A DNA stretch of 64,000 bases. Origin: Candidatus Dormiibacterota bacterium. GTDB taxonomy: Bacteria > Chloroflexota > Dormibacteria > Aeolococcales > Aeolococcaceae. The DNA is taken from assembly GCA_963718525.1 (NCBI GenBank), contig OY970355.1, forward strand, positions 544,001 to 608,000, in the 5' to 3' direction. The notes under the pieces were generated by a model. The model saw only the letters and a program-made list of their open reading frames with translations, did not search any database and had not been told where the DNA came from. The translations under genes were made by a program, and so were the position numbers. Of this stretch, positions 1 through 64,000 are shown one piece after another. The first letter of the stretch is position 1. Each line of letters starts with the position of its first letter.

Positions 1-3000
1 GGCGCCGTCAACGGCGCCTGCCTGACGGCGGGGCCGGTCTCCGCAACCACCTCGATCCCCAACTGCGCCGCGCCGCCTGACACCTCTGGCAGCGGGGCGC
101 TTCGCCTGACCACCAACGCCGGCAGCCAGGTCGGCGCTGTGTTCTATCAGGCAAGCCTGCCGACCACCGAAGGCCTGGACGTCACCCTCGACACCTATCA
201 GTTCAACGGCACCGGAGCCGACGGCATCGTGTTCGCGCTCGCGGCGGCCGATCCTTCGAATCCCACGCCTCCGACCAGTACCGGACCCCTCGGTGGCGAC
301 CTCGGGTACGCGGCGAACACCCAGGGGTCGCCGGGCACCGCGGGGATGCCGTACGGGTATCTCGGCATCGGCCTCGACGTCTACGGCAACTACGAGAACA
401 CGCCCCTCGCCGGTGGGACCGACTGCACCAATCCGTCCCCACTCGTCAACGGTACGGCATACCCCGAGGCGGTGACGGCACGCGGACCGGGCAACGGCAC
501 GCTTGGCTACTGCATCCTCGGGACGACCGCGACGATCTACAACAAGTCAAGCGGCGGCGGCAGTGGCGGCGGGACCATCAGCAACGTAGGCGCGGGCAAC
601 ACGCTCGACAAGCAGACCGCAACGTCGCGTGCAGGGGCCATGGTCCCGGTCGAGATGGCGATCAACCCGGCCGCTGCCGCGACCACGACCGGGAGCGGGC
701 TCACGGTCCCCGCAAGCTCATGGCTGATCGCATACACACCGATCGGGAGCGCGACCCAGCAGACGCTGATCGGAGCGCTGCCCACGACGAGCAACAACGC
801 CGACCTCGCAACCTTTCCTGCGGCGTGGATCAACCCCGTGACAAAGATCCCGTATCAGCTCACCTTTGGGTGGACGGCGTCGACCGGTGGCTCCAACGAG
901 TACCACGAGATCAACCAGTTGGTGGCGTCGACACTGAACGGCGCGGTGCCGGATCTGTCCCTGACCAAGTCCGACAACGAGAGCGGACAGATGATCGCGG
1001 GCAACCAGGCCGACTTCATCCTCGCGCCTGGGACGACCGCGGCCGGAGGAACCGAGGCGAACCCGCTGACCGTCACCGACACGCTTCCGGCGGGGATGAC
1101 CCCGGGCACCGCCACGAGCCCGTCCGACTGGGCGTGCACGACCACCGGCCAGGTGGTGACGTGCACGTACACGCCGCTGGTCGCGATTGCGGCCGGGACG
1201 ACGTTGCCGGACATCACAATCCCGGTCACGCTGTCGTCGTCCTTGAGCGGTACGGTCACCAATACCGCACGCATCTCGTCCATCGACGGATTGCCGGCGG
1301 TCAGCAACGACGCGGTGCAGGTCAGCACCTTCGCGGCGACGGCGCTGCCGTCGCCGCAGGCGTACCTGCAGCCGGTGACCTACACGGCTGCGCTCCCGAC
1401 GAGTGCCACGGGGACAGTGACCTTCCGCATCGGCGCCACCGTTCTGTGCACCACCACGCTGCCGGCGTTGAGCTGCACCGCGAGCAACGCTCCGGTCGGT
1501 GCCGACACGGTGACCGCCAGCTACTCAGGTGACTCAAACTTTGCTCCGCAGACAACCACGACCACGGTGACGATCACCAAGGCAACGCCGACCTTCACCG
1601 AGGCGGCGGCTCCCGCATCGATTCCATATGGCGCGCAGGACACGCTCTCCGTCGCCGGTCTGCCGGGCGGCGCAACCGGAACCGTCACATTCACCTCGGG
1701 TGGCTCCCCGCTTTGCACCACAACGCTGCCGACCCTGAGCTGCCAGACGACGGCCACCCTCGCGCCGGGCGTGTATCCGGTCACCGCAACCTACTCCGGT
1801 GACGGCAACTACAGCACCGCGACCGCGCTCGGCGCGAGCTTCACGGTGACTCAGCTGACAACGTCGATGAACGAATCGGCAGCGCCCGCGAGCGTCCCGT
1901 ACGGCACCGCCGACACGCTGTCGGTTGCCGGTTTGCCTGGTGGTGCAACGGGAACCGTGACGTTCACGTCGGGCGCATCGACACTGTGCGCCGTCACGTT
2001 GCCGACGCTGAGCTGCGCCACAGTGACGACGTTGACGCCGGGCACCTACCCGGTCACCGCGACCTACTCAGGTGACGTCTACTACCTCGCGACGACAGCG
2101 AACGGCGCCGGCTTCACCGTCACCAGAGCGACCCCGACACTCACTGAGGCGGCTGCTCCGGCGAGCGTGCCGTACGGCACCAGCGACACGCTCTCCGTGT
2201 CGGGATTGGCGGCGGGCGCCACGGGCACCGTCACCTTCACGTCCGGGGGATCGACGCTCTGCGTCGCAACGCTCCCCTCGACGAGCTGTCCAACGTCGAC
2301 GAGCCTCACTCCTGCAACGTACCCGGTCACCGCGACGTACTCCGGTGACAACCTCTATGGTGGCGCAACCGCGAGTGGGTCCAGCTTCGTCGTGACCAGG
2401 GCGACGACATCAATGACCGAAACGGCATCGCCCGCATCGATCGGATATGGGTCTCAGGACACGCTCTCTGAGGTGGGACTGCCTGCCGGCGCGACCGGAA
2501 CCGTGACCTTCACATCGGGCGGTTCCACCCTGTGCACCGCGCTCCTGGCGGCGACCAGCTGCCAGACGTCCGCCACGCTCGGGGCTGGGACATACCCGGT
2601 GACCGCAACCTACTCAGGTGACGTCAACTACAAGGGGACCATCGCCACGGGCGCCAGCTTCATGGTCACCAGGACGGACCCGGTGTTCACCGAGTCGGCA
2701 GCGCCCGCGAGCATTCCGTACGGCACGGCCGATACGCTGTCCACAACCGGCCTGCCTGCCGATGCCACCGGAACGGTGACCTTCACCTCCGGCGGATCGA
2801 CCCTCTGCATCGCGGCGCTGCCGGCGACGAGCTGTGACACATCAACGTCGCTGGCCCCTGGGCCCTACCCGGTAACCGCGATATATTCTGGTGACACCAA
2901 CTACAACGGCGCAACCGTTACTGGCGCCAGCTTCGTCGTCACCAAGGCTGACACCGCGATGGTCGAGTCGGCGGCGCCCGCATCCATCGCGTACGGATCC

Positions 3001-4455
3001 CAGGACACGCTGTCCGTGGCCGGCCTTCCCGGCGATGCGACAGGGACCGTGACCTTCACCTCGGGTGGATCGACGCTGTGCGTCGCCCCCTTGCCGGCCA
3101 TCAGCTGCCAGACCGCGACGACGCTGGTTCCGGGCACCTACCCGGTGACGGCCGTCTACTCAGGTGATGCCAATTACAACGGCACGACCGCAACGGGCGC
3201 CAGCTTCGTGGTCACCAAAGCCGACCCCTCGTTCATCGAGTCGGCAGCACCGTTGAGCATCTCCTACGGGACGGCCGACACACTGTCCACCGCCGGTCTC
3301 CCCGGCGATGCGACCGGCGTCGTGACGTTCACGTCCGGCGGGGCAACGCTCTGCATCGCCGCGCTGCCGGCGCTCAGCTGCCAGACATCGGCCACGCTGG
3401 CCCCTGGCACGTACCCAGTGACGGCGACCTACTCCGGCGATAGCAACTTCGGCGGCGGCATCGCAACGGGCGCCAGCTTCGTGGTGACGCGTGCCGGCAC
3501 GTCGATGACCGAATCCGCAGCGCCTGCAACGATTTCCTATGGGATGCAGGACACCCTGTCGGTCTCCGGACTGCCTGGAGACGCGACTGGAACCGTCATC
3601 TTCACCTCGGGCGGGTCGACGCTCTGCACGGCCTTGCTGCCGGCGATCAGCTGCCAGACCGCGACCACGCTGGTCCCGGGCATCTACCCGGTGACGGCGA
3701 CATACTCCGGCGACGGCAACTACAGCGGGACGACCGCAACGGGCGCGAGCTTCACCGTCACGAAGGCCGCCACCCCGCTGGCGGAGTCAGCCTCCCCAGC
3801 GGTGATCGTGTACGGCAGCACCGATACCGTCTCGGCTTCCGGGCTTCCGGCCGGGGCCACGGGGACCGTCACCTTCACCTCGGGAACGACGACGTTGTGC
3901 ACGACCACTCTCCCGGCGACGAGCTGCCACACCGCCGCGACGCTGATGCCGGCCGTATATCCGGTCACGGCCACGTACTCGGGTGACAGCAACAACAGTC
4001 CCGCCACAGCGACCGGCGCGCTGTTCACCGTCATCAAAGCGGATACGACCATGACGGTGCACGTCTCTCCGACGGAGACGGTGCGCGGCGCGCCTGTCAC
4101 GCTGTGGGTCACCGGTCTGCCACCCGGTGCCACAGGCACGGTGACCTTCACCTCGGGCAACGTCGTGCTCTGCACCGTGACGCTTCCGGCAACCAGCTGC
4201 ACGCCCACGATCAATCTCCCACCCGGATCGTATCCGGTCACCGCGACGTACTCGGGCAATAGCAACTACAACGGCTCGAACGCGGTCAACAGCGGCGTGC
4301 TCGGCGTCCTCGCGGCGGGTGCAGATCCGTCGGTTCCCGCAACCGGTGGCGTCCCGGACGGGCGCCGGACCTTCCTCGGTGCGCTGCTGGTCATGGCGGG
4401 TGGAGCATCGCTGGTGATCTCGCGGCGCTGGTGGAGCAACCACAGGACCGTCTGA
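1..4455 (+). CDS. Giant cell-surface protein: L-type (legume-like) lectin domain, DUF11-like domain, 11 Ig-like (Big_3) repeats, C-terminal VPATG-TM-basic sorting signal; 5' end lies outside the window
   Basis: Frame is open from base 1 (GAVNGACLTAG...GALRLTTNAGSQVGAVFYQ), upstream of the ORF call at 139. Lectin-like motifs GADGIVF, YLGIGLDVYGN, FGWTASTGGSNEYHEI; DLSLTKS...TVTDTLPAG (DUF11-like); 11 repeats of about 91 aa (TGTVTF...LC...SC...YPVTATYSGD); C-terminal PSVPATGG, hydrophobic helix, RRWW. Confidence 0.9.
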   Translation, partial: GAVNGACLTAGPVSATTSIPNCAAPPDTSGSGALRLTTNAGSQVGAVFYQASLPTTEGLDVTLDTYQFNGTGADGIVFALAAADPSNPTPPTSTGPLGGDLGYAANTQGSPGTAGMPYGYLGIGLDVYGNYENTPLAGGTDCTNPSPLVNGTAYPEAVTARGPGNGTLGYCILGTTATIYNKSSGGGSGGGTISNVGAGNTLDKQTATSRAGAMVPVEMAINPAAAATTTGSGLTVPASSWLIAYTPIGSATQQTLIGALPTTSNNADLATFPAAWINPVTKIPYQLTFGWTASTGGSNEYHEINQLVASTLNGAVPDLSLTKSDNESGQMIAGNQADFILAPGTTAAGGTEANPLTVTDTLPAGMTPGTATSPSDWACTTTGQVVTCTYTPLVAIAAGTTLPDITIPVTLSSSLSGTVTNTARISSIDGLPAVSNDAVQVSTFAATALPSPQAYLQPVTYTAALPTSATGTVTFRIGATVLCTTTLPALSCTASNAPVGADTVTASYSGDSNFAPQTTTTTVTITKATPTFTEAAAPASIPYGAQDTLSVAGLPGGATGTVTFTSGGSPLCTTTLPTLSCQTTATLAPGVYPVTATYSGDGNYSTATALGASFTVTQLTTSMNESAAPASVPYGTADTLSVAGLPGGATGTVTFTSGASTLCAVTLPTLSCATVTTLTPGTYPVTATYSGDVYYLATTANGAGFTVTRATPTLTEAAAPASVPYGTSDTLSVSGLAAGATGTVTFTSGGSTLCVATLPSTSCPTSTSLTPATYPVTATYSGDNLYGGATASGSSFVVTRATTSMTETASPASIGYGSQDTLSEVGLPAGATGTVTFTSGGSTLCTALLAATSCQTSATLGAGTYPVTATYSGDVNYKGTIATGASFMVTRTDPVFTESAAPASIPYGTADTLSTTGLPADATGTVTFTSGGSTLCIAALPATSCDTSTSLAPGPYPVTAIYSGDTNYNGATVTGASFVVTKADTAMVESAAPASIAYGSQDTLSVAGLPGDATGTVTFTSGGSTLCVAPLPAISCQTATTLVPGTYPVTAVYSGDANYNGTTATGASFVVTKADPSFIESAAPLSISYGTADTLSTAGLPGDATGVVTFTSGGATLCIAALPALSCQTSATLAPGTYPVTATYSGDSNFGGGIATGASFVVTRAGTSMTESAAPATISYGMQDTLSVSGLPGDATGTVIFTSGGSTLCTALLPAISCQTATTLVPGIYPVTATYSGDGNYSGTTATGASFTVTKAATPLAESASPAVIVYGSTDTVSASGLPAGATGTVTFTSGTTTLCTTTLPATSCHTAATLMPAVYPVTATYSGDSNNSPATATGALFTVIKADTTMTVHVSPTETVRGAPVTLWVTGLPPGATGTVTFTSGNVVLCTVTLPATSCTPTINLPPGSYPVTATYSGNSNYNGSNAVNSGVLGVLAAGADPSVPATGGVPDGRRTFLGALLVMAGGASLVISRRWWSNHRTV

Positions 4456-4564
4456 CCAGCCGCGGAGCCACGCTCGGCAGCCCGCGTCGGGACCCGGCAT
4501 GCCGCGGCTCGTCCGCCGTACCCTAGCTCGCAGACTGCGGATCGTTCGTGGACGGAGAGTTTCG

Positions 4565-5675
4565 ATGATCAGAGCCGGCGCGCGGGTCACGTACAAGAGC
4601 CCGCTCCACCAGATGACCCAGACGACGCCGACCGTGCTCTGGAACGACTCCGCGGCGATTGACGAGCTCACATACGCCATGGAGCACGGGGCTGTCGGGG
4701 CGACCTGCAACCCGGTGATCGCCGCCACGATCCTCGCGGATGATGCGGCCACGTGGCGGCCGCGCACCGAAATGTTGCTGCGCGAGCTGCCGGCGGCAAC
4801 CGAGGACACCATCGCATGGAGGCTCGTCGAGGAACTGTCGATACGAGCCGCCCGGCTCCTCGAGCCGATCTTCGAGGCACAGCACGGCCGCAACGGGCGC
4901 CTCTCCATACAGACCGATCCGCGCCTCTTCCGCAACAGCGACGCAATCGTCGAGCAGGCACTCGTGTTCAACGCGCTCGCTCCCAACATGATCGTGAAGA
5001 TCCCGGCGACGCGTGCCGGAATCACAGCGATCGAGGCGGCGACCCATCATGGAATCAGCATCAATGCGACTGTCTGCTTCACCTTGCCCCAGTGCATCGC
5101 CGTGGCCGAAGCGGTGGAGCGCGGGCTCCGGCGCCGCGAGGACGAGGGCAAGGACATCGCATCGATGGGACCCGTCTGCACGATCATGGTTGGCCGGCTC
5201 GATGACTGGCTCAAGATGGTGATGGAACGCGCCGCGATCACCGTTGATCCCGGATATCTCGAGTGGGCCGGCGTCGCCGTGTTCAAGAAGGCCTACAGGA
5301 TCTTCATCGAGCGTGGCTACAGGATCCGGTTGCTCTCCGCGGCGTTCCGCAACCACATGCACTGGAGTGAGTTCATCGGCGCTGACGCCGTGGTGTCTCC
5401 GACTCACGCATGGCAGCGGCGGATCAACGGGAGTGATATCGAGGTGATCCCACGCATCGAGATCCCCGTGCATCCAAGGGTCATCGAGGAGCTGAACTCG
5501 ACACTTCGACGACTTCCGCCGCGCGTACTCCGAGGACGGCATCAGCGTCGACGAGTTCGATGCCTTCGGCGCGACGCGACGCACTCTGCGCCAGTTCTGC
5601 GCAGCCTGCGGTGACCTGAACGCCTTCGTGCGCGATGCGATGATCCCCGACCCGGACCGGCGACCGACGGCATGA
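4565..5675 (+). CDS. Transaldolase family protein, interrupted by a +1 frameshift near 5495 (pseudogene or sequencing error)
   Basis: Motifs LWNDS, GATCNP, VKIPAT, INATVCF, GRLDD. After ...VIEEL the sequence continues in another frame as HFDDFRRAYSEDGISVDEFDAFGATRRTLRQF...PDPDRRPTA*, whose TGA (5673-5675) overlaps the iolB ATG. ATG 4565 follows GGAG. Confidence 0.85.
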
Positions 5676-6451
5676 CGTCGACATCATTGATTCGCGTCGG
5701 TGAGCAGACCAGGCACATCTCGCTCGATGTGATTGCGGCGGAGCGTGGCGAGGCGGTCGAGATCGCACCGGGAAATGAACAGCTGGTGGTGATCCTGTCC
5801 GGGCGCGCTCAGGTCAGCATCGACGGTCAGGACTTCGGCGTCGTTGGCCGCCGAGCTGACGTGTTCGAGGGTGGCGGTGACGCGGTGTATGTGCCTCCTG
5901 CTGCATCGGCGGTGCTCGTGGGGCCCGCCGACGGCGGCGACGGTGTGTTGACTCTCGCCATTGCCGCTGCGCCGGCGGGCGCCCAACCGGCGGGCGTGGC
6001 GCGCATCATTCCAGCCGCAACGCAGCGAGAAGTCGTCGTTGGACGCGACAGCTGGGGACGGACCGTTCGTACGATCCTCGGGCCCGCGGATGATGCGTCG
6101 CGGTTGATCGTCGGTGAGACGGTGCACAACGGCACGGGCACCTGGTCGTCGTTTCCACCCCATCGCCACGATCGAGTCGCCGCGGATGAGGCACAGCTCG
6201 AGGAGGTCTACTACTACCGCATCCGCCCTGCCAACGGCTTCGCCGTGCAGGTGCGGTATGACCTCGACACCGGGGACGAGGATCTCCGCATCGCCCGCGA
6301 CGGCGACGCTGCGGCGATCACGTCTGGCTTCCATCCCGTCGTGGCTGCGCCCGGCCATGACCTGTACTACCTGTGGATCCTGGCCGGGGAGCAGCGTGCC
6401 ATGCGTGTGTTCATCGATCCCCGCTACCGCTGGTTGAACGAGCAGCAGTAG
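5672..6451 (+). CDS. iolB: 5-deoxy-glucuronate isomerase (IolB/KduI family)
   Basis: LIVGET, WSSFPPHRHD, LEEVYYY, GFHPVVAAPGHDLYYLW are characteristic IolB motifs. Confidence 0.88.
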   Translation: MTSTSLIRVGEQTRHISLDVIAAERGEAVEIAPGNEQLVVILSGRAQVSIDGQDFGVVGRRADVFEGGGDAVYVPPAASAVLVGPADGGDGVLTLAIAAAPAGAQPAGVARIIPAATQREVVVGRDSWGRTVRTILGPADDASRLIVGETVHNGTGTWSSFPPHRHDRVAADEAQLEEVYYYRIRPANGFAVQVRYDLDTGDEDLRIARDGDAAAITSGFHPVVAAPGHDLYYLWILAGEQRAMRVFIDPRYRWLNEQQ

Positions 6452-7169
6452 CGGGGGTCCGCCGGTGGTCGGCCTCGAACACGGGCTTCGAAAGCCGTCC
6501 GAGCGAGAGGCTCAGGCATGTCCACGCAACGCCAACGAGAAAGCCACCGATGACGTCGCTTGGCCAGTGGGCGCCGACGTAGATGCGGCTGAGCCCTGCG
6601 GCGGCCACGAGCATCGCGGCGAGAAACCAGGACGCGACGTAGAGAGGACGCGGAAGCCTGCGGGCCAAAAGCACCATCGCCAGCACGCTCAGCCAGACGA
6701 AGAACCCCACGTGCCCGCTCGGATAGCTGTATCCGAGCAGCTTGGACGTCGTGTGCGCGACACCCGTGGGCCGCGGCCGGCGAATCATGATGTTCACGAC
6801 GTTGTAGACAACGGAGTAGATGGCGGAGAAGGCCACCAGTGGCGTGGCGGGCCGGAAGAGCAGGAAGGTGATCACGATCACCGCAGCGCCAACCCCGAGG
6901 CCGACGAACCCCGAGAAGGCGGACACGAATGAGTTGAACCACGCAAAGGCCTGGCCGTTGACCGACTGGACGGCCACTTCGATCGGGTGGTCGAAGAAGA
7001 ACGGCGCAGGGTGAAGCGCCACACCCACAGAGAGGGCGACAAACAGGAGTCCAGCCACTATTGCGACCGACATCAGGGTCCGGTTGACGTCACCGGTGAG
7101 CCGGTGCAGCCAGGACCACGTGCTGGTTCGGCGTGCGGCCGCAGGAAATGTCGCGTCACGGGCCATCAT
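6411..7169 (-). CDS. PAP2-family membrane phosphatase
   Basis: RRPRP, YSYPSGH, SRIYVGAHWPSDV; several TM helices. Confidence 0.9.
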   Translation of the reverse strand: MMARDATFPAAARRTSTWSWLHRLTGDVNRTLMSVAIVAGLLFVALSVGVALHPAPFFFDHPIEVAVQSVNGQAFAWFNSFVSAFSGFVGLGVGAAVIVITFLLFRPATPLVAFSAIYSVVYNVVNIMIRRPRPTGVAHTTSKLLGYSYPSGHVGFFVWLSVLAMVLLARRLPRPLYVASWFLAAMLVAAAGLSRIYVGAHWPSDVIGGFLVGVAWTCLSLSLGRLSKPVFEADHRRTPATAARSTSGSGDR

Positions 7170-7174
7170 CCAAT

Positions 7175-7180
7175 ATTATA
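7175..7180 (-). promoter_or_regulatory. -10 box (TATAAT) 5 nt upstream of the PAP2 ATG; probable leaderless transcript
   Basis: Minus strand reads TATAAT-ATTGG-ATG in a 45-bp AT-rich divergent spacer; no RBS. Confidence 0.55.
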
Positions 7181-7214
7181 CCGTTAGTATCATGTTGAGC
7201 CCTAAGCGCCGCCT

Positions 7215-7967
7215 GTGAGTACGGGCGCCGTCGAATCGACGCTCGCGGATGGAGGTCAGGCAGCAAGCGAGATCCTGGCCGGCGAGCCCGGGCCGTCAGC
7301 CCGGCGATGGCTAGGCCCGCTGGCGCTGCTCTCGCTGCTGCTGTTCGCGGTCGTCACGATCCTGGTCGTCAGTGGCGTAACCCGGACCGGGTTCGATCTT
7401 CCGGTCGAGCACGCGATCCAGCACATCCCCTGGGGGCCGCTGACGTACTGGATGACTCTGACCAATGTCACCGGCGGCCTGATCCAGGACCTGTTGGGCA
7501 TCGCCGTGGTCCTGGCGCTCTTTCTCTGGGACCGAAGAGCGGGCTGGTTGATGGCGCTCGGTGCCCTCGGCAGCCTGATCGCACAGATCGTCAAGGTCTC
7601 GGTGGCGCGGCAGCGACCCACCGCCGACGTGGTCACCATCCTCAACCCGTCGAGTGGGTACAGCTACCCGAGCGGACACGCGATCTTCTTCACCTGGCTG
7701 GCGTTCATGCTCGCCATTGCCATATCGCCGCACGTCGGCCCACGCTGGCGGGTCGTTGTATGGATCGTCGCGGGTCTCGTGGTCGTCTTCGCGTGCATCG
7801 GTCGGATCTGGGCCGGAGCGCACTGGCCGACCGATGTCATCGGTGGATTCCTGCTGGGCGTCGCGTGGTCCGCATTCATTCTGTGGCTGCCGGAACGCTG
7901 GTTGCCGACTCCGAGCTCACGCTGGATTCCCAGGCGATGGAACGCATCGCGGCGGTCTCACGCATGA
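7215..7967 (+). CDS. PAP2-family membrane phosphatase (second, divergent copy)
   Basis: KVSVARQRP, YSYPSGH, GRIWAGAHWPTDV. Confidence 0.9.
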   Translation: MSTGAVESTLADGGQAASEILAGEPGPSARRWLGPLALLSLLLFAVVTILVVSGVTRTGFDLPVEHAIQHIPWGPLTYWMTLTNVTGGLIQDLLGIAVVLALFLWDRRAGWLMALGALGSLIAQIVKVSVARQRPTADVVTILNPSSGYSYPSGHAIFFTWLAFMLAIAISPHVGPRWRVVVWIVAGLVVVFACIGRIWAGAHWPTDVIGGFLLGVAWSAFILWLPERWLPTPSSRWIPRRWNASRRSHA

Positions 7968-8812
7968 GTCGCGGCCACGGTCCAATGACGCGGGTGCTCA
8001 TCGTCAGCCGCGGCGCGAAGCAGGTGACAGCGGCCGTGCAGCGCAAGCTGGATGCTGGTTTCCCCGGGTACGAGCAGATGGAGTTCGATCCGCGATCGGA
8101 TGTCTGGCGAAGGCTGAGCAGCCGCGCGACCGTAGTGGCTGCAGGCGGCGATGGCACCGTCGGGTTTGTGGCGAGGGCACTGGCGGGAAGCCGGCGCCGG
8201 CTCGGCATCCTGCCGCTGGGCACGTTCAACAACTTTGCGCACGGCCTTCGAATTCCAGCCAACCTCGATCGGGCGATTGCCGTTGTGCGAAAGGGCGCAA
8301 CCCGCCCCGTGACTCTCGGGAAAATCAACGGCCGGTACTTCCTGGAGGCGGCTGCGATCGGGGTCTTCGGAGAGGCGATCGTGCTGGGGGAAAAAGCCAA
8401 GGACCGTGCCTTCGGTGAACTCGCGCATGAACTCGGTGCCGTGGTCAGGGCGGAACCGTTTGCGTTCGCGACGAGCGGCGCGTTCGTCGCGCGCGGGCAC
8501 AGCCGCTCGCTCGTGTTCACGAACTCGCCGACGACCGGCTCACGCATCACGATAGGCGGGAACACCCCAACCGATCCATTCCTCGAACTGAACATCGAGG
8601 TCGGCGCGTCGCGCACCGACATCGTCACCCGCGTCGTTGCGTCGGCCGTCGGTGAGCATTCGAACGACGAAGGCATACGCTTCCAGTTCCGTTCCTTGAC
8701 GATCAGCACCAAGCCGCCCATCACGGTGGTGGCTGACAACGAGCACATCGGCAGAACGCCCGTCACCATCGAGGCGATTCCCAATGCGCTGCGCGTGATC
8801 GTGCCCGCATGA
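7964..8812 (+). CDS. Diacylglycerol/lipid kinase family protein (YegS/BmrU/DAGK-like)
   Basis: AAGGDGT, ILPLGTFNNFA, ADNE; ATGA overlap with the PAP2 stop sets the start at 7964. Confidence 0.88.
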   Translation: MSRGHGPMTRVLIVSRGAKQVTAAVQRKLDAGFPGYEQMEFDPRSDVWRRLSSRATVVAAGGDGTVGFVARALAGSRRRLGILPLGTFNNFAHGLRIPANLDRAIAVVRKGATRPVTLGKINGRYFLEAAAIGVFGEAIVLGEKAKDRAFGELAHELGAVVRAEPFAFATSGAFVARGHSRSLVFTNSPTTGSRITIGGNTPTDPFLELNIEVGASRTDIVTRVVASAVGEHSNDEGIRFQFRSLTISTKPPITVVADNEHIGRTPVTIEAIPNALRVIVPA

Positions 8813-9702
8813 CCGGCAGGGCCACGACGCCGGCACGTCGCGCACGTCGCCGGCGCACGACCACGAAACCCAGCGCACGTTCGGTGCAACGTCAAGCGAA
8901 GAAGGTCGTCACCAATCCCTGGGTTGAGCGCTCCGCACGCGCCGGCTACATCGTCCGCGGCCTCCTCTACGGCACCATGGGCGTGCTCGCTCTCGGATTG
9001 GCGGTCGGTCTCGACGCGGGCACCACCGATCAGCGCGGCGCGCTCGAGCTCCTCGGCGGGAGCGCGGTTGGACGGCTGTTCATGCTCGTGGTGGTGATCG
9101 CGCTCCTGGCGTACTCCGGATGGGGAGTCATCCGCGCCGTCTACGATCCGCTCCATCGCGGGGACGATCCACCCGGTATCGCCTCGCGTATTGGCTTTGC
9201 ATGGAGTGCACTCAACTACGCGGTGCTCGCGGTGTTTGCCGCGGGACTCCTGCTCGGTGCATCCAGTAGCAACGGCGGCGACGCCGTCCAGAGGATCGTC
9301 GCGTGGGCGTTGCGGTTGCCTGCGGGAGGAGCCATCGTCATCGTGGCGGGGGCCATCGGCATTTTCGGGGGCCTCAACCAGTTCGTGGATGCCTACAAAG
9401 CTGGATTTCGCAAGGATATGAAACGCAACCAGATGACTCCGGCGGCGCGGGCCACGGTCGATGGGCTCGGACGTTTCGGCATGGTCGCGCGCGGCGTGAT
9501 CTTCGGCGTGGTCGGGATCTTCGTCCTGGTTGCAGGACTACATCACGACGCGTCCGATGCGCACAGCTTCGGACCGGCGTTCGCCGCGGTGGCTCGCGAA
9601 CCGCTGGGGCACGTCCTGCTCGCGCTCGTAGCCCTGGGCTTCATCGCGCTCGGGCTCCACTCATGGGCCAACGCCCGCTGGGTGCGGATGCCACGCGGGT
9701 AG
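8809..9702 (+). CDS. DUF1206-domain membrane protein
   Basis: Repeated (A/G)R(A/F)G.(V)(A/R)RG..(Y/F) motifs, DQRGAL, about 6 TM helices; ATGA overlap with the upstream gene. Confidence 0.75.
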   Translation: MTGRATTPARRARRRRTTTKPSARSVQRQAKKVVTNPWVERSARAGYIVRGLLYGTMGVLALGLAVGLDAGTTDQRGALELLGGSAVGRLFMLVVVIALLAYSGWGVIRAVYDPLHRGDDPPGIASRIGFAWSALNYAVLAVFAAGLLLGASSSNGGDAVQRIVAWALRLPAGGAIVIVAGAIGIFGGLNQFVDAYKAGFRKDMKRNQMTPAARATVDGLGRFGMVARGVIFGVVGIFVLVAGLHHDASDAHSFGPAFAAVAREPLGHVLLALVALGFIALGLHSWANARWVRMPRG

Positions 9703-9765
9703 GGCGCTCGCCCATGACAACTGACATCGGAACTTGCCGTCTGCAACTCGCTCAGCGGCGCCGTA

Positions 9766-12483
9766 TCAGGCCGTGCGCGCCGCGCCGGCAAGCACAGAGG
9801 CAAACGCCATCGGCGCGGTGGGTACCGCGATGTTGTGTTCGAGCAACCTGCTCATCGCGATCGGCGACAGCGGCTGACCGAAGAGGAAACCCTGAGCGAG
9901 CTCGCAACCGAGGTCGTTCAGTTCGCGAAGGCACTCCTCGGTCTCGACCCCTTCGGCGATCACGCTGAGACCGAGACCGACACCGAAGTTGAACACCGAG
10001 TGGGCGAAGCCGATCGACTGCGTGGGGCCGCACAGCGAGGCGGTGAACGACCTGTCGATCTTGAGCACGTCGACGGGGAAGTCGCGCAGGCGGCTCAACG
10101 ACGAGTGGCCGGTTCCGAAATCGTCAAGAGCGATGCGTACGCCGAGCCCGCGCAGCGCGTTGAGGCAGCCGATGATCGGCTCGGTGTCATAGATGATGTC
10201 CGCCTCGGTCACCTCGAGGATCAGACGATGGGCGTCGAGGCCCGTGTCCTGCAGGACCCTCCGAACCTTGTCGACAAAGTCCGGCTCGCGGAGCTGGCGG
10301 ACAGCAACATTCACACTCACCGCAACGGGCTCGGCGCCATCGACCTCTGGCCAAGCGCGCGCTTCTTCGCATGCGCTCTGCAGGATCCACGTTCCCAGTT
10401 GCGTGATCAATCCCGTCTCCTCGACGAGGCTGATGAAGTCGTCAGGGAGGACCAGCCCGCGCGTGGGGTGGCGCCAGCGGAGCAAGGCCTCCGCCGCGAC
10501 GATGGTGCATGTCGCCACTCGCACGATGGGCTGATACACGAGCTCGAATTCGACCAACTCCACCGCGTGGTACAGGTCCGCCTTGAGGCGGTGGCGGCGC
10601 TGCACCGCGGCATACATGGACGGCTCGAACAGCTCCCAGCGCGACTTCCCCGAACTCTTTGCCGTGTACAACGCGAGGTCGGCATTCTGGAGCAACTCCT
10701 GCCCGTCGCAGACGGTGTCGACCGCTGTTGCGATGCCGATGCTCGCGTGCGTCAGCACCTCCTCGGACGCGATGCTGAATGGCACGTGGAGCGCATCGAT
10801 GACTCGCTCGGCGATGCGCACGGCCGTCGCCGGCTCGTCGATGCCGATGAGGAGGACGGCGAACTCATCACCACCCAACCGGGCTGCGACGTCGCCGGGA
10901 CGCAGGCACTGGCCGATGCGGTCGGCGATGGCCCGGAGCAGCTCGTCGCCGGCAGCATGACCGAGGCTGTCGTTGACGGTCTTGAAGTCGTCGATGTCGA
11001 TGAAGAGCACGCCGACGTGCTGCCCGGTCTGCGCCAGGGCCTGCTCAACGCGGGACCCGAAGAGGAGTCGATTGGCCATGCCCGTGAGCGGATCGTGCGA
11101 CGCCTCGTGCTGCAACTGCTCCTGCAGGACGGTGAGCTGTGACAGCGAGTGCTGCAGCCGTCCGCGCTCGAGGATCACCCCGGTCTGGTTGGCGAGCATC
11201 TCGAGCAGGCGGAGGTCCTCGTGGTCGAAACCGGTGACCTCGCCAAGACGGTTGGCGATCAGCATCGTCCCGACCATGTTGTTCTCGCCGCGGAGCACAA
11301 CGGCCATCGCGTCGCGCAGTCCGCGACGCTCCAGGAAACCGCCGGGGTCGCCGTCGGTCTTGCCGTGCGCACTGAGGAGCAGCGGCGAGTTGAGGAGCAG
11401 CCTGCTCATGAACTGGAGTTCCACGTCGTCGAGCGTCACGGCACTCATGAACTCGGTGTTCCGCTCCTTGTCGACGGTGGTGCGCACGACGGCGTCGCGC
11501 TCGCGGGTCGGAAGGAACGTGATCTCCGCGCGCTCGGCGCGGAAAACCTGACACGACTTGGTCAGCAGCGCGGCCACGGAGTCGTCGACAGCCTCGCTCC
11601 GTTGCAATTGCTTGCTCGACTGGTAGAGGAAATCGACCTGGTCACGCTTCTCGCGCTCGGCGATGTAGAACCGATAGGCGATGAAGACTCCCGCGGTTGG
11701 AATCGCCAGCAACCAGATCTCGGCGGGGTTCTCCCAGACGATGCGGACGCCGATCAGGGCAAGACAGGTGTTGACGATCGTGGCCGCCTGCGCGAACCCG
11801 AATGTCGAGAGGATCCCCCTGAGGTCCATGCGCCCTTCAGAGAATGAGATGGCGGCGAGGATCACCAGTGACTGGATGACACCGCCGGTGAGGACCGCCG
11901 CTAGAACGCCGACGAAGCTGAGCGCGCTCAGCGGATCGTGGTGGTCGACAAGATGCATGAAGAGCACGGCGACGACGCTGTTGGCGACGGTGAAGTTGGC
12001 GAGGTTGAAGGCCAGCTTCAGCGGCGACTGGCGGCGGTGGACCGACAATGCGAGCGCGGTCCCGGCAACCATCGCGAGCACCACGACAAGGGGCGGAGCG
12101 AAGAAGAAGCCCGCCACCAATGGCAGCTCACTGAGCGAGAAGGAGTGCGCGTCCCGGCGAAACTGGATGTGAACGACGAAGACCTCCGCCGCACAGAACA
12201 GCGGAATCAGCACCCACCAGGGGATCTGGCGCGGCGCCGGAATCTCGTGCAGGTTGGAGACAACCTTGACCAGGAGGACCACGGCGGTCGCCACGAGCAG
12301 AAGAGTCAGGAGGTGGACGCGGTGTCCCCGCCTGGACGAAGTTGTTGACCCCGAATCGACTGACGAGGCGGAGCCTTCGACCTCCCTGGCCATGCTCGAA
12401 TGCTCGGGGACATCCGGCTGATCTGAACTCGTTGTGCCAGCTCTGTTGCCGAGCGGTAGCAGGGCTATCGGCGGTGCGGACAT
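9766..12483 (-). CDS. Membrane-bound c-di-GMP enzyme: multi-TM sensor, GAF, GGDEF and EAL domains (true start may be 12393)
   Basis: About 6-7 N-terminal TM helices; GAF-like region ending FDHEDLRLLEMLANQ; HDPLTGMANR, DIDDFKTVND, RPGD-x5-GGDEF; AEALLRW, DDFGTGHSSL, AEGVE. Confidence 0.93.
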   Translation of the reverse strand: MSAPPIALLPLGNRAGTTSSDQPDVPEHSSMAREVEGSASSVDSGSTTSSRRGHRVHLLTLLLVATAVVLLVKVVSNLHEIPAPRQIPWWVLIPLFCAAEVFVVHIQFRRDAHSFSLSELPLVAGFFFAPPLVVVLAMVAGTALALSVHRRQSPLKLAFNLANFTVANSVVAVLFMHLVDHHDPLSALSFVGVLAAVLTGGVIQSLVILAAISFSEGRMDLRGILSTFGFAQAATIVNTCLALIGVRIVWENPAEIWLLAIPTAGVFIAYRFYIAEREKRDQVDFLYQSSKQLQRSEAVDDSVAALLTKSCQVFRAERAEITFLPTRERDAVVRTTVDKERNTEFMSAVTLDDVELQFMSRLLLNSPLLLSAHGKTDGDPGGFLERRGLRDAMAVVLRGENNMVGTMLIANRLGEVTGFDHEDLRLLEMLANQTGVILERGRLQHSLSQLTVLQEQLQHEASHDPLTGMANRLLFGSRVEQALAQTGQHVGVLFIDIDDFKTVNDSLGHAAGDELLRAIADRIGQCLRPGDVAARLGGDEFAVLLIGIDEPATAVRIAERVIDALHVPFSIASEEVLTHASIGIATAVDTVCDGQELLQNADLALYTAKSSGKSRWELFEPSMYAAVQRRHRLKADLYHAVELVEFELVYQPIVRVATCTIVAAEALLRWRHPTRGLVLPDDFISLVEETGLITQLGTWILQSACEEARAWPEVDGAEPVAVSVNVAVRQLREPDFVDKVRRVLQDTGLDAHRLILEVTEADIIYDTEPIIGCLNALRGLGVRIALDDFGTGHSSLSRLRDFPVDVLKIDRSFTASLCGPTQSIGFAHSVFNFGVGLGLSVIAEGVETEECLRELNDLGCELAQGFLFGQPLSPIAMSRLLEHNIAVPTAPMAFASVLAGAARTA

Positions 12484-12531
12484 CGCCGTGGGGACCAGCC
12501 ACCCCCGAGCTGTGCTGCGAAGGTCGCGGAC

Positions 12532-14304
12532 CTAACTCCAGTCGTAGTCGGACCAGCTCGAATCCGACCAGGATGCGCCCGACCATGAGGCGCCCGACCA
12601 TGAGGCTCCGGACCACGACGCTCCGGACCACGAGGCGCCCGACCACGACGCTCCGGACCACGAGGCGCCGGACCACGACGCCCCGGACCACGAGGCCCCG
12701 GACCATGAGGCTCCGGACCACGACGCTCCGGACCACGACGCTCCGTTGAAGATGCCGCCGTTCCACGCGGAGGCGTTCGTCTCGGCCGCAGCGAGTGCGG
12801 TGGTGTCGATGCTGTTGCCGAAGATGTCCTGCTCGCCGGTGAGGCCGTTGCCGTTGGTGTCAAGCACATGACGCGAGCCGCGGGACGCGTCGAGGCTGCC
12901 GGTGCCGTTCGAGGCCGGCCAGCTCTGCGCGTCGTTCGGCGTCGGCGCGTTGAGGACCGCTGCGAGGTTCAGCTCGCCGCTGCCCTTGAGCGATGTGCGG
13001 CCATACATGGAATGCGCGTGGGTGTCGAGCAACGCCTTGACCTGATCAGGCGTGAGGTTTGGTCGCTGGCTGAGCAGCAGCGCCGCAGCGCCGGACACGA
13101 CGGCGGCCGCCTGCGACGTTCCGCTCCCGAGGAAGAAACGATTGCTGACGGTCGCGCTCCCACCGAACTGGTCGTCGACGAATGAACCCGGATCGCGGAG
13201 CGAGACGACGTGGACGCCGGGAGCAGAGAGATCGGGGTTGCGCGTGCCGTCACCCTCGCTCGTGAAGCTTGCGGGCATGTGATAGCGGACGTAGGTCGTG
13301 TTCTCGGTGTTGGCCGCACCCACGGCGATGACGTAGGGATCGATCGCCGGGTCGTCAAGGCCGTTCGACCAGTTGCCCTGGTTGCCGTCGGCGACCACCA
13401 CGACGATGCCGTGCAACCATGCCTGCTCGGCCGCATACGCGAGCGGATCGAGGACGTAGCTCTGGTTGCTGTCGGTGCCATAGGACAGGTTGAGCACGCG
13501 GATGTTCATGCCGTTGTCGTTCTGGTGCTGCACCACCCAGTCGATGGCGGCGAGCACCTGGGACACGTCGGTCTCCCCCAGCGCATCCGCGACCTTGATG
13601 CTCACGATCTGCGCATCAGGAGCCATACCGAGGAAGTGCGTGGTATCGCTTGAGCTCACCGACGTCACCGCATCATCGCGGCCCGCGATGATCCCGGCCA
13701 TGTGCGTACCGTGACCGAAGGTATCGAGATACTGCAGCGACGGATCCTGCGATTCGAACGACAGATCGGGTCCATTGACCACCTTGCCCTGCGTGGTCAA
13801 CCCGTCAACCGGCGTCACGCCGGAGTCGATCAGCGCAACGCCAACTCCCTGGCCGGTGAACCCGGCGTTCCAGTACGCGTGGGCACCGTCCATCTGCTCG
13901 ATGTTGTACATGGAGTTGACGTCGGTGGCGGGGTTGTACGGGGTGCCCGGTAGCCCGTACGAGGCGCCGAGGAGCTGCACCGGCGCATTCAGGGTGACCT
14001 GTGCGACAGCGGGCGATGCCTCGAGCTCCGGGACCGAGCTTGCAGGGACGCTCGCCACGATGGCGTTGATCAGGCTGATGTGCTGCTGGATGTGGCCGCC
14101 CAGTGCCGTGATCTGCTGATCCGCGGCGCCACCCTCGGTGGGTTGCGTTCGCACGATGACGGAGACCAGGTGCGTGTCGGCGTGTGCCGTCGTCGCCAGC
14201 GCGCCGGCGCTGAGCATGAGAGCAGCGGCGGTCGCCGCCGCCGTGACCGTGCGGCGCTTGCGATCGTCCCAGCTGATGCCGTGTACTGGAGCCACCCCTG
14301 GCAT
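12532..14304 (-). CDS. Secreted S8 (subtilisin-like) serine peptidase with C-terminal GASWS tandem repeats
   Basis: Signal peptide (RKRR, hydrophobic stretch, AHA), I9-like propeptide, catalytic triad IDSG / GHGTH / GSGTSQA, tail (GASWS)12-DSSWS-DYDWS*. Confidence 0.93.
   Translation of the reverse strand: MPGVAPVHGISWDDRKRRTVTAAATAAALMLSAGALATTAHADTHLVSVIVRTQPTEGGAADQQITALGGHIQQHISLINAIVASVPASSVPELEASPAVAQVTLNAPVQLLGASYGLPGTPYNPATDVNSMYNIEQMDGAHAYWNAGFTGQGVGVALIDSGVTPVDGLTTQGKVVNGPDLSFESQDPSLQYLDTFGHGTHMAGIIAGRDDAVTSVSSSDTTHFLGMAPDAQIVSIKVADALGETDVSQVLAAIDWVVQHQNDNGMNIRVLNLSYGTDSNQSYVLDPLAYAAEQAWLHGIVVVVADGNQGNWSNGLDDPAIDPYVIAVGAANTENTTYVRYHMPASFTSEGDGTRNPDLSAPGVHVVSLRDPGSFVDDQFGGSATVSNRFFLGSGTSQAAAVVSGAAALLLSQRPNLTPDQVKALLDTHAHSMYGRTSLKGSGELNLAAVLNAPTPNDAQSWPASNGTGSLDASRGSRHVLDTNGNGLTGEQDIFGNSIDTTALAAAETNASAWNGGIFNGASWSGASWSGASWSGASWSGASWSGASWSGASWSGASWSGASWSGASWSGASWSGASWSDSSWSDYDWS
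12535..12744 (-). repeat. 14 x 15-bp coding tandem repeat: 12 x GASWS, then DSSWS and DYDWS
   Basis: 12565-12744 is 180 bp = 12 units, with varied synonymous codons (tcg/tcc/tca; ggc/gga/ggg; gcg/gcc/gca). Confidence 0.95.
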
Positions 14305-14529
14305 TCCCCCAACTCGTGCCGGATCGCGGCACCGTGATCCCCGCCTCTGATTCGCCTGGTTGAAGGCTATGTGGCAGGTGTTCGCACGGCTCGCTTCGCC
14401 ATGGATCTGCGACGGCCTGATCGGATTTCGGGGCTGCGGATCGGATGCCGCCCGAGCGCAGGGCCGGCAATGGCCGGGTGGTCGTGCGGGTCGGGCGCAT
14501 GGACCGGCTACGACAGAACTGCCGCGGAG

Positions 14530-14952
14530 TCAGACTTGGCCGATCTGCTGCAGAAAGCCATGCCGGTCGAAGTACGCGGTCTCCTCGACGATCTTGCCGT
14601 TGACGACGTGGTGGATGAAGACGATCTCCTGGGTCACGGTTTGCCCCGTGGGATCAATGTGCTCCCCGGTCATCAGCGTGAGCGGCCCCGTGTGCTCGTT
14701 GACATCGCGATATTCGGTGATGACGTAATCGCCATCGACGAACTGCTGGAGCACTTCCGAGTGCCCGCCGGCGTACGCGCCCAAAAGGTTTCCAAACACC
14801 TCACGAGCTGCAGGTGCGCCCTCCGTGCGCATGCCGCCTGGCCCGCGCACCACCACATCGTCACCGTAGTACGCCATGACACCATCGAGGTCCGCCGCAT
14901 CCCACGCGGCAAACATTGCTGATACGACCGACTTCGGATCACGTTCCGCCAT
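14530..14952 (-). CDS. SnoaL/NTF2-like ester cyclase family protein
   Basis: AAWDAADLDGVMAYYGDD, HTGPL...PTG, VNGKIVEETAYFD; RBS GGAGG. Confidence 0.8.
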   Translation of the reverse strand: MAERDPKSVVSAMFAAWDAADLDGVMAYYGDDVVVRGPGGMRTEGAPAAREVFGNLLGAYAGGHSEVLQQFVDGDYVITEYRDVNEHTGPLTLMTGEHIDPTGQTVTQEIVFIHHVVNGKIVEETAYFDRHGFLQQIGQV

Positions 14953-15013
14953 GTAGATGCCCTCCTTCCGAGCCCGCGGCCCGATGCCGCGGGACTCTAC
15001 TCCTGAATCGGTC

Positions 15014-15394
15014 TCAATGAATCACTGCAAGAACGTTGCGGGCAGGGTCGACGAACCAGGCGATGTCGGGACCGGTGTTGTTGGCTCGGCCGCGCATGAT
15101 GCCCTTCGCGTCGATGCCCGGGATGTGCTCGTAGCGCTCGAGGGCCACGCCTTGGCTGGTGAGGTACTCGGCCGCCGCATCGATGTCCTCAACTTCGAAG
15201 TTCAGAACGGTGAAGGACGCCGGCTGATGGTCAGGCTTTGGATACATGAAGACCGAGCCGCCACCGGGGAGCCGGATCCTCGCACCGACGCCATCCGGAT
15301 CCACGGTCAATCCCAGCTTTGCCGAGTAGAACTCCTTCGCGGCCTCCAGGTCATCCACCGAGAAACCACTGAACGCCGATGTGGGACTGAACAT
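15014..15394 (-). CDS. VOC/glyoxalase family protein
   Basis: FSGFSVDDLEAAKEFY, TVLNFEVEDID, IAWFVDPARN; AAGGAGG before ATG 15394. Confidence 0.88.
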   Translation of the reverse strand: MFSPTSAFSGFSVDDLEAAKEFYSAKLGLTVDPDGVGARIRLPGGGSVFMYPKPDHQPASFTVLNFEVEDIDAAAEYLTSQGVALERYEHIPGIDAKGIMRGRANNTGPDIAWFVDPARNVLAVIH

Positions 15395-15416
15395 CGCAAC
15401 CTCCTTGATGCTGGTA

Positions 15417-16460
15417 TTAACCGACCGACAGCTCGTCAGCGATACGCTCAGCGAGCGCGGGATCACTCGCCGGTTCGGGTGGCGACGACTCAACACGCTT
15501 GCTCGCGCGAGCCTGGCGGCGCGCGCTCGATAAACCGACGCCGACCGCACCCGCGACCCCGACCGCGAGCAGAAGTCCCGCCAGTCCACGCTGCGCCGTG
15601 AAGTGGTCGGCGAAGACGGTGATACCGAGGAGCACTGCCACCGCGGCGATGGCGACCGCTCCGTCCTCGACGAAGAGACCCCAGACCTCGCGGGCGATGC
15701 TCTGCACCGTGCGAACGATCGCAACGTCGAATTGGCCCGTAGCACCGGCCGGGCGTCGAAGGAGCCAGACGAAGAGCACGGAGATCAGGGCGTATCCGGC
15801 GATGAGCGGGAGCAGGCTCAGATCCTCGTGCCACCACTGCACGCCGATGCCCTCGCCCGCGAAGAACGTCCCGAACGACGTGAGCATGATGCCCACGACA
15901 TATTTCATGGCGTTCTCCGGGACCTGGGTCAACGGATGGCGGAGCGCGAACCCGGCGCCGGCCACCACCACGAGTGACGCAATGGCCCCGATGACGGCCG
16001 AGGCCACGTCCTGCAGTCCTCCAAGCGCGACCACGATGAAGACCACCTCGAGCCCCTCGAGAAACACGCCGCTGAACGACGTGGTGACACCGACGCGATC
16101 AAGGCCGGCACCGCGTCGGTTTGACGCTCCCAGCATCTTCTGAGTCTCCGCGAAGATCTTTGCCTCGTCGTGGAGTGACTTGAGGCCGCTCGAACGGAGC
16201 ACCGCCTTGTGCAGCCACTTGATGCCGAAGAGCAGCAGGAAAACGCCCACGAATGTTCGCGCAGCGGCGATGGACACATGCGACGTGACCGCAAGGCCGA
16301 ATGCAGCCACCAGCACGATCAGCGCCACCACCGCGGCGATGGTGCCCGCGAATGCGCTGCGCCACCCTCGGGTCAGCCCGACCGCCAGGACGATCGTGAG
16401 CGCCTCAACCCATTCGACGGCTGCGGCGATAAAGGTGGCGAGGATGACGAGAATGCTCAT
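15417..16460 (-). CDS. COG4280 / FTR1-like membrane protein (possible metal permease)
   Basis: Duplicated ExxE helices EWVEALTIVLAVG and FLEGLEVVFIV; VPENAMKYVVG; many TM helices. Confidence 0.75.
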   Translation of the reverse strand: MSILVILATFIAAAVEWVEALTIVLAVGLTRGWRSAFAGTIAAVVALIVLVAAFGLAVTSHVSIAAARTFVGVFLLLFGIKWLHKAVLRSSGLKSLHDEAKIFAETQKMLGASNRRGAGLDRVGVTTSFSGVFLEGLEVVFIVVALGGLQDVASAVIGAIASLVVVAGAGFALRHPLTQVPENAMKYVVGIMLTSFGTFFAGEGIGVQWWHEDLSLLPLIAGYALISVLFVWLLRRPAGATGQFDVAIVRTVQSIAREVWGLFVEDGAVAIAAVAVLLGITVFADHFTAQRGLAGLLLAVGVAGAVGVGLSSARRQARASKRVESSPPEPASDPALAERIADELSVG

Positions 16461-16541
16461 CGGCGCTTGGGTCCTCCCGCTATGTGTGTCGAGGTCTGGC
16501 AGAGATCACGGGCGTTGATCGCGGTGGTATGGCGACCGGTG

Positions 16542-17690
16542 TCATACGGGCGATCCGTCGCTACCCGGCTCATCAGGGTAGGCGACGCAGCCATCCGGGT
16601 CGAGTTGAATCGTGAGCTCGTCGCCTCGAGGCCACCGGTTGTGGTCGAACACCGACGACAGAGTGCCACCGGCGCAGGCGACGACGTGGTCGTAGCCGCG
16701 ACCGCGATAGGCGACGTCCACAACCTTGCCACTGAGCGTGACATCCGTGCTCGATGTCGCGACGAGCACACGCGTTGCCGCCGGGCGGACCAGAACGCGG
16801 ACCCTAGCGCCGGTCATCAGCGTTCCACCAGGACGTGCCCGCAGCGTGGATCCATCCTCGATTTGAATGCTGACATGGCTGGCCTCGGCGCCGACCACCC
16901 GGCCGGGGAACTCGCCCGCGGAGCCGGTGAAGCGGGCGACGAACAGGTTCGCCGGAGAGCGGTAGATCTGCTCGGGCGGCCCCAGCTGGACGAGCTGTCC
17001 TCCATCGAGCACTGCGACCTCGTCCGCAAGTGCGAACGCCTCCGACTGGTCGTGGGTGATGTAGACGACCGTCGCACCGCTGTCGCGCGCGATGGTCGCA
17101 ACCTGCACGCGAAGGCGTTCGCGAAGATCGGCGTCGAGGTTGGAGAGCGGTTCGTCGAAGAGTAGGAGACCGGGACGGGCGACCACCGCGCGGGCGAGGG
17201 CGACGCGCTGCTGCTCGCCACCGGAGAGTTGGTACGGATACCGGTCCACGAGTTGCGCCAGCCCGACCTGATCGAGAGCGTCGACGACGCGCCGCCGGGA
17301 TTCCGTGCCGGTGATGTGCCTCCGCCGAAGCGCATAGCTGACGTTGCCGCGCACCGTCAGGTGCGGCCATAACGCGTAGTCCTGAAACACCATCGCCAGG
17401 TCACGACGCTCCGGTGGGAGATGTCGCTTGCCATCACTCACGATCCGATCGCCGATGCGGATCACGCCGCCGTCAAGGCGCTCAACCCCCGCGAGGCAGC
17501 GTGCGAGGGTCGTCTTCCCCGAGCCGGACGGCCCGAGCAGGACGAGGAATCGACCTGGCTGAATCTCGAGGTCGACGCCGGTGAGGCCCCGGGCTCGTCC
17601 GAAGTGCTTCACCGCTCCTTTGATCTCGACACGGTGGCCGGATGTCGCCACGCTGGATGCTGGCACGTCGGACGTGATGGCGACGCTCAT
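16542..17690 (-). CDS. ABC transporter ATP-binding subunit (FbpC/PotA type, TOBE domain)
   Basis: [42 protein letters not shown]; ATGA overlap with the permease. Confidence 0.92.
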
Positions 17691-19459
17691 GCGGTGGAGC
17701 CCAGGCGCCGCCAGCCCACCGGAGCGACGAGACGGAACAGCGTCCACACGATGGCGACCACCCCGAGTGCCCCGAGCACCGCAACGACCTCCATCGCGGT
17801 GCCCCCGGCGAAGTCGTAGTTGGCGAGCGCTTTGGTGATCGCGACTGACACCGGTGGTTGGCCGGGCGGATAGAGCAGTTGCGACATCGGAAGTTCCAAC
17901 AGCGTAGCCCCGAACACCAGCAACCATGCGGTGACAAGGGGACGTGCGAGCACGGGCAGCACCGTGCGCACCCACGCGCCGAGAGCGCCGCTGCCGTGGA
18001 CGCGGCCTGCCTCGGCCAGCGACTCCTGGATCTGGCTGACGCTGCCGAGCAACACTCTCGAGGTCGGAGGCAACGCGGTGGCGATGTAGCCGACCACCAG
18101 CAGCGCGGTGGTCTCGTAGAGCTGGATGCCGAGTGTGGTGAGGATCGGCAGGTTGAAGGTGAAGATGTAGCCGGCCGCGAACACAATCCCGGGGAGGGCC
18201 ACAGCGGTGAGCAGGGTCATGTCGAGGAGCCGCGCGCTGAGATGCGCGCCCCGCCGGGAAAGGATGCGAGCCGAGATCGCGGCCAGAACCACGGTGACGG
18301 TGGCGGCGATGAGGGCGAGTTGCCCCGAGTACACCAGCGGATCGCGCAGCTCAGGACTGTTGAGCACGCGGCTGTAGTTGGCGAGGGTCAGCCCATGGCT
18401 GGTGAGGAGCGAGCCGAGCCCGTTGATCAGCGAGGCCGAGACCGCTCCGAAGGAGGGAACCCCGATGCCAACCAGGAGGACTGCCGCCATCCCGACGACG
18501 GCACCGAGTTGCGCGAACCCGCGGACGTGCACGCGTCGTGCCGGTCGGCTCCGGCCTCCGAAGACCCGATAGCTGCGACTTCGCAGCGCCCACCCCTGGG
18601 TGAGCAATGCCAGCGCGATGAGCCCGAGCAGGACCCAGCCCACCGCTGCCGCCACCGAGTATTGGATCGGGAATGCCTGGACAGCGTTGAAGAGCGAATA
18701 GGTCGCCACGGGGAAATGGGCATCGTTGGCGAGCGTGTCTGCGACTCCGAAGTCACTGACCGATTCTGCGAACACGATCGCCAGCGCCGACCACACCGCC
18801 GGCGAGATCAGTGCAACGACCACCCGGACGGCGGCGATCGGACCACCGCCATGGACGCGCACAGCGGATTCGAACTCCTCGCCGAGCCCCCGCAGCGCTG
18901 CGGAGATCGCGAGGTAGGCGAAGGGCAATCCCTTCGCGGTCAGCACCACGATCACCCCGAACGGTCCGTAGAAGAGGTCGCGGAACCCACCGGGGTGCAG
19001 GCCCGCGACGTCCAGGACGCCCATCGGCTCGAGCAGCCGTTCCCAGCCGAGCGCGATCAGGTACGAGGGTGCCAGCAGCAGGGCGAACATCACCCCGGTC
19101 CACAGGCGCCGCCCTGGAAGATCGGTCCGGACCACGACCCACGCCACCGCAAACCCGATCGCGGCAGCGGCAAGCGCGCTGGTCACTCCCACGAACACCG
19201 AGTTGACGACACCGCGGAGCAGCGGACCGGAGAATGCCTGCGCGAAGCCCGAAAACGTGAACCACTCGGGTCCCTGGTCAAACAGCCGTGGCGAGAACGC
19301 GACGGCCAGAAAGAGCAGCACCGGTACCGCGAGGATCGCGGCGATGAGCACCCAGAAGATGAGCAGGGGAATGCCGCTGAAGCGAGACAGCGCCATCCAC
19401 GTCCTGTCCCCACGGCTCCCCGCCCCGGCGGGCGGGGAGCCGGCGAGGATCTCGGCCAA
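17687..19459 (-). CDS. ABC transporter permease, two-domain (FbpB type)
   Basis: Two EAA-like loops (EFESAVRVHG, LAEAGRVHG), about 12 TM helices. Confidence 0.88.
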   Translation of the reverse strand: MAEILAGSPPAGAGSRGDRTWMALSRFSGIPLLIFWVLIAAILAVPVLLFLAVAFSPRLFDQGPEWFTFSGFAQAFSGPLLRGVVNSVFVGVTSALAAAAIGFAVAWVVVRTDLPGRRLWTGVMFALLLAPSYLIALGWERLLEPMGVLDVAGLHPGGFRDLFYGPFGVIVVLTAKGLPFAYLAISAALRGLGEEFESAVRVHGGGPIAAVRVVVALISPAVWSALAIVFAESVSDFGVADTLANDAHFPVATYSLFNAVQAFPIQYSVAAAVGWVLLGLIALALLTQGWALRSRSYRVFGGRSRPARRVHVRGFAQLGAVVGMAAVLLVGIGVPSFGAVSASLINGLGSLLTSHGLTLANYSRVLNSPELRDPLVYSGQLALIAATVTVVLAAISARILSRRGAHLSARLLDMTLLTAVALPGIVFAAGYIFTFNLPILTTLGIQLYETTALLVVGYIATALPPTSRVLLGSVSQIQESLAEAGRVHGSGALGAWVRTVLPVLARPLVTAWLLVFGATLLELPMSQLLYPPGQPPVSVAITKALANYDFAGGTAMEVVAVLGALGVVAIVWTLFRLVAPVGWRRLGSTA

Positions 19460-19468
19460 CGCGAGCTC

Positions 19469-20632
19469 CTACTTGATGTTCGAGTTGAACCAGGAGTTCA
19501 CCTGGCCCTCCAGGGGTCCCCAGAAGTAGGGGTCAAGCTTCTGGTACTGCGCCGGGAACGGAGGGAGTGCCGCCAGCGCGTTCACGCCGGGGACGATCGG
19601 CCAGTACAGGGAGTCACCCGATGGATCGCCTGTCTGCATGACGGCCTGGCCCTGGGCGGACAGCACGAATTGCACGAATTTCTTCGCCTCAGCCTGGACG
19701 ATCGCCGGTGCGTGCTTGTCGATGCCGATCACGGCCGGGAGCAGCGTCGAATTGGGCAGGTACACGACCTTCGGATCAAAGCCGGCGCTCTTGGGGGCCT
19801 TGAGAACCTCGCCCGTCGCCGCTGAGCTCTGGATCATCCCGTAATCAACCGCGCCGGTCTCGAGCGCGTGGAGTGTGTCGCCGTTGGTCGGATAGACGTG
19901 CAGCCCATTCGCCTTGAGCTGGGTCAGGAAGTTCTCGCCCGCCGTCACGCCATTTGTCTGGCCACCGAGCTGATCCATGAGGCCCGCGATGAATGGGAAC
20001 GTCGGCCCCGACTGGGATGGATCGTTCATACCGACCTTGCCTTTGTAGGCCGCTTGCAGAAGGTCCATGTAGCTCGCCGGCACCGCGCTCACCTTCGCTG
20101 CGTTGTAGATCACCGCTGCCATCACCGTCGTGCTGATGGGGATGTAGGAATGATCGGAGGGGACGAGCGATTGCCCAACTGTGGTCAGCGTGATCGGTGG
20201 TGCGTAGTCGAGCAGCTGGCCCTGCCTGTCGAGCGACGCGAACGCTGTATCACCGTCCACCCAGAGCAGTCCCCACTGCGGGTTGTTGGCTTCAGCTGCA
20301 ACCTTCGCGAGCAGCGGACCGGTGCTGTCGTCATCGAGCTTGACCGGGATCCCGGTGGCCTGCGTGAACGCCTTCGTGGTCACCGAGTCGTAGCCCTGCG
20401 CGGAATACACCACCAGAGGCACGGGCGCCGCAGCCGCGCTGGAGCTTCCCGCGGCTGCTGTGGTTCCACCGCACGCAGCGAGCGTCCAGCCGAAGAGAAT
20501 CCCTGCTGCGCCAAGGGAGAACACCCCCTGCCGCCGATTGCCTCTCCGCCCGCCCACCTTCGTGAGTGCCTGCATGGGCGCATGTCCTCGCGCTTCGCAA
20601 TTCATGTCCACCGTTCCTCCTGCGTCGGCCAT
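19469..20632 (-). CDS. ABC transporter substrate-binding lipoprotein (Fe3+/thiamine/polyamine class); true start probably downstream of the ORF call
   Basis: Lipobox LAAC, LVVYSA, DPSQSG, AKKFVQFVLSAQGQ. Confidence 0.85.
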   Translation of the reverse strand: MADAGGTVDMNCEARGHAPMQALTKVGGRRGNRRQGVFSLGAAGILFGWTLAACGGTTAAAGSSSAAAAPVPLVVYSAQGYDSVTTKAFTQATGIPVKLDDDSTGPLLAKVAAEANNPQWGLLWVDGDTAFASLDRQGQLLDYAPPITLTTVGQSLVPSDHSYIPISTTVMAAVIYNAAKVSAVPASYMDLLQAAYKGKVGMNDPSQSGPTFPFIAGLMDQLGGQTNGVTAGENFLTQLKANGLHVYPTNGDTLHALETGAVDYGMIQSSAATGEVLKAPKSAGFDPKVVYLPNSTLLPAVIGIDKHAPAIVQAEAKKFVQFVLSAQGQAVMQTGDPSGDSLYWPIVPGVNALAALPPFPAQYQKLDPYFWGPLEGQVNSWFNSNIK

Positions 20633-20829
20633 GAGTTCCGCCGGCTACGAAGCCCGGAACCCCGGCGAGAGCGTAGGAAACGGTGATTTATGAGCGTGTG
20701 TTGTTCCGGTTAACGACCGGATAATGCGCGATTGCGTGAGAGGTCGCTTCGCTGACTGCAATCACCATCTGCGCGAAATTCGTTGCAGCGGCGATGAATT
20801 ACGCCGCTCGCCGACCGGCGAGCAAGTGC

Positions 20830-21753
20830 CTATGGCGTCGAGAGTTGCGGTGCCCTCGCCTGCTGATTGCTCTCGCCGGAGAGCTCGCGGAGGGTCCGGC
20901 CACTCGCCCGGACGTAGAGCCAGGCGGCGCCGAGCACCAGCACCGAGACCAGCAGCACCACCCCGATCGCCAGGGTCGGCACGTTGACCAGCTTGAGCCC
21001 GGAGACCAGCAGCACCGCCGCCAGCGCACCGCGCAGGAACGCCGTCGGCGCGTACGACGAGACACTCGCACCGATCAGGACCCCGGGAAGGCTCCCGATC
21101 AGGATCGACAGCGTCAGGCCGAGCTTGAAGTCGCCGAAGACGATGTGCGCCAGCGCCGCCGAGCCCACCATCGGGATCGCCTGGGCGAGGTCGGTGCCGA
21201 CCATCTGCGAGCCTCGCAGGCGCGGGTAGAGGAAGAGCAGGAGCACGATCACCAGGGTCCCCGAGCCGACCGAGGTGATGCCCACGATGAAGCCGATCGA
21301 CGCACCGATCGCCAGGGTCGGCAGTTTCTTGATCACCAGGCGCTCGTCCCCGCGCGACGTGCCGTTGCGGTGATCGAGGTACAGCTTCAGGAGCAGGGCC
21401 ATGACCGCGATCAGGAGCACGATGCCGAGCGCGATGCTCACCACGGTCTGCACCCGGGTCCCGTGCCCGATCGATTTCAGGAAGACCACGCCGAGGAACG
21501 CCGCGGGCACCGACCCGATCGCCAGCCACCCGGCGAGGTTCCAGCGCACCGTGCCCCGGCCCGCGTGGACCGCGGCGCCGACCGGCTTCATGATCAGCGA
21601 GGCCACCAGGTCGCTCGAGACCGCGGCCAGCGGTGCGATGCCGAAGAGCAGCACCAGGATCGGGGTCATCAGCGCGCCCCCGCCCATCCCGGTGAGACCC
21701 ACGGCGAAACCGACGATCAGCCCAGCCAGCGCCACATAGAGATCGATATGCAC
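20830..21753 (-). CDS. TauE/SafE sulfite exporter family
   Basis: GLTGMGGGALMTP, GITSVGSG, MVGTDL. Confidence 0.9.
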   Translation of the reverse strand: MHIDLYVALAGLIVGFAVGLTGMGGGALMTPILVLLFGIAPLAAVSSDLVASLIMKPVGAAVHAGRGTVRWNLAGWLAIGSVPAAFLGVVFLKSIGHGTRVQTVVSIALGIVLLIAVMALLLKLYLDHRNGTSRGDERLVIKKLPTLAIGASIGFIVGITSVGSGTLVIVLLLFLYPRLRGSQMVGTDLAQAIPMVGSAALAHIVFGDFKLGLTLSILIGSLPGVLIGASVSSYAPTAFLRGALAAVLLVSGLKLVNVPTLAIGVVLLVSVLVLGAAWLYVRASGRTLRELSGESNQQARAPQLSTP

Positions 21754-22029
21754 CCCCCGACGACCCCTTCTCGAATGTTTGACGCCTTTGGATTACTTTG
21801 CCGGACGCCACCCTCTCGCGTCAACGAGCATGAGCGGATGGAAATCATTGCTTGAGGAGAACGTTCGCCCGTGGCCCGGAAGAGACCTCGGGAAGCCCAC
21901 CTCTTCACTTCAGCGCCGCTGTCGTCGCGAGTGTGCGCCATCGGACAGACGCGAAGCCGGAGGTGCGCGCAGGCTTCGAACGGGCTGAAGGGGATTCATC
22001 AACAGGGGCGCACTCCCAGGGCGGACTCA

Positions 22030-22266
22030 ATGACTACCAACCTACCCGCAACTCCGATATTGCTATGCGTCGAGTGTGGCGGTCAGCGGTTCATACCGCT
22101 CACCTTCCCGCGCGTCCGAGGAGCACCTCCTCAGTGCGATCCGGCGTTTCACCCCAGCGCAAAGTGCGTCACATGTGGTCTCTACTACTTCGGCCTACGC
22201 GCTGGTCGTGTCACCCTGCGTGGATCTGCTGTGCGACACGAAAGCGATGTCCCTGCGCTTCTCTAG
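22030..22266 (+). CDS. Small putative zinc-ribbon protein (78 aa)
   Basis: CVECG...KCVTCG motif pair; ATG 22030 is in frame with ORF 21871. Confidence 0.45.
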   Translation: MTTNLPATPILLCVECGGQRFIPLTFPRVRGAPPQCDPAFHPSAKCVTCGLYYFGLRAGRVTLRGSAVRHESDVPALL

Positions 22267-22284
22267 TCACACGAACTCTTGCAC

Positions 22285-23679
22285 TCATCTGCTCGTAGCA
22301 TCGAGCGCGCGACGGACGGCGTCCACCGACCGAATCACGTCCGTTGCATCCGTTGCCCAATTGCTCACCGAAATGCGCATCACATCCTGGTTGCGCCAGC
22401 GCGAGCCCGACATCCACACGGTTCCGTCGGCGATCAGACGCGCGGTCACAGCGCGTGTCCGCGCGTCGTCGCCGAACCGCGAGCACACCTGCGTATAGAC
22501 AACGTCATTGACCACGCTGGCGCCTGGGATGACGCCGATCCCCTTCGCCAGCGCCTGCGCATTTCGCGCCAGCCCCTCAACCAGTTCTGTGACGCCCGAC
22601 CGACCGAGTGATCGCAGTGCCGCCCATACCGGGACGCCCCGCGCACGTCGCGAATACTCGGGCACCTTCTCAAACGGGTCGCCGGGGCCTGAGTTGTCAA
22701 CGACCAGGTAGCTGGCGTGCGCCCCGAATGTCGAGCGCATCGCAACCGGGTCCGCCACGATGGCGATGCCGCAGTCGTATGGAACGTTGAGCGTCTTGTG
22801 CGCATCGGTCGTCCACGAGTCCGCACGTTCGACCCCGGTCACCAGGTGACGGAGCGATGGTGCGGCAGCCGCCCAGAGGCCGAACGCACCGTCGACATGC
22901 ACCCACGCACCACATTGATGCGCAACATCGATGGCAGCCTCGAACGGATCGAAGGCACCCGAATGCACGTTGCCCGCCTGCAGGCACACGATCTTCGGGG
23001 CTCCGGCGTCGATCGCATCCAGCGCGTCGGCCAGTGCATCCACGATGATCCGGCCCTGGTCATCGGCGGCAACCGGATGGGGACTTCCGAGGCCGAGGTA
23101 GCGCAGTGCGAGGTCGATCGTTTCATGCCGCTCGGCACCGACGAGCACGTGAATCCGCGGTGATTCACTCAGGCCGTCGGCGCCGACGTCACAGCCAACG
23201 CGCGAGAGCACCGCGCCGCGTGCCGCCGCCAGGCAGGTGAAGTTCGCCATCATCGCTCCGGTGACGAAGCCCACATCAGCTCCCGCTGCAAGTCCGAGCA
23301 ACTCGAGCAGCCAGGCGGCCGCGGCTTCCTCCGCTGCCGCGGTCGCCGGCGTGGCGAACCGCATCCCCGTGTTCTGATCCCATGCGCTCACCAGCCAGTC
23401 CGCCCCGAGCGCGGCGGGAAGCGTTCCGCCCATCACCCAACCGAAGAAGCGGCCCGACTGTATGGCCATGAGCCCGGGCTCGGCCAGCGTGGCAAGCAGA
23501 TCGACGACGTCCTCTGGTGGTGACGGCTCGTTGGGCAGCGGTCCGCCAAACGCCGTGAGCAACTCGGTCGCCGTAGCACGCGGGCCAACTGGACGCTCCC
23601 CCACGGAGCCCAGCCATGTGCGCGCGTGCTCAGCGGCGCGTGCGAGCGGTCGGTCGTAGGAATCGCGCGGAAAGGGCAT
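22285..23679 (-). CDS. PLP-dependent group II (aromatic amino acid/glutamate) decarboxylase
   Basis: RFFGWVMGG, WVHVDGAFG, SWTTDAHK (PLP lysine), SRRARG; GGAGG RBS before ATG 23679. Confidence 0.9.
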   Translation of the reverse strand: MPFPRDSYDRPLARAAEHARTWLGSVGERPVGPRATATELLTAFGGPLPNEPSPPEDVVDLLATLAEPGLMAIQSGRFFGWVMGGTLPAALGADWLVSAWDQNTGMRFATPATAAAEEAAAAWLLELLGLAAGADVGFVTGAMMANFTCLAAARGAVLSRVGCDVGADGLSESPRIHVLVGAERHETIDLALRYLGLGSPHPVAADDQGRIIVDALADALDAIDAGAPKIVCLQAGNVHSGAFDPFEAAIDVAHQCGAWVHVDGAFGLWAAAAPSLRHLVTGVERADSWTTDAHKTLNVPYDCGIAIVADPVAMRSTFGAHASYLVVDNSGPGDPFEKVPEYSRRARGVPVWAALRSLGRSGVTELVEGLARNAQALAKGIGVIPGASVVNDVVYTQVCSRFGDDARTRAVTARLIADGTVWMSGSRWRNQDVMRISVSNWATDATDVIRSVDAVRRALDATSR

Positions 23680-23759
23680 GCTCGTGCCTCCTGGTGACGG
23701 GATCACGCGCACATTTGCCGAGTGATCGATCCCATCGACCGATTATCCAGGCACAGCGA

Positions 23760-24026
23760 CTATCGCTCGGACGATTCGGGAGGTCGGAATCCGAGTTCGG
23801 CGATGCCGACGCCGAACGCCTTCGCGAGGCGGCGCCGATAGAACAGGCGCGGCAGGGTCGCGCCTGCCTCCCAGGCCTTCACCGACCGTACCGAGGCTCC
23901 GATCTTCCGGGCGAGACCGAGTTGGGTCCACTGGCTTGGGTCGGCCGCCTCGGCCTGCCGCTCGGACCGCAATTCGGCGAGCCTGCTGGGGCTATTTCGG
24001 GCCGGCCGCTTGCGCTTCTGCACCAT
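23760..24026 (-). CDS. XRE-family helix-turn-helix protein
   Basis: WTQLGLARKIGASVRSVKAWEAG...RLAKAFGV. Confidence 0.7.
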   Translation of the reverse strand: MVQKRKRPARNSPSRLAELRSERQAEAADPSQWTQLGLARKIGASVRSVKAWEAGATLPRLFYRRRLAKAFGVGIAELGFRPPESSER

Positions 24027-24285
24027 GCTGCCCAATACTGCCCGTAGGGCTGGTCCCACTGAACTGCGGCGACCATCTCGCTGCAGGGTGGTTTCACCAG
24101 CGTGACTGCCTCGCCGGTTCTGCCCCCCTCTCGGGCGCTCCGATGAATCGTCGTCGGAGCGCCTTCTTTTTGTCGCGAGGCCCTGATCCCCAGGGCCATT
24201 GGCTTGAGCGCGGCCAGCGCGGGACATGATCACCGACGTCGCGATGGAATTGGCGCGAGACCGCGTGTCCGTCTAATTCCAGTTC

Positions 24286-24815
24286 CTACGCGCTCCGAAA
24301 TGTCAGCGAATAGCCGCGACCGGGTCGATTGACCAGGTCGCAGGGAATCTCCAGACGGGCGAGGATCTTCCGGACGCGGAGCACGTAATTGCGGACTTCT
24401 TCCGGGAAGAGCGCCGCGTCCGACCAGGCGAGTCCGGTGATCTGAGCTGCTGTGTAGAAGCGATGAGGATGATCGAGGAGAAATTGGAGGAGTTCGAATT
24501 CGCGATGCGTGAGCACCGCCTCGCGTCCCTTGTGCCGTACCACCCGACCATCCGGATCCAGCCAGAGGCCCTGGAGGTCCCAGACCCGCTGATACCAGAG
24601 GTCAAGCCGGGTGTAGTACCCCGCCATCTGCGCTTCGATGAAGCGGACGTCCTCGTCGGCGGCAGCCTGGGCGACTGGATACAGCTTGGGTAACTCGCGC
24701 TGGACCCGATCGAGCAAGCCCAACTTGAAACGGATCAGGTCGTCGTAAATGCTCATCCAATGGCGGGCGTCTTCCCAGTGCTGGGTTTCGATGTCCTCGC
24801 CCTCGAGGGGCAGGG
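24286..24815 (-). pseudogene. OmpR-type winged-helix protein with an uncharacterised N-terminal domain; 5' end appears truncated (first ATG 24756)
   Basis: LTHREFELLQFL...VRNYVLRVRK...NRPGRGY. The frame continues upstream of ATG 24756 as LPLEGEDIETQHWEDARHW with no ATG/GTG/TTG start. Confidence 0.65.
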
Positions 24816-25049
24816 TATTTCGCGAGCAAGGTGATGTCCGGTAAAGGCCAGGGCGTGGTGGCGGACATCGTGGTTGGTCTCATCGGCGCCCTCGCCGGCG
24901 GCTTTCTCGCCCGCTCTCTGGGAGTGACGACGGCCTTGACGAGTCACTCGATCATCGTGGAGATTGTCATCGCGTTCGCCGGCGCAGTCATTCTGCTCGC
25001 GCTGCTGCGTATCGTCGGAGTTGGTAAGCGCCGCACCATCTTCCGGTAG
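24810..25049 (+). pseudogene. GlsB/YeaQ/YmgE (transglycosylase-associated) membrane protein, missing its first TM helix
   Basis: AGYFASKVMSGKGQGVVADIVVGLIGALAGGFL...AFAGAVILL. The family normally begins with an M..I.WIVVGLIAG-type helix, absent here. Confidence 0.7.
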
Positions 25050-25125
25050 GGTCGCACGACGCGGTCCGGCCCATGTCCTGGATCTAACCTAGCGCAATGG
25101 CTCAACAGAACACCGGCCCGGGGAC

Positions 25126-26118
25126 GTGAGCCTGCGCCGTCTCCGAAACTTCGTGGCGAGCCTGATCGGCTCCCCCTGGGTGCGATTGACGGGCAGCCTG
25201 GTCGCGGTGGCGCTCTTCGTGCACAGTGTTGATCTCCCCCAGGCGCTGCGCCTCTATGGCCATCTGGTTCCGGGCTGGACGGTCCTTGCCCTCAGCCTCG
25301 CCTCTCTCTCGGTTGTCGCAAGCGTCGCGGAGTGGGGCGTGCTGCTCCGGGGTAGCGGCCACCAGCTGGACTGGAGCTTCCTCGGTTCCTGGTACCTGAA
25401 GGGACTCTTTGTCAACCAGGTAACCCCTGCCGGGGTGGGCAGCGACGCTGTGCGCGCGCTCCAGGTCGGCAAGAGGACCGGTCACGGACCCATGGTTGCC
25501 TCCCTGGTCGCGAGCCGCATGGCGGGGACGCTGGCGATGTCGTGGTGGGCTCTTGCGGCCGCGGTCATCGCGCGCGATCAGCTCGACATCCCTGGCGTCA
25601 CCGCGTTCGTCCTCTTCGCCGCCGCGATGATGAGCGCCTGGGTGCTGGCACTGGTCGCTGAACTGGTGCGAGCGCGTATTCCTGAACACAACACCATCTC
25701 CCACGCGATAGGTCGCTTCGTTCGTCCGTTCACCAGCGCCTTCGACGGCTATCGCGGACATCCTCTGCGCACCGTCGGTCGCAGCATCGCCGCCGGGGTC
25801 GCCGCCTGGGGCTTCAACCTCTTCTCGCTGGCCGCATTCTCCTTGGCGCTCCAAAGCCACGTGTCGTGGTCGGTGTTCGCGCTGACCATGCCCGTCGCGC
25901 TTCTGGCCACCTTTGTCCCGATTTCGGCGAATGGGATCGGGGTGCGCGAAGGGTTGATCGTGCTGCTCCTGGTGCGCGCCAACATCGCGCTCGGTACGGC
26001 GACTGCGCTGAGCCTCTTCGTTGACCTGCAACTGCTCCCGTTTGCGTTGCTCGGCGGCATGGTCTATCTCGGGGAGCACCGCCGCCGCACGCACGAGATA
26101 GTGACTCGAAGCCGATGA
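25126..26118 (+). CDS. Lysylphosphatidylglycerol synthase TM / flippase-like domain protein (UPF0104)
   Basis: FVNQVTPAGVGSDAVR, PISANGIGVREG; about 8 TM helices. Confidence 0.85.
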   Translation: MSLRRLRNFVASLIGSPWVRLTGSLVAVALFVHSVDLPQALRLYGHLVPGWTVLALSLASLSVVASVAEWGVLLRGSGHQLDWSFLGSWYLKGLFVNQVTPAGVGSDAVRALQVGKRTGHGPMVASLVASRMAGTLAMSWWALAAAVIARDQLDIPGVTAFVLFAAAMMSAWVLALVAELVRARIPEHNTISHAIGRFVRPFTSAFDGYRGHPLRTVGRSIAAGVAAWGFNLFSLAAFSLALQSHVSWSVFALTMPVALLATFVPISANGIGVREGLIVLLLVRANIALGTATALSLFVDLQLLPFALLGGMVYLGEHRRRTHEIVTRSR

Positions 26119-26561
26119 GCACAATCGCGCAGGTGCGTGAACGCCCCTAGCACGTCTCAGGGCATGGACCACACTCTGCGGCGGCCACGTGGATACCCGA
26201 TCGGACGCAGCCGTTTCGGAGGGTTGTCGCGGGAGGGTGACGAGCGTCCCTGGGAAATACGAACGACCTGGCGAGCTCTGACAGTGTTGGGCACTGGTCA
26301 CGCACGGTCGCTCCGTGGTCACGAAAACTCAAACGCTCGGATACCTGGCGCTCCCGACGGTTTTGGCGGGCGGATTCTGTGACCAGTCAGATGAAAGGGA
26401 CATCGAGAGGGAACTCGCTCATGCCTCCCGTACGCGCCGCCTCACCCCTGAACCCACGGGGCGGTTTGCGGGAGTTGACCCATTGCTTCGCGCGCGCCTC
26501 GACGCTGCGCATCCACGACGAGTTGACTGCGCTGCAGGTCGACTGAACCGGAAGCGGCGTC

Positions 26562-29500
26562 ATGAGGGGGAGGGTTGTACCGGGGCCGGCGGCATCGGGC
26601 GGACGTCGGGTCAGATCTGTTGTCCCGACGCGGCATCGTGGAACGCGGGCCGTTCGCCAGATCGGCGCAACTCTCACCGCCGGGGCTCTGTCGCTGTTTT
26701 CGGGCGGTATCATCGGCCACGCGCTGTCGGTCTCGACCACGACCCTGACGTCACCGACCAATCCGTCTGTGTGGGGGCAGCCGGTTGTCTTCACCGCGAC
26801 GATCACTCCGGTCGCGCCGGCGCCAACTGGGACAGTCACCTTCCAGGACGGTGGGAGCAACATTGCCGGGTGCGTCAACCGGCCGGTCGCAGCTCGGGTT
26901 GCCACCTGCACCACCGCAGCCCTCTCGGTCGGATCGCACATCGTTACCGCTGTCTATGGCGGCAACGCCACATACTCGACCAGCACATCAGCCCCGCTGA
27001 CCCAGGTGGTCGGCACGGGATCCACGACGACGGTTGTGGCCGCATCCGTCAACCCGTCGGTGAGCGGTCAGACAGTGACGTACACCACCACGGTCAGCGC
27101 GGTCGCGCCCGCCTCTGGGAAGCGTACCGGGACGGTGGCGTTTCTGGATGGCGGCGTCGTCATCGCCGGATGCGGTGCCAAGGCTGTCACCGCCGCGGGC
27201 ACGGCCACGTGCGTCATCGCCTACCCGGGTCCGGGGACGCACACCATCACCGCGATCTACAGCGGTGATGCCAATTTCACTGGTTCGACGTCCACTGCCC
27301 TCAGCCAGACGGTGAACTCCGGCACGACCGGCGTCGTGCTCAGCTCGTCAGCAAACCCCTCGAGCACCGGCGCGAACGTGACCCTCACCGCCAACGTCAC
27401 AGCCACGGCACCCGCATCGGGGACGCGGACCGGAACTGTCGAATTTCAGGTTGGCGGCGTCGACATCGCGGGTTGCGGTGCCCAGGTCGTGCCGGCGTCC
27501 GGGAAGGCCACATGCGTGACAAACACTCTGACCGTGGGCGCGAACACGATCACCGCCATCTACAGCGGTGATGCCAACTTCGCGGCGAGCACGTCGGCGC
27601 CCTTCACGCAGACGGTCAACCAGGGCGCGACCACAACCACGGTTAAGTCCTCGCTGAATCCTTCGATTACCGGGGTCACGGTCACCTTCACGGCGACCGT
27701 CACCGCGATCGCTCCCGCATCTGGGACGCGCACCGGCACCATCACCTTCGAGGACAGCGGTGTCGCCGTCGCCGGCTGCGCCGCTCAGATCCTCGGACTC
27801 GCGGGGACCGCGACGTGCGCGACGAACGCGCTCGCAGCCGGCGTGCATACGATCACCGCGGTCTACAGCGGCGACGGCAATTTCACCGCGAGCACGTCAG
27901 CGCCACTCACGCAGACGGTGGTCAGCACGACGACGACCACAGTCGTGTCCAGCGCGAATCCGTCGGTGTTCGGACAGAGCATCCAGTACACAGCGACCGT
28001 CGTCGGCGGTCCGATAGTCACCGGGACTATCACGTTCCGCGACGGCGGTGGCAACATCGCCGGTTGCGTCGCGGTGGCGATGATCGCAGGATCCGCGTCG
28101 TGCGCCGTGTCGCCCGCGCTGGGCTCGCGCAAGATCACCGCGGTCTACAGCGGTGACGCGAGCAATGCGGCGAGCACCTCTGCGGTGATGACCCAGGTCG
28201 TCACCGCTGACCCGACCACCACGGTGGTGACGGCGACGGTGAATCCGACGGTGTTCGGCCAGCCGGTGACCTTCACCGCAACCGTGACCGCCGACGCTCC
28301 GGGATCAGGCACACCGACCGGCAAGGTTGCCTTCGACAACGGCGCGGCCGCCATCGCTGGGTGCGGCGGGGTCATGTTGATCGCCGGTGTCGCCAGCTGC
28401 ACCACCAACGCGCTGGCGGTGGGTCTGCACTCGATCAGCGGCCACTACAACGGCAGTGCGAACGATGTGACCAGCACATCACCCGTCCTGACGGAAACCG
28501 TGAACCTGGGTTCGACCACGACGGTCGTCGGGTCGTCGCTGAACCCGTCGGTGTCCGGTCAGTCGGTGACCTACACGGCGACGGTCACCGTCACCGCGCC
28601 GGCAGCGGGCATTCCTGTAGGCACGGTCGACTTCGAAGACGGTGGCGTCACCATCGCGGGGTGCGCCGCGACGGCACTGAGTGCCGCTGGTACCGCTGCG
28701 TGCTCATTCGCATATGCCGGGTCCGGGCCGCACGCGATCACGGCGATCTACTCGGGTGGCATCGATTTCGCGGGCTCGGGATCGCCCATGTTGACGCAGA
28801 TCGTCAACCCGGCGTCGACGTCGACTACTGTCGCATCGTCGGTGAACCCGTCGGTGGCCGGCCAGTCGATGACCATCACCGCGTCAGTGAGCGTGATCGC
28901 CCCCGGAACCGGGAGGCCAACAGGCACGGTGATATTCCAGGACGGCGGCGTCACGATCACGGGTTGCGCCGCCGAGGCGGTGTCGGCCGCGGGCACCGCG
29001 TCGTGTGCAGTGTCGTTCGCCACAGTTGATGCGCACCCGATCGCGGCTGTGTACAGCGGCAACTCAAACTTCAGCGGCTCGACGTCGCCGATCCTCACGG
29101 AGACGGTCAACCAGGGCGCGACGGTGACGGTGGTGACCTCGTCGGTGGATCCATCGGTCTCCGGTCAGACTGTGATCTACACCGCGATTGTCACCGCGAC
29201 CGCGCCGGCCGCTGGCACCCCGAGCGGAACGTTGACGTTCATGGACGGCGCCACCACCATCAGCGGCTGCATCGCGCAGGCAATGGTCGGCGGCGTCGCA
29301 CCCTGCACGATCGTCTACGCCGGAGTCGGGGTGCACGCGATCACCGCCGTCTACAACGGTGATCCCAACTTCACGACCTCGACGTCTCCCGTCCTCACGC
29401 AGAGCGTCAATCAGGGAGCGACGTCCGCCCTGGTGACCTCTGCGGCGGATCCCTCGGTGTCCGGTCAGGCCGTCACGTATATGGTGACAGTCACCGCTGT

Positions 29501-31352
29501 CGCTCCCGCGAGCGGCACACCGTCCGGCTCCGCCAGCTTCATGGACGGTGCAACCACTATCAGCGGCTGCATCGCGCAGCCGTTGATCGGTGGCGTCGCG
29601 ACGTGCAGCGTCGCGTATTCCGGAGTCGGGAGCCACTCGGTCACAGCCGTCTACAGCGGTGACCCTGATTTCACGGGGTCGACGTCGCCAGTCCTCACAC
29701 AGATGGTCACTCCGGCATCGACGTCGACATCACTCACGTCCTCGGTGGATCCGTCGGTCACCGGGCAGTCGGTCACCGTCATTGAGACGGTGACCGTGTT
29801 GGCACCCGGATCCGGAGTACCGACCGGCACGGTGGCGTTCCTGGACGACGGCACCTCCATCGTCGGATGCGCAGCGCAGCCTGTGACCGCTGCCGGCATC
29901 GCGGTGTGCGACGACGCATTTGCTGCGGCCGGCGCGGAAACCGTCACTGCCGTCTACAGCGGTGACGCCGACTTCAGCAGCTCGACGAGCGCTGCGATGA
30001 CCCAGACGATCAATCCGGGTGCAACCGCGACGGTGGCCGCATCGTCGGTGGACCCATCGGTGTCCGGGGAGGGGCTCTCGTACATCGTCACCGTGACAGC
30101 CGTCATGCCCGCCGCCGGCACTCCCACTGGGAGCGTCGCGTTCTTCGACGGCGCGTCCACAGTCGCGGGATGCGGCGCGCAACCACTGGTCGGCGGGACA
30201 GCGTCGTGCAACGTGACCTACGCAGGTGTCAGCACCCACACGATCACCGCCATGTACAGCGGTGATCCCAACTTCATCGGATCAACGTCCGCCATCGCCA
30301 CGCAGACCGTCAACCCGGCGTCGACCTCGACATCGCTCGCATCCTCGGTGAACCCGTCGGTCACAGGGCAGCCAGTCACGATCACGGCGACGGTGAGTGT
30401 GAACGTCCCGGGTTCCGGCGCACCCACCGGCAACGTCTCCTTCGAGGATAACGGCATCACCATCGCGGGATGCGCCGGCGAACCGGTGATCGGCACCGGC
30501 ATGACAACATGCGCCGACGCATTCGTTGCAGGTGCGGATGCGATCACCGCCGTCTACAGCGGTGATCCCAACTTCATGGGGTCGACGTCTCCCATCCTCA
30601 CGCAGACAATCAACCAGGGCGCGACGGTGGCGGTGGTCGCCTCGTCGGCGAATCCGTCGGTGGCTGGCACGGGCGTTTCCTACACCGCCACCGTGTCCGC
30701 CGTCGCGCCCGCCAGCGGGATCCCCACCGGCACGGTCGCGTTCCTGGACGGCGCATCGACCATCCCCGGGTGCGCGACGCAAGCACTGGTCGCTGGAATG
30801 GCGTCGTGCTCCGCGACCTACGCGGTCGCCGGCAGCCACGCGATCACCGCCGTCTACAGCGGTGACACCAACTTCGCCTTCTCGTCATCGTCGGCGCTGA
30901 ACCAGAACATCGAGCTTGCTGACTCCGCAACGACCGTGACGTCGCCAGACAGCGTCTGGGCGGCCGGTCAACCCGGCGTCTTCAAGGCGACGGTGTCCCC
31001 CGTCGCGGCGGCACATGTTACCCCGAGCGGGACCGCTGCATTCATGGACGCCGGCGCCCCCATACCCGGATGCGCTGCACAGCCGGTTGTGGCGGGGAAC
31101 GCATCGTGCAGCGTTGCGTTCACAGGTATCGGCACCTACCCCATCACGGCTGTCTACAGCGGTGACGCAGCCCTCACCGGTTCCACGTCGCCACCACTGA
31201 TGCTGTCGGTGTACGACGATCCGCCCGCGCCGGACGCCGGAGCGGCAACGCAGTCGACGTCCTGGGGGTATCTCGCCATCCTCGGCGGAGTCTTCCTGGT
31301 GTTCCTCATGGGATGTGCGCGACTCCGGCGCAGGGACGGCGACCGCGACTGA
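26562..31352 (+). CDS. Giant secreted protein of 15 Ig-like (Big_3) repeats with C-terminal APDAG-TM-basic anchor
   Basis: Signal peptide; 15 repeats of about 100 aa (NPSV.GQ.VT..ATV...PTGTV.F.DG...I.GC...A.C...H.ITAVYSGD); C-terminal PPAPDAGA, TM helix, RLRRR. Confidence 0.9.
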   Translation: MRGRVVPGPAASGGRRVRSVVPTRHRGTRAVRQIGATLTAGALSLFSGGIIGHALSVSTTTLTSPTNPSVWGQPVVFTATITPVAPAPTGTVTFQDGGSNIAGCVNRPVAARVATCTTAALSVGSHIVTAVYGGNATYSTSTSAPLTQVVGTGSTTTVVAASVNPSVSGQTVTYTTTVSAVAPASGKRTGTVAFLDGGVVIAGCGAKAVTAAGTATCVIAYPGPGTHTITAIYSGDANFTGSTSTALSQTVNSGTTGVVLSSSANPSSTGANVTLTANVTATAPASGTRTGTVEFQVGGVDIAGCGAQVVPASGKATCVTNTLTVGANTITAIYSGDANFAASTSAPFTQTVNQGATTTTVKSSLNPSITGVTVTFTATVTAIAPASGTRTGTITFEDSGVAVAGCAAQILGLAGTATCATNALAAGVHTITAVYSGDGNFTASTSAPLTQTVVSTTTTTVVSSANPSVFGQSIQYTATVVGGPIVTGTITFRDGGGNIAGCVAVAMIAGSASCAVSPALGSRKITAVYSGDASNAASTSAVMTQVVTADPTTTVVTATVNPTVFGQPVTFTATVTADAPGSGTPTGKVAFDNGAAAIAGCGGVMLIAGVASCTTNALAVGLHSISGHYNGSANDVTSTSPVLTETVNLGSTTTVVGSSLNPSVSGQSVTYTATVTVTAPAAGIPVGTVDFEDGGVTIAGCAATALSAAGTAACSFAYAGSGPHAITAIYSGGIDFAGSGSPMLTQIVNPASTSTTVASSVNPSVAGQSMTITASVSVIAPGTGRPTGTVIFQDGGVTITGCAAEAVSAAGTASCAVSFATVDAHPIAAVYSGNSNFSGSTSPILTETVNQGATVTVVTSSVDPSVSGQTVIYTAIVTATAPAAGTPSGTLTFMDGATTISGCIAQAMVGGVAPCTIVYAGVGVHAITAVYNGDPNFTTSTSPVLTQSVNQGATSALVTSAADPSVSGQAVTYMVTVTAVAPASGTPSGSASFMDGATTISGCIAQPLIGGVATCSVAYSGVGSHSVTAVYSGDPDFTGSTSPVLTQMVTPASTSTSLTSSVDPSVTGQSVTVIETVTVLAPGSGVPTGTVAFLDDGTSIVGCAAQPVTAAGIAVCDDAFAAAGAETVTAVYSGDADFSSSTSAAMTQTINPGATATVAASSVDPSVSGEGLSYIVTVTAVMPAAGTPTGSVAFFDGASTVAGCGAQPLVGGTASCNVTYAGVSTHTITAMYSGDPNFIGSTSAIATQTVNPASTSTSLASSVNPSVTGQPVTITATVSVNVPGSGAPTGNVSFEDNGITIAGCAGEPVIGTGMTTCADAFVAGADAITAVYSGDPNFMGSTSPILTQTINQGATVAVVASSANPSVAGTGVSYTATVSAVAPASGIPTGTVAFLDGASTIPGCATQALVAGMASCSATYAVAGSHAITAVYSGDTNFAFSSSSALNQNIELADSATTVTSPDSVWAAGQPGVFKATVSPVAAAHVTPSGTAAFMDAGAPIPGCAAQPVVAGNASCSVAFTGIGTYPITAVYSGDAALTGSTSPPLMLSVYDDPPAPDAGAATQSTSWGYLAILGGVFLVFLMGCARLRRRDGDRD

Positions 31353-31364
31353 GTTCGCGCGAGG

Positions 31365-32645
31365 TCAGGGATAGATGCCGCGGTCGGTCGTTGCCTCTGC
31401 AACCCGTTCAATGGCGAGGAGGTATGCGCCCTGCCGAAGCGAGACGCCGCGCTGCTGCGACCGGTCCCATACTTCGGTGAACGCCCGGTGCATGATCTTC
31501 TCGAGACGAGCGTTGATCTCGTCCTCGTCCCAGAAGAACGACTGCAGATCCTGCACCCACTCGAAATAGGAGACCGTGACGCCACCAGCGTTGGCGAGAA
31601 TATCGGGCACGACGGTGATGCCGCGCTGCTCGAGCAGGACGTCCGCGTCGGGAGTGATCGGACCATTGGCCGCCTCGAGGATGAGCCTCGCCTGGATGCG
31701 CCCAGCGTTCTCGCTCGTGACCTGGTTCTCGAGTGCAGCGGGCACGAGCAGATCGCAGGGCACTTCGAGGACCTCAGCCGCGGAGATCGCGCTCGCTCCG
31801 GGAAAGCCGGTGACGCTGCCCGTCGATTTCTTGTGCGCGATCAGGCGCTCGACATCGAGGCCGCCGGCACGATGGATTGCGCCGGTACTGTCAGAAACCG
31901 CCACGATCGTGAACCCCTGCGCAGCCATGAGCTGTGCAGCGATCGACCCCGCGTTGCCGAGCCCCTGGATGGCCACCGTCGAGCCGTTGGGGTCGATACC
32001 AAATCGCTTGCAAGCCTCGAGTGCGACGAACATCACGCCACGGCCCGTCGCCGCGTTGCGTCCCTGGCTGCCGCCCACGGAGAGTGGCTTGCCGGTGACC
32101 ACGGCGGGAACGGAGAACCCCTGTTCCATCGAGATGGTGTCCATGATCCAGGCCATGATCTTGGGTGACGTGTTGACGTCCGGAGCGGGGATGTCGTACT
32201 CGGGGCCGATGATGACGCTGATCTCGGTGGCATAGCGCCGGGTCATCCGCTCGAGTTCGCCCTCGCTCAGGTGTTTGGGGTCGACGACGATGCCGCCTTT
32301 GGCGCCGCCGAACGGCAGCCCTGCGATGGCGCACTTCCACGTCATCCACATCGCCAGGGCCTTGACTTCGTCGAGCGTGACCCCTTGGTGGTAGCGAATG
32401 CCGCCCTTGGCCGGCCCCCGGGCCATGTTGTGCTGGACGCGGTATCCCTCGAAAACGCGCACTGAGCCGTCATCCATCTTCACGGGGAAGCTGACGATGA
32501 GCTGACGTTTCACCTCGCGGAGCACGGCGCGGAGCCCCGATTCGAGGTGGCTCAACTCCGCAGCTTGATCGAACTGCCGCTGGGCGTTATGCCATGGGTT
32601 TTCTGCGGACGCGCTGATATCAGGCGCGGTTGCGATCGCGTTCAC
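31365..32645 (-). CDS. gdhA: Glu/Leu/Phe/Val dehydrogenase (NAD(P)-dependent glutamate dehydrogenase)
   Basis: RGPAKGGIRY, MTWKCA, GGAKGG, DIPAPDV, GLGNAG, ILANAGGVTVSYFEW. Confidence 0.93.
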   Translation of the reverse strand: MNAIATAPDISASAENPWHNAQRQFDQAAELSHLESGLRAVLREVKRQLIVSFPVKMDDGSVRVFEGYRVQHNMARGPAKGGIRYHQGVTLDEVKALAMWMTWKCAIAGLPFGGAKGGIVVDPKHLSEGELERMTRRYATEISVIIGPEYDIPAPDVNTSPKIMAWIMDTISMEQGFSVPAVVTGKPLSVGGSQGRNAATGRGVMFVALEACKRFGIDPNGSTVAIQGLGNAGSIAAQLMAAQGFTIVAVSDSTGAIHRAGGLDVERLIAHKKSTGSVTGFPGASAISAAEVLEVPCDLLVPAALENQVTSENAGRIQARLILEAANGPITPDADVLLEQRGITVVPDILANAGGVTVSYFEWVQDLQSFFWDEDEINARLEKIMHRAFTEVWDRSQQRGVSLRQGAYLLAIERVAEATTDRGIYP

Positions 32646-32768
32646 CTGGACACCTCAGCGAGCCGGCGGCGCCGTCGTCACAGTTCGGCTCGCCGCCTCT
32701 GAGCCTACCGCTTCGCCACGGTCTCCCGCGACGTGCCCGGTCACGGCCGGTCTGCATGCCGGGCGCGA

Positions 32769-33194
32769 CTACGGATCGTGCGGGTGTCGGGAAGCCGCCT
32801 GCCTCCGTGCGTGTTCCAGGAGGGTGCTTCTCGGCGGGTTGAAGACATCGATCTCGCGACACGAGGTGCCGTGCGTGCGCGCAGCGTGAGGCACCCAGCT
32901 GGGGACGACCGCGACATCACCCTCGCGCATGACGCGAAGGTCGCCATCGATGTCGAACTCGAACTCGCCGGCGATGACGAGGACGATCTGTTCCTCCTCG
33001 TGGACGTGCATCGGGGCCTCGGTGTTCGGCTCGAATGAGACGAAGTTGACCATGGTGCGCTCGCCGAGGACCGGTCGAAAGCTGAGGCCGGGGAGGAACT
33101 CGACGGATTCAATCGAATCGACATCGACGAAACGTCCCGGTGCGGTCGGCGTCCCGTCCGAACGTGTCGTGAAGTGTTGTTCAGCCTCGGTCAT
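32769..33194 (-). CDS. Cupin-domain protein
   Basis: PMHVHEEEQ...GD...VPSWVPHA, IDVFNPPR. Confidence 0.88.
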   Translation of the reverse strand: MTEAEQHFTTRSDGTPTAPGRFVDVDSIESVEFLPGLSFRPVLGERTMVNFVSFEPNTEAPMHVHEEEQIVLVIAGEFEFDIDGDLRVMREGDVAVVPSWVPHAARTHGTSCREIDVFNPPRSTLLEHARRQAASRHPHDP

Positions 33195-33279
33195 TCGACT
33201 TCCAGAGAGGTTCGCAGGCGCATGTGCAACGTTTGCGATCGAACGGGCACATGCTAGCTCATAGGATTGATGCCATGGC

Positions 33280-34464
33280 TCAGTCGGAGTGGCGGACCAT
33301 GGGCGCGAGGACAGCGATCAGACCGCAGCACACAACCACCGCGATCAAGGCCCGCGCGAGCGTGAATGCCTGTGCTGCAAACCCAATCAATGGAGGTCCG
33401 GCGAGAAGCCCTGCATAGCCCGCGGACGCGACGGCGGCAATAGCCACCCGGGGCGCGAGGGATCTCGATCGACCTGCGGCACTGAAGAGCGTTGGAACCA
33501 CGTTGGCAAGACCGAGACCAACCAAACCGAATCCGGCGATAGCGAGGGCTGGGCGGCCGAGAAGCAACGTTGCGGTCAAACCCAGAGCGGCCAGGGCGCC
33601 CCCGCCGCGCAAGATCAAAGCGGCGCCCAGACGGCTCGTCAGCCAGTCGCCGCTCAGGCGTCCTATGGCCATTGCAACCGAGAACGCCGCGAATGCAGTC
33701 GCTGAGAACGCCGCATCGGCCCCGAGTGACTTGTGCAGGTACAGGGCACTCCAATCGCCGCTGGCTCCCTCTGCCAGAAGGCTGCAGAAGGCCATGATGC
33801 CGAGCGCCGCCATCGGCCAGGAAAGCAGCCTTCCAGGGTGCACGCGTCCCGTGGGCAGCCGGCCCCTGGTATGCGGCTCTGCGGTCGGAAGCCACTGTTG
33901 GCCGGTGATTGCGGCGGTACCAAGAAGCAGCGCGGGCCAGAGCGCGCGGTTGAACGATGCTACGTGTGCAACCGCCAGAGCTCCGCTGACGAGCGCGCCG
34001 GCAAACCCACCGATGCTGTAGAAGGCGTGGAAGGTCGACATGAGTGGTCTTTGATACGAGGCTTCGACGAATGCGCCCTGTATGTTCATCGCGACGTCCA
34101 TTGTTGCGAGGGCTCCGCCAAAGACGACCAAGGTCAATGTCAGCACCGGTAGCGTCGGCGCCAATACGAGGAGCGGCAACACGACGCAGGACACGATCGC
34201 AGCAAGCGTCACAACCCTTCGGCCGCCCGCTCGCCCGACCAGCCAGCTGGTTGACGGCGTGGCGACCACTGCGCCGACCGCCACGCCGAGCAGTGCGATG
34301 CCGAGCTCGCCGGCACTTAGAGCGAGCTTCTGCTGCACCGCGGGTATCAGCGGTACCCATGTTGCCAGAACCGCACCGTTGACAAAGAACATGATCAGGA
34401 CCGCACCGCGCGCGGATCGCGGCCGGGTCCGAAATTCTCCAGCCGTCGCGCTCCCGGGCGTCAC
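33280..34464 (-). CDS. MFS transporter
   Basis: About 12 TM helices; DVAMN, LAEGASGDWSALY, GRLSGD. Confidence 0.9.
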   Translation of the reverse strand: MTPGSATAGEFRTRPRSARGAVLIMFFVNGAVLATWVPLIPAVQQKLALSAGELGIALLGVAVGAVVATPSTSWLVGRAGGRRVVTLAAIVSCVVLPLLVLAPTLPVLTLTLVVFGGALATMDVAMNIQGAFVEASYQRPLMSTFHAFYSIGGFAGALVSGALAVAHVASFNRALWPALLLGTAAITGQQWLPTAEPHTRGRLPTGRVHPGRLLSWPMAALGIMAFCSLLAEGASGDWSALYLHKSLGADAAFSATAFAAFSVAMAIGRLSGDWLTSRLGAALILRGGGALAALGLTATLLLGRPALAIAGFGLVGLGLANVVPTLFSAAGRSRSLAPRVAIAAVASAGYAGLLAGPPLIGFAAQAFTLARALIAVVVCCGLIAVLAPMVRHSD

Positions 34465-34492
34465 CCCTGACGTACTGGCAATGCTGAATTGG

Positions 34493-36616
34493 TCACAACA
34501 GGTCGGTGATCAGCTGCGCCGCATGCGAGGCGCCGTCCGTCTCGACCGCAACGTAGTCCACCCGGCGACCGACCTCGTGGGCGATCGCCTCGGCAATCGA
34601 CGCGCTGGTCTCCTGTTCGTAGTTCATGCAGCGCCCGGCGCCGTACCGCTGCAGCCGATGGTGCACGTGGAAGCTCTGCTCGAAGTGATGACGAAGCGGA
34701 AAATAGATGAACGGCCGCCGGCTCGCTGCGAGCTCCATGCACGTCGTGAGGCCGCCCTGCACAACTGCCAAGTCGCAGACTGCAAGGTGGCGGTAGAGCT
34801 CATGCACATATGAGCGCACCTCCACACCCTCAGGCGCGGGAAGGGTTGCCGGATCGATCCGTGGACCGGCGACGACGACCATGCGCAGGTTCGGCACGAG
34901 CTGCTTGGCAGCCGGGTAGGCGTCGACGACCTTGCGGAGCAGGCTGAGCCCGACACCGGATCCTCCCACGGTGACGATGCATATCCGCTCGCCCGGTCCA
35001 TACCCGAGCTCGGCACGAATCCGTTCTCTGTCAGCGAATCGGGCGGGATCGAACCCCGTGACGTATCCGGCGAAATCGAAATGCGTATTCGTCCACTCAC
35101 GGATCGAAGGGAGGCCAGCGCCGAACGTATCGGGCACGATGTCAGCAGCGTTCCCCACGAAGATGGCCCGGTCGCGCACCCGGGGATAGCGAGCAATCTG
35201 CTCGATCATCTCGGCGTTGTAGTCGGCGGTGAGAGCGCTTTCTGAAGCGCCGCCGTCCGGCATGGGCAGGAAGCCAACGAAATCGGTGAGCCAGACGTAG
35301 GCAGCACGTTTCTCCTCCGGGTTCTCGTGCAGATAGTAGTCGAGCTCCCAGGCCTCGTCGCCGATCCACAGGTCGTACGGCTGGTCGCGAACGATGTCGT
35401 GGAACACCATGAAGTTGGCGAGAAGAATCTCGTCCATGCGTCGCAAGGCCTGGAAGCACTGCAGGTCGTGCTCGGCCAACTCGCTCTCGATGTGATGCAA
35501 CTCGTTGGCAAGCTCCGCGCTCGCCGGATGGATGCGCTCCCCCCGGGCCTGTAGAACGGTCGTGACCGGGTGCTGGGCCAGCCAGTCGATCTCGAGGTCG
35601 GGATGGAGCCGGCGCAGCTCGTCGGCGATCGCGATGTCGCGCTGCGCGTGACCGAGGCCGATGGGGGACGAGATGTATAACGCGCGCTTACGGCGTCGCG
35701 TGGCGCTCGACCATTGAGCAGCGGGTTTCGGAGGACAGGCAAAATCGCGGATCAGCGCGTTCACCTTGACCGGCTGACGCGCCGGGGGGCCGTGCCCCGC
35801 ACCCTCGAGACTGACGAGGGTCGCGCCCATGAGCTCGGCGAGCGCTGCCCCGGAGTCATGCGAACGTATGGCGTCGTCGGTCCCGTGAACGACGAGCACG
35901 GGGCAGTGGATGCGCTCGACGAGCCTGCGGAGCGTTGGCTCGTCGACCTCCGGGCCAGCCGCGGTGGCGATGAGCGTTTCCGGCGTGGTCTCCTTCCCCC
36001 AGCCCACCGCGTCTTCGATCTGCTTGGTCGAGTGCGGATCCGTGAACACCTGCGAAAAGAAGAAGGAGAGGAAGTCCTCGTAGTTCTGCATCCAGTAATG
36101 CCGATTGAACTTGAACCATCCCTCGTAGGGAGGCCGCAGCTCGTCAAATGCCGCCATCGCCTCAGCGCGGCTGAGCTGCGCGCCGATCGGTACTGCGGGG
36201 CCAATGAGGACGATGCCGCTGACGCGCGCCGGCTCCTCCGCGGCCAGCACCACGGCACGCTGAGCTCCCACTGACCAGGCAACCAGGATTGCGCTGTCGG
36301 TCTCCGTCGCGTCGAGCACAGCAAGCGCGTCGGCGGCGTACTCGGTTTCAGCGTATGCCTCAGGCTCGGGTGGGCGGTCGGACAGGCCGTTGCCACGACC
36401 ATCGAAGGTCACCACGCGGCAGTGTCGCGAGAGATACGGAATCTGCATCTTCCAGCAGCGCGAGTGAACGATCGACCACGCAGGAAGCAGAAGGATGGTC
36501 GGCGCGCCGTTGCCATACACCTCGTAGAAGGTGCGGACGCCGGCGCGCTCGACGTACCCCTCCGAGTCGGGATAGCGCGCCCGGCTTTGTTCCGGGCGCG
36601 CTCCCCTAATCGTCAA
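34493..36616 (-). CDS. Fusion of an alpha/beta hydrolase and a GT-B glycosyltransferase (GT28/MurG-like C-terminus)
   Basis: N-terminus: TFDGRGNGLSD, AWSVG nucleophile elbow, HGTDD, GAGH. C-terminus: SSPIGLGHAQRD, VTVGGSGVG, DLAVVQGGLTT, HFEQ. Confidence 0.85.
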   Translation of the reverse strand: MTIRGARPEQSRARYPDSEGYVERAGVRTFYEVYGNGAPTILLLPAWSIVHSRCWKMQIPYLSRHCRVVTFDGRGNGLSDRPPEPEAYAETEYAADALAVLDATETDSAILVAWSVGAQRAVVLAAEEPARVSGIVLIGPAVPIGAQLSRAEAMAAFDELRPPYEGWFKFNRHYWMQNYEDFLSFFFSQVFTDPHSTKQIEDAVGWGKETTPETLIATAAGPEVDEPTLRRLVERIHCPVLVVHGTDDAIRSHDSGAALAELMGATLVSLEGAGHGPPARQPVKVNALIRDFACPPKPAAQWSSATRRRKRALYISSPIGLGHAQRDIAIADELRRLHPDLEIDWLAQHPVTTVLQARGERIHPASAELANELHHIESELAEHDLQCFQALRRMDEILLANFMVFHDIVRDQPYDLWIGDEAWELDYYLHENPEEKRAAYVWLTDFVGFLPMPDGGASESALTADYNAEMIEQIARYPRVRDRAIFVGNAADIVPDTFGAGLPSIREWTNTHFDFAGYVTGFDPARFADRERIRAELGYGPGERICIVTVGGSGVGLSLLRKVVDAYPAAKQLVPNLRMVVVAGPRIDPATLPAPEGVEVRSYVHELYRHLAVCDLAVVQGGLTTCMELAASRRPFIYFPLRHHFEQSFHVHHRLQRYGAGRCMNYEQETSASIAEAIAHEVGRRVDYVAVETDGASHAAQLITDLL

Positions 36617-36627
36617 CGTCTTCAGGT

Positions 36628-37707
36628 TCAGGGCCTCGCCTCATACACGATGTTGAACGGAGTCTCCGCTGCCCGACGGAAGCGTGTGAAGCCGCCCGCA
36701 CTGACGACGTCGCGGATACGCGCCTCGCCGGCCTGCGCACCGAGCGCCAGCCCGACCTCCTGCGACAGCGAGGCGGGGGTGCAGAGGAACGTCGAGAAGC
36801 TGTAGTAGGCGCGTCCGACCGGATTGAGATTGTCCTCAACACGGTCGCCGGCAGCGGGTTCGACGATCATCCATGTCCCGTCCGGCGCGATTGCCTCGCG
36901 CACGTGCCGGGCGGCGCCGACCGGGTCGCCCATGTCATGCAGGCAGTCGAACATGGTCACCAGATCGTAGTTGCCGCCGCTGAAGGTTGCAGCACTGGCC
37001 ACCTCGAACTTCGCCCGGCCACCGATCGCCGCGTCTGCCGCACGACGGCGCGCAACTTCGATCGACCCATCGTGATAGTCCGAGCCGGCGAAGGTCGAGT
37101 TCGGATACGCAGCCGCCATGAGGATGGTGGACGCGCCGTGGCCGCATCCCACGTCGGCGACGTGAGCGCCCCGCTCGAGCTTGCTCACAACGCCGTCGAG
37201 TGCTGGAAGCCAGCTCGAGATTAGGTTGGCGTTGTAGCCGGGGCGGAAGAAGCGCTCGCACCCATCGTGCACATCCGATACGTGGTCGTGCCAGCCGATA
37301 CCCTTGCCGGTGATAGCGGCGTCAACGATGCGCGGCGAGTCGTGGACCGTGCCCAGCGCGATCTGAAAGAACCCGGGCAGAAACGCCGGGCTGTCGGCGT
37401 CGGTGAGCGCCACTGCCTGCTCCGGCGGGAGGATGTAGCGGCCTGTCTCGGCCTGATACTCGACGTAGCCGCCCGCCGCCTGAGCGTTCAGCCACTCGCG
37501 CGTGTATCGCTCGGACACGTTGCAGCGTTCGGCCAACTCGGCCGGGGTCAGCGGTCCGGCGCCGGCCATCGCGCGGTAGAGGCCGAGGCGGTCTCCCATC
37601 ACGACCAGCGCCGTGTTGAGTGTCGCGCCGACCTCCTCAACCGCCCGAAAGACGAAGGCTTCGAGCTTAGCGGGGTCCAGGGCTACGGGTTCCAGGGTTT
37701 GTGTCAT
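36628..37707 (-). CDS. Class I SAM-dependent methyltransferase with N-terminal winged helix (Rv2258c-like)
   Basis: GDRLGLY, ERYTREWL, VADVGCGHG, DCLHDMGDP; AGGAGG RBS before ATG 37707. Confidence 0.9.
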   Translation of the reverse strand: MTQTLEPVALDPAKLEAFVFRAVEEVGATLNTALVVMGDRLGLYRAMAGAGPLTPAELAERCNVSERYTREWLNAQAAGGYVEYQAETGRYILPPEQAVALTDADSPAFLPGFFQIALGTVHDSPRIVDAAITGKGIGWHDHVSDVHDGCERFFRPGYNANLISSWLPALDGVVSKLERGAHVADVGCGHGASTILMAAAYPNSTFAGSDYHDGSIEVARRRAADAAIGGRAKFEVASAATFSGGNYDLVTMFDCLHDMGDPVGAARHVREAIAPDGTWMIVEPAAGDRVEDNLNPVGRAYYSFSTFLCTPASLSQEVGLALGAQAGEARIRDVVSAGGFTRFRRAAETPFNIVYEARP

Positions 37708-37771
37708 GCCGCGTCCTCCTAGTTGGATCAACTCGCGGCCGAGCCTATTCACGACCTGCAACCGATCGCGT

Positions 37772-37787
37772 CAGGGGGGACCCCTAG
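37772..37787. promoter_or_regulatory. Putative LuxR/LAL operator CAGGGGGGACCCCTAG
   Basis: 16-bp imperfect palindrome between the methyltransferase and the divergent LAL regulator; similar box at 50087-50102. Confidence 0.5.
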
Positions 37788-37838
37788 AAGATTCGTCAGC
37801 GTCTGACCTCCGCATCGGGGTCTCCATACAATCGCGGC

Positions 37839-40568
37839 ATGCTGCTCGGGCGTGAGCGAGAGCGCGCGGCGATCGACGGCCTGCTGGCCACCATCCGCTC
37901 GGGCCGGAGTGCGGTGCTCGCGCTCGTCGGTGAGGCCGGGATTGGGAAAACTTCGATCCTTACCTACGCGGAGGAGGAGGCCACCGGGCTTGCTCTGCTG
38001 CGGGCCCGCGGTGTCGAGTTCGAGATGCAGCTCCCGTTCGCCGGCCTGTACGAGATGCTCCGTCCAGCGCTGCATCTGCTTGGCCGCATTCCGGCGCCGC
38101 GCGCAGCAGCACTCGAGGTTGCGCTCGCACTCCGGCCCAATGTGTCCGGTGGCGATCGATTCGCCGTCGGTGCAGCGACACTGAGCCTGCTCGCCGCCTA
38201 CGCAGAGGAGGCGCCAACGCTCCTGCTCATCGATGACGCCCATCTTCTGGATGCGTCGTCCGCCGAGGCCATCCGTTTCGCGTTGCGCCGGATGCTCGCG
38301 GAGCCGCTCGGGGCGGTTCTTGCAGTGCGTGAGGATGAGCCGTCGTTGCTGGACGATGCAGATCTGCCGACACTCCATGTCGTTGGGCTCGACCGCGCCG
38401 CAGCAACCGGCCTCCTCGGCGGCGTTCCTTCCGAGACGGCCGACCGGTTGTATCTCGCGACCGCTGGGAACCCCCTCGCACTGACCGAGCTGGCAAGGGA
38501 CACGTCGAGACTGGCAACGCTCGCCATCGACGCACCCATTCCCGTCCCGGCCAAGGTCACACGTGCTTTCGCCCGACGAGCTGCGCTGCTTGATGCTTCA
38601 GCGCAACGATTGCTGGCGCTTGCCACCGTCGACGAGTTTGCGGATCTTACGACGATCGACCGAGCCGCGCGATTGCTTGATCTCGATGCTGGGGGTCTTG
38701 CCGCTGCGGAGAAGGCTGGCCTTGTGCGGATTGTGAGCGGACGCGTTGAGTTTCGGCACGCGTTGGCACGAGCCGCGATTTATGGCGCATCACCGCCCGA
38801 ATACCGGCGCGAGGCACATCGGGCGCTGGCCCGTGCGCTCCCGGACCGCGATGTCGACCGGCGTGCCTGGCATCTGGGAGCCGCGGCAACCGGAACCGAC
38901 GCCACTGCGTCCGCAGCCCTCGAGCAGGCGGGATTGCGCGCACGACAGCGGAGCGCGTATGCCGTGTCGAGCGCGGCATTTGAACGGGCCGCACGGCTCG
39001 CTCCTAACGATGAGGGTCAGGCCCGCCTGCTCGCGGCGGCCGCTGAGACGACGTGGCTGGCAGGGTTCGCCGACCGGGCAATCGTGCTCCTGCAGGAGTC
39101 GCGCGCACTTGCCATGGAGACCGACCTGCTCGTGCAAATCGACCGGCTGCGCGGGCAAATCGCCGCGCGACGAGGTCCGGTCATGGAGGGCCATGCCATC
39201 CTCGTTGCCGCCGCGGACCGCGTGGCAACGGCGGCTCCTGACCTCGCCATCGGGTTACTCGCAGATGCGGTGGATGCGGCCTTTTATGCTGGCGACGTTG
39301 CCGCAATGGCGGGAAGCGCCCGGCGGATGACCGAGTTGTTGAGTCCAGCCGCGTCGACGCGATCACGGTTCCTCGCAGCCGCGACCACCGGCATGGCAAT
39401 GGTCTTCACCCGTGGCGCTCGCCTGGGCATCGAGTTGATGCGCACTGCGAAGACGCTCCTCGACCAGGATGACCATCTGCGCCACGACACGGATCTGCTC
39501 CCGTGGATCGTCATGGTGCCTCTGTATCTCCGCGAATCCGGCTCGGCTCGCTCGTTGGTTGATGAAGCAATCGACACGGCCCGAGCTCGCGCGGCACTCG
39601 GCATTCTGCCGTGGCTGCTCAATCGTGTGGCCCGCGACCACGCAGGAGCCGTCGAGTGGAGTTGCGCGAGTGTTGAATACGACGAGGCGGTGCGGCTCGC
39701 TCACGAGACCGGTCAACGCACCGAACTCGGTGCAGCGCTCGCCGGCTGGGCGTGGCTCGAGGCCCGCCAGGGGCGCGAGGCTGATTGTCGCGCACACGCC
39801 GCCGAGGCGCTAACGCTCTGCGCGGAGCTCGGGACGCACCTCTTTGAGATCTGGGCGATCCGCGCATTGGGCGAACTCGAGCTGGGGCTGGGTCGAGCCT
39901 CAGCCGCGATCGAACATCTCGAGGACGGCAATGCGCGGCTCGAGGCACACGGCATCGAGGACGTGGATCTCGTGCCGAATGCCGAGCTGATTGACGCATA
40001 CCTCCGCGTGGGTCGACGGGCGGATGCCGAGCAGCTGGTACAGGAACTCGACCTTGAAGCGACCCGGAAAGGGCAGCCATGGTCGCTGGCTCGCGCAGCC
40101 CGGTGTCGCGGCCTTGTCGCGACGGACGACGAGTTTGAGCACCACTTCGACAACGCCGTGAAGCTGCATGTGCAAACGCCCGATGTTTTCGAGCTTGGCA
40201 TTACACGGTTTGCGTACGGCGGCCGACTTCGGCGCCAGCGCCAACGGACACGCGCTCGCGACGAGCTCCGAATGGCACTCGAGATTTTTGAAGGACTTGG
40301 AGCTCAGCCGTGGGCCGAGATGACACGCGGCGAACTCCTCGCCACCGGTGAAACCGCGCGGCGGCGAGACGCGTCCGCCACGGATACGCTCACGCGCCAG
40401 GAGCTCCGTATCGCACAGATCCTCGCGACCGGTAGGACGACACGGGAAACTGCTGCCGCCCTCTTCCTGAGTCCGAAGACGATTGAGTATCACCTGCGCA
40501 GCATTTACGGGAAGCTGGGCATTAGTTCACGGGGCGAGTTGGCTTCAGCCATCGAATCACGGGACTGA
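37839..40568 (+). CDS. LAL-family regulator (AAA/STAND ATPase plus C-terminal LuxR HTH)
   Basis: LLGRERE, GEAGIGKT, LLIDDAH, GNPLAL, FRHALAR, LTRQELRIA...LFLSPKTIEYHLRSIYGKLG. Confidence 0.93.
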   Translation: MLLGRERERAAIDGLLATIRSGRSAVLALVGEAGIGKTSILTYAEEEATGLALLRARGVEFEMQLPFAGLYEMLRPALHLLGRIPAPRAAALEVALALRPNVSGGDRFAVGAATLSLLAAYAEEAPTLLLIDDAHLLDASSAEAIRFALRRMLAEPLGAVLAVREDEPSLLDDADLPTLHVVGLDRAAATGLLGGVPSETADRLYLATAGNPLALTELARDTSRLATLAIDAPIPVPAKVTRAFARRAALLDASAQRLLALATVDEFADLTTIDRAARLLDLDAGGLAAAEKAGLVRIVSGRVEFRHALARAAIYGASPPEYRREAHRALARALPDRDVDRRAWHLGAAATGTDATASAALEQAGLRARQRSAYAVSSAAFERAARLAPNDEGQARLLAAAAETTWLAGFADRAIVLLQESRALAMETDLLVQIDRLRGQIAARRGPVMEGHAILVAAADRVATAAPDLAIGLLADAVDAAFYAGDVAAMAGSARRMTELLSPAASTRSRFLAAATTGMAMVFTRGARLGIELMRTAKTLLDQDDHLRHDTDLLPWIVMVPLYLRESGSARSLVDEAIDTARARAALGILPWLLNRVARDHAGAVEWSCASVEYDEAVRLAHETGQRTELGAALAGWAWLEARQGREADCRAHAAEALTLCAELGTHLFEIWAIRALGELELGLGRASAAIEHLEDGNARLEAHGIEDVDLVPNAELIDAYLRVGRRADAEQLVQELDLEATRKGQPWSLARAARCRGLVATDDEFEHHFDNAVKLHVQTPDVFELGITRFAYGGRLRRQRQRTRARDELRMALEIFEGLGAQPWAEMTRGELLATGETARRRDASATDTLTRQELRIAQILATGRTTRETAAALFLSPKTIEYHLRSIYGKLGISSRGELASAIESRD

Positions 40569-40808
40569 CATGCGCGGTCGCGGGAGGCAGCGGGCGCGTT
40601 GCGCGCCCCATCGCGGCGCAAGTGCCACGCCGTTGACGCTTGGCGCCTGAGTGGCCTCGACAGTCTCTCATTAGATCAAGGCAATCAGCTGTTCCCTCGA
40701 TTTCGACGCGCCACGCGCTGATGCCAAAGTATCCCTCCCACCTCCAGCGCCACGGGCTCGCTGAATTCCAGTGGGCGGCCTACTCCGCCATCTTGTTCGT
40801 CCAGTGGC

Positions 40809-42716
40809 TCAGACGTACGTGAACTTGTGACTCTTCGCCGATATTCCGCCTGGCGAGTGAACGACCACGCTCACGCTCCCTGCCGCATGTGCTGGGCTCG
40901 TCGCTGTGATCTCCGTGTCAGAGACGACGTGAAAGCTCGCCGCCTTACCCGCGAAGGTGACCAGCGTTGCCCCGGTCAAATTGCTGCCCGTGATGGTGAC
41001 GAAAGTGCCACCCGCTGCCGGACCGCTGGTCGGACTGATCGTCTTGACAATCGGGGCCGTGCCCCCGGTGGTATACGTGAACTGGTCCGACGTGCTGGTG
41101 GCGGACGTGCCGCTCCCCGTCGTCACGCGGACATCGACCGTGCCGCTGCCGGCCGGGCTGGTCGACGTTATCTCCGTGTTCGAGACAGGGGTGAATGCCG
41201 CCGCGGTGCCTCCGAATGTGACCGAAGTGGCACCGCTCAAGTTGAGCCCGCTGATGGTCACGGCGGTTCCCCCAGCCGGTGGCCCGCTACTCGGGCTGAC
41301 GCCGGAGACGACAGGAGACGTTCCGAGGGCGAGGATATAGAGGTTACCGTCGACGCCGGCGTCGAACACCTCACCGGCCGACACCGCCGGCGAGGCTGTG
41401 ATCTCGGTCGTCGTCGAACCGATGTTGAACGCCGTCAGCGATGACCCATTCGAGACCCGGTAGGCGTCGATATTGCCCCCCTTGTCAGGGCGAAGGACGA
41501 CCTGGTTCCCTGAGCCTCCGGACACCACCGGAGAGGCGCGAGAATGCGCTGGCGAGGCGGCTGTCCGCCAAATCAGCGTCGTGGTTCCGGTGCCTGTGGC
41601 CGTCGCACTTACGGCGTACACCCACTTGCAGAAGTTGAAGAGAACCATCGTGCCTACGAGCGCAGTTCCCGAGACGGGGTCGCTACTGCAATTCACCGTG
41701 CTCAGATCAAAGTCCCAATACAGCGCGCCCGTGGTGAAATCGAGCGCGTACTCGTGCTGGTCCTTGCCCATCACATAGACAGCGCCGTCGGTGATGCCAT
41801 TGCCACCGGGCAGCGAAATCGTCGGAGCTGCGCCGACATCCGAGTCAGCGCCCACCGCGGTTTGGAAACGCCACACCATGGCGCCGGTCGCAGCGTTGAG
41901 ACCGTACACGGAGTCATCCGGTTGGTTGCTGCCGAAGACCAGGAGCTGGCGCCCGAGCCTATCGGTTCCGAGCGCGGGCGACGACCAGCTTCCGCCGTCG
42001 GCGCCGTGGTTGGTGTTGTTCCAACTGTTGAACATCCAACGCTCGGTGCAAGCCGCACCCGCACTGTTGCCGACACCGTAGAGCGCCCATTCGTGACCCG
42101 CGTTTCGGGCTTCACTCTTTCCAGTGTCGCCGAAGAAGACCGTGGGACCGGTGCTGTCGATGTCCTCAACGAGCGGGGACGCCTCGATGCGACCACCGGT
42201 GTTGAAGGTGCAATCCAGTGCACCTGTCGTGGCATCGAAGGCATACAGGTTGAAGTCCTCACTCCCGAAGTACACCGTATTGTCAAATACTGTCGGCGAG
42301 GAGTACGCATCTTGGGGGAGCGGCTTCTGCCAGAGAATCGCACCCGTGGCCGCATTCACGGCTGCGACGGAGGGCGCCCCCGACGTCACAACGTAGACGA
42401 CGTTCTCGTTGAGAGTCGTGTTGTAGGCCACCGCCGGTGACGAGAGGATGAAGCCGCCGAGGGCCACCTTGTGTTTCAGGGTGAATGCGTCCCAACTCGA
42501 AGCACTGACCGTCGTGTCCGGCGACACGCTGGTATGGGTCGCGTTGTACCCAAGCATCGGGTAGTCGGTCCCCGTGCTCGCGTGCGCAACGATAGGCCGT
42601 GCAGCGCCGAGAGCCCCAACCACGACCGCGGCGACAAGCCCGAAGCCGATTATTGCGTGACGCTCTCTGGCGGGCGTGGTAAACCCAAGCGCCCCTGAAA
42701 GTGCCCCCATGCTCAT
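40809..42716 (-). CDS. Secreted PQQ-like/BamB-like beta-propeller with two C-terminal IPT/TIG domains
   Basis: Signal peptide ending AHA; repeated A(V/L)(N/D)AATG...W motifs; VSPSSGPPAGGT.VTI.G.NL twice; start at ATG 42716 after AAAGGGGG. Confidence 0.85.
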   Translation of the reverse strand: MSMGALSGALGFTTPARERHAIIGFGLVAAVVVGALGAARPIVAHASTGTDYPMLGYNATHTSVSPDTTVSASSWDAFTLKHKVALGGFILSSPAVAYNTTLNENVVYVVTSGAPSVAAVNAATGAILWQKPLPQDAYSSPTVFDNTVYFGSEDFNLYAFDATTGALDCTFNTGGRIEASPLVEDIDSTGPTVFFGDTGKSEARNAGHEWALYGVGNSAGAACTERWMFNSWNNTNHGADGGSWSSPALGTDRLGRQLLVFGSNQPDDSVYGLNAATGAMVWRFQTAVGADSDVGAAPTISLPGGNGITDGAVYVMGKDQHEYALDFTTGALYWDFDLSTVNCSSDPVSGTALVGTMVLFNFCKWVYAVSATATGTGTTTLIWRTAASPAHSRASPVVSGGSGNQVVLRPDKGGNIDAYRVSNGSSLTAFNIGSTTTEITASPAVSAGEVFDAGVDGNLYILALGTSPVVSGVSPSSGPPAGGTAVTISGLNLSGATSVTFGGTAAAFTPVSNTEITSTSPAGSGTVDVRVTTGSGTSATSTSDQFTYTTGGTAPIVKTISPTSGPAAGGTFVTITGSNLTGATLVTFAGKAASFHVVSDTEITATSPAHAAGSVSVVVHSPGGISAKSHKFTYV

Positions 42717-42901
42717 TCCCCCTTTGAACGCGTCCGACCCGAGTCCCGCGGACACCGAGGTCGCTGGCACGACTCTAGCACCCTGGGTCAGGAGACGCAA
42801 TTGGCCACATTGGTTCCTTTGCGGGGCGCTCAGGTCTATCGCTCGCGGCTCCTCGCCGGCGACCCCCCGGATGCGCTACGCTTCAGGTCGCATTTCGCGC
42901 G

Positions 42902-44254
42902 TTGGGGAGACGGAAGGGGTTGAAACCGCGTCGTACGAGCCTTATGGCAGCGATTTGGTGCGTCGCTGGGTTGCTCATTTCGTTCTCGAGTACGGCGGCG
43001 GCCTCGACGCCCGGCGACTGGAGCATGTTCCACGGCGACCCGCTGCACAGCGGCGTTTCGCCTGACACCACGATCAGCACGTCGCATTCCACGCTCGCGG
43101 TGCGGTGGTCGCACACGATCGACGGCTCGCCTATCTACGGCTCGCCCGTGGTCGTGTACAACACCGTCCTCAGCGAGAATCTCGTGTACGAGGTGAGCGT
43201 CGGCGGCACGATGGAAGCGATGGATGCGACCAGCGGTGCGCAGGTGTGGACGGCGTCTGTCGGGTCTGGAGCCGTCGACTCCCCTGCAGTCGACTCCAAC
43301 ACTCTCTACATCGGCAGTGACGGCGGCCTGCTCTCTGCGCTGGATGCAGCCACCGGAGCCGTCGACTGCACGTTCCAGCTGCCGATCCTGAGCCCGGAGA
43401 CGGCCCCGGGCCGCATCGAGTCGTCTCCGGTGGTGGGTCACGACAGCAGTGGGCCCATCGTGTATTTCGGCGACACTGGGCAGTCCGAGTCAATCAACCA
43501 CGGTCGCGAATGGGCCGTCTACGGGTTCGGCAACACCAACGGCAATTGCGTCCAAAAATGGGTGCACGACCTCGGTACCTCGTCCAAGAGCAAGCATTCC
43601 GGGACGTGGTCACCGCCGGCCCTGGTCATGGATTCGACCGGGCGCACCCTCGTTGTGTTCGGAACGGGCCAGCCCGATGACGCCGTCTACGCGCTGGACA
43701 CCGCCACCGGTGCGCAGGTCTGGCGCTTCCAGACCACCAAGAACTTCTCTGACGCGGACGTCGGCGCGGGGCCAACCATCAGCGCTCCCGGTGTCAATGG
43801 CGATGCCGATGGGCTCGTCTACATCGATGGCAAGGACCGAATCGAGTACGCCATCGACCTGCTCACGGGCACGCAGCTCTGGGACTTCGACATGGGGGCC
43901 GATGCCAACGACAGGACGAACTCCGTGTCGTGCGCTGCGCTCGTGGGGGACATCGTCGTGGTGGCGTACGCCGACTATGTCTACGAGTTCAACGCCACGA
44001 CGGGAGCGAAAATCTTCCGGTCGGTTGCCATGTCGGGAAACGTCCTGGGTTCGGTGATCGTCTCGGGGGCTCCAGGAAGCCAGGTTGTCGTCGTCGGCGA
44101 TCTGACGGGCAGGGTGTACACATTCCAGTTCAGCAACCTGCAAGATCTCGCAGCCCTGAGGTTGGCCAAGACCAAACTGGCAGCTTCCATCGCGATCTCC
44201 GACGGCATGGCCTATGTCGCCGATGAGAACGGGATCGTGTACGGCCTCGGCTGA
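42902..44254 (+). CDS. Secreted PQQ-like beta-propeller (paralog 2)
   Basis: DWSMFHGDPLHSGVSPD; repeated ALDAATG...W and SP motifs. Confidence 0.85.
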   Translation: MGRRKGLKPRRTSLMAAIWCVAGLLISFSSTAAASTPGDWSMFHGDPLHSGVSPDTTISTSHSTLAVRWSHTIDGSPIYGSPVVVYNTVLSENLVYEVSVGGTMEAMDATSGAQVWTASVGSGAVDSPAVDSNTLYIGSDGGLLSALDAATGAVDCTFQLPILSPETAPGRIESSPVVGHDSSGPIVYFGDTGQSESINHGREWAVYGFGNTNGNCVQKWVHDLGTSSKSKHSGTWSPPALVMDSTGRTLVVFGTGQPDDAVYALDTATGAQVWRFQTTKNFSDADVGAGPTISAPGVNGDADGLVYIDGKDRIEYAIDLLTGTQLWDFDMGADANDRTNSVSCAALVGDIVVVAYADYVYEFNATTGAKIFRSVAMSGNVLGSVIVSGAPGSQVVVVGDLTGRVYTFQFSNLQDLAALRLAKTKLAASIAISDGMAYVADENGIVYGLG

Positions 44255-44560
44255 CAGCGCACGCCAAGCTCCTGACCGTAGCGCCGGAGAGGTTGGTTGA
44301 CGTGTTCAGGAAGTCGAACTCCGAGCCGGCATAGCAACCGGTGACCATGGATCCCACCTCGCTTGACGGCGCTCGTCCGGTTCGAGTATCTTCCCGAGCG
44401 AAGCTGCGTGAGAGTGGGCGCAGGAGGGGAGACGAGTGACGCAAGGATGTGGTGAGCGGCTACCTGCCGCGCCCGTGGCTCCTCGGTGCCCGTGGGGGTT
44501 CCGTATCAGCCGCATCGGTTGACACTCGCTGGCGTAGCTGTTCAGAAGGGGTGACATGGC

Positions 44561-45946
44561 ATGAGGGATGCAGCAGGGACACATCAGCACGTGCCGCGGC
44601 CCGCGCAACTTGGACTCCGCCGTCGGGCGGAGGTGGCGATCCTCGTTTTGGCGTGTGCGGGGGCCGCGACGGTGTTCACTTCGCCCACTCGTGCCGTCGC
44701 CGCGCAGCCAGATGACTGGGCGATGTTCCACCGAGACCAGCTGCACCAAGGCGTCTCGCCGGACGCGAATCCAAGTGCGTCGACCGCGTCTTCATTGTCG
44801 CTCAAGTGGAAAACGGCGGTGCCTGGATCGGCAAGCGGGTTGCTGGGATCGCCTGCGGTTGTCTACAACGCGACCCTCGGAACGTATCTCGTCTATGAGG
44901 CGAGCCAGGGAACACGAGCGACAATGGTGGCGATCGACGCCGCAACCGGTGCGACCGTCTGGTCCACCAAACTCGGCGCCACAGTTCGAGACTCCGCTGC
45001 AGTATCGGGCAACACCGTCTACGTGGCGACCCATGACCAACGCCTCTACGCGATCAACGCGACGACTGGCGCGATCGTCTGTTCCTACCTGACGACGGGA
45101 CTGATCGAGGCTTCGCCGGTGGTGGGTGATGTCGACGGCACGGGTGACGTTGTCTACTTCGGTGACATCGGGCAGCGAGAGAAGGCAAACGCGGGTCACA
45201 TGTGGGCTGTCAACGGGGTGGGCAACAGCAACGGTCAGTGCACACTCAAGTGGTCCTTCAACGCGTTTGCAGTCACCGCTGGCGGGACCCGGACTGGGAG
45301 CTGGTCACCCCCGGCCCTCACCCAGGACAAGACGGGTCGGTGGCTCGTCGTCTTCGGGACGACGAATCCTGATAACGCCGTCTATGCACTTGACGCCGTT
45401 GCGGGTACCGAAGTGTGGCATTTCACTACCACAAGCGTTGGCGACTCGGATGTCGGCGCGGGCGCGACGATAAGCCCCCCGGGCGCCAACGGCTTTGCGG
45501 ATGGGGTCGTCTACATAGACGGCAAGGACCAGGTCGAATACGCGCTCGATCTGTCGACCGGCGCAAGCCTCTGGCAATTCAACCTCAAGAAGAACGCAGG
45601 GAGCGGAGCCAAGGCGATTTGCACGGCCGCACTGGTGGGCACGAACCTGATCATCACGTACAACCAGTATGTCTATGACCTCAATGCGGTCAGCGGAGCG
45701 GTGGTCTGGCGAAGCGCGGCGACAGGCACGGCAGATTTCATTGCCTCACCGGCAATCTCGGGGGCACCCGGTGATCAGGTGATCCTCGCCGGCGACCTCG
45801 CCGGAACCGAGCATGCATATGCCCTCGCCACGGGCGCAGAGGTATTCAAGTTCAAGGCATCCGCGACGATCTTCTCATCGTCCGCGATTGCGAACGGCAT
45901 GGTGTTCTTCGGATCGCTGGACGGCAGCGTCTATGCGCTGGGTTGA
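44561..45946 (+). CDS. Secreted PQQ-like beta-propeller (paralog 3)
   Basis: DWAMFHRDQLHQGVSPD; AIDAATG...W; ends VFFGSLDGSVYALG. Confidence 0.85.
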   Translation: MRDAAGTHQHVPRPAQLGLRRRAEVAILVLACAGAATVFTSPTRAVAAQPDDWAMFHRDQLHQGVSPDANPSASTASSLSLKWKTAVPGSASGLLGSPAVVYNATLGTYLVYEASQGTRATMVAIDAATGATVWSTKLGATVRDSAAVSGNTVYVATHDQRLYAINATTGAIVCSYLTTGLIEASPVVGDVDGTGDVVYFGDIGQREKANAGHMWAVNGVGNSNGQCTLKWSFNAFAVTAGGTRTGSWSPPALTQDKTGRWLVVFGTTNPDNAVYALDAVAGTEVWHFTTTSVGDSDVGAGATISPPGANGFADGVVYIDGKDQVEYALDLSTGASLWQFNLKKNAGSGAKAICTAALVGTNLIITYNQYVYDLNAVSGAVVWRSAATGTADFIASPAISGAPGDQVILAGDLAGTEHAYALATGAEVFKFKASATIFSSSAIANGMVFFGSLDGSVYALG

Positions 45947-46259
45947 TCCGTGGTCGACGTGGCTCCCATCAATCGCGCCCCGCATTGAGATACGCGGCAG
46001 GCACAGCTGGCGCGTGCTCCATTAGCCACGTCGTCGTCACCTGACGGGGGCACAATCCGGCGACTTCGCTGGTATTGGTCCGTAGCGCCCCGAAGGGATC
46101 CCTGGTCGAGCACTGTCGCGAACATCACAACACCCCGTTTGGGTGCCCGGGGCAGGTAGGCCGAGATGGGTGCCGGGCTCTCGTTCCTTAACGCCCGCTT
46201 AGTCAGCTGTCTGGTAGCGTCATGACACATCGACTGTCATCGGAGAGGAGAAGGACAGG

Positions 46260-46454
46260 GTGGCTCAGGACACCAGGACATCCGAGCTGGGAGTCAAATG
46301 TGGCTGCGGATTTGAAGTGTGGGGCACCGAAGAGGAGCTCATCCTGATGGTTCAGGAGCATGGGATCGAGGCACATAACGTGCACGTGACGTACGAGCAT
46401 GTGCTCGAGATGGTGCGTCCAGCCACGCCGGTCGCCCCCCGCTGGGTTCGGTAG
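46260..46454 (+). CDS. DUF1059-like small Cys/His metal-binding protein
   Basis: C.CGF...G.TEEELI..VQEH...AH; GGAG/AAGGA RBS-like sequence upstream. Confidence 0.7.
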   Translation: MAQDTRTSELGVKCGCGFEVWGTEEELILMVQEHGIEAHNVHVTYEHVLEMVRPATPVAPRWVR

Positions 46455-46639
46455 GTCGGCGGACGATCAGATCAGGAAAGGTTCGACGCGCAGACGGCGA
46501 CGTGACGACGCTAGGGCCCGCCCCATGCCGCGGCGTGCTGCGGGTCAGGAGATGAACGAGATTTCGACCTCCCAGAGGTAGGAGGGCGGGGCACAGACGG
46601 GCGGGCACCGCGGGGATCGAGATGCATCGATGGATGCTG

Positions 46640-47146
46640 CATATCGCTGCAACCGAGGTGTCGGCGTTGAAGCCGGGCCGCACCGCGCGAGCGCGAGCGG
46701 TGAACAGCGCTACGGCGTCACCCTGCGGCAGCGGCGGCACGGGATACTCCCACTCGGCTGTGACGCGCAGAGGGTCGCGGCTGGTCACCAGGAGCTTCAC
46801 GCCGCTGGCTTTCTCCAGCACGTGCGCAAGCTCAGTCCCGGCAGCCACAACCTGCTCGAAGTTGTCGACCAGGAACAGCATGCGTTTGCCGGCGACGCGT
46901 TCCGCCACATCGCCAATGATGCCGGCGGCCTGCGCCAGCGCTGGGGACACCAGTTGCACGTCACGCGTCGCCCTGCGTATCGACCTCGGCACCGTTGTGC
47001 TCAGCGAAGTCGGCGCGCAGGACGCGGCGATGTTCGCGCAGCACGGCTGGGTAGCCGTCGCCAAGCTCTTGCGCCAGCCGGGTCGATCCCTCGATGTCCG
47101 TGAACAGGAAGGTGACGGTGCCGGTTGGAAGGTCGCGGCGACTCAC
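46640..47146 (-). pseudogene. Decayed adenylate/guanylate cyclase-ATPase regulator remnant
   Basis: LPTGTVTFLFTDIEGSTRL...DTQGDA* is joined out of frame to LVDNFEQVV...LLVTSRDPL...VPPL...AVALF...AAIC; the Walker A region and C-terminus are missing. Confidence 0.8.
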
Positions 47147-47320
47147 GACGGGAGTTTGGCATCAAGATCCCACAGGTCGGGGCGGCTTGACCTGTTCGAG
47201 GCAATCGAGACATTCCCCTGCATTGCTACTCAATAGAAGCTAGACTGCGCCGTGCGCTCGCGGGTGGCGTGTCGTACTGAAGGGCTGGGAGATGTCCGAC
47301 CAGCGATATGGGGGAAGCAA

Positions 47321-48628
47321 ATGAAAGCCACTGGAATCATGCGGTTCGTACTGGCAGCGGGACTGCTCGCCGGTGCCGGCGTCGCTCAAAACCTCGATGT
47401 GGCCGCAGCGAGCGCGGGCGATCACGATAGGGGGGCGCTCTTCGTGTCGCCGCTCGGAGCCCCGACGAATCCGGGCGAGTCGTGCGCGACCGCCCGCTAC
47501 AAGACGATCCAGTCAGCAGTGGATGCCGCCTCGAAGTGGGCCACCGTGATCGTCTGCAAGGGCACGTACACAGAGGATGTGGTCGTGTCCTCGCCGCTCA
47601 CACTCAAAGGCCGCGACGCCACGATCAAAGGCACCGCGATGACGTCATTCATATGCGATCAACTCGGACCAACCGGTCCGGGCGTGGCTCCCTGCCTCGC
47701 CGGCGTCACCATCAGGAGCTCGCACGTCTCGATCGAAGGCTTCACCGTAACGGGCGCGATCGGTGAGGGCATCCTTGCCACGGGCACCCTGAAAGGCGGC
47801 TCGATCACCGACGTGAGCATCGAAGACAACTGGGTAGCCGGTAACAACATCGGCGGGATTCCCCCTTCTCCGAACTCGCCATATCCGCAGTGCGCGGCCA
47901 ACGGCCAGATCCCCGGCGACTGCGGTGAGGGCATCCATCTCATGGGCGTCGCTCACTCGGTGGTAGCCGGCAACCACGTCAGCGGCAACGAGGGTGGCGT
48001 CCTCCTCACGGACGAGTTTGGGCCGACGCACGGCAACGTGGTCGAAGACAACACGATCACGGCGAACCCGTTCGACTGCGGCGTGACCGTCCCTGGGCAT
48101 AACCCGTTTGCGCTCGACGCAAGCGGCAATCCGCAGCCCCTGGTCGCCGGCGTGTACAGCAACGTCATCCGTGGCAATCGCATCACAGACAACGGCTTGC
48201 TGGGAGAGGGTGCGGGTGTGCTGTTCGCCAACGCTGGCCCGGGAACCGCCTCCTACAACAACCTTGTCGTAGACAACTACATCGCCGGCAATGAGCTGTC
48301 GGGGGTGACCATGCACGCGCACACGCTTCCGCCTGGAATGTTCGAGGACCTCAACGGCAACCGCATCATCGACAACATCATCGGCCGCAACAACGTCGGC
48401 AGCCCATTTGTCCCCGGAGATCCACTCGATGGACCGCCCGCGCAGGATTTTGTGACAACCGGCATTCTGGTTTTCTCGGGCACCGTGCCGGTGCACGTGA
48501 CCATCAGCGACAACCGGATCTCCAACGATCAGTACGGCATGTGGGTAGGGATCAACGGCAACGTGACAGTGACGCGGAACGACAACTCGTTTCATAACGT
48601 CGCCAAGCATTTCTTCCTCTACAGCTGA
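47321..48628 (+). CDS. Secreted right-handed parallel beta-helix protein
   Basis: Signal peptide; YKTIQSAVDAA...VCKGTY; repeated N.I..N..G turns. Confidence 0.85.
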   Translation: MKATGIMRFVLAAGLLAGAGVAQNLDVAAASAGDHDRGALFVSPLGAPTNPGESCATARYKTIQSAVDAASKWATVIVCKGTYTEDVVVSSPLTLKGRDATIKGTAMTSFICDQLGPTGPGVAPCLAGVTIRSSHVSIEGFTVTGAIGEGILATGTLKGGSITDVSIEDNWVAGNNIGGIPPSPNSPYPQCAANGQIPGDCGEGIHLMGVAHSVVAGNHVSGNEGGVLLTDEFGPTHGNVVEDNTITANPFDCGVTVPGHNPFALDASGNPQPLVAGVYSNVIRGNRITDNGLLGEGAGVLFANAGPGTASYNNLVVDNYIAGNELSGVTMHAHTLPPGMFEDLNGNRIIDNIIGRNNVGSPFVPGDPLDGPPAQDFVTTGILVFSGTVPVHVTISDNRISNDQYGMWVGINGNVTVTRNDNSFHNVAKHFFLYS

Positions 48629-48645
48629 GCAGTTCAACACCAAAG

Positions 48646-48692
48646 GTGATCTGTCGACCCTCGTCGGGCGTACGGCGAGGGTCGACGATCAC
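48646..48692. terminator. Long GC-rich hairpin between convergent genes
   Basis: GTGATC-T-GTCGACCCTCGTCG [GGCGTA] CGGCGAGGGTCGAC-GATCAC. Confidence 0.6.
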
Positions 48693-48723
48693 GGTCGTCA
48701 TCGGCGGCCGGTCGGTCTCCCGG

Positions 48724-49710
48724 TCAGTGCAATGGGATCGTGTTGAACACACCCCACGGGGTGACCGCGCCCGCCCCGTTGATGCTCTGCGTTCCGGTGA
48801 CGCCCGGTATGTAGGCGTCCTTGATGAACAGGTACAAGGGCTTGCCATGGTAGGTCACCTGGCGGGTACCGTCCGGCCTCACGACAACTCCGAGCGCGCG
48901 CTGATCGACGCCCTTGCCGGCCTCAGGTCGCCCGGAAGTGAGGACCGGTGACCAGATCAGGGCGCAAAACCTTTGGCAGGCCTGGCCTTCTTCGTTACTC
49001 AACGTGTAGGCAGGGAAGCTCCCCTGCGGCAGGAGGGAGAAGTCGTTGTCCATCGTTGCGGCCAGCACCTCGTTCGCGCCCACCGTCTCGACCTGCATCT
49101 GAAGGCGACCAGGCGCGGGATTGCCGCGATCCGGATCCACCAGGTACCAGGTGCCAGGCGGACTGGTCACTGGGTCGAACAGATCGGCCCCGTCCGTTTG
49201 CCCCGGCGCCTCGTCCAGGAAGAACCGGTACAGCGGCAGACCGGCGTAGGTCACCTGCTGCACGCTCTCGCCGGAGAGCACGTCAGTGCGGGTCACCGTC
49301 CCGAGGAGAGAGCGCTTGATCCCGGGCCCGGCGATCGGATGACCCTTGGTCAGGAGTGCGGGCCAGAGGATACTGTCGCACGGCTGCCCGATGGCGTTCG
49401 GTCCGTTGCTGCACCCGAAAGCAGCCAAACCAAACGTCAGCGAATGGAGTTTGTCGGACGTCAGGACGTACAGAGAGCAACCGGCGTTGGCGCCCGAACC
49501 GACGATGAGCACCGTACCGAAGGATGTCGATGCCGTCGACAGGGTCGCGGGGCCGGTCGGGGCGCTGGTAACTGGAGTGGTGCAGGAACGAGCAGCGCCC
49601 TGGGCGTTCACGGGTGAGCTGACGAGAGGGGCAGCCGCAAGCAGGGCCAGGGTGAGCACAGCAGCCGTGGTTGGGCCTGCAACAACCCGTCGGACATGGC
49701 GGGACAACAT
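48724..49710 (-). CDS. Secreted COG4315-like protein (Yx(F/W/Y)xxD repeats)
   Basis: SLYVLTSD, W P.L, QVTYAGLPLYRFFLD, QVTYHGKPLYLFIKD; signal peptide; GGAGG RBS. Confidence 0.8.
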   Translation of the reverse strand: MLSRHVRRVVAGPTTAAVLTLALLAAAPLVSSPVNAQGAARSCTTPVTSAPTGPATLSTASTSFGTVLIVGSGANAGCSLYVLTSDKLHSLTFGLAAFGCSNGPNAIGQPCDSILWPALLTKGHPIAGPGIKRSLLGTVTRTDVLSGESVQQVTYAGLPLYRFFLDEAPGQTDGADLFDPVTSPPGTWYLVDPDRGNPAPGRLQMQVETVGANEVLAATMDNDFSLLPQGSFPAYTLSNEEGQACQRFCALIWSPVLTSGRPEAGKGVDQRALGVVVRPDGTRQVTYHGKPLYLFIKDAYIPGVTGTQSINGAGAVTPWGVFNTIPLH

Positions 49711-49736
49711 CTCAATAACCTCCAAAACTCTTAAGG

Positions 49737-50009
49737 TCAGCGGTAGAAGTACGGATCGAGCACGCTCACCTGCGTGATCTGGTCGAGCGGCAGGGAGTTG
49801 CGGTCGGCGGTCTTGCGAATCGCTTCTGGACTCGGCGCGTCGTAGACGCAGAAGGTCTTCCTCTTGTCGTCGCTGACATAGGAGTGGACCCAGGTGACGC
49901 CGTCATCGGCGTTGCGGTCCACCACTGCTAGGCAGCTCGCAGCTCCCTGCGCATCCACGGGAATGTGGAGTCCTTCCGGAAAGGTCCGCTCCACAACGTA
50001 TCTCGGCAT
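49737..50009 (-). CDS. DUF4242 (SCO4226-like) protein
   Basis: MPRYVVERTFP...WVHSYVSDDKRKTFCVYDAPSPEAIR; AGGAGG RBS. Confidence 0.85.
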   Translation of the reverse strand: MPRYVVERTFPEGLHIPVDAQGAASCLAVVDRNADDGVTWVHSYVSDDKRKTFCVYDAPSPEAIRKTADRNSLPLDQITQVSVLDPYFYR

Positions 50010-50086
50010 ATGCGTTCCTCCTTGTGCTGTTCTCGCTGGCGCGAGTACCTGCAGCGAGGCTAGGAGCGTCTCAGCCGAGCGCGAAT

Positions 50087-50102
50087 CGGGGGGACTACCC
50101 AG
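50087..50102. promoter_or_regulatory. Putative LuxR/LAL operator CGGGGGGACTACCCAG (flanks extend to AATC...GATT)
   Basis: Imperfect palindrome AATCGGGGGGACTACCCAGATT (50084-50105) between DUF4242 and the divergent LAL regulator. Confidence 0.5.
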
Positions 50103-50194
50103 ATTGGCGCTTGCGGTTACCCATCTTCGCCCGCAAGCGGAGACGCCGGCTTGACGCGGTTCTACAATTGGCCCACTTCACGGGAGGTAATGCT

Positions 50195-52838
50195 CTGAAG
50201 ACGCCGCAAGCCGTTGCAGGATTGGGGGATCTGCTCGAGCGGGCGGAACCGCTCGCTGCGCTCGAGCAGCACTTCGCCGCGGTCGCGAAGTCCTCGGCCG
50301 GACGCTTCGTTTTCATCGGCGGTGAGGCCGGCGTCGGCAAGACGTCGCTGGTGCGACGCTTCTGCGCCAATCAGTCCGTGCGAGTCCTCTCTGGAGCATG
50401 CGACGCCCTCGCCACGCCGCACCCACTCGGCCCGCTGCTTGACATCTCCCACACCACGGCCGGAGACCTCGAGGCGATGATCGCCGGGGGTGGCCGGCCC
50501 CATGAGGTCGCTGCGGCGTTCCTCGACCAGCTGCGGGCAGGCCCTCCGTGCATCGTGATTCTGGAGGATCTCCACTGGGCTGACGACGCCACCCTGGACG
50601 TCGTCAGGCTGCTCGCCCGCAAGGTGGAATCGGCGCCGGTACTGGCGGTCGGTACCTACCGGGACGACCAGCTGGACCGTACCCACCCGCTGCGGATGCT
50701 CATCGGCGACATCGCGACCAGCCCGGCGATCGCGCGCCTCTCCCTCAGCCCGCTGTCGGCAGCCGCGGTCGCGAATCTCGCAACGCCATACGACCTCGAC
50801 GCCGCCGAGCTCTACCGCAACACGGGCGGCAATCCCTTCTTCGTCACCGAAGTCCTCGCGGCAGGCGGGGACACGCTTCCGGCAACAGTCCAGGACGCTG
50901 TCCTCGCCAGGGTTGCGCGCCTTGGGCCGGTCGCGCAGCGGCTGGTCGAGACGGTCGCCATCATTCCGACCGGCGTCGACGTCAGCGTCCTCGAGGCCAT
51001 GGATGCCGAGGCCGTGACTGGAGTTGAGGAGTGCCTTGCCTCGGGTGTGCTGGCCGCGACTCCCGGCGGTGTCGCCTTCCGCCACGAGCTTGCGCGCCTG
51101 GCTGTTGAGATCTCGCTGTCACCCTCGCGCCGCGTCAGCCTCCACCGCGCCGCGCTGAGGGCGCTGTCCGATCCGAGACGTGTGCCCACTGATCCGACAT
51201 CGCTCTCACATCACGCGGAGGCCGCGGCTGACATCGACGCGGTGCTTCGCTTCGCCCCTCAGGCGGCGGCTGTCGCCGCGCAGGCTCGAGCACATCGGGA
51301 GGCCGCTGCACAGTATGCCCGCGCGCTACGTTTTGGTTGGGCGCTCACCGATGAGCAGCGCGCCGAACTTCTCTCCCTGCGGTCGTGGGAGTGCTTTCTC
51401 ATCGGCCACTATGCGGACGCAATCGAGTCCCGCCGCGAGGCGCTCGCGACGTACCGTTTCCTCGGCGACCGGCTGCGTGAAGGTGACGCGCTTCGCGCGA
51501 TGTCATCGAATCTCCGCTGCAACGGGCAGGTCGCCGAAGCGACCGAGGCGGGTCTGGCAGCAGTTGCTCTGCTGGAGACATTGGCTCCGGGACCTGAGCT
51601 TGCGATGGCGTATGCGAATCGCGCCATGCTTGCGCTGAACGTCGAGCACACGACGGCGACGCTCGACTGGGGCGGGAAGGCGCAGGAGCTCGCCGAGCGC
51701 ATCGACGACCAGGAGACGCTCGTGCACGCCATGAATTCCATTGGCACAGCGGGCTATCTCGTCGGTGATGACGGCGGCCGGCAGGCGCTCGTACGCAGCT
51801 TGCACCTCTGTAAGGAGTGGGGATTCGTCGAGCAGGCTGGTCGCGCATATATCCACCTGGCCTGGGCAGGCGTCCGCGTACATGACTACGCGCGTGCCGA
51901 GGCGTATCAACGAGAAGGAGTTCGAATACTGCCTCGAGCGCGGGCTCGATGCCTGGCGATTCGAGATCCTCGCACACCAAGCCCGCCGCCTCCTCGACCA
52001 AGGCCATTGGGACAAGGCCGCCGAAGCGACATCGACGATTCTGCGATCCGGCACCGGCAACGCGGTCGCACAAACGCTGGCCCTGTGTATCGTCGCGCTG
52101 CTGCGCGCGCGTCGCGGCGACCCCGACCACCAAGGCCCGCTGGCGGAAGCGACAGCGATCGCGGCGCCAACTGGAGAGCTCCAGCACCTCCTGCCTGTCG
52201 CCACTGCAGCCGCCGAGATCGCCTGGCTCGGGGGCGGCGCAAACGCCGCTGACGTGACCCGCGCGGCAACCGATCACGCCATGGAGCTGGCTCTGCGCTA
52301 CCCCGCCATACCGGCGCGTAGCGAGCTCGCGGCGTGGCGCCGACGTTGTGGAGTCCACGATGTGAAGCCCACCGATTCCGTGGGTCCGTATGCCCTCGAG
52401 CTCAGCGGTGACACGGCCGGTGCAGCGGCAGCGTGGACGGAGCTCGGCTGCGAATATGAGGCTGCGATCACGCTCTGCACGGGAGAAGGACCAGACGAGA
52501 ATCACCGGCGCGCACTCGCCATCTTCCAGGTACTTGACGCGAGACCGGCCGCCGCGATCGCAGCGCGACTCCTCCGTGAGGGTGGCGCGCGTGGCGTGCC
52601 TCGTGGGCCTCGTCCGTCGACGAAGCAGAACGCCAGTGGGCTGACGACGCGCGAGGTGGAGGTGCTCGGAATGCTGAGCGAGGAAATGAGCAACCGTGAG
52701 ATCGCCGGGCGCCTGCACCTTTCGGAAAAGACCGTCGACCATCACGTGGCGGCGATCCTGGCCAAACTCGGCGTGAGCAACCGCCGACAAGCGGTCAGGG
52801 CGGCGGCAGCCACGAGCGCGAGCCGATCACCCTTCTGA
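50195..52838 (+). CDS. LAL-family regulator (AAA ATPase, TPR-like region, LuxR HTH), split by a frameshift near 51920; start approximate
   Basis: LLER, GEAGVGKT, LEDLHWADD, GGNPFFV, FRHELAR in the first frame. After AYQREG the sequence continues as FEYCLERGLDAW...LTTREVEVL...LHLSEKTVDHHVAAILAKLG in frame 51741-52838. Confidence 0.85.
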
Positions 52839-52900
52839 TCGCCAACAAGGACATCCGGATCCCGCTCGCGTCAGCCGTCCAGGACGCCCCGCTCATTTGA

Positions 52901-52961
52901 CAACCAATTGGTTGACATCCCGAAGGGTTCAGCGTATGGTCGATGTCAACCGATTGGTTGA
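52901..52961 (+). promoter_or_regulatory. Sigma70-type promoter (TTGACA-17-TATGGT) flanked by two CAACC-N4-GGTTG operators
   Basis: -35 at 52912-52917, -10 at 52935-52940; palindromes CAACCAATTGGTTG (52901-52914) and TCAACCGATTGGTTGA (52946-52961). Confidence 0.8.
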
Positions 52962-52970
52962 GGAGGTGAC

Positions 52971-53384
52971 GTGCCGCACGACGAACTGTCCCGGGTGTTC
53001 GCGGCCCTGGCCGACCCCACCCGCCGAGGCGTCGTGGCTCGCTTGGCCACCGGCGATACGACGGTGGGTGAACTCGCCTCGCCGTATGGGATGACGGTGC
53101 AGGCGGTCTCCAAGCACCTGAAGGTGCTGGAGGACGCGGGACTGGTCAGCCGTACCGGCGATACGTACCGCCGGCCCTGCCACCTGGAGGCGGAGGTGTT
53201 CGACCTCATGACCAGCTGGATCGAACGGTATCGGCGCGAGGCCGAAGCCCGGTTCGCTCGCCTCGACGGCGTACTCGCCGATCTCGACGCCCTCGAACAA
53301 CCCGGCCCCAAATCGGGCCATCCCACCCGTTCGCACACGACAGCAACGAAGACCGCCAACTCACAGGAGGAAGAACCATCATGA
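52971..53384 (+). CDS. ArsR/SmtB-family repressor
   Basis: VFAALADPTRR, AVSKHLKVLEDAGLV; AGGAGG RBS. Confidence 0.9.
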   Translation: MPHDELSRVFAALADPTRRGVVARLATGDTTVGELASPYGMTVQAVSKHLKVLEDAGLVSRTGDTYRRPCHLEAEVFDLMTSWIERYRREAEARFARLDGVLADLDALEQPGPKSGHPTRSHTTATKTANSQEEEPS

Positions 53385-53899
53385 GCACTGCAAGCGAAAC
53401 CTCGGTTCCCGAGACCACGATCATGGCGCCCGCCGATCTGCCGACCATCACGATCCAGCGGACGTTCGCCTCGACACCGAGCCAGGTGTTCCGGGCGTTT
53501 GTTGAGCCGGAACTGTTCAGCCGGTGGATCGGGCCGCACAGCATCGAAGCTCGAATCGACCATTGGGACGCCCGGACCGGCGGGAGTTGGAGGTACGCCG
53601 CCTGGCGGGACGGGGAGCGCGTCGCCGGTTTCTACGGGTCGTTCCATGAGATTCGCCCCGACGAGCGGTTGGTGCAGACGTTCACCTACGACGGCGCTCC
53701 CGACGGGGTCAGCCTCGACACGACGACCTTCACCGCTCTGCCCGACGGCGGCACCCGCCTTACCACGGTTTCAGTGGTGGAGTCTCTCGAGATTCGCAAT
53801 CTGATCCTCGCCAGCGGAATGGACAGTGGCGTCCGGGAGGGGTACGCAAAGCTCGACGTGCTGCTCCAGGATCGAGCTATTATTCAACCTTGTGGTTGA
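53381..53899 (+). CDS. SRPBCC/AHSA1-domain protein
   Basis: IQRTFAST..QVFRAF..PE...W.GP, DARTGGSW, SGMDSG. Confidence 0.88.
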   Translation: MSTASETSVPETTIMAPADLPTITIQRTFASTPSQVFRAFVEPELFSRWIGPHSIEARIDHWDARTGGSWRYAAWRDGERVAGFYGSFHEIRPDERLVQTFTYDGAPDGVSLDTTTFTALPDGGTRLTTVSVVESLEIRNLILASGMDSGVREGYAKLDVLLQDRAIIQPCG

Positions 53900-53902
53900 A
53901 TA
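53881..53902. promoter_or_regulatory. Third ArsR-type operator TATTCAACC-TTGT-GGTTGAATA overlapping the start of the second arsR
   Basis: Perfect 9-bp inverted repeat with the same CAACC-N4-GGTTG core. Confidence 0.75.
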
Positions 53903-54224
53903 TGAAACGGCGCTCGATGCGACATTCGCAGCGCTGAGCCACCCCGTTAGGCGCGAGATGCTCGACGATCTGCGGGAAGGTCCGATGCGCGTGACCGATC
54001 TCGCTGAGCCATTCACCGTCTCGCTCGCAGCATCGTCCAAGCACATCAAGGTCCTGGAGCATGCCGGGCTGGTGAGCCGGACGGTTTCCGGACGCGACCA
54101 TGTGCTCACTCTTCAAGGCACGCCTCTGGGAGATGCCGGGCGATGGATCGGCGTCTACCGCCAATTCTGGGATGGGCGACTCGATGCATTGGACGCGCAA
54201 CTCCGCGCCAGGGCACGGCGATGA
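53892..54224 (+). CDS. ArsR/SmtB-family repressor (second copy)
   Basis: MVEY...LDATFAALSHPVRR, SKHIKVLEHAGLV, FWDGRLDAL; start inferred at GTG 53892. Confidence 0.85.
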   Translation: MVEYETALDATFAALSHPVRREMLDDLREGPMRVTDLAEPFTVSLAASSKHIKVLEHAGLVSRTVSGRDHVLTLQGTPLGDAGRWIGVYRQFWDGRLDALDAQLRARARR

Positions 54225-54697
54225 CCGATCCGCCGCAGGAACCGGCTACGGCCATCTACATCGAGCGACTCCTACCGGCGTCGATCGACGAGGTGTTTGC
54301 CGCCTGGACCGATCCTGCGCTTATGGCGAATTGGCTATCGCCAATCGGCCATGCCGAGATCGAGGCCGACCTGAGGGTAGGCGGTCAGTTCTGCGTGACC
54401 ATGGTCGGCGACGACCTTCGCCTTGAACACACCGGTGTATACCTCGTGATTGACCCTCCGCGCCGGCTCTCGTTCACGTGGCTCTCGCCCTACACCGGGG
54501 GGCATGCCAGCCGGGTCGATGTCACGCTCACCGCTCACGGCGCGACAACGCTGCTTGTCCTGACCCACCAGCGACTGCCTGACGAGACCACTGCATCCCA
54601 CGAGGGCGGCTGGGTGGCCATGCTCGACCGCCTGGACGCGTTGCTGGGCGCCAGCGTCGGGGCGACGCCGGCGCCCATGAGTGACGATGCTCCATGA
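54221..54697 (+). CDS. SRPBCC/AHSA1-domain protein
   Basis: VFAAWTDP, DLRVGG, PPRRLSFTW, HEGGW; ATGA overlap with the upstream gene. Confidence 0.88.
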   Translation: MTDPPQEPATAIYIERLLPASIDEVFAAWTDPALMANWLSPIGHAEIEADLRVGGQFCVTMVGDDLRLEHTGVYLVIDPPRRLSFTWLSPYTGGHASRVDVTLTAHGATTLLVLTHQRLPDETTASHEGGWVAMLDRLDALLGASVGATPAPMSDDAP

Positions 54698-55128
54698 GCG
54701 TCGACGTCATCACGCAGATCGACATCGACGTTCCACGCGAGCGCGTCGCCGCTTACGCGATGGATCCCGACAACGCAACGACCTGGTACGAAAACATCAA
54801 ATCCGTGACCTGGGAAACCCCCAAGCCGCAGATGGTCGGCTCTCGTTTTGCGTTCGTGGCTCGGTTTCTTGGGCGGCGGATTGCCTACACGTACGAGGTC
54901 AAGGAATTGGTGCCGGGTACACGATATGTGATGGCCACGGCGCAGGGTCCGTTTCCGATGGAGACGAGCTACGCATGGGAAGATACGGCCGCCAGCGCGA
55001 CGCGCATGACATTGAGAAATCGTGGCGAGCCATCTGGCTTCTCGAGGTGGGCGGGTCCGGTGATGGTTCGAGCAATGCGCCGGGCCAACACCAAGGACCT
55101 CCGACGCCTGAAGGCGATTCTCGAGTGA
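54694..55128 (+). CDS. SRPBCC (polyketide cyclase-like) family protein
   Basis: DPDNATTWYENI, GPFPMET.Y, KDLRRLKAILE. Confidence 0.85.
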   Translation: MSVDVITQIDIDVPRERVAAYAMDPDNATTWYENIKSVTWETPKPQMVGSRFAFVARFLGRRIAYTYEVKELVPGTRYVMATAQGPFPMETSYAWEDTAASATRMTLRNRGEPSGFSRWAGPVMVRAMRRANTKDLRRLKAILE

Positions 55129-55162
55129 GCGACCCCTCGAGCGTTCGAGGGTTGATCACAGA

Positions 55163-55200
55163 CGGAAGCGGGTAGCGCGCGTTGCGCCACCCGCTATCCG
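55163..55200. terminator. GC-rich hairpin between convergent genes
   Basis: AGCGGGTAGCGC-GCGTT-GCGCCACCCGCT with CGGA/TCCG flanks; no U tract. Confidence 0.45.
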
Positions 55201-55233
55201 CTGACCCGCGTCGACGCGAAACTGACGGCGGCG

Positions 55234-56181
55234 TCAGCTCTCGTCTGGGAAGAAGACGAAGCCGTGTGCGGCGCTGCTCGCGTCGGTGTAGTACCCAACG
55301 AGCTCACCGGTGTCGCCCACGGACTGGACCGAGCTGCCGGTGACGCCCCTGGGGTCATCGATCGTGGTGAACCGTCCTCGGTTCAGGGTGAACCCGTGGA
55401 GCACTCCGGCGGCGTCGAAGTACTGCCCTGCAACCTCTCCGGTGTCGTTGATCCCGAAGGTCTCGGTTCCCAGGCCGCTGCCGTTGGCCGCGCTGGGATC
55501 GTCGATGAGCGCACTCATGCGACCGTTCCGATCGAGGACTCCATGATGGTCGCCGTGGGCGTCGATGAGCGCTGCCACTGCGACACCGTGGTTGTTGATG
55601 GAGCAGAGCGCGATTCCCTGCCCTGCGGCGGTCCCCGCGTGTGGATCGTCGACTGTCCTATATCTCCCTTCGATCAGCGTGAAGCCGTGAACGACGCCGG
55701 CGGCGTCGATGTAACCGCCGGTGATATCGCCGTCATCGTTGATGCCTTGCGGGATCGTTCCCTGCCCCGCCGACGCGCCCGCTTTCGGGTCGTTCAGCGT
55801 GGTGAAGTTGCGACCCCGGAAGAGAAACCCGTGCAGCACGCCGACGCTGTCGACGTAGTACCCGACCATGGCGCCGCGCGAGTTGATGCTCAGGGGATCG
55901 GTCCCCTGAAAAGCCCCGGCTCCGGCATGGGGATCGTTGACAGGAGTGAGCCGGCCGTCGTCGTAGAGGAAGCCGAAGCCCTGGTTGGTGCTGTCGTAGT
56001 AGTTGCCGACCACCGCACCATGTTTGTTGATGCCCGATGGAAATGTTCCCTGGCCAGCGGCCGTGCCGGCGGTGGGGACATCGATGGTGACGAACCGGCC
56101 GTCGCCGGACGCGCGGGCCTGGACCGCCGAGAACATCAGCGGTGCCATGGCAAAAAGGATGACGATCATGCGTCGCTTCAC
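55234..56181 (-). CDS. Secreted HAF-like repeat (beta-propeller) protein
   Basis: Signal peptide; six repeats of about 48 aa: DP.AG...GQGT...(G/S)IN..G...G.Y.D..G..HGF. Confidence 0.8.
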   Translation of the reverse strand: MKRRMIVILFAMAPLMFSAVQARASGDGRFVTIDVPTAGTAAGQGTFPSGINKHGAVVGNYYDSTNQGFGFLYDDGRLTPVNDPHAGAGAFQGTDPLSINSRGAMVGYYVDSVGVLHGFLFRGRNFTTLNDPKAGASAGQGTIPQGINDDGDITGGYIDAAGVVHGFTLIEGRYRTVDDPHAGTAAGQGIALCSINNHGVAVAALIDAHGDHHGVLDRNGRMSALIDDPSAANGSGLGTETFGINDTGEVAGQYFDAAGVLHGFTLNRGRFTTIDDPRGVTGSSVQSVGDTGELVGYYTDASSAAHGFVFFPDES

Positions 56182-56417
56182 CTGTGTTCACCTCCGGTGT
56201 GATCAAAACTGATTGTGCTTCCGTGCTCGCTCACGCTCGGCACGGGTGGTTGCTCCTTGGCCTTCAGGGCCGTTCAATTCCACGTCTTCATTTCAGTCTC
56301 CTTCGAGAGCCCGCCCCACCTGGGCGTTTCGTCCCTCATCAGAGACTGCGCGAGGAAACTCGCCCGATCGCTAGGCGCTGCCTCGCGATCCGAAGTTGCT
56401 TCGCCGTCGGAATCGGT

Positions 56418-59294
56418 TCAGAGCCGCCACGTCGCCGGCTCAGCCGGCTCGTAGACGCAGAATCCCCCGGTCCGCACCGAGCGGCGTAAGTGGCGTCCGA
56501 GCTCAGCATGGGCGGCGTCGACGTGGTTGAGCGCGTCCCGAATCCGCCAGGTCACCGCCTTGCGGGCCCGCTCGGCGGGATCGAGTGCGCGACGCGGCCG
56601 GCCGCTCAGCCCCACTGCGGCGCTCAGCTCGGCAAGCAGGAACTCTCGCTCCTCGCGCGCACGTCCCGCCCGTTCCGGGTCGTTGGCGGCGTCGGCGTCG
56701 TCGATCTCCTGCTCGAGGTCGGTCAACCGCTCCCTGTACTGCGCCCTCGCCTCGCTGTCGAGCATCTCGCCGGCGTCCGCCTCCGCACTCATGCCGAGCT
56801 CGGCAAGCTCACGCATCGCCACGGGCTTTCCTCGACCGCTCGCGAGATCCACGGCGGCCACCTCCCTACCAGGAGTGGCCATCAGCTGTGCAATGTCGCG
56901 AAGGCCCTTGCTGTCCCGCAATCGCACCGTCTTTCCCATGAACGTCAGCGACCAGTACTCCCCTGCGCGCACGAACTCGGCCTCGGGTGGGGCGTCCGCT
57001 TCGCCACCTGCGCTTCTGTGTGACGGTGTCGCCACGACCTCAAGGTCCGCCGCCTCCATCTCTCCAAGGCCAAATCGCACCGCATCCTGAAGCGACATTC
57101 GGGCGCCCTCGCTCAACAGGACATCACTCGCTTCATCGCCAAGCAACGCTCGAGGCCGACGCTGCGCGTCCTCAACGTCGTTTGCATACTCCACGACGCC
57201 TGCGGTGCTGAGCAGCGAGCTCGCCGCACCAAGAAGTCGCAGCGATCGCTCGGGTTGTGTGTCCATCGCCACCTTAGCAAGCACGGACAAGGCGTACGCG
57301 ACGCTGGTTCTGCTCCCCAGCTCTCGCTCGATCGTCAGCACCTGTTTGGAGTGTTCCTCCGCTTCAGCGACGTCGCCGCACTCCCACTCGATCTCCGCAA
57401 GGCTCTCAAGGAAGCCCGACATCTGCCAAGGGTCATCCCGGCTGTTCGCTAACGCGAGCGCCTCTTCGACCTTCGCTCGCGCCCGAACGAGATCGCCTCC
57501 GACCTGAAGTGTGCATCCATAGTTATTGAGAAGGCGGCCCAGTGCCTCGAGGTCGTTCGCCCTCCTGATGTGCTGCTCCGCGGCTTCATAGACCGAGAGG
57601 CAGTACGTGATCCATCCTTCGGCGCGCTCGGTGCTCGCCACGGCACCCAGGGCGCTGAGGGCCTGACCGACATAGAGGTCGCTGTCCAACTCCCGCGCGA
57701 GCGCGAGGCAGTCGTTCCCAAGCTGACGGGCTTCGACCGGGAATCCGCGGTACCAGGCCCAGTAGCTCGCGTCATACAGAGCTTGGAGGCGCAGATCGTC
57801 TCGAGGCTCGTAGAGCTCGAGAGCCTTCTGCAGCCATTCGCGGCCCTCGGCAGGGTTGTTTCTGATCCAGTAGCGCTCCAGAGCGAGCGCGAGCCTGAGT
57901 GCGGCGCGTGTGTCGTGGTCGAGAGCCCACCCAAAACATGCTCTGAAGTTGTCGAGTTCATCTGCCACCCGCCGCATCCATGCAGCTTGTCGCGGTCCTC
58001 GTAGCGCCCTGAAGGCATCGTCCCCGAGGCCGAGGAAGAAATGAGCATGGAGACTGCGAATCTCGTCGGATTCGTCGGCTTGTGCAAGTCGCTCAGCTGC
58101 ATATTGGCGTATCGGCTCGAGGAGTCGGTAACGCCCCGGCTCGTGTGCACCTTCGAGCGAAATCACCAAGGACTTGTCGACCAGGGCACTGAGCGTTCGG
58201 AGCCAAGACTGGTTGGACGTGTCGCCGTCATGCACACGGCAGGCTGATTCGGCCGCGTCCAGGGTGAAGCCACCGGCAAACACTGAGAGGCGCCGAAAGA
58301 GGGCCTTCTCATCATCGCTCAGCAGCTGATGGCTCCAATCGAAGGTCGCCTGGAGTGTTCGCTGCCTCGGCATCGATGTCCGCCGGCCACCGGTGATCAG
58401 GTTGAACTGTTCGGCGATGCGCTCTTCGATTGCAGTGACCGACATGGCTCGCGTGCTCGCCGCGACAAGCTCGACGGCGAGCGGGATTCCGTCCACGAGA
58501 TGGCAGATCCGTAGGACCGCGGCCGCATTGTCGTCGGTCAGGTCGAACCCCGGTCGGGCAGCTCGTGCGCGTTGAATGAGCAGTTGCACCGTCTCGCAAC
58601 AGCGCAGCTCCTCCATGCCGTACGTGCGATGCGTATCCAGCGTGGTCATCGACGGAACGCGCCAGGTGACTTCGCCATCGACGCCGAGCACGTCTCGACT
58701 GGTGGCAAGCATATGCAGGCCAGGGCAACGCCGCAGCAAAAGGTCCGCCAGTTGAGCCGCCGTCTCGATGAGGTGCTCGCAATTGTCGAGGACGCAGAGA
58801 AGCTCCCTTGGACCGATCACGCTGAGCAACGTTTCCGTCGGGGTGAGGCCCGGCGGGGTTATGTACCCGAGAGCACTCATAACGGCCTCGGGCACGAGCT
58901 GTGGATCCGTCAGACCAGCGAGTTCCACGAGCCAGACGCCGTCCTCGTAGCCTCCCAACAAGTCACGCGCCACCTCGAGGGCGAGCCGGGTCTTGCCGAT
59001 GCCGCCAGCTCCCGTGAGTGTGACCAGGCGCGACTCCATTAGCAGACCCTTCACCGCGTCGATCTCCGCGGACCGACCGATGAAGCTCGTCAGCTGAAGC
59101 GGGAGGTTCGAACGCTCGGCGATGTCGGCGAGACGGCATAGTGCAGCCATCAATGACTCGTCAGGCGCACCAGACGGATCACGACACCGATCTTCCAGGC
59201 ATTGGTGGGTGGGTAGTTCCAGAAGGGCGAAAGCATTTCTCGATCCCCCGACAACTTCATGGGCGATCGTAGCTATTTTGCTGGCTGTCCACAC
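56418..59294 (-). CDS. STAND/NB-ARC-type ATPase with TPR region and C-terminal putative regulatory domain
   Basis: NLPLQLTSFIGR, GAGGIGKT, LDNCEH, ATSR, DGIPLAVEL, LSVFAGGF, YRLLEPIRQY; C-terminal ERARKAV...ELGRHL...RTGGFCVY. Confidence 0.88.
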   Translation of the reverse strand: MWTASKIATIAHEVVGGSRNAFALLELPTHQCLEDRCRDPSGAPDESLMAALCRLADIAERSNLPLQLTSFIGRSAEIDAVKGLLMESRLVTLTGAGGIGKTRLALEVARDLLGGYEDGVWLVELAGLTDPQLVPEAVMSALGYITPPGLTPTETLLSVIGPRELLCVLDNCEHLIETAAQLADLLLRRCPGLHMLATSRDVLGVDGEVTWRVPSMTTLDTHRTYGMEELRCCETVQLLIQRARAARPGFDLTDDNAAAVLRICHLVDGIPLAVELVAASTRAMSVTAIEERIAEQFNLITGGRRTSMPRQRTLQATFDWSHQLLSDDEKALFRRLSVFAGGFTLDAAESACRVHDGDTSNQSWLRTLSALVDKSLVISLEGAHEPGRYRLLEPIRQYAAERLAQADESDEIRSLHAHFFLGLGDDAFRALRGPRQAAWMRRVADELDNFRACFGWALDHDTRAALRLALALERYWIRNNPAEGREWLQKALELYEPRDDLRLQALYDASYWAWYRGFPVEARQLGNDCLALARELDSDLYVGQALSALGAVASTERAEGWITYCLSVYEAAEQHIRRANDLEALGRLLNNYGCTLQVGGDLVRARAKVEEALALANSRDDPWQMSGFLESLAEIEWECGDVAEAEEHSKQVLTIERELGSRTSVAYALSVLAKVAMDTQPERSLRLLGAASSLLSTAGVVEYANDVEDAQRRPRALLGDEASDVLLSEGARMSLQDAVRFGLGEMEAADLEVVATPSHRSAGGEADAPPEAEFVRAGEYWSLTFMGKTVRLRDSKGLRDIAQLMATPGREVAAVDLASGRGKPVAMRELAELGMSAEADAGEMLDSEARAQYRERLTDLEQEIDDADAANDPERAGRAREEREFLLAELSAAVGLSGRPRRALDPAERARKAVTWRIRDALNHVDAAHAELGRHLRRSVRTGGFCVYEPAEPATWRL

Positions 59295-59572
59295 GACAGG
59301 AGTCCGCCAGGTCGGCGGCTCACGCTGCCGGATAGCCCGTGCTGATGGTTGGTGGTGAGGCCCCGGGCCTAGGGCTCTTATCGGATTGGGCAGTGGGAGT
59401 TCCGCCTCGCGAGGGCATGCCTGACGTGCATCAACTAACGGAGCATGCCTTCGAATCGCTCGCGTGCGAAGATCGCATGCCGCGGGGCACCAAGAAGAGC
59501 CGCGTCGCGGCGCAACTTGAGACCCGTGTGTCCTCTATCAGGCCAGCAGTTCAGGCGCGCGTGGAGGTTGAC

Positions 59573-60187
59573 ATGACGAGTATTGCGGTCATCGGCTCAG
59601 GGAAGATCGGCGGAGGGTTGGCGAAGAAGTGGGCAGCCAAGGGGCACGCGGTGACCTTCGGAGCGCGTTCCCCGACCAAGCCCGCGCTAGTGGACCTGGC
59701 GGAGAAGATCGGGGCCAGGCGTACAGAGATAGAAGGTGCCGTGCGGCACAACGAGATCGTGCTCTTCGCGATCCCTGGCAACGAGATGGCGGAGACCGTG
59801 TCGCATCTGGGAAGCCTCCTCAACGACAAGCTGGTGGTCGACGCTGCCAACAACGTGAGCGCCGAGCACATGCACAGTGCGGTCGCGATTGCGGAGGCGG
59901 CACCCGGGGCGGCGTACTGCAGGGCGTTCAGCTGCTACGGATGGGAGCAAATAGAGCGACCGGATTTCGACGGAACTCGGGCCGATGGCTTCTATTGCGG
60001 GCCTGACGGCGCCCACCGTGTGACGATTGAGCAGTTGATCGCCGATGTTGGTTTTCGGCCTGTACGGGTGGGCGGTCCAGAGGATATCGACGTCGTGGAC
60101 GGGTTGCTCCGTCTTTGGTTCACGATGGTGATGAAGCATGGGCACAGCCGGCGTTTGGCCTTCAAGGTGCTCGAGGACAGAGGCTGA
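59573..60187 (+). CDS. NADPH-dependent F420 reductase-like oxidoreductase
   Basis: IAVIGSGKIGG, VVDAAN, LIADVGFRP; GGAGG RBS before ATG 59573. Confidence 0.85.
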   Translation: MTSIAVIGSGKIGGGLAKKWAAKGHAVTFGARSPTKPALVDLAEKIGARRTEIEGAVRHNEIVLFAIPGNEMAETVSHLGSLLNDKLVVDAANNVSAEHMHSAVAIAEAAPGAAYCRAFSCYGWEQIERPDFDGTRADGFYCGPDGAHRVTIEQLIADVGFRPVRVGGPEDIDVVDGLLRLWFTMVMKHGHSRRLAFKVLEDRG

Positions 60188-60318
60188 TCGCAGATTGGCT
60201 GGGGGGGCCGCCGCCCCACTCGTAGGGTTTTCCCGCTTTCGGTGCGTCCGGCGCACCGATACGCTGCCGGTGTGACGCCACGCAAAGCGAACGAAGACAC
60301 ACCACAGAGGATGGTCGC

Positions 60319-61785
60319 ATGCGACACATTCGGGCCGTGACCTCACGACTGTTTCCCTACCGGATCGCGTTGACTCGAAGGGCTGCTCGCCCACTCAGCG
60401 CGGCTACGCAGGCCCAACGCTCACGCCGGCACATCTTGCCCGCGCTTTGCGCCTTCGGAATGGCGACGCTCGCCTTCGGTGTACTGATTGGCGTCACCGC
60501 CTCGCCTGCCTTGGCCGATCTGGCGATAACTGTGCCGTGTGCGGGCAACCCGTCAACCAGCGGGCCGCAGGGTCTCGTGAACGCGATCACAGCAGCCAAC
60601 ACCTACGGGGCTGCCCATCCCGGGCACAAGACAGAGATCAACGTTGTCAACGCCTGCGCCTACGACCTCACCGCCCAGTACAACACCTATGACAGCTCGC
60701 CCACTGCGCTGCCGCAAATCACCTCGACGATCGTCATCAACGGCCAGGGTGGAAACGACCAGCCGGCGATCATCCTGCGCAGTGTCGCCAGCGGAACGCT
60801 CCCCTTCAGGCTGATCGACGTCGCCCCCAATGGCAACCTGACGCTCAACTCGATCCAGATCACCAACGGACTCACACCAGACGGCGCCCCGTGGACGCTC
60901 GTGAATGGCGCCGAAAACGGCAACAGTGCCCCTGACGGCGGCGGCATCTACTCGAGCGGTCACCTCACCCTCCAAGACAGCGTCGTCAGCGGCAACGCCA
61001 GCGGCAGCGGCAGCCCCGGCGGCCCCAACGCCTCCGGGGACGCCAACGGCGGAAACGGTGGCGACGGTAGCGGCATCTACAACAATGGCGGCATCCTGAC
61101 GGCCATGAACGGCGACAGCATTTCGGGCAATGCGACCGGCAACGGCGGCAGCGGCGGCGGCTTCGCCCCCTACTTCAACACCGGCAATGCCAACGGTGGA
61201 AACGGCGGCAACGGCGGAGGCATCGCCACCGTCGGCTCGGGCACCGTCAGCTTGCGGGACCACACGACGTTGTCCTCCAACTCGACCGGAAACGGCGGCA
61301 ATGGCGGGGCGGCCGTAGGCACCACCACCGGCGGCAATGGCGGCAACGGCGGGAGCTCCTACTCTGCGGGCGGCTCGACGGTCCGGATCAACGGTGGCGA
61401 CACCAACCTCGAACAGAGCAACACCGGCACCGCCGGCGCCGGCGGCGAGGAGTTCGGCGGCGGATTTGGGGCGCCCGGCAAGGCCGGAGATGGCGGTGGA
61501 CTGTTCACCTCCGGCGTCGTCTCCACCAACGGCACGAACTTCACGGAGAACATCGCCGGTGGACCTCAGCAGTCAACGTCGGGCACCGGCAACGGCGGCG
61601 GCCTGGCCGCTGAGGGCGGGGCCAAGGTGACTATCCGGCAGGGATCGTTCACATGGAACGTCGCCAGCACTGGCGGCGCCGTCTACGATGATTATCCGAC
61701 CTCGACCGTGACGGTCAGTGGCACGATGTTCGCGGACAACACGCCGAACAACTGCACCCCGTCCGGCGGTGGCTGCCCAGCCTGA
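60319..61785 (+). CDS. Secreted Gly/Asn-rich repeat protein (Pmp-like GGGI/FxxN and PGRS-like GNGG repeats)
   Basis: Signal peptide ending ALA; GGGIY, GGAVY, FTEN, FADN; many GNGGNGG; C-terminal NCTPSGGGC. Confidence 0.78.
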   Translation: MRHIRAVTSRLFPYRIALTRRAARPLSAATQAQRSRRHILPALCAFGMATLAFGVLIGVTASPALADLAITVPCAGNPSTSGPQGLVNAITAANTYGAAHPGHKTEINVVNACAYDLTAQYNTYDSSPTALPQITSTIVINGQGGNDQPAIILRSVASGTLPFRLIDVAPNGNLTLNSIQITNGLTPDGAPWTLVNGAENGNSAPDGGGIYSSGHLTLQDSVVSGNASGSGSPGGPNASGDANGGNGGDGSGIYNNGGILTAMNGDSISGNATGNGGSGGGFAPYFNTGNANGGNGGNGGGIATVGSGTVSLRDHTTLSSNSTGNGGNGGAAVGTTTGGNGGNGGSSYSAGGSTVRINGGDTNLEQSNTGTAGAGGEEFGGGFGAPGKAGDGGGLFTSGVVSTNGTNFTENIAGGPQQSTSGTGNGGGLAAEGGAKVTIRQGSFTWNVASTGGAVYDDYPTSTVTVSGTMFADNTPNNCTPSGGGCPA

Positions 61786-61928
61786 TCCACTGACGTATCC
61801 GGCGGTCGCGGCTCGATGCGGGCCGCGACCGCCACCAAGTCGGTCTAGGCGCTACCAGCAGCAGGCCGTGTCTGTGCTGCAGTTGACCCGGTTTGCCAGA
61901 CGGCCGCGGAAGCCTTGATCGACCGTAA

Positions 61929-62066
61929 TTACAACAGTTCGGTGACAGCTCGTTGGAACGCCATCATGAACTCGTCGCTGTCACGTAGGTTCGCATCGAC
62001 GTACTCACTACCCAGCACGTCCCGACGTCGTTGCAGGCCCCGCTCAAATAACTCGCTTTCAGCCAC
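61929..62066 (-). pseudogene. Truncated carboxymuconolactone decarboxylase (CMD) family fragment, 45 aa
   Basis: GGAGG RBS, then MAESELFERGLQRRRDVLGSEYVDANLRDSDEFMMAFQRAVTELL*; stops where family members continue WG..W.RPGL. Confidence 0.7.
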
Positions 62067-62224
62067 TACGCTACCTCCGTTTCCCGGTGTCTCAGCAGCC
62101 TAGTCGGCGGTAGCCTAGGCCTCGACACTGCGTGTTGTCCACACGACCAAATGACAGCTTCTCAACGGGCTCCGAGGCGACATCCATGAGGTAATGTCAA
62201 GAAGGTCGCTCTGCGCGCCTTCGG

Positions 62225-62557
62225 CTAGGTGCGACCGGACCTTGGTGCTGGTAAGTGCTGTATGGACCAGCCGAGGATCCGTCGCCACGAGGGGGTCTCG
62301 ACGTATTCGCGAGCCGCGTCGAGACGCGCCTGCATCGGTGGTGGGAATGACACATCCCGCATGGCGTCCGAAACGAGATCCGTCAGCGAGAAGTAGAACA
62401 GCCAGCGCCAGGGCGCGGCATCAAAGCTATCGAGGAGTTCTTTCGGGTCCTTCTCGACCATGCGGCACAGGCTGACGAATTCACTCGGCGCTGCTCGGGT
62501 TGCAGCATCAAAGGCAGCCCGTTCACGTGCCGTCGGTGGATACAGTCGTTCGGTCAT
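62225..62557 (-). CDS. Hypothetical protein (110 aa)
   Basis: ORF from ATG 62557 with protein-like composition; no family recognised. Confidence 0.4.
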   Translation of the reverse strand: MTERLYPPTARERAAFDAATRAAPSEFVSLCRMVEKDPKELLDSFDAAPWRWLFYFSLTDLVSDAMRDVSFPPPMQARLDAAREYVETPSWRRILGWSIQHLPAPRSGRT

Positions 62558-62696
62558 ATGCTTTCGCGCCGTCTTGAAGGGAGCCGGGCCAGGCAAAGCT
62601 CGCGGGCGACCAGGTGGGGGTCGTCGACGTCGATTCAGGGGGGTGCATCGGCCTTGCCCGGCCTGCTCGCGACGATACAGACGTCTGAGAATGCTG

Positions 62697-62948
62697 TCAG
62701 TGCGCCAGGTCACAGGAAGGACCTCGCCCTATCTGTGAGCACGCGTATCGACGGGCGCTGCGGTCGAATTCGGTCTTGATGATTGCGTAGCACTCACAGG
62801 AAAGTGCTCCGAGCCACTGCCGGTTGATGATCGTGACGCCGCCTCGCGCAAAGCGGATCAGCCCCGCGCGCTGCAGGCCACGGGCTGATACGGAAATCGT
62901 CGAACGCCGTGTGCCCAGCATCCGCGGACATCGCGCGACGGGTGTCAA
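62697..62948 (-). pseudogene. C-terminal HTH fragment of a Crp/Fnr regulator
   Basis: MLGTRRSTIS..ARGLQRAGLIRFARGGVTII...SCECY; the cNMP-binding domain is absent. Confidence 0.7.
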
Positions 62949-63586
62949 ATCAGTCCCTGGCGCGCCGCGCTTATGGCAGCCTCCACCCGATTGCGGACGT
63001 CGAGCTTCGCGAAGATGTCCTGCACATGGCTCTTCACGGTGTTCTCGCTGAGGTGCACACGTTTGGCGATCTCCTTGTTGGAGTAGCCGTCGCTGATCAA
63101 CCGGAGGATTTGAGTTTGCCGCTCATTGAGCACTGGAGGATTGGCGGCTCCCGCGGTCGAGTTGGCGTCTCCGCGAACTCGATCCATGAGACGTTGGGCA
63201 ATCGTCGGCGAGACGACCGCCTCACCACGATAGACGGTGCGGATTGACTGCTTCAGGTCAAAGCGTTCGACGTCCTTGATGACGTACCCACGTGCACCGG
63301 CGCGGATGCTCTCTTCGACGAGCACGTCGTCGGAGTAGACGGTGAGGATGATCACCCTGACGTCGGGGTGCGTGATGCCGAGAATGCGGCACGCCTCGGG
63401 CCCCGAGATGCCCGGAAGACGGGCATCGAGGAGCACGATGTCGGGTCGGGTTTCAGAAACGAAGTCGGCGATGTCTTGGGCAGAATCTCGCTCGCCGACA
63501 ATCTCGAAGTCGGGATCATCGGCCAGCATTGCCCGAACCCCCTCGCGGACAACCTCGTGGTCGTCGATGATCGCGACGCGGATCAT
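62945..63586 (-). CDS. NarL/FixJ-family response regulator
   Basis: IIDDHEVVREG, PDIVLLD, GARGYVIK, LNERQ...NKEIAKRVHLSENTVKSH; ATGA overlap with the kinase. Confidence 0.93.
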   Translation of the reverse strand: MIRVAIIDDHEVVREGVRAMLADDPDFEIVGERDSAQDIADFVSETRPDIVLLDARLPGISGPEACRILGITHPDVRVIILTVYSDDVLVEESIRAGARGYVIKDVERFDLKQSIRTVYRGEAVVSPTIAQRLMDRVRGDANSTAGAANPPVLNERQTQILRLISDGYSNKEIAKRVHLSENTVKSHVQDIFAKLDVRNRVEAAISAARQGLI

Positions 63587-64000
63587 CGCGTCGTCTTCGG
63601 TACGGGCACCGAGATCCTGACCATGAGTCCACAATCCTCACCATTCTCGATCGTCAGCGTTCCTCCGAGACCTTCAATCCTGCGTCGCATGTCGAAGAGC
63701 CCGAAATGGCGCTGACGTCCAGACGCCTCATTGTCGCCGGGCGTGGGCATACCGACGCCGTCGTCCTGCACGACGATCTCCACGTTATCGGATTCGTATC
63801 GCATGTTGATAAACACGCTCTGCGCATGGGCGTGACGACCGATATTGGTGAGTGCTTCTCTCACCACGGCCACCAGATCGTCCTGCAAGGTCTCGACCAT
63901 CGAATGGGGGATCCCCTGAACGATGAGGTCGACATCGAGGTTGTGTTCACGTCCGACACTGCGCAGCAGCGATTGGATCGTGGCGGTCAGATCCGGCTCG
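63583..64000 (-). CDS. Sensor histidine kinase (NarX/HisKA_3 type), C-terminal part; continues beyond the window
   Basis: REALTNIGRHA, VQDDGVG, FGLFDMRRRIE.LGG. Confidence 0.9.
   Translation of the reverse strand, partial: EPDLTATIQSLLRSVGREHNLDVDLIVQGIPHSMVETLQDDLVAVVREALTNIGRHAHAQSVFINMRYESDNVEIVVQDDGVGMPTPGDNEASGRQRHFGLFDMRRRIEGLGGTLTIENGEDCGLMVRISVPVPKTTR

What the first reader, a model, noticed from the sequence alone, without database searches (positions are those of the whole stretch)
9766..14304. Subtilase with a 14x xxxWS tail next to a membrane GAF-GGDEF-EAL sensor: candidate protease-generated peptide signal feeding c-di-GMP
Seen: a secreted S8 protease with an intact D/H/S triad ends in (GASWS)12-DSSWS-DYDWS. 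The gene 48-140 bp downstream on the same strand encodes an uncharacterised multi-TM input domain with GAF, intact GGDEF (RxxD I-site) and intact EAL. Established: subtilases self-process, and tandem short repeats in a precursor are a known way to release multiple copies of a peptide. Inference: the protease carries and clips its own Trp-containing pentapeptides, and the neighbouring TM domain senses them to set c-di-GMP. That would be a two-gene quorum-sensing-like circuit, possibly controlling the large adhesins nearby. I know no characterised system with this architecture.
Basis: partly seen in the sequence, partly recalled or inferred. Interest (0 to 1): 0.85.

Follow-up and report, generated by a model that had tools for sequence, protein, structure and literature searches.

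The report
Trp-repeat-tailed protease paired with membrane sensor
A secreted subtilisin-like protease ending in a run of Trp-containing five-residue repeats is almost always encoded next to one family of membrane sensors in three bacterial phyla, which points to an undescribed protease-to-sensor signalling pair.

Summary
Window 12532-14304(-) encodes a 590-aa S8 subtilase with an intact triad that ends in (GASWS)12-DSSWS-DYDWS. The next gene, 48 nt downstream (9766-12483(-)), is 8TM-GAF-GGDEF-EAL with intact motifs.

The tail W-[ST]-G-x-[ST] (4-31 pentads) is a C-terminal module of S8 proteases in Actinomycetota, Chloroflexota and Dormibacterota. Of 61 tailed S8 genes with enough flank, 41 are directly followed by this TM domain and 49 lie in a cluster with it. 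In the reverse direction, 59 of 65 loci found through the TM domain have the tail just upstream. The same TM-GAF module carries either GGDEF-EAL or histidine-kinase outputs, with at least 8 switches.

The TM domain is not unknown. It is a divergent MASE9 (hhalign 99.1%), and its predicted fold matches ECF-transporter S components (Z up to 14.5), which bind small ligands inside the membrane. AlphaFold gives the tail no fold (pLDDT about 30), and its units differ mostly by synonymous changes.

Release of peptides is untested. A paralogous sensor in the same genome follows an HtrA-like protease instead. The nearby Ig-repeat proteins are not part of the module. I found no description of this pair in print.

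The parts
12532..14304 (-). S8 subtilase gene, 590 aa. It comprises a signal peptide with an RR motif, a propeptide-like beta-alpha unit (aa 46-105), the catalytic domain (aa about 141-455), a conserved linker (aa about 456-510) and the Trp-pentad tail.
   Evidence: ORF. Pfam PF00082, E 2.7e-39. Triad invariant. AlphaFold pLDDT above 90 for aa 46-510.
12535..12774 (-). Trp-pentad tail. Two degenerate lead-in pentads (aa 511-520) are followed by 12 x GASWS, DSSWS and DYDWS (aa 521-590). The protein ends one residue after the last Trp.
   Evidence: AlphaFold pLDDT 28-34. Scanned alone, the tail hits Pfam Pentapeptide at 25.8 bits against a cut-off of 20.2.
12484..12531 (-). 48-nt spacer between the S8 stop and the first ATG of the sensor. 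The two genes are on the same strand, so co-transcription is likely but not shown.
   Evidence: Coordinates. The arrangement is the same in related loci.
9766..12483 (-). Sensor gene, 905 aa: MASE9-like 8-TM domain, GAF, GGDEF, EAL.
11599..12339 (-). MASE9-like membrane domain (aa about 49-295). Conserved polar residues are E100, H105, S116, E119, R150, K156 and N160. The outer loops are short, and loop 1 carries a PWW motif.
   Evidence: Alignment A2. hhalign against bona fide MASE9: 99.1%, E 8.4e-19. AlphaFold pLDDT above 90. VIA-align Z 14.5 to the ECF S component RibU.
11173..11559 (-). GAF domain (aa 309-437).
   Evidence: Pfam PF01590, E 2.1e-5, 25.5 bits against a cut-off of 22.4.
10642..11103 (-). 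GGDEF domain (aa 461-614) with GGDEF at 537 and the RxxD I-site RPGD at 528.
9871..10578 (-). EAL domain (aa 636-871) with EAL 665, DDFG 787 and EGVE 844.

Best explanation
The two genes form a conserved signalling module of monoderm bacteria.

Shown. A secreted S8 protease carries at its extreme C-terminus an apparently unstructured array of W-[ST]-G-x-[ST] pentads. The adjacent gene encodes a MASE9-family membrane domain plus GAF, wired here to c-di-GMP synthesis and breakdown and in other lineages to a histidine kinase.

Inferred. The MASE9-like domain has the predicted fold of a membrane-embedded small-ligand binder (an ECF S component). It perceives short Trp-containing peptides cut from the protease's own tail, by the protease itself or by sister molecules. 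The cell thereby reads the amount of active exported protease, and possibly cell density, and sets c-di-GMP accordingly.
For: Linkage, ascertained by the repeat. Of 61 tailed S8 genes with at least 900 nt downstream, 41 have the sensor immediately downstream on the same strand. Four more precede it within a tandem S8 array, 2 have it upstream on the same strand, and 2 are divergent.

Linkage, ascertained by the TM domain. 59 of 65 informative metagenome loci have the Trp-period-5 repeat ending less than 700 nt upstream. Among the 43 with TM identity below 70%, 37 do.

Only these two genes travel together.

Output swapping on the same TM-GAF module. GGDEF-EAL, GGDEF alone, HisKA-HATPase and PAS-HK all occur, with at least 8 switches on the tree. 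This marks TM-GAF as the input that goes with the protease.

The tail behaves as a selected peptide array. In the window there are 0 non-synonymous differences among 12 units. Over 81 arrays there are 1556 synonymous against 834 non-synonymous codon differences between adjacent units. Of 74 proteins with a known end, 52 stop exactly one residue after the last Trp.

AlphaFold gives no fold for the tail, while the rest of the protein is confident.

Sensor fold. The top 15 of 48,161 chains are all ECF S components (Z 14.5 to 9.7), and the next hit has Z 7.5. Foldseek gives the same family, weakly.

The preprint that defines MASE9 proposes ligand binding within the membrane (passages read).

From my own knowledge, not from a call: subtilisins favour large hydrophobic P1 residues, and Bacillus Phr pentapeptides are matured by secreted subtilisin-family proteases.
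Against: No data show that the tail is cleaved or that any peptide is released.

Only 747 of 1127 units equal their array's majority unit, so many arrays would yield peptide mixtures.

The variable residue x flips between near-identical sensors, which argues against pherotype-like specificity.

Twelve of 61 tailed S8 genes have no sensor within the fetched 8 kb.

One HK clade of the sensor lacks any S8 neighbour (5 loci).

In the window's own genus the closest paralogous sensor follows an HtrA-like S1 protease without Trp repeats (7 of 7 loci). A built-in tail is therefore not required for a protease-sensor pairing.

The tail alone passes Pfam's pentapeptide-repeat threshold, so a folded solenoid is not excluded.

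The fold match rests on a predicted model, and helical bundles can reach high Z by chance (note).
Confidence: 0.4

Rival explanations
1. Tethered-tail model. The Trp/Ser/Gly-rich tail is not cut up. It lies at the membrane interface, holds the exported protease at the cell surface and contacts the MASE9-like domain directly, so the sensor reports occupancy by the intact protease.
For: The outer loops of the sensor are very short, and the one conserved outer motif is PWW. The tail has no predicted fold. The linkage evidence is the same as for the main model. Array length varies freely from 4 to 31 pentads, as expected of a spacer or tether.
Against: An S-component-like pocket suits a small ligand better than a roughly 70-residue chain. 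The strong per-unit purifying selection is more than a tether needs.
Confidence: 0.2
2. General proteolysis-product sensing. The sensor binds a small product made by the neighbouring protease from other substrates (envelope or environmental proteins). The tail serves the protease itself, for example in secretion, retention, substrate binding or autoinhibition.
For: A paralogous MASE9-like GGDEF-EAL sensor in the same genome follows a Trypsin_2-PDZ protease in 7 of 7 loci of the genus, while its nearest homologues in other genera follow tailed S8 genes. The sensor fold is that of a small-ligand binder.
Against: Outside that one genus-level switch, the sensor is linked to tailed S8 genes specifically. 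No untailed S8 was seen next to the sensor in 65 informative loci.
Confidence: 0.2
3. The tail is an ordinary pentapeptide-repeat beta-helix domain, and the two genes are merely co-expressed or co-regulated without molecular contact.
For: Pfam PF00805 scores 25.8 bits against a cut-off of 20.2 on the tail alone. Some database relatives carry precomputed PF00805 or PF13576 hits.
Against: In the full protein the score is below the cut-off, 16.2 bits. AlphaFold with 80 sequences gives pLDDT about 30 for the tail. The position two residues before Trp, which would face inward, holds N, R, Q, K or L in many arrays. Linkage that survives output swaps and holds across three phyla is hard to explain by co-expression alone.
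Confidence: 0.1
4. Inside-out control as in LapD/LapG. The c-di-GMP protein controls the protease from inside the cell.
For: On the surface there is a membrane GGDEF-EAL protein next to a secreted protease, with large Ig-repeat surface proteins in the window.
Against: The GGDEF and EAL motifs are intact, not degenerate. There is no sizeable outer domain to hold a protease. The same input module is fused to histidine kinases, which are not second-messenger receptors. The Ig-repeat genes are not conserved with the pair.
Confidence: 0.05

Closest known systems
MASE9 membrane sensor domain (Pfam PF20972; defined in the HD-GYP survey preprint 10.1101/2021.11.05.467447, passages read)
   Same: Both have 8 TM segments with two short ones forming a hairpin, polar residues in the membrane core and promiscuous outputs. 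The profile-profile match is 99.1%. 14 of 40 members hit PF20972 at E <= 1. ESM Atlas neighbours are MASE9 clusters.
   Different: The window's own domain does not reach the Pfam threshold. This branch is followed by GAF and is tied to a tailed S8 gene. The passages I read name no partner or ligand for MASE9.
ECF-transporter S components (RibU, ThiT, BioY, FolT, CbiM/NikM)
   Same: The predicted six-helix core (aa about 85-255) superposes with Z 14.5 to 9.7. For RibU, 159 of 170 residues align at 2.7 A.
   Different: Sequence identity is only 5-12%. The sensor has extra flanking helices and is fused to signalling domains. EcfT/EcfA genes were not looked for. This is a fold resemblance, not family membership.
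Bacillus Phr/Rap and other peptide quorum-sensing systems (Agr, ComX/ComP); recalled, not taken from a call
   Same: These use short peptide signals (Phr signals are pentapeptides) matured by secreted subtilisin-family proteases, and Agr and ComP have multi-TM sensor kinases.
   Different: Here the putative precursor is fused to the protease itself as up to 31 tandem copies. The sensor domain is MASE9-like. The output is c-di-GMP or a kinase. No separate precursor gene was found.
Multi-copy peptide precursors cut by subtilases (yeast alpha-factor/Kex2, fungal dikaritins); recalled
   Same: Both have tandem near-identical short units kept by purifying selection and a subtilase as the processing enzyme.
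   Different: Those precursors are separate proteins with dibasic spacer sites. Here the units abut without spacers and sit on the enzyme.
Pentapeptide-repeat proteins (PF00805)
   Same: Both have a five-residue period, and the tail alone passes the Pfam threshold.
   Different: Trp takes the place of the central Leu/Phe, the inward-facing position is variable and often polar, and no beta-helix is predicted.
LapD/LapG
   Same: Both pair a membrane GGDEF-EAL protein with an extracytoplasmic protease.
   Different: Here the catalytic motifs are intact, there is no periplasmic docking domain, the protease is a serine S8 and not a Cys protease, and kinase-output variants exist.

Membership tests
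Peptidase S8 (subtilase) | Pfam PF00082 above the gathering score | tested here: met
   135.6 bits against a cut-off of 21.8.
Peptidase S8 (subtilase) | Asp-His-Ser triad in that order, plus the oxyanion Asn | tested here: met
   D160, H198, S397 and N308 are invariant in 80 sequences.
T7SS mycosin (TIGR03921) | Equivalog score above the cut-off | tested here: not met
   144.3 bits against a cut-off of 278.75.
Pentapeptide-repeat family (PF00805) | Pfam gathering score | tested here: inconclusive
   The tail alone scores 25.8 against 20.2. The full protein scores 16.2 against 20.2.
Pentapeptide-repeat family (PF00805) | Right-handed quadrilateral beta-helix with a small inward residue two positions before the central hydrophobic residue | tested here: inconclusive
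   AlphaFold pLDDT is 28-34 with no strands in the tail. The position two before Trp is S32, A23, G13, N10, T5, L5, R3 per cent. The family consensus is recalled, not taken from a call.
MASE9 (PF20972) | Pfam gathering score | tested here: not met
   The window's domain gives no hit at E <= 10. 14 of 40 relatives hit at E <= 1, best 1.1e-4. L105 scores 23.6 against 24.3.
MASE9 (PF20972) | Homology to bona fide members at profile level | tested here: met
   hhalign of A2 against 15 above-threshold MASE9 domains: 99.1%, E 8.4e-19, 194 columns.
MASE9 (PF20972) | 8 TM segments with two short ones forming a hairpin, and polar residues in the membrane core | tested here: met
   Hydropathy, AlphaFold helices, conserved E/H/S/E/R/K/N. 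The definition comes from passages read.
GGDEF diguanylate cyclase / EAL phosphodiesterase | Catalytic motifs: GGDEF with the RxxD I-site; EAL, DDFG, EGVE | tested here: met
   Enzyme activity cannot be tested here.
ECF-transporter S component | Six-helix S-component fold | tested here: met
   Z 14.5, rmsd 2.7 A, 159 of 170 residues aligned; the top 15 hits are all S components. This rests on a predicted model.
ECF-transporter S component | Works with an EcfT/EcfAA' energising module as a transporter | not tested
   Not searched. The domain is fused to GAF and output domains, so I treat it as a fold relative only.
Peptide quorum-sensing circuit | A released peptide that activates the sensor | not testable with these tools
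   This needs LC-MS and sensor assays.
LapD/LapG-type inside-out system | A degenerate c-di-GMP receptor with a periplasmic protease-docking domain | tested here: not met
   The motifs are intact. The outer loops are about 5-15 residues. Kinase-output variants exist.

The most novel reading that the evidence does not exclude
The protease is its own pheromone precursor. Each exported molecule carries up to about 30 copies of a Trp pentapeptide. These are clipped off outside the cell and bind, within the membrane, to an S-component-like MASE9 domain that sets c-di-GMP or a phosphorelay. This would be a self-contained two-gene circuit reporting quorum or protease activity, spread through Actinomycetota, Chloroflexota and Dormibacterota, and it would give the first ligand for any MASE9 domain.
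Probability: 0.3. Interest if true: 0.9.

Novelty: new variant of a known kind. Interest (0 to 1): 0.78.

Why it matters
Most membrane-embedded (MASE-type) input domains of c-di-GMP enzymes and histidine kinases have no known signal. This finding ties one branch of MASE9 to a specific, conserved partner gene and to a concrete candidate ligand that can be synthesised. The predicted S-component-like fold also tells where to look for a binding pocket.

If the tail is the signal, this is a new way to encode a peptide signal: as a multi-copy tail on the processing enzyme. The module is common in soil and freshwater lineages that are hardly studied.

If the tail is not the signal, the pair is still a new, widespread protease-sensor module that needs an explanation.

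Tried and rejected
Co-folding. Complex prediction with the tail (aa 500-590) and the TM domain (aa 45-300) gave no verdict, score 0.00. It is neither support nor counter-evidence.

Expression. The look-up of sequencing runs listed no RNA holder. The one run laid was 'probably DNA' contigs of a relative. Nothing can be said on transcription or co-transcription.

Adhesin control. The window's large ORFs, 139-4455 and 26562-31352, are Big_3_5 Ig-repeat proteins. They and 13 other neighbours are not conserved with the pair.

Diderm phyla. The DNA-pattern hits in Myxococcota, Planctomycetota, cyanobacteria and Proteobacteria were other frames of simple repeats, not S8 tails.

Stand-alone precursors. 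All 65 short proteins (30-323 aa) matching the tail were S8 fragments. The six I read all contain the S8 C-terminal helix and linker.

Response regulators. None was found among 9 ORFs downstream of six kinase-type sensors. My choice of ORFs may have missed some.

W_rich_C (PF07483). A 2008 survey lists this domain with subtilases (one passage of PMC2605481 read). It did not match the tail at E <= 10.

Solved structures. A sequence search with the TM profile found nothing. The nearest solved S8 is 3afg, E 1.2e-32, over the catalytic domain only.

Literature. Searches found no paper on this repeat or this gene pair. The library lacks most subscription journals.

Full report
1. What is in the window

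ORF 12532-14304(-) encodes a 590-aa protein with an N-terminal signal-like segment, Pfam Peptidase_S8 (E 2.7e-39) and a tail of 12 GASWS units followed by DSSWS and DYDWS. Tandem Repeats Finder sees the array at 12566-12745 with period 15, 12.0 copies and 87% matches. D160, H198, S397 and N308 are invariant in an alignment with 79 database relatives. The protein is not a mycosin: TIGR03921 scores 144 bits against a cut-off of 279.

The next ORF on the same strand, 9766-12483(-), starts 48 nt after the S8 stop and encodes 905 aa. It has a hydrophobic N-terminal third, then GAF, GGDEF and EAL, with GGDEF, the RxxD I-site, EAL, DDFG and EGVE all present.

2. The tail is a selected, widespread module of S8 proteases

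Within the window, the 12 GASWS units differ only at synonymous third positions.

In the window's genus, 30 of 36 other genomes hold the orthologue, against 0 of 24 genomes of the neighbouring family. I fetched 30 stretches. 26 show a complete tail of roughly 9-16 pentads of G[ASG]SWS ending in an acidic variant. Two are frameshifted or cut, one is cut by a contig end, and one was not printed by my script.

A word search with the tail alone found 684 proteins at E <= 0.001 among 8000 candidates scored. All 120 listed carry PF00082.

These hold 103 repeat ORFs, of which 78 have an S8 domain. The other 25 are edge fragments or other-frame artefacts. Judging by record titles, the real carriers are Actinomycetota (Acidimicrobiia, Actinomycetes, Thermoleophilia), Chloroflexota and Dormibacterota. 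Hits in diderm phyla were spurious.

Unit composition in the register starting at W is W; S70/T20; G93; x = S32, A23, G13, N10, T5, L5, R3; S48/T42 (per cent). Arrays have 4-31 pentads, median 15. Of 74 proteins with a known end, 52 stop exactly one residue after the last periodic Trp.

Over 81 arrays, adjacent units show 1556 synonymous and 834 non-synonymous codon differences. Gly is the most constrained position and x the least. 747 of 1127 units equal their array's majority unit.

No stand-alone repeat protein was found among 65 short hits.

Ascertained by the repeat. Of 61 tailed S8 genes with at least 900 nt of downstream sequence:
- 41 are followed immediately, on the same strand, by a homologue of the window's TM domain;
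- 4 precede it inside a tandem array of five tailed S8 genes (L127);
- 2 have it upstream on the same strand;
- 2 are divergent from it;
- 12 show none in the fetched 8 kb.

Ascertained by the TM domain. A scan with a conserved core motif gave 242 confirmed relatives in metagenome contigs, of which 80 were kept. Of the 65 with at least 450 nt upstream, 59 have a Trp-period-5 repeat ending within 700 nt upstream on the same strand. Among the 43 with less than 70% TM identity to the window, 37 do. The six negatives are five members of one kinase-output clade that lies beside an aldehyde dehydrogenase, and L231.

None of 15 other window genes travels with the pair beyond close kin.

4. Output swapping

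The same TM-GAF module is fused to GGDEF-EAL, to GGDEF alone (L076), to HisKA-HATPase (L107, L142, L054, L091, L230, L236, L247) or to PAS-HisKA-HATPase (L077, L105). In each of these it sits directly after a tailed S8 gene. In the 5.8-billion-protein collection, the 120 best TM-domain relatives fall into these same two main architectures.

I built a FastTree of 111 non-redundant TM domains. The set pools repeat-ascertained, TM-ascertained and paralogue-ascertained loci, so the proportion that follows is inflated by the repeat-ascertained part. On this tree the output state changes at least 8 times, and 97 of 108 rows with a known neighbour are linked to a tailed S8 gene. This pattern is what one expects of an input domain whose signal depends on the neighbouring gene.

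5. What the TM domain is

Pfam gives no hit for the window's domain. Several other lines point to MASE9:
- 14 of 40 relatives hit MASE9 (PF20972) at E <= 1.
- One divergent relative scores 23.6 bits against the 24.3 cut-off.
- A profile of the family matches a profile of 15 above-threshold MASE9 domains at 99.1% probability, E 8.4e-19, over 194 columns.
- The ESM Atlas neighbours are MASE9 clusters.

The preprint that defines MASE9 describes 8 TM segments with a short intramembrane hairpin and charged residues in the membrane core. It proposes ligand binding within the membrane and names only one, poorly expressed, characterised member (passages read). This matches the window's domain.

AlphaFold models the domain confidently, with pLDDT above 90 across the membrane part. 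In an all-against-representatives structural search, the 15 best chains of 48,161 are all ECF-transporter S components: RibU at Z 14.5 with 159 of 170 residues at 2.7 A, then NikM/CbiM, FolT, BioY, ThiT, BtuM and PanT down to Z 9.7. The next, unrelated hit has Z 7.5. Foldseek ranks the same family first, but weakly (best E 0.011).

S components bind small substrates in a membrane-embedded pocket open to the outside. That statement is established knowledge, recalled. The fold match rests on a predicted model and on helical bundles, for which high Z values are more common (note).

6. What the tail is

Scanned alone, the tail passes Pfam's pentapeptide-repeat threshold (25.8 against 20.2). In the full protein it does not (16.2). 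AlphaFold with 80 sequences models residues 46-510 at pLDDT above 90, but gives the tail a pLDDT of 28-34 with no secondary structure. The position that would face the helix interior is often N, Q, R, K or L. A canonical pentapeptide beta-helix is therefore not supported, though it is not excluded.

7. A complication

The window's genome has four clear paralogues of this TM domain and one weak match. Only the window's copy has a Trp repeat upstream.

The closest paralogue is a TM-GAF-GGDEF-EAL protein of 885 aa. It lies 204 nt downstream, on the same strand, of a Trypsin_2-PDZ (HtrA-like) protease. This holds in 7 of 7 loci of the genus.

Among the 22 other loci examined (29 in all, the unpublished genome's locus left out), 13 from other genera and 5 from this genus follow tailed S8 genes, and 4 show neither. 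On the tree, the HtrA-linked clade is nested among S8-linked ones.

So a secreted serine protease next to this sensor recurs with two different protease clans. This suggests that protease activity, and not only the tail, matters.

8. Mechanism

Shown: the conserved two-gene unit, the input-module behaviour of TM-GAF, selection on the tail units, and intact catalytic motifs.

Inferred: the sensor binds a small ligand in the membrane, and that ligand comes from the tail.

I rate functional coupling of the two genes at about 0.8. I rate sensing of tail-derived short peptides at about 0.4. The two main rivals, each at about 0.2, are contact with the intact membrane-interface tail and sensing of other proteolysis products.

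The x residue changes at least 45 times among 94 rows on the tree, including between the window (GASWS) and its nearest relative (GSSWS). If peptides are the signal, recognition must therefore rest on the Trp, Gly and Ser/Thr positions.

A LapD/LapG-like inside-out model is disfavoured by the intact motifs, the lack of an outer domain and the kinase-output variants.

9. Novelty

Searches of the paper library for the repeat words, for MASE9 and for combinations of subtilase, pentapeptide repeat, GGDEF and tryptophan-rich found no description of this pair. Supplements were closed and subscription journals are mostly absent from the library.

I class the finding as a new variant of protease-matured peptide signalling with a membrane sensor. 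It adds a first candidate partner and ligand for a MASE9 branch and a predicted S-component-like fold for that domain.

10. Taxon

Sources name relatives with about 82% identity in the matched TM-domain region as Candidatus Dormibacterota MAG proteins. I did not try to identify the record itself.

Noticed in passing
Outside the window: G000:C1 about 413.4-417.6 kb (L272:4464-5774 and 5979-8636): A paralogous pair. An HtrA-like Trypsin_2-PDZ protease is followed 204 nt later by a MASE9-like-GAF-GGDEF-EAL protein. The pair is conserved in 7 of 7 loci of the genus, with a LytR_cpsA_psr gene nearby.
   Followed up: yes
window 139-4455(+) and 26562-31352(+): Two very large proteins made of 11 and 15 Big_3_5 bacterial Ig-like repeats. 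They are not conserved with the protease-sensor pair.
   Followed up: partly
window 6411-7169(-) and 7215-7967(+): Two divergently placed PAP2-family membrane phosphatase genes. A DUF1206 membrane protein lies at 8809-9702(+).
   Followed up: no
L127 (whole locus); also L059, L109, L151: Tandem arrays of tailed S8 genes: five in a row followed by one sensor in L127, and two each in the other three loci. The paralogues carry different units, for example GSTWS and GATWS in L127.
   Followed up: partly
L109:613-4018: Two tailed S8 proteins whose Trp array is followed by a short Lys/Arg/Pro-rich C-terminal extension, instead of ending right after the last Trp.
   Followed up: no
L058 and L070: Variant units with two tryptophans (GATWW, GSSWW). 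They are still next to a MASE9-like sensor.
   Followed up: no
G029:C1:2040715-2042119, G030:C20:611928-613342, G015:C108:3914-5571, G036:C60:148410-150131: The S8 orthologue appears split into two frames in three genomes and has one in-frame TAG in a fourth. These may be pseudogenes or assembly errors.
   Followed up: no
L215, L217, L221, L224, L235: One clade of the MASE9-like-GAF histidine kinases has no S8 neighbour. It lies head-to-head with an aldehyde dehydrogenase gene.
   Followed up: partly
window S8 aa about 456-510 (nt about 12775-12939): A conserved linker with a G-E-x-D-I-F-G motif between the catalytic domain and the tail. AlphaFold models it at pLDDT above 90, packed on the enzyme. 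Some members of the genus lack most of it.
   Followed up: no
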